Source of the DNA: an uncultured Chloroflexia bacterium
GTDB lineage: Bacteria > Chloroflexota > Anaerolineae > Anaerolineales > Anaerolineaceae
DNA length: 32,000 bases
Assembly: GCA_963704755.1 (NCBI GenBank)
Contig: OY969938.1
Span: forward strand, 4,710,001-4,742,000
Direction of reading: 5' to 3'
Part shown: positions 1 through 32,000 of the stretch, one piece after another
Layout: the number at the start of each line of letters is the position of its first letter
Numbering within the stretch: the stretch's first letter is position 1
Translations under genes and position numbers: made by a program
Notes under the pieces: model-generated
Database searches by the model: none
What the model saw: only the letters and a program-made list of their open reading frames with translations
What the model was told of the DNA's origin: nothing

Positions 1-1668
1 TACATGAAGGCCAAAGAGAACGGCACGAAATTTATCGTTATCGACCCGCTCAAGACCGATACTGCCGTCGCTTTGGAAGCTGATTGGTACCCGATTTACC
101 CCGGTACCGATACCGCTTTGATGGCTGCCCTGGCGCACGTCATGGTGACCGAGAACCTGTACGATAAAGACTTCATGGCCAAGTACTCCGTCGGTTTCGA
201 CGAAGATACCCTGCCAGAAGGTGCCCCGGCTAACAGTTCCTGGATGGCTTACATCATGGGCCAGGCCGACGGCGTCGAGAAGACCCCCGAATGGGCTTCC
301 CAGATCACCGGTTTGCCGGTAAACAGCATCAAACAATTGGCCCGCCAGATGGCCTCCGTGAAACCCTGCGCAATGTTCCAGGGTTGGGGCTGGAACCGCC
401 GGGCTTACGGCGAGCAGCCGTGCCGCGCTCTGCCGATCCTGGCTGCCATGACCGGCAACTTCGGTATCAGCGGTGGCGGCCCAGGTATGCGCCCCAGTGG
501 TATGAGCTTCAAGATCACAGGTTTTCCTGTCCCGGCCAACCCTGTCAAGGCCGTTATCCCGGTCTTCAAGTGGCCTGATTTCGTTACCCGTGGCAGCGAG
601 ATGACCTCCGGTCTGCAAGACATGATCCGCGGCGTGGACAAGCTGGATGCCAACATGAAGTTCATGATGAACTATGGCGGCAATACCCTCCTCAACCAGC
701 ACTCCGACATCAATGGCACCGCCAAGATGCTACAGGATGAATCCTTGCTGGAGTTCATCGTCACGATCGAAGTGCAGATGACCCCGAGTGCCAAATTCTC
801 GGATATCGTCCTGCCTGATACCACCGGTTTCGAATCCGACAACATCATTACCGGTGAGGGACACGGCGAAAAAGGCAACCATGCCTGGGTGTTATACAAC
901 CATGCAGTGATCGAGCCGATGTACGAATGCCAGCCTTCCCTGTGGATTGCTGAACAACTGGCCAATCGCCTCGGTATTGGCGATGATTTCCGCGATGGTC
1001 ACACCACTGCAGAAGACTGGACCAAAGACATAATCGCCTCGGCCCAGCAGAATTACCCCGACTTCCCGTCCGAAGACGAATTCAAGAAAGTAGGCATTTA
1101 CAAAGTTTCCAGCGACCAACCGGTTATTTCGTTTGCCGACTTCGTTGCCGATCCGGATGCCAACCCTCTGAAGACCCAAACCGGGAAAATCGAGATCTAT
1201 TCTCCGTACCTGGCGAGCCTCAATTCCCCCGATGATATTCCGGCCATCCCGAAATACATCCCCGAATGGGAAGGTGTCAGCGATCCGCTGAAGGACAAAT
1301 ACCCGCTGCTGATGGAAACGACCCACTGGATCGGTCGTTCGCACTCGACCTTTGACAATGTGGATTATCTCCGCGAAGCCCATCCCCAGTGCTTCTGGAT
1401 TAACCCCATCGATGCCGAAGCGCGTGGGATCAAGAACGGCGACATGATCAAGGTCTTCAATGACCGTGGCGAAGTTCACCTTCCGGCTTACGTAACGCTC
1501 CGTGTTCGCCCAGGCGTCACCAACATGCCTCAAGGCGGCTGGTACACTCCGGACAGCAATGGGGTCGATACTCGCGGTTGTGGCAATGTTTTGACCAAGT
1601 ATCAACCGACACCCTTCGCCAAGGGGAACCCGCAGCATACCAACCTGGTTCAGGTTGCAAAGCTTTAA
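1..1668 (+). CDS. dmsA: Molybdopterin (bis-MGD) oxidoreductase catalytic subunit, DmsA/YnfE-like; C-terminal ~555 aa only, 5' end lies outside the window
   Basis: The reading frame is open from base 1. It is paralogous along its length to the full-length TAT-dependent molybdoenzyme at 8581-11280 (for example KTPEWASQITG vs KTPEWASEICG, and the C-terminal GDMIKVFNDRGEV...PGV...GGW barrel). DmsB-like, DmsC-like and TorD-like genes follow it. Confidence 0.9.
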   Translation, partial: YMKAKENGTKFIVIDPLKTDTAVALEADWYPIYPGTDTALMAALAHVMVTENLYDKDFMAKYSVGFDEDTLPEGAPANSSWMAYIMGQADGVEKTPEWASQITGLPVNSIKQLARQMASVKPCAMFQGWGWNRRAYGEQPCRALPILAAMTGNFGISGGGPGMRPSGMSFKITGFPVPANPVKAVIPVFKWPDFVTRGSEMTSGLQDMIRGVDKLDANMKFMMNYGGNTLLNQHSDINGTAKMLQDESLLEFIVTIEVQMTPSAKFSDIVLPDTTGFESDNIITGEGHGEKGNHAWVLYNHAVIEPMYECQPSLWIAEQLANRLGIGDDFRDGHTTAEDWTKDIIASAQQNYPDFPSEDEFKKVGIYKVSSDQPVISFADFVADPDANPLKTQTGKIEIYSPYLASLNSPDDIPAIPKYIPEWEGVSDPLKDKYPLLMETTHWIGRSHSTFDNVDYLREAHPQCFWINPIDAEARGIKNGDMIKVFNDRGEVHLPAYVTLRVRPGVTNMPQGGWYTPDSNGVDTRGCGNVLTKYQPTPFAKGNPQHTNLVQVAKL

Positions 1669-1681
1669 GAGGAGATGAACC

Positions 1682-2317
1682 ATGGCTAAACAATATGCAT
1701 TTTATGTGAACCTCGAGGCCTGCTCGGGTTGTAAAGCCTGCCAGGTGGCCTGCAAGGATAAAAACGATCTTCCAGAAGGGCTGCGCTGGCGGCGTGTGAT
1801 GGAATACGAAAGTGGCCAATGGGTGCCGCAGGATGGTGACTTCATCCCCAGCAACGTTTCGGTCAGTTTCATCTCGACGGCCTGCATGCACTGCGAAGAT
1901 CCAATTTGTATGAAAGTCTGCCCGACCGAGGCCATCTACAAACGCGACGATGGCATCGTGTTGATCGACCAGACCCGCTGCGTTGGCTGCCGGTACTGCT
2001 CGTGGGCGTGCCCATACGGCGCTCCGCAGTGGAACCCGACCTCTGGCGTTATGACCAAATGCACTATGTGCAGCGACCTCGTCGATCAGGGCCAGCGCCC
2101 GGCTTGTGTCGAAGCCTGCCCGTTACGCGCCCTCGATTTCGGTACGCTCGATGAGCTTCAGGCGAAATATGGCACGTTCAATGATCCTGCCCCGTTACCC
2201 GATCCGTCCATCACTCACCCCTCGGTAGTTTATGGCCCTAACCAGAGTACTCAAAACTCGGATAAAGGCACCGGGCATATTATGAACCTGGAGGAGATTG
2301 CTAATGAACACGCATGA
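1682..2317 (+). CDS. dmsB: 4Fe-4S ferredoxin-type electron-transfer subunit, DmsB-like
   Basis: It has four Cys clusters (CSGCKACQVAC, CMHCEDPICMKVCP, CVGCRYCSWACP, CTMCSDL...ACVEACP). The start lies 13 nt after the dmsA stop and is preceded by GAGGAG. Confidence 0.9.
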   Translation: MAKQYAFYVNLEACSGCKACQVACKDKNDLPEGLRWRRVMEYESGQWVPQDGDFIPSNVSVSFISTACMHCEDPICMKVCPTEAIYKRDDGIVLIDQTRCVGCRYCSWACPYGAPQWNPTSGVMTKCTMCSDLVDQGQRPACVEACPLRALDFGTLDELQAKYGTFNDPAPLPDPSITHPSVVYGPNQSTQNSDKGTGHIMNLEEIANEHA

Positions 2318-3206
2318 GTGGGCGTTAATTGTCTTTACCATCCTGAACCAGCTTGCGGTTGGTTCGATGCTGGTCATGGTGATCCTGCACACTTATATCA
2401 CCAATAAAAAGGGTGCGGAACTGGCCAACAAAATAAGCAACAAGATCGTGTACTATATGGTACCGGTCGTGGTCGTCGCAACGCTGGCTTCCCTGTTCCA
2501 CCTGGGATACCCGCTGCATGCACCCTACGCAATTACTCACCTGGGTTCTTCCTGGTTGAGCCGCGAGATCCTTGGCGATCTGCTCTTCGCCGGCCTGGTA
2601 GTTGTGCTGGCCTTCCTGCAGTGGCGTAACCTTGGTTCTGCGAGCCTGCGGAAAGCACTTGCCTGGATTGCTGCGATTGTGGGCCTGGTTCTGGTGTACA
2701 TCATGTCCAGCGTCTACATGCTGCCGACTGAGCCCTACTGGAATACCTTCGCCACCCCGGTCCTGTTCTACTGCACCGCTTTCTTGCTCGGTTCACTGGC
2801 CGATGGCGTCATCCTGGCGCTCAGCAGCAAATCCGCGAACGCTGCGGATGAGTCCGGCCTGGTGCGGGATGCCATGCGCGGTATCGCAATCACCGCGATT
2901 GTCTTCCTGGGCATCGAGCTGGTCGTCACCCCCATCATGATTGCTTTTGTCTCGACAACCGGCGCTGCCGGTGTTGCCAGCGCTAATATGCTGATCGGAT
3001 CGTACGGTGTGCTGTTCGTCCTGCACCTGATCCTGGCCTTCATTGGCGCCGGTGTGTTCGGTGTGTTCCTCTATCGGAACGCCGTCAATAACGGCCACGA
3101 AAAGACTATTGCCTATCTCGCTTACAGCGCCTTCGCAATTGTCCTGGTAGCCGAAGTTTTGGGCCGCTTCCTGTTCTACGCCGCCCGCGTCCGCATCGGT
3201 ATCTAG
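2304..3206 (+). CDS. dmsC: DmsC-type integral membrane anchor subunit (8 predicted helices)
   Basis: The N-terminus MNTHEWALIVFTILNQLAVG matches the DmsC signature (HEWxL..FT...Q.AVG), and the protein is hydrophobic throughout. I chose ATG 2304 by analogy with the paralogue, which starts MNTREWAL at 11918. The ORF track starts at TTG 2298. Confidence 0.85.
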   Translation: MNTHEWALIVFTILNQLAVGSMLVMVILHTYITNKKGAELANKISNKIVYYMVPVVVVATLASLFHLGYPLHAPYAITHLGSSWLSREILGDLLFAGLVVVLAFLQWRNLGSASLRKALAWIAAIVGLVLVYIMSSVYMLPTEPYWNTFATPVLFYCTAFLLGSLADGVILALSSKSANAADESGLVRDAMRGIAITAIVFLGIELVVTPIMIAFVSTTGAAGVASANMLIGSYGVLFVLHLILAFIGAGVFGVFLYRNAVNNGHEKTIAYLAYSAFAIVLVAEVLGRFLFYAARVRIGI

Positions 3207-3228
3207 TTCGCGCAGATACTTAGGAGCT

Positions 3229-3271
3229 AAATTCCTGGGCGAGAAGGGTTTTCCTTCGAGCCCAGGAATTT
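3229..3271 (+). other. Intercistronic stem-loop between dmsC and the chaperone gene (12-bp perfect outer stem plus 5-bp inner stem)
   Basis: AAATTCCTGGGC (3229-3240) pairs with GCCCAGGAATTT (3260-3271). An inner GAAGG/CCTTC stem closes a GTTTT loop. No T-tract follows. Confidence 0.5.
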
Positions 3272-3526
3272 CCACCAAATTGAAATCGAAAACATTAATG
3301 GTAATCACGTTTTTGGATGTGAATTTTTTCGAGAAGAGGTATGCGTGGGAGGGTAACTTCCGTACGTGCACCTCTTTTGCGTCAATTTGTAACAGAATTT
3401 GTGCAGTGATGATTCGCTTGAAGAAACTCCAAAACCCGGTGCAAATGATTTCGCATAATCTTTTCTGGACCGTCAGGCTATTTCAAGAGATTCAATGATA
3501 TTTATATCTACAAAGAGGAAAATCAG

Positions 3527-4228
3527 ATGATGGCAATTTACGATAACGAAAAATGGACAGAAATGCTGACGGGTGAAAGTCTTCTGTTAGCAGTACTGGG
3601 GAAAATCCTCTACACTGCACCGAATCGGGATTGGCTGGAATCTTTGGTCCAGAGCGACCTTTTTGTCGAACCGCCCTTCGGTGAAAACCATCCTCTGGTT
3701 AAGCAGGGGTTCGAAATGATGCAGAATTGGTGCGCGCAGAATTCTGACAGGCTTTCGAAAGAAGAATATACTGCCCTTCAAGATGATTTTTTGCGTTTGT
3801 TTATTGGTTTAGACACGGTGCTTGCGCCTGTATGGGAATCGGTGTACTTCAACGAAGACCACCTGGTTTTCCAGCAACAAACCTTCGAGGTGCGTAACTG
3901 GTATCGCCGCTATGGCGCTGAGATCGAAAATTTCCGCAAAGAGCCGGATGATCATATTGGCCTGGAACTTATTTTTGTGGCCTACCTGGCTCAACGTGCG
4001 TTGGAAGACCTGAATAATCAAGACGAATCTTCTTTCGAAGAAAACATTACCGCCCAGCGCCAGTTTATGGACGAACATTTGCTTCGATTTGCCCCTGCCT
4101 GGTACGACCTGGTCGAGGAGCATGCCAAAACAACTTTTTACCAGGCAATTGGATATATAATTCGCGGGGCTTTACAATCAGCCGAAGAAATGTTAAAGGC
4201 GGATATTAAAGAAGGAGCGGCTGCGTGA
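3527..4228 (+). CDS. TorD/DmsD-family redox-enzyme maturation chaperone
   Basis: It is 233 aa and carries the family-typical F.RLF.G..........ES.Y and EPDDHIGLEL..... motifs. It sits directly after dmsABC, and GAGG precedes the ATG. Confidence 0.85.
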   Translation: MMAIYDNEKWTEMLTGESLLLAVLGKILYTAPNRDWLESLVQSDLFVEPPFGENHPLVKQGFEMMQNWCAQNSDRLSKEEYTALQDDFLRLFIGLDTVLAPVWESVYFNEDHLVFQQQTFEVRNWYRRYGAEIENFRKEPDDHIGLELIFVAYLAQRALEDLNNQDESSFEENITAQRQFMDEHLLRFAPAWYDLVEEHAKTTFYQAIGYIIRGALQSAEEMLKADIKEGAAA

Positions 4229-5430
4229 ACTTTGTCTCGGCTGCGGATCGGTTAGCATCTTTTATGCGCCCGGATATCGTCCTTGATCCGACCCGGTGTT
4301 TCTACAGCACGGATCGATTTTCAAGCTGCCAGGCGTGCTACGATGTTTGCCTGGCAGAAGCGATCCTGCCCGGGAAACCACCGCGTTTGGACGAGAATAA
4401 ATGCCAGGGCTGTTCGGCCTGCTTACCGGTTTGTCCGCGTGAGGCTTTTCAGTCAAACGATACCATAGAACCGTTGATGTCTGCGGTAAAACGCGGGCCT
4501 GCGCCCGAATTGGACCTGTTTTGCACCCGAAATCCCAATGGGAAAGTCGGCCCGGCTGAGAGCGCCGGCTATCGGGTTGAAGGCTGCCTGGCCGGGCTGG
4601 GAGCCGGATCGTACATGCGTCTCGTCTCGATGGGTTTCCGGCGGGTTTCGGTCCGCTTGGATGCTTGCCAGGACTGCCCGTGGAGTTCGCTCAGCCAGCG
4701 TGTGGAAGGCCAGGTTGACATGGCTAAAAAGATGCTGGCCATGTGGGGCAAAGAAGATGCGCTTGTTTCAGTTGCGGAGTTAGACCAGCCGCTGGAACGT
4801 CCCTTGTGGGACAAGGAAACCAACCAAAAAGGGATTTCCCGCCGCGATTTCTTCCGGACGCTCATTCCAATCGCGCAGGAAAACGATCAGGCGGATTTGC
4901 AGAATAAACGAGCCATCGCAAATGGGGAAAGATTGGGCCGGGAGCGGCTGCGCCTCCTGCAGGCCACCGTGAGCCTGGACACGCCCGCAATCGATTCACC
5001 TGAATTCCTCGAGCGCCTGGATTTTGCCACACTTACGATCTCGGAGGAGTGTACGGTTTGCCAGGCCTGTGCCCGTGTCTGCCCTACCCGTGCGATCCGT
5101 TACGCGACCGACCAGGCTGAAACGAGATACCAGCTCAATTTCCTGGCCGAAGCCTGTATCGGTTGCGAGGCATGCCTTCACGTTTGTAATCCCGCGGCTA
5201 TTCATATTAATCACACCCCCTTGCCTTCCGAGGTTTTCGCCTCCGGTGAGGTGAAGACCTTATGGCAAGGAAAATTAGCGCGTTGCGAGCGCTGTCACGG
5301 CACATTTGGCGCCCAGGAAGGCAAACGAATGTGTCCGTCCTGTGAATACCGGGCCAGCCATCCCTTTGGTTCGATGTTCCCTATTAATGGTAAGGGTATG
5401 CCAATACCCCCAGAAAAGAAAGAGAAGTAA
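4225..5430 (+). CDS. Multi-cluster 4Fe-4S ferredoxin-domain protein (NapF-like candidate maturation ferredoxin) with a C-terminal Cys4 ribbon
   Basis: The GTG start overlaps the chaperone stop (GTGA). Motifs are CQGCSACLPVCP, CTVCQACARVCP, CIGCEACLHVCNP and a terminal CERCHG...CPSCEY. There is an internal SRRDFFR twin-arginine-like motif at aa 205-211. Confidence 0.8.
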   Translation: MNFVSAADRLASFMRPDIVLDPTRCFYSTDRFSSCQACYDVCLAEAILPGKPPRLDENKCQGCSACLPVCPREAFQSNDTIEPLMSAVKRGPAPELDLFCTRNPNGKVGPAESAGYRVEGCLAGLGAGSYMRLVSMGFRRVSVRLDACQDCPWSSLSQRVEGQVDMAKKMLAMWGKEDALVSVAELDQPLERPLWDKETNQKGISRRDFFRTLIPIAQENDQADLQNKRAIANGERLGRERLRLLQATVSLDTPAIDSPEFLERLDFATLTISEECTVCQACARVCPTRAIRYATDQAETRYQLNFLAEACIGCEACLHVCNPAAIHINHTPLPSEVFASGEVKTLWQGKLARCERCHGTFGAQEGKRMCPSCEYRASHPFGSMFPINGKGMPIPPEKKEK

Positions 5431-5434
5431 CCCC

Positions 5435-6757
5435 ATGATTATCGACCTGGATGAACGAACCATTAGCGAAGTCCGCAATCCTGATTTAAAATCCTATGCT
5501 GGAAAATATATCCAGATTTATCAAGATTTTATGCAGCAGGTCAGCCAGACGGGCATCGACGTTGACCCGCTGGATGACCGCGAGCAAGCTGCTGAAAAGC
5601 GGGCGATCCTGAAAAAAAAGGGCGTCCAGGTTCGTAACGATTCGAAAAGCCTGTTTCTCAATCGCATTTCGCCGGCCTGCCAGGCTTGCCAGAACGGCGT
5701 CGGCTCGGCGACATTTTTTGTGTCGTTACGCTGCCACAGAAACTGCTTTTATTGTTTCAACCCCAATCAGGAAGATTACGAATATTACCAGCAGAATAAT
5801 CGTGACCTGCCGGCCGAGCTGAAACAACTCCGCGAACAAGGTGAACGGCTGCGCTTCGCCGCTTTGACCGGTGGTGAGCCTTTGCTTTTCAAACCGGAAA
5901 CGATGGATTTCTTCAAGAATGCGCGCGACGTATTTCCGGGGGTATACACCCGGTTGTACACCAGCGGTGACCAGATCGACGAAAGCACGTTGCAAGATTT
6001 GAAGGATGCCAGGCTGGATGAGATTCGTTTTAGCATCCGCATGTACGACCTGGCCAAAGGCCGCGATGCGACCATCAACCGGATCGCCCTGGCGCGGAAG
6101 TACATCCCCAACGTGATGGTCGAGATGCCGGTTCTGCCCAACACCCTGGAAGAGATGAAGGAAATTTTGACCCGCCTGGACCAGCTCGGCATTTTTGGGA
6201 TCAACTTGCTGGAATTTTGTTATCCTTATCATAATGCCAACATCTTCCGCATGAAAAATTACAAGGTCAAGCCGCACCCCTTCCGGGTTCTATACGACTA
6301 TTGGTACGCTGGTGGGTTGCCGGTAGCCGGCAGCGAAATGGAATGCCTGGACCTGCTGGATTTCGCCGTGGAATCGAAAATGAAAATGGGCGTCCATTAC
6401 TGCTCGCTGGAAAACAAACACACCGGCCAGATGTTCAAGCAAAACAGTGAAATCCGCCTGCCGGGAGTGTATTCCTTCTCGCAAAAAGATTATTTCATCA
6501 AATCGGCTAAGGTGTTCGGCGACGATATTCCACTGGTGTTGGATACCTTCAAGAAAGATGGATTCAAAAATTACCAGCTCAATCAGGAACATGGGTACCT
6601 TGAATTTTCGCTCGACAAAGTGGCGGCAATCCGGAATTTGGATGTCGAAGCAGGCCTGGCTTATTATGTGTGCGAAACCAGGGAAGGGGATCAATATTTA
6701 CGGGAACTCAAAGTAGATTTGATCGACCCGCAAAAGATGCATATGTCTGACTTCTAA
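5435..6757 (+). CDS. Radical SAM enzyme of unknown specificity
   Basis: It carries the CX3CX2C motif (CHRNCFYC), preceded by an extra CQACQ pair and followed by a GGEPLL SAM-binding motif. ATG 5435 lies 4 nt after the upstream stop. The track start at 5306 would overlap the ferredoxin gene by 125 nt. Confidence 0.85.
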   Translation: MIIDLDERTISEVRNPDLKSYAGKYIQIYQDFMQQVSQTGIDVDPLDDREQAAEKRAILKKKGVQVRNDSKSLFLNRISPACQACQNGVGSATFFVSLRCHRNCFYCFNPNQEDYEYYQQNNRDLPAELKQLREQGERLRFAALTGGEPLLFKPETMDFFKNARDVFPGVYTRLYTSGDQIDESTLQDLKDARLDEIRFSIRMYDLAKGRDATINRIALARKYIPNVMVEMPVLPNTLEEMKEILTRLDQLGIFGINLLEFCYPYHNANIFRMKNYKVKPHPFRVLYDYWYAGGLPVAGSEMECLDLLDFAVESKMKMGVHYCSLENKHTGQMFKQNSEIRLPGVYSFSQKDYFIKSAKVFGDDIPLVLDTFKKDGFKNYQLNQEHGYLEFSLDKVAAIRNLDVEAGLAYYVCETREGDQYLRELKVDLIDPQKMHMSDF

Positions 6758-6832
6758 TTTGAAGATTACCCGTCAGTCGTTTGGAAACTTTTTTAAAAGA
6801 AGTAGTTAAGAACGTTGGGAGATAAACAAACA

Positions 6833-7480
6833 ATGGATCTCATCCTAGGGCAAACCCCATTTTCGGAAATTTTGGTAAAGTCGGCCGAACAGCATAAGCA
6901 TATTTGCCCGCGCCAGATTCTGGGCGTGAGAATGGGTTTGTATGCCGGCCAGCTCTTGAATCTTGAGCTGCCCGATTTGAAGAAACGCCTGTACGCGTTT
7001 GTGGAAACGAACGGCTGCATGCTGGATGGAATTGTGGCCGGCACCGGCTGTGCAGTCGGCCGGCGGACGATGTACATTTATGATTTTGGCAAGATGGCGG
7101 CCACGTTTGTTGATTCACAGACCCAACAGGCTGTGCGAATTATACCCAGCTCACAATCCAGAAAATTGCGCGATCAGTATGCCCCCAAGGATCTAGGCCG
7201 CTGGCCGTCCTATGTTTATGCGTACCAGATCGCACCCCAGGAAGAGTTGTTCGTGACCCAGTCGGTCAAGCTGACCGTCTCTTTAGAGGCGCTCATCAGC
7301 CACGAGACGGCCCGGGCCGTGTGTGAGCGCTGTGGCGAAGAAATAACGAACGAACGCGAAGTCCATCAAAACGGTAAGGTACTTTGCCGGTCTTGCGCCG
7401 GTGAAGCTTATTATGCAGTAGAAAGCAGCGACGTTGAACCGGAATATTTATCGCGGGTCAACGCGGGTGTAAATAATTAA
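6833..7480 (+). CDS. FmdE-family protein with a C-terminal zinc ribbon
   Basis: HICPRQILGVRMG and NGCMLDGIVAGTGCAVGRR match the FmdE-domain signatures, and the C-terminus has CERCGEE...CRSC. ATG 6833 is preferred over TTG 6815. Confidence 0.8.
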   Translation: MDLILGQTPFSEILVKSAEQHKHICPRQILGVRMGLYAGQLLNLELPDLKKRLYAFVETNGCMLDGIVAGTGCAVGRRTMYIYDFGKMAATFVDSQTQQAVRIIPSSQSRKLRDQYAPKDLGRWPSYVYAYQIAPQEELFVTQSVKLTVSLEALISHETARAVCERCGEEITNEREVHQNGKVLCRSCAGEAYYAVESSDVEPEYLSRVNAGVNN

Positions 7481-7572
7481 TCCCGCTGATAGGAAAGAAC
7501 TTCAAATTCGGGAACGTCTTGCATAAGCGCGTTTTACTAATCCGGAACGAATTGTATAATTAGCAGGTGTTA

Positions 7573-8199
7573 ATGAAACTTAGCGTCATTATTCAAGCAG
7601 GTGGTGAATCTCGTCGTATGGGCTGCAATAAAGCCCTGGTGCCTTTCATGGGCCAGCCGATGATCCAACGGGTAATCGCGCGGGTTGCTCCCGTAGCGGA
7701 TGAGCTACTGATTACCAGCAACCAACCCGAAGACCTGGCCTTTTTACAGTTCCCGGCTTACACCGACCTGGTCCCTGGCCGGGGAGCCCTGGTGGGACTG
7801 TACACAGCCTTGAGTATTGCCCATTTCCCGCTGGTGGCGGTGGTTGCCTGTGATATGGCGTTTGCTAATTTCGCTATTCTGGCCGCCGAGCGAGATATGC
7901 TGTTGGCCCAAGACGCCGATGCAGTAGTACCACAAACCAATTGTGGCTATGAACCCTTCCACGCAATCTATCGCCGGGAAGAATGCCTGCAAGCGGTCAA
8001 GACAGCCCTGGATGCGGGTTATAAACGGGCCAATTCCTGGTACAAGAACGTCAAAATGGTGCCTTTTACGGCTCAGCAAATTGCCCGGTACGATCCGCAA
8101 GGCGAGGCATTTATCAATATTAATACTCCCGAGGAATTGGCCTATGCCACCAAAATGGTCCTGGACCAATCGATGGAGAAAGTTCCCCAGGCAGCTTAG
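7573..8199 (+). CDS. mobA: Molybdenum cofactor guanylyltransferase
   Basis: The N-terminus LSVIIQAGGESRRMG..KAL matches the LAGG.S.RMG motif. The protein is about 208 aa with an internal ACDMAF motif. Confidence 0.9.
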   Translation: MKLSVIIQAGGESRRMGCNKALVPFMGQPMIQRVIARVAPVADELLITSNQPEDLAFLQFPAYTDLVPGRGALVGLYTALSIAHFPLVAVVACDMAFANFAILAAERDMLLAQDADAVVPQTNCGYEPFHAIYRREECLQAVKTALDAGYKRANSWYKNVKMVPFTAQQIARYDPQGEAFININTPEELAYATKMVLDQSMEKVPQAA

Positions 8200-8258
8200 T
8201 CCGGCAACCACGCCTGCACCCGGCGTTTAATCTGCATACGGGTGATCACAATCAAGGG
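8185..8258. repeat. 74-bp direct repeat, copy 1 (last 15 nt of mobA plus 59 nt downstream)
   Basis: 69 of 74 positions are identical to 13815-13888 at a constant offset of 5630 nt. All 5 mismatches are transitions. Confidence 0.85.
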
Positions 8259-8580
8259 GGATATGGTTAAAAACCGAGAATATACTCATTAATTAAACAC
8301 TCCAACGGGTGAGACCGAACCACACTGGCGAGGGTTTTGGTGAAAGTTAAGACGACGTATATTCTGATTGTGCAAAAATGGTAGAGAAAACGATACTGCC
8401 CGAATTAAAGCCGAGAGAGAAATTGCTGTCGTGCAGTAACGTTTACGCTCAATCCAGTCACAATCGGGAGGGGTTATCAGAATAAAAAATATACCTGTCT
8501 AACTCTCATGAAATTTGTCTGCAAATATTGAATAACCCATTAGGCAAGAACGAAAAGTGTTTTCACTCGGAGGAGAATTT

Positions 8581-11280
8581 ATGAAAAATAACAATTTCCT
8601 CACCAAGGCTCTGACAGAAACAGCCATTACTCGGCGAAGTTTCCTGAAATGGAGTGCCATCCTGGGTGGAACAACCGCACTTGCGGGGGGGCTGAAATTT
8701 GGCTTGAAGCCTGCGAAAGCCGATGATACAGCTCAAGATGCAGGTCAATGGATTCCTGTTGCCTGCTGGCATAACTGCGGCGGTCGCTGTTTGAACGTAG
8801 CCCTGGTGAAAGACGGCGTGGTTATCCGCCAGAAAACCGATGACACGCACCCTGATAGCCCGGATTTTCCGCAGCAGCGCGGCTGCCAGCGTGGACGTTC
8901 ACAACGTCATCAGGTGTTTGGCGTTGACCGCATCAAATACCCCATGAAGCGTAAGAATTGGGCTCCCGGCGGCGGCAATAAAGATTTACGTGGTGTTGAT
9001 GAGTGGGTGCGTATTTCCTGGGATGAAGCGCTGGATATTGTGGCGAGCGAAATCAAAAGTGTCAAAGATAATTATGGCAACACGGCTTTCTTCACCCCCC
9101 GCGGCAATAGCAAACTCCTCAATCTCTATGGTGGAGAAACCGGTTCTTACGGCGTAACTTCGGATGGTGCCTGGCCTCTGGTCCAAACCATGATGTCCGG
9201 TAGCTTATACGCCGCAAACGACCGCCTGGATCTTCGCAACGCCAATTTGATCGTTCTTTGGGGGTCTGACCCTGCCTGGAGCAGCGCCGGAAATCCCAAT
9301 TACAATTATTTGCAGGCCAAGAGGGCAGGGGCGAAATTCATTCTTGTGGATCCGTATTACAACGCCACAGTACAAAGCCTGGCCGACGAATGGATCCCCG
9401 TGAGGCCGTCTACCGATGCGGCTCTCTTGCTCGGTATGGCCTACCATATGATCACCCACAACCTGCAGGACCAGGATTTCCTGGATAAATACGCCCTCGG
9501 TTTCGATGCCGATCATATGCCCGATGGTGCCGATCCGCAGGGCAGCTTCAAGGATTACGTCCTGGGCACCTACGATAACACTCCCAAGACACCCGAATGG
9601 GCCTCCGAGATTTGTGGTACCCCTCCGGATGTGATCCGCGATTTTGCCCAGGAAATTGCCACCACCAAACCGATGGTTTTCCAATCCTCGTCGGCTGCAG
9701 CTCGAACTTATCTTGGCCAGCAGTTCTGCCAGGCATTCCTGACCGTGGGCTGGATGACTGGTAACGTAGGCTTTTCAGGTGGTGGTGTCTTCCACAACTA
9801 CCACAGTGCGGCCAGCTACGGTGGCGCTACACTGGTGAAACCCGGATCGGCCGGATTGCCAGGTGTGCCAAATCCTCTCTGCCCGAATGGAGATGGCTAT
9901 GGCTTTGCCAAGCCTGAAGAAGCGGGTAGTCATCTTGTGGTTTACGAAGAGAGTTGGGATGCCATTCTGAATGGCGCATACACCTCACTACAAGGAACAA
10001 TGGATGAGGCGAACGCGGATGGCAAGATCCCAGTCGATATCCGATTGCTGTACATTGTCCGTGATGGTAACGGCGGAAATGCATTAAACCAATCCGCTGG
10101 TATTCCCAAGGGCATTGAGGCCTTCAGGAAAGTGGATTTCGTTGTAACCAACGATATTGTTCTCTCGACGGTGTCCAAGTACGCCGATGTGGTTCTACCC
10201 TCGACGACACCTTGGGAACAAGACTTTGGTGGTTTCTTGACCGGTAACCCAGAAATGTTGCTCTGGTACAACCAGGTCACCGAGCCGCTTTTTGAAGCTC
10301 GCGACTCACAATGGATCGAAAGTCAATTAGCCACTCGGTTGGGCTTGGACCCGAATGCCCTCTTCCCCATTTCGCGGACCCAGCAGGTGTTCAACCAATT
10401 GGCGGGCGCCACGGTGATCAAAAATGACGGCTCCGATTACGAACCTTTGGTGACGATTACCGCTGACGACATCCAGAAACTTGGCGTCGATGGCAAACCT
10501 CAACAAGGCCGGATCACCTTTGATGAACTCAAGACCAAGGGCGTGTACCAGGTAGAACACCACCCTGGAGATGCATTCGGATTTGTCTCCGGTAAGGATT
10601 TCCGCGACGATCCGGAGGCCAATCCCATTTCGACGGCCAGCGGTAAGCTGGAAATCTATTGCCAGGCACTTTCGGATAAGATCGCAGCTTATCGCCTTTC
10701 TACCTGCCCACCGATTGCCCAATATCGAAAACCGGTCGAAGGTTACGAAGATACCTTTGCCGATTGGGATAAAAAGATCAAAGGCGATTATCCTTTACAG
10801 ATGGTCACCATTCACTATCCTCGCCGCAGCCACTCGGTATTCGACAACATCAGCAATTTGCGCCGTGCTTACCCCCAGGAAGTAATGATGAACACCCTGG
10901 ACGCCCAGGAACGCGGTATCAAATCGAACGACTATGTTCAGGTATCCAGTCGCTGGGGTAAAGTCCTGCGCCCGGTGTTTGTGTCTGACAAGGTGCTCCC
11001 CGGTGTGGTAATGATCGGTGAAGGCGCCTGGGTCGAGATGGACGAGACGCTTGGAATCGATAAGGCCGGGGCAACCAACATGTTGAACGGCACCCATCCG
11101 ACCGGCCAGGGCGAAGAACCGTGGAACTCCTGCAATCTCCAGGTGGAGAAATGGACCGGTGCCTCGCTGGAGGAAGACTATAAGTGGCCACACCGTGTAC
11201 CTATCAAGGACTCAACGGACGCTGTTGCGGACGATTGGCATCTGGAGCCCGATGTGATTAACCCCTTAAAGGATGCGTAA
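8581..11280 (+). CDS. dmsA: TAT-exported molybdopterin oxidoreductase catalytic subunit, DmsA/YnfE-like (paralogue 2)
   Basis: It has a twin-arginine signal (TRRSFLKWSAILGG...AKA) and an FS0 motif (CWHNCGGRC...C). GGAGGAG precedes ATG 8581. It is 899 aa, with a tail of about 45 aa that paralogue 1 lacks. Confidence 0.92.
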   Translation: MKNNNFLTKALTETAITRRSFLKWSAILGGTTALAGGLKFGLKPAKADDTAQDAGQWIPVACWHNCGGRCLNVALVKDGVVIRQKTDDTHPDSPDFPQQRGCQRGRSQRHQVFGVDRIKYPMKRKNWAPGGGNKDLRGVDEWVRISWDEALDIVASEIKSVKDNYGNTAFFTPRGNSKLLNLYGGETGSYGVTSDGAWPLVQTMMSGSLYAANDRLDLRNANLIVLWGSDPAWSSAGNPNYNYLQAKRAGAKFILVDPYYNATVQSLADEWIPVRPSTDAALLLGMAYHMITHNLQDQDFLDKYALGFDADHMPDGADPQGSFKDYVLGTYDNTPKTPEWASEICGTPPDVIRDFAQEIATTKPMVFQSSSAAARTYLGQQFCQAFLTVGWMTGNVGFSGGGVFHNYHSAASYGGATLVKPGSAGLPGVPNPLCPNGDGYGFAKPEEAGSHLVVYEESWDAILNGAYTSLQGTMDEANADGKIPVDIRLLYIVRDGNGGNALNQSAGIPKGIEAFRKVDFVVTNDIVLSTVSKYADVVLPSTTPWEQDFGGFLTGNPEMLLWYNQVTEPLFEARDSQWIESQLATRLGLDPNALFPISRTQQVFNQLAGATVIKNDGSDYEPLVTITADDIQKLGVDGKPQQGRITFDELKTKGVYQVEHHPGDAFGFVSGKDFRDDPEANPISTASGKLEIYCQALSDKIAAYRLSTCPPIAQYRKPVEGYEDTFADWDKKIKGDYPLQMVTIHYPRRSHSVFDNISNLRRAYPQEVMMNTLDAQERGIKSNDYVQVSSRWGKVLRPVFVSDKVLPGVVMIGEGAWVEMDETLGIDKAGATNMLNGTHPTGQGEEPWNSCNLQVEKWTGASLEEDYKWPHRVPIKDSTDAVADDWHLEPDVINPLKDA

Positions 11281-11283
11281 ACT

Positions 11284-11916
11284 ATGGCCAAACAATTAGC
11301 TTTTCATGTTGACCCGAGTGTGTGCATTGGCTGCAAGGCTTGCCAGATCGCCTGCCAGGATAAAAACGACCTGCCGCCTCAAATTCTTTGGCGACGTGTG
11401 TTCCATTACGGCGGTGGAAACTGGGTTTCAGACTCTAGTATTCCCAATCTCTATCGGGCCAGTAATGTTTACTCCTATTCCATTTCTGTGTCTTGCATGC
11501 ACTGCCAAAACCCGATTTGTACCGAGGTTTGCCCCACGGAAGCTATGCACAAACGCGAAGATGGCGTTGTTGTAATCGATGACACCAAGTGCGTTGGCTG
11601 CCGGTATTGCGAATGGGCCTGCCCCTACGGCGCTCCTCATTTCGACCAGGCCTCAGGCGTAATGACCAAATGCAACTTCTGCGAAGACCTGCTTGCCCAA
11701 GGCGAGAACCCGGCCTGCGTGGATGCATGCCCAATGCGTGCGATCGATTTTGGTGAGCTGGATGACTTGCGCCAGAAATATGGTGACGTCGACGCAATCG
11801 AGCCGTTGCCGGAATCCAGCTATACTCATCCCTCCCTGGTAATCACGCCCAATAAAAACGCTCAACCGAGCGGCAGCGGAACCGGCAAGATCCTGAACCT
11901 GCTGGAGGAGTTGTAA
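11284..11916 (+). CDS. dmsB: 4Fe-4S electron-transfer subunit, DmsB-like (paralogue 2)
   Basis: It carries the same four Cys clusters as 1682-2317 and is roughly two-thirds identical to it by eye. Confidence 0.9.
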   Translation: MAKQLAFHVDPSVCIGCKACQIACQDKNDLPPQILWRRVFHYGGGNWVSDSSIPNLYRASNVYSYSISVSCMHCQNPICTEVCPTEAMHKREDGVVVIDDTKCVGCRYCEWACPYGAPHFDQASGVMTKCNFCEDLLAQGENPACVDACPMRAIDFGELDDLRQKYGDVDAIEPLPESSYTHPSLVITPNKNAQPSGSGTGKILNLLEEL

Positions 11917-11917
11917 A

Positions 11918-12838
11918 ATGAATACTCGTGAATGGGCTCTGATCGCTTTTACAATTTTGAACCAGTTGGCCGTGGGCTCCTTCCTGATCCTGACCATCGT
12001 TCGCGCCTATGCCCTCAAAAAGAAGGGCGAGGACCAGGCAAACCTCTTGACCGACCGGGCTTATCTCGCCCTTATCCCAGTGGTAGGTGTTGCAGTTCTT
12101 GTTTCCCTTCTCCACCTGGGTAATCCGATCAATGCTCCGCACGCAATCGCAAACCTGGGAAGTTCGTGGCTTAGCCGTGAAATTCTCTTCGATCTACTCT
12201 TCGCTGCCCTGGTTCTTGTCTTTGGCGTCCTACAGTTTTGGAAGATTGCTTCTTCTGAACTTCGCAATGTCATTGCCTGGGTAACCGTAGTTGTTGGATT
12301 GGTTTTGGTTTTCATCATGGCAAGTGTGTACATGCTGCCGACCGATCCCTCCTGGAACAGTGCCGCAACTCCCCTGGCATTCTATTCGACCGCATTCTTG
12401 CTGGGTTCGCTTGCCACGGGTGTGGCCTTTGCAGCCAATTATGCCTATGTACAACGCGGCAAACCGGATTGCGCTAGCGATCAGTGCGACCTTTTGCGGG
12501 ACACAACTCGCGGAATTTCTATTACGGCGATCGTCTTCCTTGGTGTGGAGCTTGTTACTCTACCCATGTACCTTTCCAGCCTGGCTTCAGGTGGGGCGGC
12601 AGCCCAATCGAGTGTTCAGCTCATGGTGGGTTCCTTCACCGCACTATTTGTTCTGCGCCTGATTCTGGGTTTCGTCGGGGCGGGCATTCTGGGTCTGTTC
12701 CTCTATCGTTCCGCAGTCGATGCCGGACGTGAAAAGGTTTTGAGCTATCTGGTTTATAGCGCATTTGCTCTTGTGCTTATAGCCGAGGTTATGAACAGAT
12801 TCTTGTTCTATGCCACCCGTGTTAGAATCGGTATCTAA
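11918..12838 (+). CDS. dmsC: DmsC-type membrane anchor (paralogue 2)
   Basis: The N-terminus is MNTREWALIAFTILNQLAVG. The protein is polytopic and its C-terminus (RFLFYA.RVRIGI) matches paralogue 1. Confidence 0.85.
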   Translation: MNTREWALIAFTILNQLAVGSFLILTIVRAYALKKKGEDQANLLTDRAYLALIPVVGVAVLVSLLHLGNPINAPHAIANLGSSWLSREILFDLLFAALVLVFGVLQFWKIASSELRNVIAWVTVVVGLVLVFIMASVYMLPTDPSWNSAATPLAFYSTAFLLGSLATGVAFAANYAYVQRGKPDCASDQCDLLRDTTRGISITAIVFLGVELVTLPMYLSSLASGGAAAQSSVQLMVGSFTALFVLRLILGFVGAGILGLFLYRSAVDAGREKVLSYLVYSAFALVLIAEVMNRFLFYATRVRIGI

Positions 12839-12868
12839 AATTGCCGTAAATTGCCGGTAACAAAATCA

Positions 12869-12907
12869 TCGTCTGGGGCAAAGGGTAAATTCCTTTGCTC
12901 CAGACGA
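12869..12907 (+). other. Intercistronic stem-loop between dmsC2 and its chaperone gene (16-bp stem with one G-T pair)
   Basis: TCGTCTGGGGCAAAGG (12869-12884) pairs with CCTTTGCTCCAGACGA (12892-12907) across a 7-nt loop. CTTTG follows the stem. Confidence 0.5.
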
Positions 12908-12944
12908 CTTTGTGGTTATTCCAAGTATCAATGAGGTAAAAGGC

Positions 12945-13646
12945 ATGAAATCGGATAACGCTAATCTGGGTTGGGAAACAATGTTGACCGGAGAGAGTTT
13001 GTTGCTAGGTGTATTGGGTAAAATGATCTACACCTCTCCGGAACGCGATTGGCTGGAGGACTTAGTCCAAGGCGACCTCTTCTCAGAAATACCATTTGCT
13101 GAGAATCAACCCCTGGTTCAGAAAGGTTTCGAGACGATGCAAGCCTGGTGCCTGGAGAATAAAAGTGGGTTGTCCGATCATGCACTGCAAGACCTGCAAC
13201 AGGATTTTTTGCGACTATTCATTGGCCCGGGTAAGGTTCTAGCACCTGCCTGGGAATCAGTGTATTTTAGCGAAGATCGTCTGGTTTTTCAGGAACAAAC
13301 GCTGCAAGTACGCCAATGGTATCGTCGTTACGGCGCTGAAATAGAGCATATCCATAAAGAGCCGGATGATCACATTGGCCTGGAACTAATCTTTGTGGCA
13401 TATCTGGCGCAGCGTGCCTTGGATGATTTTCAACAAAATGATGAAACTGCTTTCGAAGAAGATATTCATGGCCAACGCCAATTTCTCATGCAACATTTGT
13501 TGCGTTTTGCTCCGAATTGGTACGATCTGGTAGAAAAGCATGCGCATACGGGGTTTTATCGTGCGTTAGGGCAACTAATTCGCGGATCGCTGCAAACCGT
13601 TGCCGAAATGTTAAAAATTGATGTGAGTGAAGTGAAGTTGGAGTGA
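12945..13646 (+). CDS. TorD/DmsD-family chaperone (paralogue 2)
   Basis: It aligns with 3527-4228 over its full length, for example LTGESLLL.VLGK and EPDDHIGLELIFVAYLAQRAL. ATG 12945 was chosen because GAGG lies upstream. Confidence 0.85.
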   Translation: MKSDNANLGWETMLTGESLLLGVLGKMIYTSPERDWLEDLVQGDLFSEIPFAENQPLVQKGFETMQAWCLENKSGLSDHALQDLQQDFLRLFIGPGKVLAPAWESVYFSEDRLVFQEQTLQVRQWYRRYGAEIEHIHKEPDDHIGLELIFVAYLAQRALDDFQQNDETAFEEDIHGQRQFLMQHLLRFAPNWYDLVEKHAHTGFYRALGQLIRGSLQTVAEMLKIDVSEVKLE

Positions 13647-13829
13647 ATGTATTGTCCACCAGGAACTGATTGGTTTCGTTCTTCCGCCTAGACATAACGT
13701 TTGACACAAATCGATGCTTCTAAAAAGGATCGCTTTGAAGATTGCGAAGCCTGTTGGGATATTTGCCTGGTGGAGGCGATTAAAATCGGGGAACCACCCA
13801 CAATGGAAATAACTCCCCAGGCAGCTTAG
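13643..13829 (+). pseudogene. Decayed N-terminal remnant of the polyferredoxin gene, fused to the last codons of mobA
   Basis: It has the same GTGA overlap with the chaperone stop as at 4225. The translation VNVLSTRN*LVSFFRLDITFDTNRCF*, then after a frameshift KKDRFEDCEACWDICLVEAIKIGEPP, parallels MNFVSAADRLASFMRPDIVLDPTRCFYSTDRFSSCQACYDVCLAEAILPGKPP. It then runs into PQAA-stop, which is identical to the mobA terminus. Confidence 0.75.
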
Positions 13830-13888
13830 TTCGACAACCACGCCTACACCCGGCGTTTGATCTGCGTACGGGTGATCACAATCAAGGG
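13815..13888. repeat. 74-bp direct repeat, copy 2
   Basis: See copy 1 at 8185-8258. Confidence 0.85.
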
Positions 13889-14149
13889 AGTCATCAACAG
13901 CGCGCCGCTCCAGGCGCCGGCCGCAGTATTTGGGTTCTCCAGCACAATGCCTTGCGGCCAGGCGCCGATACATCAATTACGGCTACCAATATATTTTTAT
14001 TCTTCACGTATTCGACCTTATTGCGAACAAAGAGTACAATGGAATCTTGCCGGAGGCGCGTTTTTCTAGCTTCCCTTATCCTGTAAATTGCCGATTGGTA
14101 GCTATCTTCTGCTGGTCTGGTGGTAATTCTTATCTATGGAGTTTTATCG

Positions 14150-15814
14150 ATGCAAGAAGATATTCACTCAAACACCCCTCCCAAACGTACTCTCAAGTCT
14201 ATATTGAAGAACGACGATCCAGCCAGCTACAAATGGCGTGTGTTGGGTACGGTCATTTTTGGTATTTTTATGGTCATCCTGGATACTACGGTGGTCAATG
14301 TGGCTTTTCAGACCATCACCGAGGAATTTGGGGGAACCCTCAATGATTCACAGTGGATCATCAGTATATATGTGATGTCCCTGGGGATCAGCACCCCGCT
14401 GGCCGGTTTTCTGGCAGACCGGATTGGGACGAAACGCATCTACCTGGGCGGCCTGGGACTGTTCGCCATTGGCTCGCTCCTGTCCGGGTTCGCGCCCAGC
14501 CTGTTCTACCTGACGGTCGCCAGGGCCATCCAGGGGGTGGGTGGCGGTCTGGCGCTGCCACTAGGGATTGCCCTGTTGTTGCAAGCTTTCCCGGCCAAGG
14601 AACAAGGCACCGCATTGGGCATTTTCGGGATCGCGGCCCTGGTCGCCCCGGCTGTTGGACCAATCCTGGGTGGTTGGCTGGTTGACCACAACCTCTGGCG
14701 GGTGATTTTCTTCATCAACCCTCCCATTGGCTTGCTCGGGATTATTCTGGGATATTTCTTCCTCAAAGAATATATCAGCGAAAAAAAGCAGGTCTTCGAC
14801 ACGGCCGGCGTGATCACCGAAGTGATCGGGTTTGGTGCGATACTGTACGCGGCTTCCATCGCCGCGGATGTCGGCTGGGGCGCTCCCCAAACGATCATTG
14901 CGCTGGTGGTAGGATTGATCGGCCTGATCGCCTTTGGCCTGATCGAACTTTTCCACGCCAAATCCCCGCTGCTGGATATGCGCTTGTTCGGTGATCGTAT
15001 TTTCCTGAACGCTTCACTGCTGGGGTACGTCAGTAATATCGCATTGTTTGGCGCAGAATTCCTGATGCCGCTTTATCTGCAATCCTTGCGCGGAGAAACG
15101 GCTTTACGCACTGGCTTTATTTTGCTGCCAATGGCGATAGCCGGCGGCATCTTTGTGACCCTTTCCGGCCGGCTGTACGACAAATTCGGTCCCCGGCCGT
15201 TGATGACCCTGGGCTTTATCATTTTGTCGGTCAATACCTGGCAGTTGGCCCTATTGAAAGCCGACACGCCGATTAGCTGGATCGTTTTCTTGCTTGTGCT
15301 GCGTGGTATCGCCTTGGGGTTAACCGTCCAGACCACCATGGTAACCGCACTATCGGTGGTACCATCCCGCGAACTGCCGCGGGGTTCCTCTTTGATCAAT
15401 GGCACCCGCCGGGTGGCCCAGTCGCTGGGTGTGGCCGTTTTGGCCACCGTATTGGCCAGTACGCTTTCGCCTCAAATCCAGGCCTTCCAGAACCAGATGG
15501 AGACCAGAAACCCGGGCGCGTCTCAGCCGGTGGGGATCTGTGAAGCAGCCCAGGGGCTCGCATCCACCAGCGGCGGTCCCGCCAATGGAGGGGCTCAACT
15601 GGCCTTCAGCGGCTTGCTCCCCAGTGGAATTTCCGCCGAACAGCTACCGGGCCTGTTGGACCAGGCCTGCCAGGAGAACATATCCGGTTTCGAGCGGGCT
15701 TATAAAGTGACGTTTTACGCTGCGCTCATCGCGCTATTATTGGGTGTCATGTTGCCTGGCTGGCCGGGCAAATGGGCGGGCAGGGGAGAAAGCGGCGCCG
15801 CGCCAACAGCATGA
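14150..15814 (+). CDS. MFS transporter, DHA2 (EmrB/QacA-like, 14-helix) type
   Basis: It has the MFS motif LADRIGTKR after TM2 and about 14 hydrophobic segments, with a long Gly/Ala/Pro-rich loop before the last helix. ATG 14150 has GGAG 8 nt upstream. Confidence 0.85.
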   Translation: MQEDIHSNTPPKRTLKSILKNDDPASYKWRVLGTVIFGIFMVILDTTVVNVAFQTITEEFGGTLNDSQWIISIYVMSLGISTPLAGFLADRIGTKRIYLGGLGLFAIGSLLSGFAPSLFYLTVARAIQGVGGGLALPLGIALLLQAFPAKEQGTALGIFGIAALVAPAVGPILGGWLVDHNLWRVIFFINPPIGLLGIILGYFFLKEYISEKKQVFDTAGVITEVIGFGAILYAASIAADVGWGAPQTIIALVVGLIGLIAFGLIELFHAKSPLLDMRLFGDRIFLNASLLGYVSNIALFGAEFLMPLYLQSLRGETALRTGFILLPMAIAGGIFVTLSGRLYDKFGPRPLMTLGFIILSVNTWQLALLKADTPISWIVFLLVLRGIALGLTVQTTMVTALSVVPSRELPRGSSLINGTRRVAQSLGVAVLATVLASTLSPQIQAFQNQMETRNPGASQPVGICEAAQGLASTSGGPANGGAQLAFSGLLPSGISAEQLPGLLDQACQENISGFERAYKVTFYAALIALLLGVMLPGWPGKWAGRGESGAAPTA

Positions 15815-15824
15815 GAATTTATAG

Positions 15825-15857
15825 AAAGGACACAGCCCAGGCTGTGTCCTTTCTTTT
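15825..15857 (+). terminator. Rho-independent terminator of the MFS gene
   Basis: AAAGGACACAGC (15825-15836) pairs with GCTGTGTCCTTT (15841-15852) across a CCAG loop. The stem runs into TTTCTTTT. Confidence 0.7.
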
Positions 15858-15896
15858 AGATAATAAATATGTAACTATTCAGCTACCGCAAAAGAG

Positions 15897-15955
15897 AGGG
15901 GTGGTTCTATTGTTTTTCGCGTGCGCAGCACGCGAAAAACAATAGAACCACCCCT
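15897..15955. repeat. 59-nt perfect palindromic hairpin (28-bp stem, 3-nt loop) between the convergent MFS and fur-like genes
   Basis: AGGGGTGGTTCTATTGTTTTTCGCGTGC (15897-15924) is the exact reverse complement of 15928-15955; I checked it base by base. On the minus strand CTCTTTTG follows, so it may terminate the fur-like gene. Confidence 0.7.
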
Positions 15956-16040
15956 AATTTCCGAACCAGCCTGAGTAGTAACATAATTTGTTACTGTTCA
16001 ACTTGCCGGGAACTTCTTGCACGAGCAGGAGTAGGCAAAA

Positions 16041-16487
16041 TCAATTTTGCTTTTCCTGGCATTCCGGGCAGATACCGTAGAAGTCCAGGCGATAACCGGT
16101 GATGTCGAAACCGGATGGGTGGGCTGCCTGCTGGACGAATTCTGGGTTGAGGTTCTCTCCAGCGTCGATGATCTTGTGGCACTTGATGCAAATAATGTGC
16201 GCGTGCGGGAGAGGCAAACGGCCATCATAGCGGTTATCGTCGTTGCTAAAACCCAACTCGAGCACCTCACCCATTTCTTTGAGCAGGGCCAGGGTTTTAT
16301 AAACCGTTCCCGGGCTCATGGTGGGGTAATCTTCCTTCAGTTGATCGTAAAGTTGGGCCGCGCTGGGGTGTGCGGTCGTCGTGGCCAGGATGTGCAACAG
16401 CGCCATCCGTTGGGGCGTCATGCGGCAGTCGCGTTCCCGCAGTTTGTGAACCAGCTCTTCGAATCGATCTTCTTGTACTTTTTCCAT
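16041..16487 (-). CDS. Fur-family metalloregulator (PerR-like by context)
   Basis: It is 148 aa, with the R.T.QR..ll DNA-binding region, an HAH motif and paired CxxC motifs (CIKC, CPEC). It is divergent from a peroxiredoxin gene. Confidence 0.85.
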   Translation of the reverse strand: MEKVQEDRFEELVHKLRERDCRMTPQRMALLHILATTTAHPSAAQLYDQLKEDYPTMSPGTVYKTLALLKEMGEVLELGFSNDDNRYDGRLPLPHAHIICIKCHKIIDAGENLNPEFVQQAAHPSGFDITGYRLDFYGICPECQEKQN

Positions 16488-16748
16488 AGAACCGCTAATT
16501 ATTTCTAACTACCCAGGCTCGCGTAAGAAGCCCTCGGATTTTAGTTGTTCCCAGGGGTAAGCCCCGCGACTACTAAAATATGACTTTTTAATCCGGCAGC
16601 CGGGCAGTTGTAATTATTCCTTATAGATATTGAATCTCCGTTAGGATAATAACACTTCTTGGATGGGCGAGTCAAGTGGGACGGGAGGGTTATTTTGTCA
16701 CTTTTTTGGATCGCCCTTCTGTCAGGGGGGGTATGTGACGCTTGTCCC

Positions 16749-16776
16749 TGGTCAAGGAAGCCAGAAAATATATAAT
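16749..16776 (+). promoter_or_regulatory. Candidate sigma-70-type promoter of the peroxiredoxin gene
   Basis: A perfect TATAAT lies at 16771-16776, with TGGTCA 16 nt upstream. Confidence 0.35.
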
Positions 16777-16786
16777 AGTTTCTAGT

Positions 16787-16818
16787 TGATAACGAATATC
16801 AATAAAGAATCATTATCA
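16787..16818. promoter_or_regulatory. Two adjacent Fur/PerR-type operator boxes
   Basis: TGATAACGAATATCA (16787-16801) resembles the 7-1-7 consensus TGATAATnATTATCA, with a TGATA-N5-TATCA core. AAAGAATCATTATCA (16804-16818) has a perfect ATTATCA right half. Both lie between the candidate -10 and the RBS. Confidence 0.5.
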
Positions 16819-16832
16819 AAATTGGAGGATCG

Positions 16833-17543
16833 ATGTCTGACATAGTCAATACAGAAACTACAGTGCATGTACCGCTGATCGGTGAGACGGCGCCTTCATT
16901 CACTGCGGAAACAACCCAGGGCGTCATTCATTTTCCGGAAGATTACAAGGGCAAGTGGGTGATCTTATTCTCGCATCCGGCGGACTTTACCCCGGTCTGC
17001 ACGACCGAATTTATGACTTTTGCTAAATTGCAGCCGGAATTCGAAAAACGGAACACGCAACTGGTGGGGCTATCCATCGATAGCATTTACAGCCACATCG
17101 CCTGGCTGCGGACGATCCGCGAGAAGCTGCAATATAAAGATATCAAAGATATGGAAGTGACCTTCCCGCTGATCGCCGATTTGACCATGGAAGTGGCTAA
17201 AAAATACGGCATGCTCCAGACCCAGGTCAGCGATCGCCAGGCCGTTCGGGCGGTGTTCTTCATCGACCCACAGAGCAAAGTCCGCGCGCTGATTTATTAC
17301 CCGCCTTCCAACGGACGTAATTTCGAGGAGATCTTCCGCCTGCTGGTGGCTATGCAGACCAGCGACAAGTATGATGTGGCTACCCCTGCCGACTGGCAGC
17401 CGGGCGACGATGTGATTGTGCCGCCTCCAGGTTACTGCGGAACGGCTAAAGAGCGCGTCCAAATCGAAGATCCCGATATCCACGTCCAGGATTGGTTCTT
17501 CACATTCAAGAAGATTTCCAAGGACAAACTGAATTCGAATTAG
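16833..17543 (+). CDS. Peroxiredoxin (Prx6/1-Cys-like subfamily)
   Basis: It has the FSHPADFTPVCTTE active-site motif and is 236 aa. GGAGG lies 5 nt upstream. Confidence 0.9.
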   Translation: MSDIVNTETTVHVPLIGETAPSFTAETTQGVIHFPEDYKGKWVILFSHPADFTPVCTTEFMTFAKLQPEFEKRNTQLVGLSIDSIYSHIAWLRTIREKLQYKDIKDMEVTFPLIADLTMEVAKKYGMLQTQVSDRQAVRAVFFIDPQSKVRALIYYPPSNGRNFEEIFRLLVAMQTSDKYDVATPADWQPGDDVIVPPPGYCGTAKERVQIEDPDIHVQDWFFTFKKISKDKLNSN

Positions 17544-17615
17544 CAACTGCTCAGGCTTCTGTTAACAAGTCCCCGGATTGAGCAATTACGCGAATTAATC
17601 AATTCTTGCCAATTC

Positions 17616-17710
17616 CAGAGGCCGGGCCGGTCGAACGAGGGCGTTTTCGTCAAACGTGTTTTGGAAATCCACACGAGCTGCCTTGTTAGTCAATACCGGC
17701 CCCGCCTCTG
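17616..17710. repeat. Long-range inverted repeat (16 bp with one mismatch) enclosing 63 nt
   Basis: CAGAGGCCGGGCCGGT (17616-17631) pairs with ACCGGCCCCGCCTCTG (17695-17710). Confidence 0.4.
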
Positions 17711-17727
17711 ATAATGAAAAGATGTAA

Positions 17728-17785
17728 AAATATTGTTTAAAAAGAAAAACGACGCCTGCGTCGTTTTTCTTTTTAAACAATATTT
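17728..17785. repeat. 58-nt perfect palindromic hairpin (28-bp stem)
   Basis: AAATATTGTTTAAAAAGAAAAACGACGC (17728-17755) is the exact reverse complement of 17758-17785; I checked it base by base. Confidence 0.7.
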
Positions 17786-17854
17786 CCGGCATGCCATGTT
17801 TTGCGGCTGCCCAAATCCAGAATTATTCATACTGTTCGGCAAAAGGGGAAGTGC

Positions 17855-17911
17855 AGGGTGTTTTCATGATTTTTTGTGTGCGAAGCATACTAAAAATCAT
17901 GAAAACACCCT
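17855..17911. repeat. Perfect 20-bp inverted repeat with a 17-nt loop
   Basis: AGGGTGTTTTCATGATTTTT (17855-17874) is the exact reverse complement of 17892-17911. Confidence 0.6.
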
Positions 17912-17962
17912 CTTCTTCTAAACCTGCCTGAGCAGTCATGTTTCTGTTACAATTTTCTGGTA

Positions 17963-18706
17963 ATGTTGATCTTGATTGGGGTAAGAAGATCACAAAGGAT
18001 GCCTGCAATGAAAAATGTTTCGCTTAGCTTCCAAAAAAACAAATATAAATTTTTCCTGACCGGCTTGCTGGCGGCAGCTACCTTCATTTCCCTGATTCTG
18101 GCAGTTACCCAACATTTCGTCAGTGATTTACGCAATTACCAGTTTATCCTTTTCAACCTGGCCCTGGCCTGGATCCCGTTGATCGCGGCTTCGATTGCCT
18201 ACCTGAGTATGGGTAACCGGGTGACTTTTTACCTGGTCATGCCGATCAGCACGCTGGCCTGGCTGATATTTTTTCCCAACGCGCCCTACCTGCTGACCGA
18301 TTTCCAGCACCTGTCTGGCACATCACCCGATTCGATCGTGTGGTTCGACGTGATCGTGCTGATCTGGGTAGCCTGGACCGGGCTGCTGCTGGGCATGTCG
18401 TCCTTGTACCTGATGCAAGAAATCATCACACGGGCGTTTAACCGCACGATCGGCTGGTTTTTTGCCATCGGCGCAACAATTCTAAGCAGTATTGGGGTTT
18501 ACCTGGGGCGCTTTTTACGCTGGAATAGTTGGGATATTTTGCAAGACCCCATACCGATCGCCAAAGACATGGCCGGCATCGTCCGCCACCCGTTTTCCAA
18601 CCTGTCCACCTACGTGTTCACCTTTTTGTTTACGCTCTTGATATTGTTTATTTACGTGGCCATCCACATTTTTGGAAATATGATCCGGGAACAAAAAGAT
18701 AATTAG
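17963..18706 (+). CDS. DUF1361-like polytopic membrane protein
   Basis: FNLALAWIPL, FPNAPYLLTDFQHL and GRFLRWNSWD resemble the DUF1361 signatures as I recall them. The protein has 5-6 hydrophobic helices. The start could instead be ATG 17999 or ATG 18008. Confidence 0.65.
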   Translation: MLILIGVRRSQRMPAMKNVSLSFQKNKYKFFLTGLLAAATFISLILAVTQHFVSDLRNYQFILFNLALAWIPLIAASIAYLSMGNRVTFYLVMPISTLAWLIFFPNAPYLLTDFQHLSGTSPDSIVWFDVIVLIWVAWTGLLLGMSSLYLMQEIITRAFNRTIGWFFAIGATILSSIGVYLGRFLRWNSWDILQDPIPIAKDMAGIVRHPFSNLSTYVFTFLFTLLILFIYVAIHIFGNMIREQKDN

Positions 18707-18746
18707 GGGAAACGCGACCACTCTGGTTCATAATCAAGTGCCTTTG

Positions 18747-18801
18747 AATTTGAGGTGTTGGCGGGATTTTCAACCGCCAACACCTCAAATTTGATTTTCT
18801 T
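18747..18801 (+). terminator. Likely intrinsic terminator (18-bp perfect stem) after the DUF1361 gene
   Basis: AATTTGAGGTGTTGGCGG (18747-18764) pairs with CCGCCAACACCTCAAATT (18774-18791). TGATTTTCTT follows. Confidence 0.6.
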
Positions 18802-18851
18802 ACCTCATCAATTTTCTTGATGAGCCTCCATAGACAAACCCTATACCGCTT

Positions 18852-18865
18852 GTGATAATTATCAC
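18852..18865. promoter_or_regulatory. 14-bp perfect palindrome, candidate operator of the tusA-qmo-like operon
   Basis: GTGATAATTATCAC lies between a possible -35 (TTGTGA, 18850-18855) and a possible -10 (TATCTT). It sits about 225 nt upstream of the tusA ATG. Confidence 0.4.
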
Positions 18866-19090
18866 TTGCGCTATCTTGCCAGAAAATTTATCCTATATAG
18901 ACCGACAACAAGGTTTCAACGCTCAAGACGTTCTTTGTGGTTATAGAACACGGGGATTTGGGCACGCGAGGGGTGTAGTTGCCACGTACTCACATCCCCG
19001 ATCTTTTCGGTTCGGGACAAGGCGTCCGAAGGACGCCGGCCAACCCGAAATAAAAAAATTAACCCTCACCTCATTTGTAAGGAGAAAATA

Positions 19091-19345
19091 ATGGATGCAG
19101 TAGATCTCGCAAATGTACAGGCAGCTAAAGTTGTGGACGCTCGGGCTATGTCCTGCCCAGGGCCCTTATTGGAAGCCAAAAAAGGAATTGCGACGGTCAA
19201 AGTCGGTGAAGTGCTGGAAGTCTGGTCCGGCGACGCCAACACCAAAGATGATATGCCCCGCTGGTGCCAAAAAGTCGGCCACGAATTCCTGGGCGTAGTG
19301 CCCTGTGATGGCTACGAGCGGCTGTTTATCAAACGGTTGAAATAA
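19091..19345 (+). CDS. tusA: TusA/SirA-family sulfur carrier protein
   Basis: It is 84 aa with the D.R...CP.P....K motif (DARAMSCPGPLLEAKK). AAGGAG lies upstream. Confidence 0.85.
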   Translation: MDAVDLANVQAAKVVDARAMSCPGPLLEAKKGIATVKVGEVLEVWSGDANTKDDMPRWCQKVGHEFLGVVPCDGYERLFIKRLK

Positions 19346-19364
19346 ATTGGAAGCCTCACCTGTG

Positions 19365-19820
19365 ATGAACGGTGAAGCCCCAGTCCCAATGGCCGGTCCG
19401 CAGCCCAAAATCCTGATTTTGGGCACGCTTTCAGGCGGATATGCAGGGGCCGATTCGACCGGCCAGAGCCACCTGGATTACCCGCCGAATACGTACATCC
19501 TGCCGGTCATGTCGCCGGTAATGTTCCCGCCCGAATTTTATATCCATGCCTTTGAGCGCGGCATTGATGGAATCATCGTGATGTACAGCGGCACCGACAG
19601 CCCCTACAAAGTCGAGGCAGCCGGCACAGCCCAATTGATCAACCGCACCTACGCTCTGATGAAGGAGCGCGGGATCAATATCAAACGGCTGCGCCTGGCG
19701 GCGATCTGTACTGTATGTGTCAAGCCATTCCTCAAGGAAGTCAACCTGATGAACGATCTGTTGAAGAATATTGGTTGCGTCAAGGGAGAACTGGCCGGAG
19801 AGGAGCAGGCGCATGGATGA
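19365..19820 (+). CDS. MvhD/FlpD-like domain protein lacking all canonical cluster cysteines
   Basis: It aligns with the MvhD pattern as recalled (GAD..G......YPPN..I..VM....V.P.F...AF..G.DG..V, then RLRL). The Cys positions are replaced: CCNWC becomes GTLSG, MCSG becomes MSPV, and GCHxGDCHY becomes MYSGTDSPY. The start is uncertain (TTG 19347, ATG 19365 or ATG 19389). Confidence 0.7.
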   Translation: MNGEAPVPMAGPQPKILILGTLSGGYAGADSTGQSHLDYPPNTYILPVMSPVMFPPEFYIHAFERGIDGIIVMYSGTDSPYKVEAAGTAQLINRTYALMKERGINIKRLRLAAICTVCVKPFLKEVNLMNDLLKNIGCVKGELAGEEQAHG

Positions 19821-21141
19821 CCTTCAGGTAGATGCCCTGGTGGTTGGCGGGGGAATTGCCGGGATGCAGTCGGCCCTCGACCTGGCCAACCAGGGGTTCC
19901 AGGTCGCCCTGGTCGAGCGCGAAGCCAGTATCGGCGGCCGGATGATTACCCTCAGCAAGGTGTTCCCCACCCTGGACTGCTGTAGTTGCATTACCACCCC
20001 CAAGATGTCGGATGTGGCCCATCACGCCAACATCCATTTGCTGACGTATTGTGAAATCCAATCGGTGCGGGAAGCAGGCAGCGGATTCAGCGCGAGCGTC
20101 TTGAAAAAGCCGCGTTACGTGGACGAAGCCAAATGCACCGGCTGCCGCCAATGCGAATACGAATGCCCCATCACCGTGCCCAGTCCCTTCGACCGGGATT
20201 TGGGCGCTTACCGGGCTATCCGGGTTCCGTTCTCCACGGCCGTGCCGCAGAAAGCAGTGCTGGATCCGGATTACTGCCTGTGGTGCGGCAAGTGCGAAAA
20301 AGCCTGCCCGGTCATGGCCGTGGATTTCAGCCAGCAGCCCGAGATATTTGAAATCGAGGCTGCGGCGCTGGTGATGGCCACCGGGTTCGACTTGAACCCA
20401 CTGGATACTAAAAAAGAATATGGCAGCGGAAAATTGCATAACGTGATCGATCCGCTGATGATGGAACGCCTGCTGGCCCCCACCGGCCCGTACGGCCGGG
20501 TCCTAAGGCCGGGAGATGGCAAGGAACCCTCTTCGATTGCTTACATCCAATGCGCCGGCTCGCGCGATGACACCCTGGGAATAACCTATTGCTCACGGGT
20601 GTGCTGCATGTATGCGATCAAGCAGGCCATGCTGCTCAATGGGGCGCTGCCCCTGGCGGACGTGACCATCTATTACATGGACATCCGCACCTTTGGCAAA
20701 GGTTATGAACAGTTCTATCAGAATGCCAAAGCCATGGGGGTGGAATTCATACGCGGCAAAGTCGCCTCGATCCGCGAGGATGAAGAGCAAAACCCGATCG
20801 TAAAGGTGGAGTTGACCGTCGAAGGTGAGATTGTGGAACGGACTCACGACCTGGTCGTGCTCTCCCAGGGGATCATCCCCACGGCCAATCCAACCGAAAT
20901 TTACCATTTACCGGTTGCAGCAGATGGCTTCATCTCGGTGCCTGCACCGGATGCCGCCCCGACCGTGACCGAGCGGCCGGGTGTATTTGTGACCGGAACG
21001 GCCATGGGGCCGATGGATATCGTCGATAGCATTATCTCAGCCAGCGCGGCTGCCAGCGAAGCCTCGGCCTATATCCGAGAACACCGAGACAGCCAGGTAC
21101 CGGTGAGCTTGAGCGAGGAAAGGGAGGCCGTCCATGCCTGA
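19813..21141 (+). CDS. HdrA-like FAD/FeS flavoprotein (QmoA-like)
   Basis: It has the VVGGGIAGM dinucleotide fold, TLDCCSC, an inserted 2x[4Fe-4S] region (CTGCRQCEYECP, CLWCGKCEKACP) and the HdrA signature CAGSRD...YCSRVCC. The ATG overlaps the upstream stop (ATGGATGA). Confidence 0.85.
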   Translation: MDDLQVDALVVGGGIAGMQSALDLANQGFQVALVEREASIGGRMITLSKVFPTLDCCSCITTPKMSDVAHHANIHLLTYCEIQSVREAGSGFSASVLKKPRYVDEAKCTGCRQCEYECPITVPSPFDRDLGAYRAIRVPFSTAVPQKAVLDPDYCLWCGKCEKACPVMAVDFSQQPEIFEIEAAALVMATGFDLNPLDTKKEYGSGKLHNVIDPLMMERLLAPTGPYGRVLRPGDGKEPSSIAYIQCAGSRDDTLGITYCSRVCCMYAIKQAMLLNGALPLADVTIYYMDIRTFGKGYEQFYQNAKAMGVEFIRGKVASIREDEEQNPIVKVELTVEGEIVERTHDLVVLSQGIIPTANPTEIYHLPVAADGFISVPAPDAAPTVTERPGVFVTGTAMGPMDIVDSIISASAAASEASAYIREHRDSQVPVSLSEEREAVHA

Positions 21142-23191
21142 GAACAAACCAGCCAGCGGGACCCAACCCGATATGCCTGCCTCGCCATCTCCAAAAATTG
21201 GTGTTTACGTTTGCCACTGCGGCGGCAATATCGGCAGCGTGGTCGAGTGTGAGGCGGTCGCCAAGGCGTTGAGCAAGTATGCTGACGTTGTAGTGACCCG
21301 CACCGATAAATCGCTGTGTTCGGATACCGGCCAGTCGAGGATCGAACAGGACATCAAAGAATTAGGCGTCAACCGGGTCGTGATCGGCGCCTGTGCCCCC
21401 ATGCTCCACCAGCGCACTTTCCAGGCCGCGGTAGCCCGCGCCGGCTTGAACCCGTACCTGTACCACCATGTTGGGCTGCGCGAGCAGGATTCCTGGGTTC
21501 ACGGCCACGATAAGAAAGGCGCCACCGAAAAAGCGATCCGCTTGATGGCCGCCGGGGTGGCCAAAGCAAAACTGCTCCAGCCGCTCGAGCCGGTCACTTT
21601 GAAGGCCGAGCAGCATGCCCTGGTCGTGGGTGGAGGCGTATCCGGGCTGCGGGCTGCTCTCGATATCGCCCGCCAGGGGCTGCAGGTCTCGCTGGTCGAA
21701 AAATCGCCCTTCCTGGGCGGACGCATGGCCCAGTTGGAGACGGTTTTCCCCACCGAGGAGGATGCGCGCGGATTGCTAAAAACCCTGATCGAAAAAGTCA
21801 GCGCTCATCCCAAGATAAAGATCTATACCCAGGCCGAAGTGACCGGCGTCAATGGATATGCCGGCAATTTCACCATCACTGTCCGCCAACATTCGCGCGG
21901 CGTTAGCACGGAGAATGGCCAGGCGCTGATGGATGCCTGTTCCCAGGAAGTGCCGGACGATTTCAACGGCGGATTGAAGCAGCGTAAGGTGATTTATCGC
22001 CTTTACGAGGGCTGTTACCCTGCCGAGCCGGCCGTAGATTGGGACCATTATAACGGCGAGCCGATCCAGGCCAACGGTAGCGCGTTGGTGTTGAAGGAAG
22101 AGCCGCAAACATTCGAGCTAAACGTCGGGGCTGTGGTCATGGCGACCGGCTTCGATCCGTACACGCCGGCGGCCGGGGAATTCGGTTTCGGTTCGCAGCC
22201 GCAAGTGATCACGCTGCCGCAATTGATCCGCCTGGTCGCCTTGACCGGTGCAGACCAGCCCTTGCAATGGAATGGCCAGCCGGTCCGTGACCTGGCGCTG
22301 ATCCATTGTGTCGGCAGCCGCCAGATCGAAGGCGTCAACGAACCCCAGGCCGACGGGCAGGTGAACAACTACTGCTCACGGGTCTGCTGCACGGCCTCGC
22401 TGCACGCCCTGGAAGAAATCCACCAGCGCTTCCCGCAGGTTCACCTGTTCGACCTGCACCAGGACATCCGCACCTACGGGCGCGGCCACGAGGAATATTA
22501 TCGCCAGACCCTGGCCCACGAGGTGCGCTTCCTGCGCTACGAGGGCGAGGAACCGCCAACCGTATCCGCAGCACCGCAAGGCGATACCCACCCGGTTTTG
22601 GTCCAGGTTAAAGATACCTTGACCTTTGGCGAAGAGCTCGAGATCCCGGTGGACCTGGTCGTCCTGGCGGTGGGGATGATGCCACGCGATATCCAGGACC
22701 TGGTGCAATTGTTGAAAATCTCCCGCGGAAACGACCGCTTCCTGCTGGAAGTGCACCCCAAACTGCGGCCGGTCGAGACGGCGGCCAATGGGGTGGTGCT
22801 GGCCGGAACGGCTCAAGGGCCGATGAATATCCAGGAGAGCTTGAGCGCTGCTTCGGCGGCGGCGGCGAAAGTGATCGCACTTTTAGGCCGCGGTAAAGTG
22901 GAGCAGGCGCCTTTCGTGGCGGTGGTCGATGCCGGGCGCTGTACTGGGACGGGAGCCTGCGTGCAGGCTTGCACGTACGAAGGCGCGCTGTCCTTAGAGA
23001 CCTTCGAGGAAAACGGCCAATCCGTGCGACGGGCAGTGGTCACCCCGGCCAACTGTGTGGGCTGCGGAGCCTGCGTGAGCGCGTGTCCTAACCAGGCCAT
23101 CGACGTGGCCGGCTGGACCCTGGCGCAGTACGAGGCCATGGTCGCCGCAATCGGCCTGGACGTACCGGCCCTGGTGGAGGAAGCAGCATGA
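21134..23191 (+). CDS. Large HdrA-like flavoprotein (QmoB-like) with a C-terminal 2x[4Fe-4S] domain
   Basis: It has an N-terminal IGVYVCHCGGNIG...ACAP...LNPYL domain, VVGGGVSGL, CVGSRQ...YCSRVCC, and C-terminal CTGTGACVQAC and CVGCGACVSACP. It overlaps the upstream gene by 8 nt. Confidence 0.85.
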   Translation: MPENKPASGTQPDMPASPSPKIGVYVCHCGGNIGSVVECEAVAKALSKYADVVVTRTDKSLCSDTGQSRIEQDIKELGVNRVVIGACAPMLHQRTFQAAVARAGLNPYLYHHVGLREQDSWVHGHDKKGATEKAIRLMAAGVAKAKLLQPLEPVTLKAEQHALVVGGGVSGLRAALDIARQGLQVSLVEKSPFLGGRMAQLETVFPTEEDARGLLKTLIEKVSAHPKIKIYTQAEVTGVNGYAGNFTITVRQHSRGVSTENGQALMDACSQEVPDDFNGGLKQRKVIYRLYEGCYPAEPAVDWDHYNGEPIQANGSALVLKEEPQTFELNVGAVVMATGFDPYTPAAGEFGFGSQPQVITLPQLIRLVALTGADQPLQWNGQPVRDLALIHCVGSRQIEGVNEPQADGQVNNYCSRVCCTASLHALEEIHQRFPQVHLFDLHQDIRTYGRGHEEYYRQTLAHEVRFLRYEGEEPPTVSAAPQGDTHPVLVQVKDTLTFGEELEIPVDLVVLAVGMMPRDIQDLVQLLKISRGNDRFLLEVHPKLRPVETAANGVVLAGTAQGPMNIQESLSAASAAAAKVIALLGRGKVEQAPFVAVVDAGRCTGTGACVQACTYEGALSLETFEENGQSVRRAVVTPANCVGCGACVSACPNQAIDVAGWTLAQYEAMVAAIGLDVPALVEEAA

Positions 23192-23475
23192 GTACTCAAA
23201 TGTCCCGGGGAGAAATCCTCAAGCAAATGCGCGCGGCTCATGCTCAGGAAGTAGAACGCGCTCAGGCGTTGTTGAAAGAACAAAAACACGCCCAGCAGCA
23301 AATCTTTCAAGCGCTGCAGGAAGGGCCGAAAAGCGTCCCTGAGGTGGCCCAGGCGACCGGGATTCAAGCTCAACAGGTGTTGTGGTACCTGGCAGCGATG
23401 AAAAAATACAACCTGGTGGTCGAAAAAGGGATGGATGGCGACTATCCTCTGTACCAGAAGGCGGAGGAAGATTGA
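23188..23475 (+). CDS. Small hypothetical protein; the C-terminal half looks winged-helix-like
   Basis: It is 95 aa. Its start overlaps the qmoB-like stop (ATGA) and its stop lies 1 nt before the next ATG. The segment SVPEVAQATGIQAQQVLWYLAAMKKYNLV resembles an HTH recognition unit. No family was recognised. Confidence 0.5.
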   Translation: MSTQMSRGEILKQMRAAHAQEVERAQALLKEQKHAQQQIFQALQEGPKSVPEVAQATGIQAQQVLWYLAAMKKYNLVVEKGMDGDYPLYQKAEED

Positions 23476-23476
23476 T

Positions 23477-24652
23477 ATGAGCACACGGGTTGACCTGAAT
23501 TTATTAACCGAAATCAAAAAGTACGGAACGGTTAATATCGAGAAATGTTACAACTGCGGTAACTGCACGGCAATTTGCCCGCTGTCCGAAAACGGCGAGA
23601 CTTTCCCGCGGCGTTTGATCCGCTACGCCCAACTGGGTTTGAAGGACCGCTTGTTGAGCAGCAAAGAGCTGTGGATGTGCTATTACTGCGGCGAGTGTAC
23701 CCAAACCTGCCCGAAAGAAGCCGAGCCGGGTGAGTTCATGGCCGCGGCCCGGCGCTATGCCATCGCCAGTTATGATCCGATTGGGCTGGCCAGGCTGCTT
23801 TATACCTCGCCGGTGCTCAGCCTGGCGGTGCTTTTAATGCTGCCCATCCTGATTGCCCTGGTGGTGTTCACCTCGCATGGCAGCATGGATACCACGACCT
23901 TGAAGTTGTTCGAGTTTATCCCGTCGGCAGCTATCCACACCATGGGCATCATCGCCATGGTGATCGTGGCCCTGACCGGTTTGATGGGCATGGTCAACAT
24001 GGTCCGCCAGGTGCGTAAAGAGAACCCGCTGGTGCAGGCTCATACGGCAAGGCTCAACTGGTTTGGCGCCTTGTGGAACGCGCTGTTCGTCGAGGGGCTT
24101 GCGCAGCAGCGTTACCGCCGTGACTGCCAGACTGCGGCGGACCAGCCCCCCTGGTACGCTCAAAAATGGTTCGTCCATGCCACCATCGTGTGGGGCTTCC
24201 TGGGGCTGTTGGCCGCGACCGCCCTGGATTTTGCACTCGAGCTGCTGGGCATCAAGGCGGTGGGCACCTGGGTGCCGTTGTGGTATCCCATCCGCCTGTT
24301 AGGCACCCTGGCGGGCCTGGCGATGCTGTACGGCACGAGCACAGCCGCCATCCGGCGCATCCGTAAAACGGATGAAGCCAGCGCAGTATCCGATCGCTCG
24401 GATTGGGTCTTCTTGATCCTGTTGTGGCTGACCGGTGTGAGTGGGTTCGTGCTGGAAATCGCCGTGTATCTGTCGCACCCGGGTCCGTGGGCTTATTGGA
24501 CGCTGCTCTTCCATATCTCGATAGCCGGAGAGCTGCTTCTGCTGCTGCCCTTCACTAAATTTGCCCACGCGGTCTATCGCACGGTCGCGCTGTACTTCCA
24601 TGTGCTTAAACCCTTACCGGAAAAAGAAATGGCCCCGGTGAGCGCAGACTGA
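23477..24652 (+). CDS. QmoC-like fusion: HdrC-type 2x[4Fe-4S] domain plus a six-helix HdrE/NarI-like cytochrome b-type membrane domain
   Basis: It has CYNCGNCTAICP and CYYCGECTQTCP, followed by six hydrophobic helices. His residues sit in helices (HTMG, HATIVWG, FHISIAG, FAHAVY). GGAGGAAG precedes ATG 23477. Confidence 0.8.
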   Translation: MSTRVDLNLLTEIKKYGTVNIEKCYNCGNCTAICPLSENGETFPRRLIRYAQLGLKDRLLSSKELWMCYYCGECTQTCPKEAEPGEFMAAARRYAIASYDPIGLARLLYTSPVLSLAVLLMLPILIALVVFTSHGSMDTTTLKLFEFIPSAAIHTMGIIAMVIVALTGLMGMVNMVRQVRKENPLVQAHTARLNWFGALWNALFVEGLAQQRYRRDCQTAADQPPWYAQKWFVHATIVWGFLGLLAATALDFALELLGIKAVGTWVPLWYPIRLLGTLAGLAMLYGTSTAAIRRIRKTDEASAVSDRSDWVFLILLWLTGVSGFVLEIAVYLSHPGPWAYWTLLFHISIAGELLLLLPFTKFAHAVYRTVALYFHVLKPLPEKEMAPVSAD

Positions 24653-24747
24653 TCGATTATTTGCAGGTTGTTCCATCTCAAAATTGTGCAAAACCCGCCA
24701 GAAAACTTGCGCGGGAGGAAAAATTCCAAAATTTCACGGAGGTTCAA

Positions 24748-25110
24748 ATGGCTCAGAAAATGGCTGTCGTCTGTAATGGGGAAACCGGCGCAAATATTAT
24801 GCCCACATTGATTTTCTCGACTTCGGGAATCGCCCTGGATTATGAAGTTCATGTGTTCATTTGCCCGGCCGGCGCCAAATGGGCGCTCAAAGGCGAATTG
24901 GAAAAATTAGGCCAACCCAAAGGTATGCCGAATCCCATCAAACTATTCAATGATCTTTTGGATGGCGGCGGCGAAGTTGTCCTGTGCGAACTGGCCCTGG
25001 AAAACAAGGGCATCGATCCCCAAGATCTGCGCGATCCGCGCATCAAGATCAAAAAGGCACCGCCTTTCCTGATGGATGTCGAAGGCGCTGCTCAGACGTA
25101 CGTGTTCTAA
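24748..25110 (+). CDS. DsrE/DsrF-like family small sulfur-relay-type protein
   Basis: It is 120 aa. KMAVVCNGE......PTLIF...G.A....V.VF, then EVVLCELAL and a hydrophobic C-terminus, match the DsrE-like fold pattern as recalled. CGGAGG precedes ATG 24748. Confidence 0.65.
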   Translation: MAQKMAVVCNGETGANIMPTLIFSTSGIALDYEVHVFICPAGAKWALKGELEKLGQPKGMPNPIKLFNDLLDGGGEVVLCELALENKGIDPQDLRDPRIKIKKAPPFLMDVEGAAQTYVF

Positions 25111-25135
25111 ACTGAGAAAATAGTCATTTCCCAAG

Positions 25136-25180
25136 GTGGGCCAGAATCAAGTGGTATGAGGGGTCTGGCCCACATTTTTA
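25136..25180 (+). terminator. Rho-independent terminator of the tusA-qmo-dsrE operon
   Basis: GTGGGCCAGA (25136-25145) pairs with TCTGGCCCAC (25164-25173). ATTTTTATTT follows. Confidence 0.65.
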
Positions 25181-25207
25181 TTTAAGCGTTTACCGCTAAG
25201 AAGAGAA

Positions 25208-25416
25208 AAACCACGGAGGCACAGAGTACACGGAGAAAAGAAAGAGAAGAAGAGAAAATATTTAGAAAGGGCGCCGTCGTAGGGTGCGTTTTAGGGCTGG
25301 CTTCCTCGGCGCTGGCGAACTACCAGTCCACTAGCCCGCCCTGGCGTGCCCGGAACGCACCGTTATGGCGCTGCCTTTACGGATCAAACCACGGAGGCAC
25401 AGCGTACACGGAGAAA
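25208..25416 (+). repeat. Composite repeat A: short unit, then a ~124-bp structured module, then a short unit
   Basis: The units AAACCACGGAGGCACAGAGTACACGGAGAAA (25208-25238) and AAACCACGGAGGCACAGCGTACACGGAGAAA (25386-25416) flank a module at 25262-25385. The reverse complement of this composite recurs at 28645-28874. Confidence 0.8.
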
Positions 25417-25482
25417 TGTAGAGTGGGTGAAGGGCTTGTTTATAACGCTAGCGACCTAAACACCGGCAAGTCTCACGAAACC

Positions 25483-25527
25483 TTGCCCGTAACCCACCAT
25501 CCGTATTTAACGGTGGGTTACGGGCAA
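25483..25527. repeat. Perfect 16-bp hairpin inside the repeat tract
   Basis: TTGCCCGTAACCCACC (25483-25498) pairs with GGTGGGTTACGGGCAA (25512-25527) across a 13-nt loop. Confidence 0.6.
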
Positions 25528-25608
25528 TTCCCGGATTGGGGCATCTACTCTTTGTTCGCCAGCGTTGATATTGAGCCCTGCACCCACCCTACAGCGCTAC
25601 GGAGAAGG

Positions 25609-25638
25609 AAAACCACCAGGCACAGAAGACACCGCAGG
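25609..25638 (+). repeat. Degenerate copy of the short repeat unit
   Basis: AAAACCACCAGGCACAGAAGACACCGCAGG compared with the consensus AAACCACGGAGGCACAGnGnACACGGAGAAA. Confidence 0.55.
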
Positions 25639-25667
25639 CGTAAAGCATCCCGAGAAGAAAAAAATTA

Positions 25668-25699
25668 AAAACCACGGAGGCACAGCGTTCACGGAGAAA
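25668..25699 (+). repeat. Copy of the short repeat unit
   Basis: AAAACCACGGAGGCACAGCGTTCACGGAGAAA. Confidence 0.75.
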
Positions 25700-25726
25700 G
25701 AAAAGAATTTAGGGGAGGAATTTGAC

Positions 25727-26660
25727 TTATTCCTGCACCCCTTGTTCGGGCAAACTGAGCAGATCGGCATTTTCAGGGGCGTGGATGAAACTCCAAAATA
25801 CGTCTCGCGGCCGGTTCGATTCGCCGATGTGCTTTTTGATCATGTAAATGGTCCGTTGGAGGTTGAGCCCGTCCACGTGGACGCTCACCACATCGCCGCG
25901 CTCGAGCGGGTAATCGGCGGCCAACTCGGAAACAAATCCCACCCCAAATCCGGCTGCGACCGTACGGACGATGGCTTCGGCGTTGCCCAACTCCATAAAT
26001 ACGTTCAAATCTTCCAGACCAATATCGTGCTTGGCCAGCTCCTCGAACACAACACTGCGCGTCCCCGAAGTCGGTTCGCGCAAAATCAGGGGTTCTTGAA
26101 TTAATTCCGAACTATCGATCGAGGGACGGCGGGCCCAACGATGCCCGGCCGGAACGATCAGAATAATTTTGTCGGTGAAGAATTCCTGGATTTCCAGGTT
26201 AGGGCCAGAAATTTCGCGACTCAATACCCCAATTTGCGCTTCGCCATCCAACATCCTTTGGGCGACCTGTTCTGGAGCGCAGCCGGGGATGCGCACATGG
26301 ATGCGTGGATACCTTTGGCGGAACCGCGCGGCTAACTGCGGCAGGACATACTTTCCGGCGGTAGTACTGCAGGCGATACACAATTCCCCCACCACGTCTT
26401 GCATGGAAGACATCATGGATTCCAAATCGGAGGTGTCGCGCATCAGGCGATGCGCCCAGGGCAGTAACAGCCGGCCGGCATCGGTCAGGCGCAGTCCATT
26501 GCCGCTGCGGTCGAATAAAACCACTCCCAACTCACTCTCAAGGGTCTTGATGTGGTGGCTGACGGTGGGTTGGCTGAGATGCAGGTTTTTGGCCGCCTCG
26601 GAAAAACTCAGAACTCTCGGCTGCGGAAAGGAAGGTTTGAATGCGCTGGATATCGATCAT
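25727..26660 (-). pseudogene. LysR-family transcriptional regulator with an apparent 1-nt frameshift inside the HTH
   Basis: The frame from ATG 26660 reads MIDIQRIQTFLSAAES and then runs out of frame to a stop. The adjacent frame continues LSFSEAAKNLHLSQPTVSHHIKTLESELGVVLFDRS and then a full LysR substrate-binding domain to 25727. Removing one T of the TT (the AA at 26612-26613 on the plus strand) restores a single ORF. Confidence 0.7.
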
Positions 26661-26769
26661 CGAATTAAGTCCTTGCGAAACCGGATAAAAATAGTATAGC
26701 ATGGAAGAGGTCCAAAGAAAATTTGGGTTAAGCCTGTCCGCACGGCAGAGCTCACCCCAAATTTTTAAT

Positions 26770-26807
26770 TTTACACATCCTTTATCTATTATTTACACAT
26801 CCTTTAT
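26770..26807. promoter_or_regulatory. Tandem perfect 16-bp direct repeat in the LysR/MCP divergent intergenic region
   Basis: TTTACACATCCTTTAT occurs at 26770-26785 and again at 26792-26807, with a centre-to-centre spacing of 22 bp. Confidence 0.4.
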
Positions 26808-26999
26808 TTAATTTGACGGGGTCCACAATACAATTTAAAGGTCCAATCAGAAATAATATATCAAAATTTGTGATGACTTGAGGGGAATTATGAACAAAGA
26901 TTTCTTGACCCTTGCGATTGCTATTTTCATTGGGATCATTCTGGCTTTGGGTACGATGAGGTTAATTTTAAGAAAGGTGCGGCAATCTTCTTGACCGGG

Positions 27000-28517
27000 A
27001 TGCTTTCGGTTGTTGGCGCGATCTGCGCCTTGGCCGGGTTTATCCTCGGGCAGAAAGGGATCACTGCTGCCAACGCAGCATTCACTCTCGCGATTGTGAT
27101 GCCCATCCTGATTGTTTTGACCATTTATATGGTGCGGGTGATGATTATCCCGCTCAGGAAGCTGGTGGTGGTCGTTCAGGGGCTTTCCCGGGGGGAGTTC
27201 GAACAATCTTACAATAAAAAAGCCATTTTTGAGCTGGGTGAATTGTTTGCCTCGATCGACCATATGATCGCATACCTGCAAGGGTTAACCATTACAGCCC
27301 AGCATATTGCCAGCGGAGACTTAACCGATCAAGTGATCGCCCAATCGGAAAGCGATCGATTGGGCAGTTCATTCCAAACAATGATCGACCAATTGGGCTA
27401 TATGGTGGGGAATATCAAAGATAGTTCGGTCCAGCTTGGGGCCGCCTCCGAACAACTGGCTTTGTCGGCGGAGCAGGCGGGTTATGCCACCGACCAGATC
27501 GGTACCACCATCCGGCAAATCGCGACCGGCACCAGCCAGCAAGCCGAGAGTGTCAACCAGACTGCGCTCAACATCACGACGATTTCAAAATCGATCAACG
27601 CAGTTGCGAAAGATGCCTGCGAGCAGGCGAGCGTGGTCGAAAAATCTGACCAGATCGTCGGGAAGATCTTGAATTTTTTCACCCTTCAAGCCGCCGAGGC
27701 CGAGAAAAGCTGGCAGGAGTTGATATCCGCTACCCAAACAATTGAGAACGGGGTCACGAAGATCACGGCCACCATGCAAGGCATCGAGTTGATCAAGGCC
27801 AAGGTCGATCAATCGGCCGAACGGGTTAAAGAAATGGGGGAACGGACGAATCAAATCGGCGGCATCCTGGGAATGATCGAAGAAATTGCTTCCCAGACCA
27901 ATATGCTGGCGTTGAATGCCTCGATCGAGGCCGCGCGGGCTGGCGAAGCCGGCAAAGGCTTCGCCGTGGTAGCTACCGAGGTTGGCCGGTTGGCCGAACA
28001 ATCCAATGGCGCAACGCGGGAAATCAGCCAACTTATTTTGAGCATCCATCAGACGATGGATGAAGTCATGAAATCGATGAACGAAAGCTCCAGCGGTGTG
28101 GATCAGGGATCGGAAAACGCCAAAGATGCCGGTGAAGTTTTGGGGCGGATTTTGGAAGAAAAATCGAAAGATACCGCCCGGGCAAAACGAGTGGTGGTTG
28201 CAGTAGGAGAATTGAAGAAATTGGGTGAGGAATTGGCTGCGGCGATCCATACCATGCAGGCGGTGACGGATGAAATCAGCCGGACTATGCCGCAAATGTC
28301 GGTTAGTACCAATGAAGTTACCGTGGCGATGGAAAATATCGCCAGCGTCAGCGAGGAAAATTCGGCGGCGGCAGAAGAAGTGAGCGCAGGAACCGAGGAA
28401 GTGAGCGCTCAGGTGGAAGAGGTAACCGCCTCGGTGCGATCGCTGGTCGAAATGGCAGGGAACCTGGAAAAATTGATCTCGTCCTTCAACCTGGCCGGGT
28501 CGATGGCTGGCAAATAA
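27000..28517 (+). CDS. Methyl-accepting chemotaxis protein (short-loop membrane hairpin, HAMP, signalling domain)
   Basis: It has the highly conserved signalling motif [35 protein letters not shown] and a HAMP-like P-LRKL...V..L..G. The track start is TTG 26991 and the first ATG is 27000. The true N-terminus may lie at ATG 26890 in another frame (see findings). Confidence 0.85.
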
Positions 28518-28537
28518 TAATTCATTGCGGAGAAGAT

Positions 28538-28570
28538 AAAAACCACAGAGAAACGGAGGACACGGAGAAG
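28538..28570 (+). repeat. Degenerate copy of the short repeat unit
   Basis: AAAAACCACAGAGAAACGGAGGACACGGAGAAG. Confidence 0.5.
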
Positions 28571-28644
28571 AAGGAAGAGACCGGGCCGATCTACTATAGG
28601 CCATCGTCTTTTCGACCGGCATTTTAAATTTTTTCTTTCCAGTC

Positions 28645-28874
28645 TTTTTTCTGTGGTCTCTGTGCCGTGGTTTGGTTCGTAAAGGCAGCGCTATATTGGT
28701 GCGTTCCGGGCACGCCAGGGTAAGCCTATGAGCTTATTATTTAACCCGATTCGGAATGTCAGCCCTTAAACGCACCCTACGATGATGCTCATTCCAAAAA
28801 TTCTTCTCTGCGTCCCTCAGCGCCTCTGCGGTAATATTTCTTTTCTCCGTGCCCCCTGTGCCTCCGTGGTTTTC
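28645..28874 (-). repeat. Composite repeat B, an inverted copy of composite A
   Basis: Its reverse complement reads unit (28837-28874), degenerate unit (28801-28832), module (28675-28800), unit (28645-28674). The module ends match A closely (TCGTAGGGTGCGTTT.AGGGCTG and CCCTGGCGTGCCCGGAACGCACC....GCGCTGCCTTTACG.A.CAAACCACGG), but the central ~45 nt differ. Confidence 0.8.
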
Positions 28875-28881
28875 TTTCTTC

Positions 28882-30261
28882 TTAATTCCTCAGGCTGTGG
28901 ATTGGAGCAGGGATTTTGCCGGCGAACTCGATGAAGCGGGCAGATTTACCGATGTTACGCACGGGTGCGATGGCGCTTTCGCCGAATAGGCCGCCGAAGG
29001 AGACAAACTCGCCGGCCTCTTTGCCCGGTACCGGGATCAGCCGGACGGCAGTGGTTTTGCCGTTGATCATCCCAATGGCCATTTCGTCGGCGATGATGGC
29101 CGCCAGGGTAACCGCGTCCACCGAACCGGGCACGGCGATCATGTCGAGCCCCACCGAGCACACGCTGGTCATGGCTTCCAGCTTTTCCAGCACCAGGCTG
29201 TTGTCGCGGACGGCCTCGGCCAGAGCGTGGTCTTCGCAGACCGGGATGAAAGCGCCGCTCAGCCCGCCGACACTCTGGCTGGCAAAGGTGCCGCCCTTCT
29301 TGACCGCGTCATTGAGCATGGCCAGGATGGCAGTGGTACCGGGCGCGCCGATCGCGTCCACCCCCAGGATTTGCAATATCTCGCCTACACTGTCGCCAAC
29401 GTCTGGGGTAGGCGCCAGGGACAGATCGACCACGCCAAAAGGAACATTCAGTTTGCTGGCCACCTGGCGGCCGATCAACTCGCCGCAGCGGGTTACCCGG
29501 AAGGCGGTATGCTTGATCTCCTCGGCCAGGTCTTGCAGCCCCAGGTCGCGGCTGCCCACCTGTGCGATCTTGCGCTCCAGCGCGCGGGCGATCACGCCCG
29601 GTCCGCTGACGCCCACGTTGATGACTACCTCGTGCTGACCCAGGCCGTGAATGGCTCCGGCCATGAAAGGATTATCGCCGGGCTGGTTGGTGAAGACCAC
29701 GAACTTGGCCGCCGCGAACCCGCCGCGGTCGGCGCTCAACTCGGCCAGGTCTTTGACCGTCTGGCCGATCAGCTTGACGGCATCCATATTGATGCCGTGG
29801 CGGGTGGAGCCCACGTTGACCGATCCACAGACCTTATTCGTGACGTTAAGTGCCTGGGGAATGGCAGAAATCAACTCGGCATCATAGCTGGTCATGCCGT
29901 TGGCCACGTCGGCTGAGAAGCCGCCCAGGAAATCGACACCTACCTCGCTGGCGGCTTCGTCCAGCGCGTGAGCGATTTGGATAAATCCGGCCGCGTCAAA
30001 GCCGGCGCCCACATTGACGATAGGCGTGACGGCGATCCGCTTGTTGACCACCGGGATGGCATAATCGGCGCTGACCGCTTCGCAGGTGGCGACCAGTTTC
30101 CCGGCCTGGCGGCGGATCTTTTCTTTGATCGCCTGGCAGGTGCTTTCGACGCTGACGCGGTGGCAGTCGAGCAGGCTGATGCCCATGGTCACGGTGCGCA
30201 CATCCAGCTTTTCTTTCTGGATCATATCAACCGTATTGAGAATTTCTTCGGATTGAATCAT
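28882..30261 (-). CDS. UPF0210/DUF711-family protein
   Basis: The 459-aa product starts MIQSEEILNTVDMIQKEKLDVRTVTMGISLLDC, which fits the UPF0210 family pattern as recalled. The ORF-track extension to 30567 would overlap the upstream ACT gene. Confidence 0.8.
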   Translation of the reverse strand: MIQSEEILNTVDMIQKEKLDVRTVTMGISLLDCHRVSVESTCQAIKEKIRRQAGKLVATCEAVSADYAIPVVNKRIAVTPIVNVGAGFDAAGFIQIAHALDEAASEVGVDFLGGFSADVANGMTSYDAELISAIPQALNVTNKVCGSVNVGSTRHGINMDAVKLIGQTVKDLAELSADRGGFAAAKFVVFTNQPGDNPFMAGAIHGLGQHEVVINVGVSGPGVIARALERKIAQVGSRDLGLQDLAEEIKHTAFRVTRCGELIGRQVASKLNVPFGVVDLSLAPTPDVGDSVGEILQILGVDAIGAPGTTAILAMLNDAVKKGGTFASQSVGGLSGAFIPVCEDHALAEAVRDNSLVLEKLEAMTSVCSVGLDMIAVPGSVDAVTLAAIIADEMAIGMINGKTTAVRLIPVPGKEAGEFVSFGGLFGESAIAPVRNIGKSARFIEFAGKIPAPIHSLRN

Positions 30262-30350
30262 GAGGTTACTTCCTATCGAAAATGGCTTTCCTCTTGGGGA
30301 GAGCCGCCAGAAAATTTGGTTGGGGGGTGAAAGCCAAAATATGCGGAGAT

Positions 30351-30929
30351 TTAATGAATGGGAAAATTGATTTCGTTGACGGCTTTGAAGATGTCGTAAT
30401 GCTGCAAGACGACTTTCAAACCGGTTGCTCGAGAAAATTCCACCAAATCCTGGCGGACGATGTCGATCGAGGCCGTACGGCTGGCATCGATGATCAAAAT
30501 CATCACGTAAGCGCCATCTGAGACGGTAGTGGAAAGATCGAGAATGTTCAGGTTGTGTTTCACACAAAAGGAGGATACGGTGGCCACAAAGCCGATGCGG
30601 TCCTCCCCGGTAGCGGTTAAGACGTAGGCATTATCCGGGATGTGCGGGCAAGAATTTTGGATCGAATCATCGACCGGTTTAATCACCGAATCGATCACGG
30701 TATCGCTATGGGCATCGATTTCGGCGAATTTTCGCTCGATATCGCGTTGGCTGATACTGGTGGGAAAAGATACCAGCAAGATCATGGTGAAATACCCGCA
30801 TAAAACACTCTGGCGGATATCGGCGATGTTGCCGGACAAATCGCAGATCGCGTTGGAAACTTCGTGGACAATGCCGACCCGATCGCGGGACATAATCGAA
30901 ATTACAAATTCTTGTTGCGTTGTTTCCAT
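30351..30929 (-). CDS. Tandem ACT-domain protein (GcvR/UPF0237-like)
   Basis: It has two ACT repeats (FVISIMSRDRVGIVHEVSNAICDLSGNI and YVLTATGEDRIGFVATVSSFCVKHNLNI). It lies immediately upstream of the UPF0210 gene, which is a recurrent pairing. Confidence 0.8.
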   Translation of the reverse strand: METTQQEFVISIMSRDRVGIVHEVSNAICDLSGNIADIRQSVLCGYFTMILLVSFPTSISQRDIERKFAEIDAHSDTVIDSVIKPVDDSIQNSCPHIPDNAYVLTATGEDRIGFVATVSSFCVKHNLNILDLSTTVSDGAYVMILIIDASRTASIDIVRQDLVEFSRATGLKVVLQHYDIFKAVNEINFPIH

Positions 30930-31160
30930 AGAAAACCCTTGCAGGATATGAAAAATAAAAACCGTGATAACTGCCCAGGCAGGTTCAAAAAAGGAGTGGA
31001 TTATTATTTTGCGCCGGCCGAGAAGTATAAAACTGGAAAACTTGCTCTACCTGTAGGAAGAATGTGCTTTCCAAACAAGCAGGGGCAGTTCCAAACCTGG
31101 TTGAATTATATGTGGGTTTTCCCGATTCGGTGGGATTAATGGATTGCGGGATTGCTGTGA

Positions 31161-31394
31161 AAAGACATCTCGAAATGCTGCAAGGACATTCTTCCCATTC
31201 GCCAATTGAGAGACAGTTCCGCTGGCAAAGTGCGCACCCTTGCAGCGACTTTGATCAGCGCCGGTCGTTTCGATCCACAGACACCGCTGGCCTGCGCCGC
31301 TCAATTGGCCACGGGAACTGCCTCGGGCAGGCTGGTTGTGTTCGAGAACAGCGGGCATTTCCCATTTTTTGAGGAAAAGGGCCGGTTTGTCTAG
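31161..31394 (+). pseudogene. C-terminal remnant (~77 codons) of an alpha/beta-fold hydrolase
   Basis: The frame reads ...KVRTLAATLISAGRFDPQTP...AAQLA......RLVVFENSGHFPFFEE, which is the typical PtLvi.G..D...P / GH.pf.E. C-terminus containing the catalytic His. There is no intact upstream ORF and a stop lies at 31158-31160. Confidence 0.45.
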
Positions 31395-31618
31395 TCGCTG
31401 AATGATTTTTTTGCGAGGAAGTTCGGTGAATAAAACGACCGGATAAGGACTTTGCCAACCAGTTTATCATTTTCTTTTGTGAAATGCGGCATTGTGTACG
31501 ATAAAATGCTATAATAATTATTAAGATAGACAATATCCGAATTAATTCCCATTGACCCAGATGCGGGCTTGTTCTGGCCCGATGGCCAAATCTTATGGTT
31601 GATAATACTGGTAGAAAA

Positions 31619-32000
31619 ATGTCTGACATCTATAATGTCCCAGAAACGGCCATCCTGGCGCTCACTACTTCTGAACGAGAGCGGCTGCAAGATTATTGGA
31701 CCGTTTATGTGGCTCACCGGAAGGAAATTGACCAGGAAATCCTGCGCCAGGTGGTCGCTTTTCCTGAATTTAAAACGATTATCTTGAACCGCGACCAGTC
31801 ACAAAGCCAGGCTGCTGCCGGTTCGAATGGTCAGGATCTGCAAGAACGTGCGTTGATTTACAATGAGTGGGCGCCTTACCTGGAAAACCTTGAAAGACAG
31901 GGAAGTGATTATGCCCGTAAAGGATTGAGCTTCCAGGCCTGGTTCAAAATCGTTGGGGTTTTCCGGAAAACGATCACACCTTACCTGGTCGATGCGTTCA
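31619..32000 (+). CDS. Open-ended ORF (127 codons, continues beyond the window); possibly the N-terminal sensor domain of a signalling protein
   Basis: I translated it by hand from ATG 31619 and found no stop to the window end, which is why it is absent from the ORF track. The segment YARKGLSFQAWFKIVGVFRKTITPYL loosely resembles RsbR-N/globin-coupled-sensor folds. The function is tentative. Confidence 0.45.
   Translation, partial: MSDIYNVPETAILALTTSERERLQDYWTVYVAHRKEIDQEILRQVVAFPEFKTIILNRDQSQSQAAAGSNGQDLQERALIYNEWAPYLENLERQGSDYARKGLSFQAWFKIVGVFRKTITPYLVDAF

Follow-up and report, generated by a model that had tools for sequence, protein, structure and literature searches.

A radical SAM protein and a polyferredoxin linked to a TorD-type chaperone as a candidate maturation module for DmsA-type molybdoenzymes

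We analysed a stretch of 32,000 nucleotides from an uncultured Chloroflexia bacterium (contig OY969938.1, positions 4,710,001 to 4,742,000; hereafter the window), in which all the genes described below lie on the + strand. The first of them is dmsA type 1, a catalytic subunit gene that is partial, its 5' end falling outside the window (1..1668; 690 bits to TIGR02166, dmsA_ynfE, over the 554 aa present, with PF00384 and PF01568). It is followed by dmsB, encoding a four-cluster Fe-S subunit (1682..2317; TIGR02951, 233 bits, above the cut-off of 214), the membrane anchor gene dmsC (2298..3206; PF04976, 102.5 bits) and the gene for TorD1, a TorD/DmsD-type Tat-leader-binding chaperone (3527..4228; PF02613, 97.6 bits) whose best NCBIfam match is DmsD, at 97 bits and under the cut-off of 162. 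The first-pass annotation had placed four co-oriented genes after dmsABC and this chaperone, and open reading frames and profile searches confirm them at the positions first noted: a polyferredoxin of 401 aa (4225..5430; Fer4 family matches), a radical SAM protein of 440 aa from an uncharacterised family (5435..6757), an FmdE-family protein of 215 aa (6833..7480) and a MobA-like molybdenum cofactor guanylyltransferase of 208 aa (7573..8199). The GTG start of the polyferredoxin gene and the TorD1 stop overlap by 4 nt, the radical SAM gene starts 4 nt past the polyferredoxin stop, and gaps of 75 and 92 nt precede the FmdE and MobA-like genes, respectively. Identical protein sequences with identical start codons are already on record as called genes for all four. 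A second dmsABC-torD operon, absent from the earlier annotation, lies directly downstream (8581-13646). It encodes a divergent, DmsA/YnfE-like type 2 DmsA with a Tat leader (8581..11280; TIGR02166, 505 bits, under the cut-off of 778), which is 33% identical to type 1, and, as assigned from open reading frames and translations, DmsB2 (11284-11916), DmsC2 (11918-12838) and TorD2 (12912-13646; 115 bits to the DmsD model and 68% identical to TorD1).

The radical SAM protein carries SPACQACQNG and, further on, LRCHRNCFYCFNP; in profile searches it matches PF04055 and PF13353 only. It reaches no family cut-off in NCBIfam, and its placement outside well-characterised families holds, as no curated NCBIfam family fits. 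An AlphaFold2 model of the protein (pLDDT 94.4) matched only generic radical SAM cores in the PDB, with no solved structure matching beyond the core; SuiB and PqqE are among the best structural and sequence matches. The C-terminal domain (residues 338-440; 6446..6757), modelled alone with AlphaFold2 at pLDDT 94.9, has the topology beta-alpha-beta-beta-alpha-beta-beta and a single conserved cysteine, and it resembles no PDB structure significantly (best E-value 0.18). Within the PF04055 match lies the Cx3Cx2C motif (C100, C104 and C107; 5732..5755). Across 31 diverse homologues C104 and C107 never vary and C100 is kept in 90% or more, and in a 12-sequence alignment all three are invariant. Shortly before this motif, a CxxC pair (C82 and C85; 5678..5689) is invariant both in the same 31 homologues and in distant relatives outside molybdoenzyme contexts. 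Homologue alignments further single out H321-Y322-C323 (6395..6403), within GVHYCSLENK: C323 and K328 are invariant, and H321 and Y322 are shared by 90% or more of the DmsABC-linked clade. Our guess from these alignments is that C82, C85 and C323 are candidate ligands of an auxiliary cluster site. More distant relatives of the protein occur in contexts without connection to molybdoenzymes, and the DmsABC linkage is therefore limited to one clade. One distant homologue, in which the invariant residues recur, sits near PqqD, a 48-aa open reading frame and other radical SAM genes, although this neighbourhood holds four other radical SAM genes that are equally possible PqqD partners.

The polyferredoxin has two 2x[4Fe-4S] domains, one N-terminal and one C-terminal, separated by a middle domain in which four cysteines are conserved, and it ends in a CxxC...CxxC tail; cysteine conservation was read from a 63-sequence alignment. 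The family alignment also reveals a twin-arginine-leader-like motif inside the protein, ISRRDFFR at residues 204-211 (4834..4857), which recurs as [LIV]SRRDLFR in almost all of the 63 sequences, including those of Moorella and of the distant locus L086. It is of the same kind as the twin-arginine-like motif of E. coli NapF, whose N-terminus starts VKIDASRRGILTGR. The label "NapF-like" under which the polyferredoxin was first described stands for architecture and falls for family membership: the C-terminal half has the NapF layout, with Fe-S motifs behind a vestigial twin-arginine motif, whereas the protein scores 36 bits against TIGR00402 (cut-off 102) and its BLASTP alignment with NapF is restricted to the Fe-S motifs. 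Residues 18-331 are homologous to the radical SAM-paired polyferredoxin of a Mucispirillum-type locus, and at locus L003 two gene calls cover the polyferredoxin, which is split about half-way.

We surveyed 80 loci from the closest relatives, mostly of class Anaerolineae, so that locus counts are not counts of independent events; 39 loci, each from a different species, are fully flanked by 10 kb on either side of the radical SAM gene. In these 39, genes within 10 kb include TorD in 39, DmsB in 38, DmsA and DmsC in 37 each, and the polyferredoxin in 32, and individual gene maps are consistent with the counts. TorD lies at most 2.5 kb upstream of the radical SAM gene in 57 of 64 loci, the polyferredoxin directly upstream in 48 of 64, and a TatA-TatC-TatA set downstream in 35 of 70. 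The conserved core is TorD-polyferredoxin-radical SAM, often with TatA-TatC-TatA after it. The proposed synteny of the module with molybdoenzyme operons elsewhere is thus borne out, the radical SAM gene being strongly linked to DmsABC/TorD operons in other genomes. DmsABC-linked copies are also present in Neomoorella and Moorella, Salisediminibacterium beveridgei has the order TorD-DmsA-DmsB-DmsC-radical SAM, and members of the radical SAM family are found in Coriobacteriaceae and Mucispirillum too. At locus L090 the radical SAM and polyferredoxin genes stay paired away from DmsABC. Some loci (including L048, L052, L054, L068, L069 and L076) have no polyferredoxin, which therefore cannot be obligatory.

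The radical SAM and FmdE pair, earlier regarded as a unit set between the chaperone and MobA, did not survive the same comparison, with FmdE present in 16/39 and MobA in 2/39 of the fully flanked loci. The FmdE protein is a clear member of the FmdE/FwdE family (PF02663, 93.5 bits), with an alpha+beta core, a C-terminal treble-clef-type C4 zinc ribbon (PF01258, 31 bits) and 2gvi as its best PDB relative. Like other members it is encoded beside molybdo-/tungsto-pterin enzyme genes, but the enzyme to which it is linked, facultatively, is a DmsA-type reductase and not formylmethanofuran dehydrogenase. The function of the family is not established, and some members carry a molybdopterin-binding PF00994 domain as a fusion (PMC2954224). 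In the loci inspected, FmdE adjoins MoaA/MoaD/MoaE or transporter genes; at L002 and L003, MoaA, MoaD, MoaE and FmdE are clustered just downstream. The MobA-like protein (PF12804, 106.5 bits) scores 98.8 bits against TIGR02665, under the cut-off of 151.85, and at L086 a MobB-MobA fusion gene stands between the radical SAM and polyferredoxin genes. FmdE and MobA belong to a looser molybdenum-cofactor supply branch of the locus, outside the conserved core.

TorD-family chaperones bind twin-arginine leaders. Full-length homologues of the radical SAM protein with a C-terminal PF02613 domain form three 50%-identity clusters (P0134, P0152 and P0182), and these natural fusions to TorD provide independent support for a role in maturation. 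Type 1 and type 2 DmsA genes both adjoin the radical SAM gene in other genomes, making type 2 a second candidate client. In Anaerolineae, the leaders of the two types are almost identical, against only ~33% identity between the mature proteins, and both types have the FS0 cysteine motif CxHNCGGRC. An alignment of the DmsA N-terminal region revealed no candidate modified residue.

Counting the synteny, the linkage across phyla, the fusions, the pairing of radical SAM protein and polyferredoxin away from DmsABC, the leader-like features, the Tat genes, the PqqD neighbourhood of a distant homologue and the precedent of Eggerthella, we propose that the segment probably encodes a cytoplasmic module devoted to maturing the Tat-exported DmsA-type molybdoenzymes whose genes flank it, with TorD, the polyferredoxin and the radical SAM protein as its core. 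The general claim that the latter is a maturase coupled to TorD is one we make with considerable confidence, while our preference for the DmsA polypeptide as its target is tentative. Against the maturation reading stands E. coli DmsA, to which type 1 DmsA orthologues in related loci show 45-52% identity and whose maturation involves no such radical SAM enzyme; the DmsA N-terminal alignment, with no candidate modified residue, weighs the same way. In the mechanism that we propose, TorD would bind the DmsA precursor at its twin-arginine leader, and the radical SAM protein would be recruited to the TorD-precursor complex, as suggested by translational coupling, near-universal adjacency and the natural fusions. 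The polyferredoxin could use the leader-like LSRRDLFR motif it carries to dock, and give the electron for reductive SAM cleavage; the 5'-deoxyadenosyl radical, with the putative auxiliary site C82/C85/C323, would then modify the chaperone-held precursor ahead of Tat export.

TorD would here act much as the PqqD-type leader-recognition elements of peptide-modifying radical SAM maturases do. In PqqE/PqqD, SuiB and other RiPP maturases, the radical SAM enzyme likewise has a small partner protein, separate or fused, that binds the N-terminal leader of the substrate, and the anaerobic sulfatase maturase is an example of a radical SAM enzyme that modifies a protein. Unlike the RiPP maturases, the protein in the window has neither a SPASM nor a twitch domain, its putative substrate is an enzyme of 800-900 aa instead of a short peptide, and its recognition element would be a TorD/NarJ-family chaperone, a role in which, to our knowledge, such chaperones have never been described.

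The main alternative is that the radical SAM protein acts on the just-made Mo-bis-MGD cofactor (its pterin, guanine nucleotide or metal sphere) while this is held by MobA or TorD. The MobA gene in the same gene string, the MobB-MobA fusion at L086, the MoaA-MoaD-MoaE-FmdE clusters of L002 and L003 and the PF00994 fusions of some FmdE proteins all fit such a role, as does the candidate three-cysteine site that we read from the alignments, which resembles the small-molecule-binding type. Auxiliary sites of three cysteines that leave one iron open, such as that of MoaA, typically bind small molecules. MoaA, the GTP 3',8-cyclase of the first molybdenum cofactor step, shares with our protein the radical SAM fold class, a relation to molybdoenzymes, an N-terminal Cx3Cx2C motif and a second three-cysteine cluster, which in our protein is putative. 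The first-pass view that the protein is nevertheless not MoaA-like stands: it scores 21.9 bits against TIGR02666 (cut-off 284), lacks the Mob_synth_C domain and its cysteine motif, and draws its candidate auxiliary cysteines from the CxxC before the SAM motif and the single cysteine in HYCSLENK, and related loci encode a normal MoaA besides it. A parallel in concept is the "tungsten cofactor oxidoreductase radical SAM maturase" of NCBIfam model TIGR04317, whose gene is tied to another pterin-cofactor enzyme, aldehyde:ferredoxin oxidoreductase, and whose chemistry is uncharacterised. Both the enzyme family and the client differ from ours, and we know of no coupling of the TIGR04317 family to a TorD chaperone or Tat export; the window protein has no match to the model at E below 0.01, and only distant relatives score 36-45 bits (cut-off 380). 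Linkage to MobA is also rare, the catalytic residues are conserved in relatives without molybdoenzyme neighbours, and E. coli enzymes closely related to type 1 DmsA use ordinary bis-MGD in the absence of such an enzyme. We regard action on the cofactor as unlikely, if still worth weighing against modification of the DmsA polypeptide.

Less probable still, to the point of being doubtful, is that the polyferredoxin and the radical SAM protein serve Fe-S delivery or reductive activation in the manner of NapF, either building or repairing the FS0 [4Fe-4S] cluster or reducing the cofactor or the enzyme in advance, with no covalent modification. NapF is implicated in the maturation of NapA, and the Nap system also has a cytoplasmic multi-cluster ferredoxin, whose twin-arginine-like motif does not lead to export, and a leader-binding chaperone, NapD, both in the service of one Tat-exported molybdoenzyme. 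The Nap system has no radical SAM partner, and in our polyferredoxin the motif lies mid-protein, behind an extra N-terminal ferredoxin domain and the cysteine-containing middle domain. The NapF layout of the C-terminal half of the polyferredoxin and the FS0 motif of both DmsA types agree with this, and Foldseek matches include the cluster-handling radical SAM enzymes NifB and LipA; these concern the generic core only, and PFL-AE, viperin and SuiB match at least as well. However, the polyferredoxin stays far below the NapF cut-off, and several loci have the radical SAM gene without the polyferredoxin. Moreover, we know of no molybdoenzyme Fe-S insertion pathway that requires radical SAM chemistry.

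That the radical SAM protein is metabolic, making or transforming a small molecule tied to the reductase substrate, product or quinone partner and co-located through co-regulation only, is highly improbable: it would accommodate the unknown substrates of both reductases, the sensor kinase and response regulator genes upstream in related loci (consistent with a substrate-induced regulon) and the distant relatives in non-molybdoenzyme contexts, but a TorD-type domain fused to the protein in three divergent clusters and a position between the chaperone and dedicated Tat genes are hard to explain for a metabolic enzyme, and the two DmsA types to which it is linked, being 33% identical, probably have different substrates.

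Our literature search found no published description of a TorD-linked radical SAM/polyferredoxin module, and the occurrence of both proteins travelling with TorD in several bacterial phyla points to an undescribed step in the maturation of DMSO-reductase-type molybdoenzymes. Dependence on cluster-specific accessory genes is seen in the DMSO-reductase-family enzymes of Eggerthella, which show no activity on expression in E. coli (PMC11887054). The catechol dehydroxylases of the Gram-positive Eggerthella lenta are likewise accompanied by a TorD-like chaperone and ferredoxins, but their accessory set (DadhD-H) has no radical SAM enzyme and comprises instead a protein with a helicase domain, a hypothetical protein and ferredoxins that span the membrane (PMC11887054).

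The first 13,646 nucleotides of the window (1-13646) form a single long run of co-oriented genes on the plus strand, as seen in the ORF listing and profile searches. The run opens with a partial gene for a DmsA catalytic subunit, here called type 1, whose 5' end lies beyond the window (1-1668), followed by dmsB (1682-2317), dmsC (2298-3206) and the gene for a TorD/DmsD-type chaperone, TorD1 (3527-4228). A 401-amino-acid polyferredoxin (4225-5430) begins at a GTG codon and has a 4-nt overlap with the stop of the torD gene, and a 440-amino-acid radical SAM (rSAM) protein is encoded 4 nt further on (5435-6757). Genes for an FmdE protein with a zinc ribbon (6833-7480) and a MobA-like protein (7573-8199) follow after gaps of 75 and 92 nt, respectively. 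The first-pass annotation had described the last four of these genes as one string, and its description is borne out in all details, including the CQACQ and CHRNCFYC motifs of the rSAM protein; the proteins of the window, start codons included, are already on record as called genes. A scan of the entire window against Rfam gave no match, including to the Moco riboswitch sought in the gap ahead of the second dmsA. Promoter and terminator scans of positions 3000-8700 gave signals no higher than shuffled sequence, and the operon structure is therefore based on gene spacing alone.

Directly after this module, behind a gap of about 357-381 nt, lies a complete second dmsABC-torD operon (8581-13646, plus strand), consisting of dmsA type 2 (8581-11280), dmsB2 (11284-11916), dmsC2 (11918-12838) and the gene for the chaperone TorD2 (12912-13646). 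A single rSAM/polyferredoxin set thus has candidate client enzymes on both sides, an arrangement also found in Neomoorella (locus L054).

The rSAM protein belongs to the radical SAM superfamily, which is recognized by a Cx3Cx2C motif for the SAM-cleaving [4Fe-4S] cluster and a partial TIM-barrel core with a GGE motif, and it scores 59.6 bits against PF04055 (cut-off 29.5) in the Pfam profile search. Pfam assigns it only the generic Radical_SAM and Fer4_12 domains, and in the curated NCBIfam library nothing scored above its family cut-off, the top model being PqqE with 40.6 bits against a required 381. The protein therefore stands outside the characterized families, in agreement with the earlier failure to assign it to a described system. 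MoaA, the GTP 3',8-cyclase, is defined by the TIGR02666 cut-off and by a C-terminal Mob_synth_C domain (PF06463) with a three-cysteine auxiliary cluster motif; with 21.9 bits against 284 and no match to PF06463, this identity can be ruled out, and the earlier view that the architecture is not MoaA-like was correct. Glycyl-radical activases such as PFL-AE and NrdG (models TIGR02493, TIGR02494, TIGR02491 and TIGR02495) are likewise ruled out, by scores of 18-27 bits against cut-offs of 126-232. Such activases are expected to be small (~150-300 aa) and to have a glycyl-radical enzyme partner, whereas the 440-residue rSAM protein has additional N- and C-terminal domains, and neither the window nor the inspected loci contained a glycyl-radical enzyme gene. 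A SPASM/twitch maturase of the PqqE, anSME or SuiB-like kind is rejected on the PqqE score and on the presence of a single conserved cysteine (C323) beyond the core, as opposed to a cysteine-rich C-terminal SPASM/twitch domain with one or two auxiliary clusters. The model for the radical SAM maturase of tungsten-cofactor oxidoreductases (TIGR04317, cut-off 380 bits) was not among the matches of the window's rSAM protein at E up to 0.01.

Residues conserved throughout the family comprise S79, C82 and C85 (a CxxC pair), C100, C104, C107, E196, R198, E230, N257, E260, S300, C323 and K328, all strictly invariant except C100, which is absent from one of 31 diverse homologues; the GGE motif (G146-G147-E148) is also invariant. 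Three of the conserved cysteines (C82, C85 and C323) lie outside the SAM motif, which suggests a putative auxiliary metal site with one position open. A PDB sequence search recovered only BtrN, Tes and PqqE, in each case through the rSAM core and with E-values no better than 3e-4; the similarity is limited to the first ~100 residues of that core. An AlphaFold2 model built from the 31 homologues (pLDDT 94.4) superposes on rSAM cores, and a Foldseek search with the full model returned generic cores only (SuiB, a DUF512 protein, NifB, PFL-AE, viperin and LipA; query-normalized TM-score ≤0.41). The C-terminal 103 residues form a separate domain with the order beta-alpha-beta-beta-alpha-beta-beta; modelled by itself (pLDDT 94.9), this domain had no significant match in a fold search of the PDB, where the lowest E-value was 0.18.

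The polyferredoxin has one classical 2x[4Fe-4S] ferredoxin domain at its N-terminus and another at residues ~270-325. Its middle domain carries four conserved cysteines, and its tail has the pattern CxxC...CxxC. Its most conspicuous feature is an [LIV]SRRDLFR motif at residues 204-211, nearly invariant in an alignment of 63 family members, which corresponds to a twin-arginine consensus placed mid-protein with no hydrophobic export segment after it. The polyferredoxin peptide bearing this internal leader-like motif reads NQKGISRRDFFRTLIPIAQ, and the form found in most members, NPPLSRRDLFRMMAKQGQVALA, resembles the DmsA Tat leader. The first-pass annotation had called this protein NapF-like, and for the layout that holds: E. 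coli NapF begins with VKIDASRRGILTGR followed by its Fe-S motifs, and the C-terminal half of the polyferredoxin therefore shares the order of twin-arginine motif and then Fe-S motifs, although here the motif is internal. Membership in the NapF family does not hold. NapF proteins are ~160 aa long, carry a vestigial twin-arginine motif at the N-terminus ahead of the Fe-S motifs and exceed 102.2 bits on TIGR00402; the 401-residue polyferredoxin reaches 36.3 bits, and in BLASTP against NapF the cluster motifs alone align. In the related locus L003, the polyferredoxin is called as two genes with a break about half-way along.

More than 2,500 rSAM homologues were found in a word-indexed search, and the best 120 are all 440-441 aa long, 56-81% identical to the window's protein and mostly from metagenome-assembled genomes (MAGs) of Anaerolineales/Chloroflexota. 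An exhaustive search of 50%-identity representatives gave 1,173 clusters at E up to 1e-3, of which 148 also passed a threshold of 1e-30. Named members occur in Coriobacteriaceae, Salisediminibacterium beveridgei and Mucispirillum, as well as in Neomoorella and Moorella, and judged by family membership rather than genome context the family is present in four phyla. When the window's proteins were searched against 80 loci from species-representative genomes, 39 loci were fully flanked, and within 10 kb of the rSAM gene we found TorD in 39/39, DmsB in 38/39, DmsA and DmsC in 37/39 each, the polyferredoxin in 32/39, TatC in 19/39, FmdE in 16/39 and MobA in 2/39, counts that overstate independence, the loci being those of the closest relatives and mostly of one class. 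TorD lies at most 2.5 kb upstream of the rSAM gene in 57 of the 64 loci with enough upstream sequence, and the polyferredoxin lies directly upstream in 48 of them. Four long contigs have a common order, in which [sensor kinase-DmsC-like-response regulator]-DmsA-DmsB-DmsC-(large WD40 protein)-TorD leads into polyferredoxin-rSAM-TatA-TatC-TatA-...-FmdE-(MoaA/MoaD/MoaE or transporter genes). Other orders are TorD-DmsA(type 2)-DmsB-rSAM-DmsA(type 1)-DmsB-DmsC in Neomoorella, TorD-DmsA-DmsB-DmsC-rSAM in Salisediminibacterium and, for a member 34% identical to the window's, rSAM-MobB/MobA fusion-polyferredoxin. In a Mucispirillum-type locus, the rSAM gene is still paired with that of a homologous polyferredoxin (residues 18-331 aligned, E = 8e-22); DmsABC was not found within 10 kb of this pair.

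Genome context thus ties TorD, the polyferredoxin and the rSAM protein, as one conserved unit, to DmsABC-type operons in two or more phyla, and the synteny with molybdoenzyme operons expected of the module is present in other genomes. The first-pass annotation had proposed a dedicated maturation module made of the rSAM and FmdE proteins between a chaperone and MobA. Comparative genomics lends good support to a predicted dedicated maturation role, and it moves the core of the module from rSAM, FmdE and MobA to TorD, polyferredoxin and rSAM.

FmdE and MobA form a looser cofactor-supply neighbourhood of this unit. The FmdE protein is a member of PF02663 (93.5 bits against a gathering score of 22.9) with a C-terminal zinc finger, an optional feature of the family (31 bits on the zf-dskA_traR model), and alignment to the structure 2gvi shows conservation of HKHICP / HGHKCP and NGC, corresponding to the HxHxCP ... 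NGC core motif. The function of this family has not been established (PMC2954224). FmdE is enriched near the module and adjoins Moa or transporter genes in the loci inspected. In locus L004 (12792-17890), it ends a string of genes for an NTPase, a double ABC ATPase, a methyltransferase, a small Oxidored_molyb-domain protein and a CbiQ-like transporter component, and in L003 the genes after it are those for an ABC permease and MoaA; these neighbours hint at a role in metal or cofactor supply. The MobA-like protein is probably MobA, judging from its QAGGESRRMG version of the N-terminal nucleotide-binding motif LAGGxxxRMG and from 106.5 bits on PF12804, above cut-off, though it stays below the equivalog threshold (TIGR02665, 98.8 bits against 151.85).

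The likely clients are of two kinds. DmsA/YnfE proteins are recognized by more than 777.7 bits on TIGR02166, a Tat leader, an FS0 cysteine motif and a serine ligand to Mo. DmsA type 1, which reaches 690 bits over just the 554 aa present, below the cut-off, is likely a member of this subfamily. DmsA type 2 carries a Tat leader, a CxHNCGGRC motif and an aligned Ser, and scores 505 bits over its full length, which by the cut-off places this divergent protein outside the subfamily. The two are 33% identical to each other in the window, type 1 being 45-52% and type 2 31-36% identical to E. coli DmsA, and across loci both types adjoin the rSAM gene. TorD1 is a member of PF02613 (TorD/DmsD/NarJ; 97.6 bits against 22.2), a family encoded with Tat-dependent or Nar-type molybdoenzymes, and its gene stands beside dmsABC; its scores on the equivalog models for DmsD and TorD, 97 against 162 and 57 against 132 bits, place it in neither subfamily. 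TorD1 and TorD2 are 68% identical. In Anaerolineae, the Tat leaders of the two DmsA types are almost identical (consensus M-SEKNFLTKALTDTVLTRRSFLKWSAALGGTAALAGG) while the mature proteins share ~33% identity, a pattern that would fit one shared leader-binding chaperone. In Moorella, a lipobox-like LTLAGC after the twin-arginine motif of DmsA type 2 (L054_6806 and L083_2517) suggests that this enzyme may be a Tat-exported lipoprotein.

The strongest available argument for physical cooperation of the rSAM protein and the chaperone is their fusion in three separate protein clusters, P0134 (675 aa), P0152 (652 aa) and P0182 (653 aa; 41 member sequences), in each of which a full-length rSAM homologue, 36-42% identical to the window's, precedes a chaperone domain of the TorD/NarJ type (PF02613). 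No fusion of this kind is mentioned in a survey of NarJ-family chaperones; the fusion gene followed to its genomic position lies at a contig end, which hides its surroundings.

Taken together, we consider it highly probable that the rSAM protein is a chaperone-coupled maturase. The DmsA precursor would reach the rSAM enzyme through TorD, leader-binding by family. Electrons would come from the polyferredoxin as dedicated reductant, perhaps docked on TorD by way of the leader-like motif, and the radical-mediated modification would precede export by dedicated Tat genes. Two observations speak against a maturase: E. coli needs no such enzyme to mature its own DmsA, a close homologue of type 1, and no candidate modified residue emerged when rSAM-linked DmsA proteins were aligned with E. 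coli DmsA over their N-terminal 260-300 residues. As to what is modified, we tentatively favour the DmsA polypeptide, at somewhat less than even chances. The bis-MGD cofactor is a somewhat less likely target, and the remaining probability falls to Fe-S delivery, reductive activation or something else. A purely metabolic role of the rSAM protein is unlikely in light of the fusions. The proposal in its full form is a speculative one, which we hold with considerable doubt: a TorD-family chaperone would act as the leader-recognition element for an rSAM enzyme, and this enzyme would modify a Tat-exported member of the DMSO reductase family, or its bis-MGD, covalently in an undescribed way. Many Chloroflexota species would have this pathway, as would some Bacillota, Actinomycetota and Deferribacterota.

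Relatives only 21-25% identical to the window's rSAM protein retain its length and all the invariant residues and sit in other contexts. One from an Oscillospiraceae MAG adjoins a second rSAM gene and hypothetical genes, and another lies near PqqD, a 48-aa ORF, ScmC and several B12-rSAM genes. This makes the DmsABC-linked proteins a single clade within a wider uncharacterized family, for which the PqqD context points, weakly, to peptide or protein substrates. In P0216 (738 aa), an N-terminal rSAM homologue is fused to a second, HxsC-like radical SAM domain, which also suggests that the wider family takes part in maturation systems with several rSAM enzymes.

In the current view, cofactor synthesis (Moa, Moe, Mob), a TorD/NarJ-type chaperone, the general Fe-S machinery and Tat are sufficient to mature enzymes of the DMSO reductase family. 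Full-text literature searches found no paper tying an rSAM enzyme other than MoaA to this process, and what would be new here is the addition of an uncharacterized radical SAM component to a molybdoenzyme maturation system. Several known systems are near in concept without being the same: NapF/NapD, the nearest for a ferredoxin and chaperone; TIGR04317, an uncharacterized rSAM "maturase" of tungsten aldehyde oxidoreductases; leader-guided rSAM maturases such as PqqE/PqqD; and the catechol dehydroxylases of Eggerthella, whose cluster-specific accessory genes are essential and which are inactive in E. coli (PMC11887054). If the rSAM protein is physically tied to the chaperone, a new chemical step would enter the maturation scheme of the family, amounting either to its first radical-mediated protein modification or to a new cofactor variant. 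The module could then partly explain why many non-proteobacterial DMSO-reductase-family enzymes have not been made active in E. coli, and it would provide a concrete gene set to co-express with enzymes from Chloroflexota, Firmicutes or Actinobacteria that fail in standard hosts, a difficulty already described for the catechol dehydroxylases of gut bacteria (PMC11887054).

The related loci also contain further genes. A dedicated TatA-TatC-TatA set, which the window lacks at this position, lies directly 3' of the rSAM gene in 35 of the 70 loci with enough downstream sequence (L002 11338-12529, L003 11339-12535, L004 11338-12535), and a WD40 beta-propeller protein of ~1,000 aa, absent from the window, is encoded between dmsC and torD (L002 5072-8137, L003 5111-8131) in 18 of the 39 fully flanked loci. 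Upstream of dmsA in related loci (L001 574-3538, L004 1-3481, L002 1-800, L003 1-682), a gene for a 306-aa DmsC-like membrane protein has a histidine kinase gene on one side and the gene for a GerE-type response regulator on the other; here, a homologue of the quinol-oxidase anchor may have been co-opted for sensing. Three loci with rSAM proteins 53-58% identical to the window's are labelled as Desulfobacterales, SAR324 and Bathyarchaeota MAGs (L024, L062 and L074), and they represent either mis-binned contigs or horizontal transfer of the module.

Beyond the second operon, positions 14120-18706 of the window contain genes for an MFS transporter, a divergently oriented Fur-family regulator, a 1-Cys peroxiredoxin and a DUF1361 membrane protein, which are ordinary and have no evident link to the maturation module. 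Positions 19347-25110 hold a heterodisulfide-reductase-like electron-transfer module, with an MvhD/FlpD-like protein, two HdrA-like FAD/Fe-S proteins (456 and 685 aa), a membrane protein with an N-terminal dicluster ferredoxin domain and a DsrE-like protein.

Follow-up and report, generated by a model that had tools for sequence, protein, structure and literature searches.

A conserved Qmo-like operon bearing TusA- and DsrE-family genes, a candidate for coupling a sulfur relay to the menaquinone pool

The Qmo complex normally serves the APS reductase of sulfate respiration. In the window (i.e., the whole 32-kb stretch of DNA analysed here), seven co-directional, tightly coupled genes at 19091-25110 on the plus strand encode what is probably a Qmo-like complex of the 'type II' kind, with two HdrA-type proteins and a QmoC-type HdrC/cytochrome-b fusion. 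The initial annotation had proposed this architecture, bracketed by TusA and DsrE and lacking a nearby APS reductase, and our analysis confirmed each element; no apr, sat or dsr genes occur anywhere in the window. We compared the locus with 80 related loci, among which are two architectures (type 1, that of the window, and a second, type 2). A check for adjacent aprBA in these relatives revealed no recurrent Apr/Sat/Dsr-like neighbour within 10 kb. Type II Qmo proteins have been reported from organisms that possess neither Apr nor Dsr (PMC10504309). Our literature search found no paper describing the present arrangement, which the initial annotation had likewise not recognised as a characterised system.

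All seven packed ORFs exist on the plus strand in the order first read: TusA, MvhD-like, two HdrA-like proteins, a 95-aa ORF, the QmoC-type fusion and DsrE-like. The junction strings are likewise exact (ATGGATGA at 19813-19820, ATGCCTGA at 21134-21141 and ATGA at 23188-23191), as is the junction at 23475/23477 (TGA, one base, ATG). Six of the seven start codons have a GGAGG-like ribosome-binding site upstream. A GC-rich hairpin closes the operon where a terminator had been placed (25136..25180, plus strand). This intrinsic terminator has a 10-bp GC-rich stem (GUGGGCCAGA/UCUGGCCCAC, spanning 25136-25173) followed by a U-run (AUUUUUAUUU) and folds with an MFE of -19.9 kcal/mol (z = -1.9); a consensus scan overlooked it solely because its loop exceeds 8 nt. 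Consensus scanning also gave a possible sigma-70-type promoter (TAGACA-17-GATAAT with TG; 10/12 matches; 18831..18859, plus strand) ~230 nt 5' of tusA, which is weak evidence because the region holds as many such sites as expected by chance. The 236-nt tusA leader has neither a significant fold (z = -1.3) nor an Rfam match.

HMM searches upheld the assignment of the products to families. The short HdrA-type flavoprotein (QmoA-like; 19813..21141, plus strand), which is 442 aa long rather than the 443 aa first given, matched NF040770 (4.7e-145) over model positions 139-561 and aligned with HdrA residues 146-568 of 5odc_A (9e-122). It carries the FAD site, a CxxC remnant, the HdrA-type cluster motif CxGSRD...CSxxCC and an inserted 2x[4Fe-4S] ferredoxin domain. 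The full-length HdrA-type flavoprotein (QmoB-like, 685 aa; 21134..23191, plus strand) matched positions 1-640 of the 777 in NF040770 (2.5e-169) and aligned with residues 3-634 of 5odc_A (6e-145). This protein keeps the N-terminal Cys-rich and C-terminal ferredoxin domains, while its inserted ferredoxin domain is stripped of cysteines and no MvhD domain is fused to it. The 777 positions of the HdrA2 model are tiled jointly by the QmoB-like protein (1-640) and the MvhD-like protein (647-774).

The MvhD-fold protein (19365..19820, plus strand; PF02662 (FlpD/MvhD), 4e-15) is 151 aa long from its ATG; the ORF can be extended to TTG 19347, but the database gene call is ATG 19365. Its AlphaFold model (pLDDT 79) had MvhD (5odh_D) as the top Foldseek match (TM 0.78/0.85). 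Alignment with MvhD revealed that the CCxxC, VMC and GCHxGDC motifs are all non-Cys here; the protein has lost the canonical MvhD Fe-S cysteines and possesses a near-invariant CxxC instead. These cysteines, C121 and C124 in the numbering of a 157-aa version, show conservation of 0.97-1.00 across 33 type-1 sequences and of 0.90 across 29 type-2 sequences; in the model, the CxxC follows strand E109-113 and precedes helix H119-136. Among 35 clustered orthologues, at least 85% retain His42.

In the QmoC-like subunit (391 aa; 23477..24652, plus strand), an N-terminal HdrC-like 2x[4Fe-4S] domain is fused to a membrane cytochrome-b-type domain. NF038018 (qmoC) aligned over the full length (2.8e-63), although the score of 214.6 bits lies below the NCBIfam cut-off of 300; Fer4_8, Nitrate_red_gam and HdrC chains in the PDB (5e-15) also matched. 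The Fe-S cysteines C24/27/30/34 and C68/71/74/78 and the membrane histidines H154, H234, H346 and H364 are invariant in 21 homologues. Six helices with intramembrane His had been claimed; the histidines held up as four invariant residues, while a simple hydropathy scan resolved five clear transmembrane segments and a weaker one.

The operon opens with tusA (84 aa; 19091..19345, plus strand; PF01206, 3.2e-20), whose product carries the active-site Cys22 in a CPGP motif. Cys22 does not vary across syntenic orthologues, and Cys59 shows 85% conservation. The window's TusA scores 37.8 where the NCBIfam TusA equivalog cut-off is 78, and does better on TusA than on YedF models. The last gene encodes a small DsrE-family protein (120 aa; 24748..25110, plus strand; PF02635, 6.8e-7). 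Its start is most likely ATG 24748, which has GGAGG upstream and gives a product identical to the deposited protein; the qmoC-dsrE spacing is therefore 95 nt rather than 8 nt. Cys80 (C109 when numbered along a 149-aa ORF) lies in a VLCELA motif, is 100% conserved in 31 orthologues and occupies what we take to be the TusD/DsrE active-site position. Neither NCBIfam nor PDB sequence searches gave a match for this protein.

Between the long hdrA and qmoC genes lies a gene for a 95-aa winged-helix protein with an ArsR/SmtB-like fold (23188..23475, plus strand; AlphaFold pLDDT 92), found at this position in 75 of 76 related loci. HMM searches gave it only sub-threshold matches. Foldseek matched it to YgaV (3cuo), SqrR (6o8k), SmtB and BigR (TM ~0.55-0.6), and it has neither a cysteine nor a C-terminal alpha-5 helix. 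The family comprises 377 clusters at 50% identity; among the 150 clusters listed, all are small proteins, mostly ~100 aa.

The association of the carriers with the complex is conserved. Of the 61 related loci whose upstream flank is 6.6 kb or longer, 60 have tusA and the mvhD-like gene alongside the complex, and tusA is the first operon gene in 60/61. Small dsrE was found in 27/28 type-1 loci with sufficient downstream sequence and a DsrE-family gene in 28/29 type-2 loci (26 DsrE2-like genes inside the operon and two small dsrE), so the flanking synteny held. The type-2 DsrE2-like gene matched NF047629 at 2e-52 (177 bits vs a cut-off of 210). Type-2 loci also carry a Fer4_20 plus Pyr_redox_2 (GltD/NfnB-type) NAD(P)H module inserted into the short HdrA, which is compatible with a third, low- or mid-potential redox partner. 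Members of Chloroflexota and Actinomycetota carry the unit, among the latter the cultured Cellulomonas, Actinotalea and Pengzhenrongella; it is also preserved whole in MAGs labelled Chloroflexota, Ignavibacteria, NC10, Thermodesulfobacteriota, Bacteroidota, Acidobacteriota, Myxococcota and Actinomycetota. In 17/31 type-1 loci an ArsR-family gene encoding two conserved cysteines lies upstream (its best solved matches include SqrR, BigR and YgaV), and rhodanese genes recur near related loci.

Tentatively, at a likelihood somewhat short of even, we propose that the operon encodes a menaquinone-linked, membrane-anchored HdrA-type complex that is partnered in the cytoplasm by a TusA/DsrE sulfur relay rather than by APS reductase. 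Gene content suggests redox chemistry on carrier-bound sulfane sulfur. The partnership is favoured by synteny, which indicates functional linkage because tusA and the mvhD-like gene are so consistently present and both architectures retain a DsrE-family gene; the relay chemistry by the invariant or nearly invariant TusA Cys22, DsrE Cys80 and MvhD-like CxxC, the last placed at a strand-to-helix junction; the quinone link by the eight invariant cysteines and four invariant histidines of QmoC; and the sulfur context by the dithiol ArsR and rhodanese genes near relatives.

Beyond the gene content, conserved cysteines, folds and synteny observed here, we infer subunit contacts, substrate, direction and any bifurcation, with the solved HdrABC-MvhAGD complex as the analogue for the wiring. 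The two HdrA paralogues, one short and one long, would pair as a heterodimer resembling the HdrA homodimer and bind the FAD cofactors. The HdrC-like Fe-S domain of QmoC would connect the flavoproteins with two membrane hemes b and through them with the quinone pool, replacing HdrB and the heterodisulfide. The MvhD-fold protein may sit at the port where methanogens feed in hydrogenase electrons, its CxxC swapping thiol, disulfide or persulfide equivalents with Cys22 of TusA and Cys80 of DsrE. Overall, the menaquinone pool would be coupled to a two-electron interconversion of sulfide/thiol with sulfane sulfur on the carriers. In the least secure part of this proposal, we lean towards an oxidative, bifurcating direction, with reduced sulfur as mid-potential donor, menaquinone as high-potential acceptor and ferredoxin (or NAD(P)+ in the GltD-module variant) as low-potential acceptor; the redox potentials behind this argument are textbook values, not protein-persulfide measurements. 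Counting against the sulfur relay, the operon encodes neither a CCG domain of the HdrB/HdrD type nor any other catalytic site established to reduce disulfides or persulfides. The two MvhD-like cysteines might just as well provide some of the ligands of an Fe-S cluster shared between subunits, and the four cysteines of type-2 MvhD-like proteins are consistent with a rewired cluster. The window also lacks the ArsR and rhodanese genes of its relatives, and the clade of the conserved LysR nearby has a link to selenium, not sulfur (PMC5322559).

That no sulfur-catalytic subunit was recognised by HMM searches, that both flavoproteins are very near bifurcating methanogen HdrA and that type 2 has a bona fide NAD(P)H module would also suit a general NAD(P)H/ferredoxin:menaquinone oxidoreductase (i.e., a bifurcating or confurcating HdrA-type coupling site of anaerobic energy metabolism), with sulfur not a substrate and TusA/DsrE acting only in maturation, cofactor sulfuration or regulation. 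The host organisms ferment or are facultatively anaerobic and are not known as sulfur specialists. We consider this unlikely given the first position of tusA, the retention of DsrE-family genes despite differing position and subfamily, and the recurrent rhodaneses and dithiol ArsR regulators; moreover, we know of no dedicated maturation factors of the TusA/DsrE kind for HdrA enzymes. The same chemistry might instead act on a carrier-bound thiosulfonate (R-S-S-SO3-) from tetrathionate or thiosulfate, making the complex a cytoplasmic quinol-dependent tetrathionate/thiosulfonate reductase, or the reverse. Archaeal DsrE3A is cited in PMC11094781 as an established thiosulfonate carrier that hands thiosulfate to TusA, and with such a high-potential acceptor menaquinol would be a competent donor without confurcation. 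However, the small DsrE, having no NCBIfam match, is not assignable to DsrE3A, the flanks of related loci hold no syntenic YeeE/TsuA-type thiosulfate/tetrathionate transporter, and two HdrA-type flavoproteins are hard to explain in a downhill reaction, which makes this substrate improbable.

The selenoproteins of methanococci classically include the HdrA and MvhD families. Convergent to the operon lies a LysR-family regulator (25727..26660, minus strand) whose best match is NF040786, 'selenium metabolism-associated LysR'; orthologues at loci L003 and L004 scored 248.9 and 247.1 bits against its cut-off of 250. Because this clade is selenium-linked, we weighed a reading absent from the initial annotation, in which separate TusA-like and DsrE-like proteins carry selenopersulfide or selenide, the complex feeds selenite or Se(0) reduction and the LysR exerts control. 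The LysR_Se/HrsM clade shows a statistical association with SelD and Sec decoding, and YedF fuses a SirA/TusA-like to a DsrE-like domain (PMC5322559). Elsewhere in the window lie two reductase operons of the DmsA/YnfE family (DMSO/selenate-type), but these lack synteny in related loci. The LysR is syntenic in only 18/31 type-1 loci (a Chloroflexota subset) and no type-2 locus, and is apparently frameshifted here near 26612-26620, the N-terminal 'MIDIQRIQTFLSAAES' being out of frame with the remainder. The window's TusA prefers TusA models, its DsrE-like protein has no counterpart of the CGxC motif reported in YedF (PMC5322559), no in-frame TGA occurs at Cys positions among the 80 loci, and selD, selA and selB are all missing from the window. 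A role in selenium handling is thus quite doubtful.

The subunit composition matches QmoABC once the split MvhD is counted, and one public annotation labels a homologue QmoC. An ordinary QmoABC that works with an AprAB from another part of the genome, for dissimilatory sulfate reduction or sulfite oxidation, with tusA and dsrE incidental, is nonetheless highly improbable. The curated qmoC threshold is missed, apr and sat are absent from the window and do not recur beside related loci, type II Qmo proteins are reported apart from Apr and Dsr, and near-perfect tusA synteny argues that this gene is not incidental. The unit is present in Cellulomonas, Actinotalea and Pengzhenrongella, genera that are, to our knowledge, not known for sulfate respiration, and it recurs as a conserved unit in many non-sulfate-reducing bacteria. 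Relative to known systems, the flavoproteins are nearer methanogen HdrA than canonical QmoA/B, and the MvhD module is a separate protein without the canonical Fe-S ligands, which refines the earlier Qmo-like reading.

The operon spans positions 19091-25110 of the window and consists of seven co-directional ORFs on the + strand. It begins with a TusA-family sulfur carrier (19091-19345, +; PF01206, 3e-20), followed by an MvhD-like protein that has the MvhD fold and no canonical Fe-S cysteines (19365-19820, +; PF02662, 4e-15) and whose deposited gene call begins at ATG 19365 and gives 151 aa. The two flavoproteins are HdrA-short (QmoA-like; 19813-21141, +), which corresponds to the HdrA core (NF040770, 5e-145; PDB 5odc_A residues 146-568, 9e-122), and HdrA-long (QmoB-like; 21134-23191, +), a full-length HdrA (NF040770, 3e-169; PDB 5odc_A residues 3-634, 6e-145); these matches give the operon the two HdrA-type subunits characteristic of QmoABC. 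The remaining genes encode a 95-aa protein predicted to form an ArsR-like winged helix (23188-23475, +; AlphaFold pLDDT 92), a QmoC-like HdrC/cytochrome-b fusion (23477-24652, +; NF038018, 3e-63, 214.6 bits vs. a cut-off of 300) and a DsrE-family protein (24748-25110, +; PF02635, 7e-7), the start of which is most likely ATG 24748; the resulting 120-aa product is the same as the deposited protein.

The initial annotation had read the gene junctions as ATGGATGA at 19813-19820, ATGCCTGA at 21134-21141, ATGA at 23188-23191 and a one-base gap at 23475/23477, and all of these are exact; the length it gave for the short HdrA, 443 aa, is corrected here to 442 aa. All but one of the seven starts have a GGAGG-type ribosome-binding site ahead of them. 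The terminator placed at 25136-25180 is indeed a hairpin (-19.9 kcal/mol) whose GC-rich stem of 10 bp runs into AUUUUUAUUU and which a consensus scan overlooked because of its long loop. The 236-nt tusA leader has no significant fold (z = -1.3), and we thus propose no riboswitch or attenuator; Rfam returned 0 matches in the window at gathering thresholds.

The operon is genuine, highly conserved and broadly distributed. Scanning a single genome for each species (185,579 species genomes) by pattern recovered 412 QmoC-like relatives, and analysis of the best 80 loci by tblastn and ORF clustering revealed two architectures. Type 1, to which the operon in the window belongs, was found in 31 loci and has the order tusA, mvhD-like, hdrA-short, hdrA-long, winged-helix, qmoC, dsrE. 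Type 2 (29 loci) has the order tusA, mvhD-like, DsrE2-like, hdrA-short with an NAD(P)H module, hdrA (580 aa), winged-helix, qmoC. Its short HdrA is 910 aa long and carries an inserted NAD(P)H-binding module made up of Fer4_20 and Pyr_redox_2, and the DsrE2-like gene is present in 26 of the 29 loci (NF047629, 2e-52, 177 bits vs. a cut-off of 210). Overall, tusA and the mvhD-like gene occur in 60 of the 61 related loci with at least 6.6 kb of upstream sequence and the winged-helix gene in 75 of 76 related loci, while the small dsrE is found in 27 of the 28 type-1 loci with enough downstream sequence and any DsrE-family gene in 28 of 29 type-2 loci.

The sequence had originally been read as encoding a Qmo-like complex with TusA- and DsrE-type carriers and no APS reductase nearby, and this reading withstood the comparison. 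aprBA is not a recurrent neighbor of the qmo-like genes in relatives; the domain assignments stand for TusA (PF01206), MvhD (PF02662), HdrA (NF040770), QmoC (NF038018, below its cut-off) and DsrE (PF02635); and tusA and dsrE recur together with the qmo-like genes at the frequencies listed here. The 32-kb window contains no apr or sat gene, none of the recurrent flanking families in the 80 related loci is AprA/B-, Sat- or Dsr-like, and among 64 flanking ORFs comparable to AprA in length, the frequent families include none of Apr type. Recurrent neighbors in the related loci are ArsR and LysR regulators, rhodaneses, DsrE2, a cupin-HTH protein, a histidine kinase, a radical SAM protein, TrmO, VKOR and NDH-2. 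Two of the 64 AprA-sized ORFs (520-760 aa) have a match to Pyr_redox_2 and two a match to Rhodanese; should both matches fall in the same two proteins, these would be similar to CoA-disulfide/persulfide reductase-rhodanese fusions.

Type-1 hosts include many Anaerolineae and other Chloroflexota, together with metagenome-assembled genomes (MAGs) labeled Ignavibacteriaceae, NC10, Thermodesulfobacteriota, Bacteroidota, Acidobacteria and delta-proteobacteria, assignments that are approximate given that MAG labels are fallible. Most type-2 hosts are Actinomycetota, among them cultured Cellulomonas, Actinotalea and Pengzhenrongella phosphoraccumulans, and a few are Anaerolineales. Matching protein clusters number in the thousands in metagenomes of sludge, peat, sediments and springs. 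A single related locus (L047, 10022-12237) lacks tusA, mvhD and hdrA but retains a QmoC-like gene, which is followed by an ORF of 192 aa and by a DsrE-like gene whose product is 66% identical to that of the window; the QmoC-DsrE pair may be able to stand alone, or this locus may be decaying.

Alignment to the HdrA2 model places HdrA-long at model positions 1-640 and the MvhD-like protein at 647-774, and the two together amount to an HdrA-MvhD fusion split over two genes. By motif count, HdrA-short retains the inserted 2x[4Fe-4S] ferredoxin domain and a DCxxC remnant, and HdrA-long retains the N-terminal Cys-rich and C-terminal ferredoxin domains and has lost the other motifs. We infer that an HdrA-short/HdrA-long heterodimer takes the place of the HdrA homodimer. 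The QmoC-like protein can be aligned over the full length of the qmoC model NF038018, although its score falls under the curated equivalog cut-off (214.6 vs. 300 bits), and its N-terminal domain matches HdrC chains in the PDB (5e-15), which holds no Qmo structure. Its eight Fe-S cysteines and the membrane histidines H154, H234, H346 and H364 are invariant among 21 homologues.

Within the unit, conservation is highest for the MvhD-like protein, with the best 120 database homologues listed being 78-89% identical. The predicted model of this protein has the MvhD fold (TM 0.78/0.85 to 5odh_D), yet in the alignment all cysteines of methanogen MvhD (CCxxC, VMC and GCHxGDC) are replaced by non-Cys residues. 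The protein instead carries a C121-x-x-C124 motif (157-aa numbering), present at a frequency of 0.97-1.00 in 33 type-1 sequences and 0.90 in 29 type-2 sequences, which lies between a beta-strand and a helix N-terminus in the predicted model. Among 35 clustered orthologues, at least 85% retain His42. Type-2 proteins have two of the old cysteine positions in addition to the CxxC, that is, four cysteines, so a rewired Fe-S cluster is possible there. The public name "hydrogenase iron-sulfur subunit" is doubtful for these homologues because the MvhD-like protein lacks the canonical ligands. If redox-active, an MvhD fold with a CxxC in place of the Fe-S cysteines would be novel for the MvhD family.

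Both carriers belong to their Pfam families. TusA scores 72 bits against PF01206 (cut-off 28.6) and has an invariant Cys22 in the CPGP motif, as expected for the CPxP of TusA proteins, but it scores below the E. coli TusA equivalog cut-off (37.8 vs. 78). The DsrE-like protein scores 29.9 bits against PF02635 (cut-off 22.7), and its Cys80 (VLCELA), which we take to be the TusD/DsrE active-site position, is conserved in 100% of 31 orthologues; it has no NCBIfam match, is not assignable to a DsrE2-5 subgroup and has no sequence relative in the PDB. The two genes are separate and lie ~5.4 kb apart in the operon. YedF, by contrast, joins a SirA/TusA-like and a DsrE-like domain with CGxC in one polypeptide, whereas the DsrE-like protein of the unit lacks CGxC, and YedF models score no more than 21.7 bits. 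The 95-aa protein gives sub-threshold HMM matches only, but an ArsR/SmtB-like winged helix is predicted for it with high confidence, the nearest folds being YgaV, SqrR, SmtB and BigR (TM ~0.55-0.6). It has neither a cysteine nor an alpha-5 helix. Its family comprises 377 clusters at 50% identity, and the 150 listed are small stand-alone proteins, mostly of ~100 aa.

Two regulators recur beside the operon. An ArsR-family gene with two conserved cysteines lies directly upstream of tusA in 17 of 31 type-1 loci, and is absent from the window. The cysteines of these syntenic genes (in locus L003, the gene at 5265-5594) lie in xLCKVF and LLxNCLVL, at positions unlike those of the SqrR/BigR sensing pair. 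The top solved matches of these ArsR proteins include the sulfide/persulfide sensors SqrR and BigR and also YgaV, but an identity as canonical SqrR/BigR was rejected because the first conserved Cys is off SqrR Cys41 and the BigR model gives 47 bits against a cut-off of 155. The ArsR proteins of relatives are thus only related to the sulfide-sensing clade and may represent a distinct thiol-based sensor subtype.

A convergent LysR gene lies 3' of dsrE in the window and in 18 of 31 type-1 loci, and its best match is "selenium metabolism-associated LysR" (NF040786). Against the NF040786 cut-off of 250, full-length orthologues from two related loci (L003 and L004) score 248.9 and 247.1 bits, and the window copy, truncated or frameshifted, scores 175.5. 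The LysR_Se/HrsM clade has been linked to SelD and Sec decoding, and Cys-isoforms of selenoproteins are under its control in Methanococcus (PMC5322559). We rejected the idea that relatives encode HdrA or MvhD with selenocysteine, as no in-frame TGA aligned to any Cys in 80 loci. The window LysR (25727-26660, -) appears to be frameshifted near 26612-26620, which leaves its first ~16 codons (MIDIQRIQTFLSAAES) out of frame with the remaining 267; unlike this copy, the orthologues are intact, and the break reflects either a pseudogene or an assembly error.

Several other features surround the operon. An intergenic repeat, AAACCACGGAGGCACAGnGTnCACGGAGAAA, of 30-40 nt occurs at 25211-25237, 25389-25415 and 25672-25698 (+) and at 28843-28869 (-). 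Three copies fall within the 520-bp non-coding stretch from the operon terminator to the LysR 3' end, the fourth lies in another intergenic region, and no copies are expected by chance; a perfect 16-bp hairpin (25483-25527) sits between repeat copies. The repeat is absent from related loci (82 of 82). Directly upstream of tusA (16041-18706) are a PerR-like Fur-family regulator (-), a 1-Cys peroxiredoxin and a DUF1361 membrane protein, an arrangement that is not conserved in related loci. The window also contains two paralogous DmsABC-type molybdoenzyme operons (4-3206 and 8557-12838), each with a DMSO/selenate-family A subunit, a four-cluster B subunit and a DmsC anchor and each followed by a TorD/NarJ-type chaperone, and the interval between them (3527-8199) encodes a polyferredoxin, a radical-SAM protein, an FmdE-zinc-finger protein and MobA. 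The A subunits score under the dmsA_ynfE subfamily cut-off. We rejected these operons as part of the system because they show no synteny in other loci.

In its architecture, the unit is an operon of the Qmo/Hdr kind with sulfur carriers instead of an APS reductase, and we infer that these carriers act as a sulfur relay in place of that enzyme. A mechanism can be proposed by assigning the subunits their counterparts in the solved HdrABC-MvhAGD complex. The two HdrA proteins would hold the flavins, and electrons would pass through the HdrC-like domain of QmoC and two hemes b, with menaquinone as the end point in place of HdrB and heterodisulfide. In methanogens, the MvhD position is the entry port for a mid-potential donor; here it would be filled by the cluster-less CxxC protein encoded beside TusA. 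On the simplest reading, this CxxC would exchange thiol, disulfide or persulfide equivalents with carrier-bound sulfur (TusA-Cys22 and DsrE-Cys80), and the flavoprotein pair would thereby couple two-electron sulfur chemistry to the quinone pool. The main weaknesses of this mechanism are that the unit has no HdrB-type catalytic subunit and that the CxxC is possibly a cluster ligand.

The relevant textbook potentials are ~-270 mV for S0/HS-, ~-74 mV for menaquinone, ~-450 mV for ferredoxin and -320 mV for NAD(P)H. On these values, oxidative bifurcation from sulfide to menaquinone plus ferredoxin or NAD(P)+ would be roughly balanced or favorable, and persulfide reduction by menaquinol would need a low-potential co-donor. 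We therefore prefer the oxidative direction, with low confidence that the complex runs this way. A low-potential co-donor has been proposed for Qmo-AprAB (PMC3333476).

The most far-reaching reading, which we consider improbable, is that the unit represents an unrecognized class of flavin-based electron-bifurcating membrane complex, in which reduced sulfur delivered by TusA/DsrE and the CxxC would be oxidized at an HdrA-type flavin, with one electron passing downhill to menaquinone via QmoC and the other uphill to ferredoxin (in the actinobacterial variant, to NAD(P)+). If this were true, abundant organisms that are not sulfur specialists (Anaerolineae and Cellulomonas-type and Dermatophilaceae-type Actinomycetota) would gain low-potential reductant from sulfide. 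If the unit handles sulfane sulfur, it would connect the quinone pool of very abundant heterotrophs with their cytoplasmic sulfur trafficking, a connection so far not accounted for. Homologues carry public labels such as "QmoC", "ferredoxin/nitrate reductase gamma subunit", "hydrogenase iron-sulfur subunit" and "predicted peroxiredoxin", so pipelines that use qmoABC as a marker could over-call sulfate reduction or sulfite oxidation in MAGs of Chloroflexota and Actinomycetota.

Several known systems share parts with this unit. Like sHdr (TusA/DsrE3/LbpA), it ties an Hdr-derived redox complex genetically to TusA and DsrE-family sulfur transferases (PMC11094781), but in place of sHdrB1/B2, C1/C2, lipoate-binding protein and lipoate ligase it encodes a pair of HdrA paralogues and a membrane QmoC. 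No CCG-domain or lipoyl-carrier match was found among the ORFs of the operon or the window, and the lack of HdrB/C pairs and LbpA rules out sHdr. The HdrA, MvhD and HdrC chains of HdrABC-MvhAGD (PDB 5ODC and relatives) and HdrA2 are the best sequence and fold matches of the two flavoproteins, the MvhD-like protein and the N-terminal domain of QmoC; however, the unit lacks the HdrB catalytic subunit and a [NiFe] hydrogenase (none in the window), which rules out Hdr-Mvh. It also differs in having the HdrC-like domain fused to a membrane cytochrome b, HdrA as two complementary degenerate paralogues, and replacements at the [2Fe-2S]-ligand cysteines of MvhD. The rhd-tusA-dsrE2 relay and DsrEFH of sulfur oxidizers likewise pair TusA with a DsrE-family carrier (PMC11094781), and the type-2 DsrE2-like protein and nearby rhodaneses extend this likeness to the unit's relatives, whereas the unit has no rDsrAB or DsrC acceptor and places the carriers inside a quinone-linked flavoprotein operon. 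NAD(P)H modules of the HdrL and NfnB-DsrL type are resembled only by the insert in the type-2 short HdrA, the type-1 operon of the window being without this module; HdrL of Desulfobacterium is described in a similar way, as an HdrA bearing two NADH/FAD-binding domains (summarized in PMC12142623).

The closest parallels are with Qmo itself. Type I QmoABC (the Desulfovibrio type, found in sulfate reducers and Chlorobi) shares two HdrA-like flavoproteins, an MvhD-like module, the HdrC-like/HdrE-like di-heme fusion of QmoC (PMC3333476) and, presumably, the link to menaquinone. It differs in that canonical QmoB has a C-terminal MvhD-like domain, which in the unit is a separate upstream gene without canonical Cys ligands, and in its linkage to aprBA and often sat, which the unit lacks. 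Canonical QmoABC is also defined by a physical and electron-transfer interaction with AprAB, addressed biochemically in PMC3333476. The unit's flavoproteins are nearer to methanogen HdrA, its QmoC-like protein aligns over the full length but under the curated score, and it has the additional conserved tusA, dsrE and winged-helix genes. The working of Qmo's two HdrA-like subunits, including any role of a third partner or of confurcation, has been unsettled since 2012 (PMC3333476), and a Qmo relative with a different partner, present in cultured Cellulomonas, Actinotalea and Pengzhenrongella strains, offers a second experimental handle on this question. We found no description of a tusA-mvhD-hdrA-hdrA-qmoC-dsrE unit in the full-text corpus searched, and that absence is not proof. 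In type II Qmo (Neukirchen et al. 2023, Chernyh 2020; Ammonifex degensii and Ca. Vulcanisaeta moutnovskia), qmoAB are nearer to typical hdrA than to bacterial qmoAB, and the role of type II Qmo in Apr/Dsr-free organisms was left open (PMC10504309); that study makes no link that we could find between type II Qmo and TusA, DsrE, MvhD-like or winged-helix proteins. The very strong similarity of the unit's flavoproteins to methanogen HdrA agrees with what has been published on type II Qmo, of which the unit may be a member, and the Apr-free type II Qmo proteins are a partial prior notice of it.
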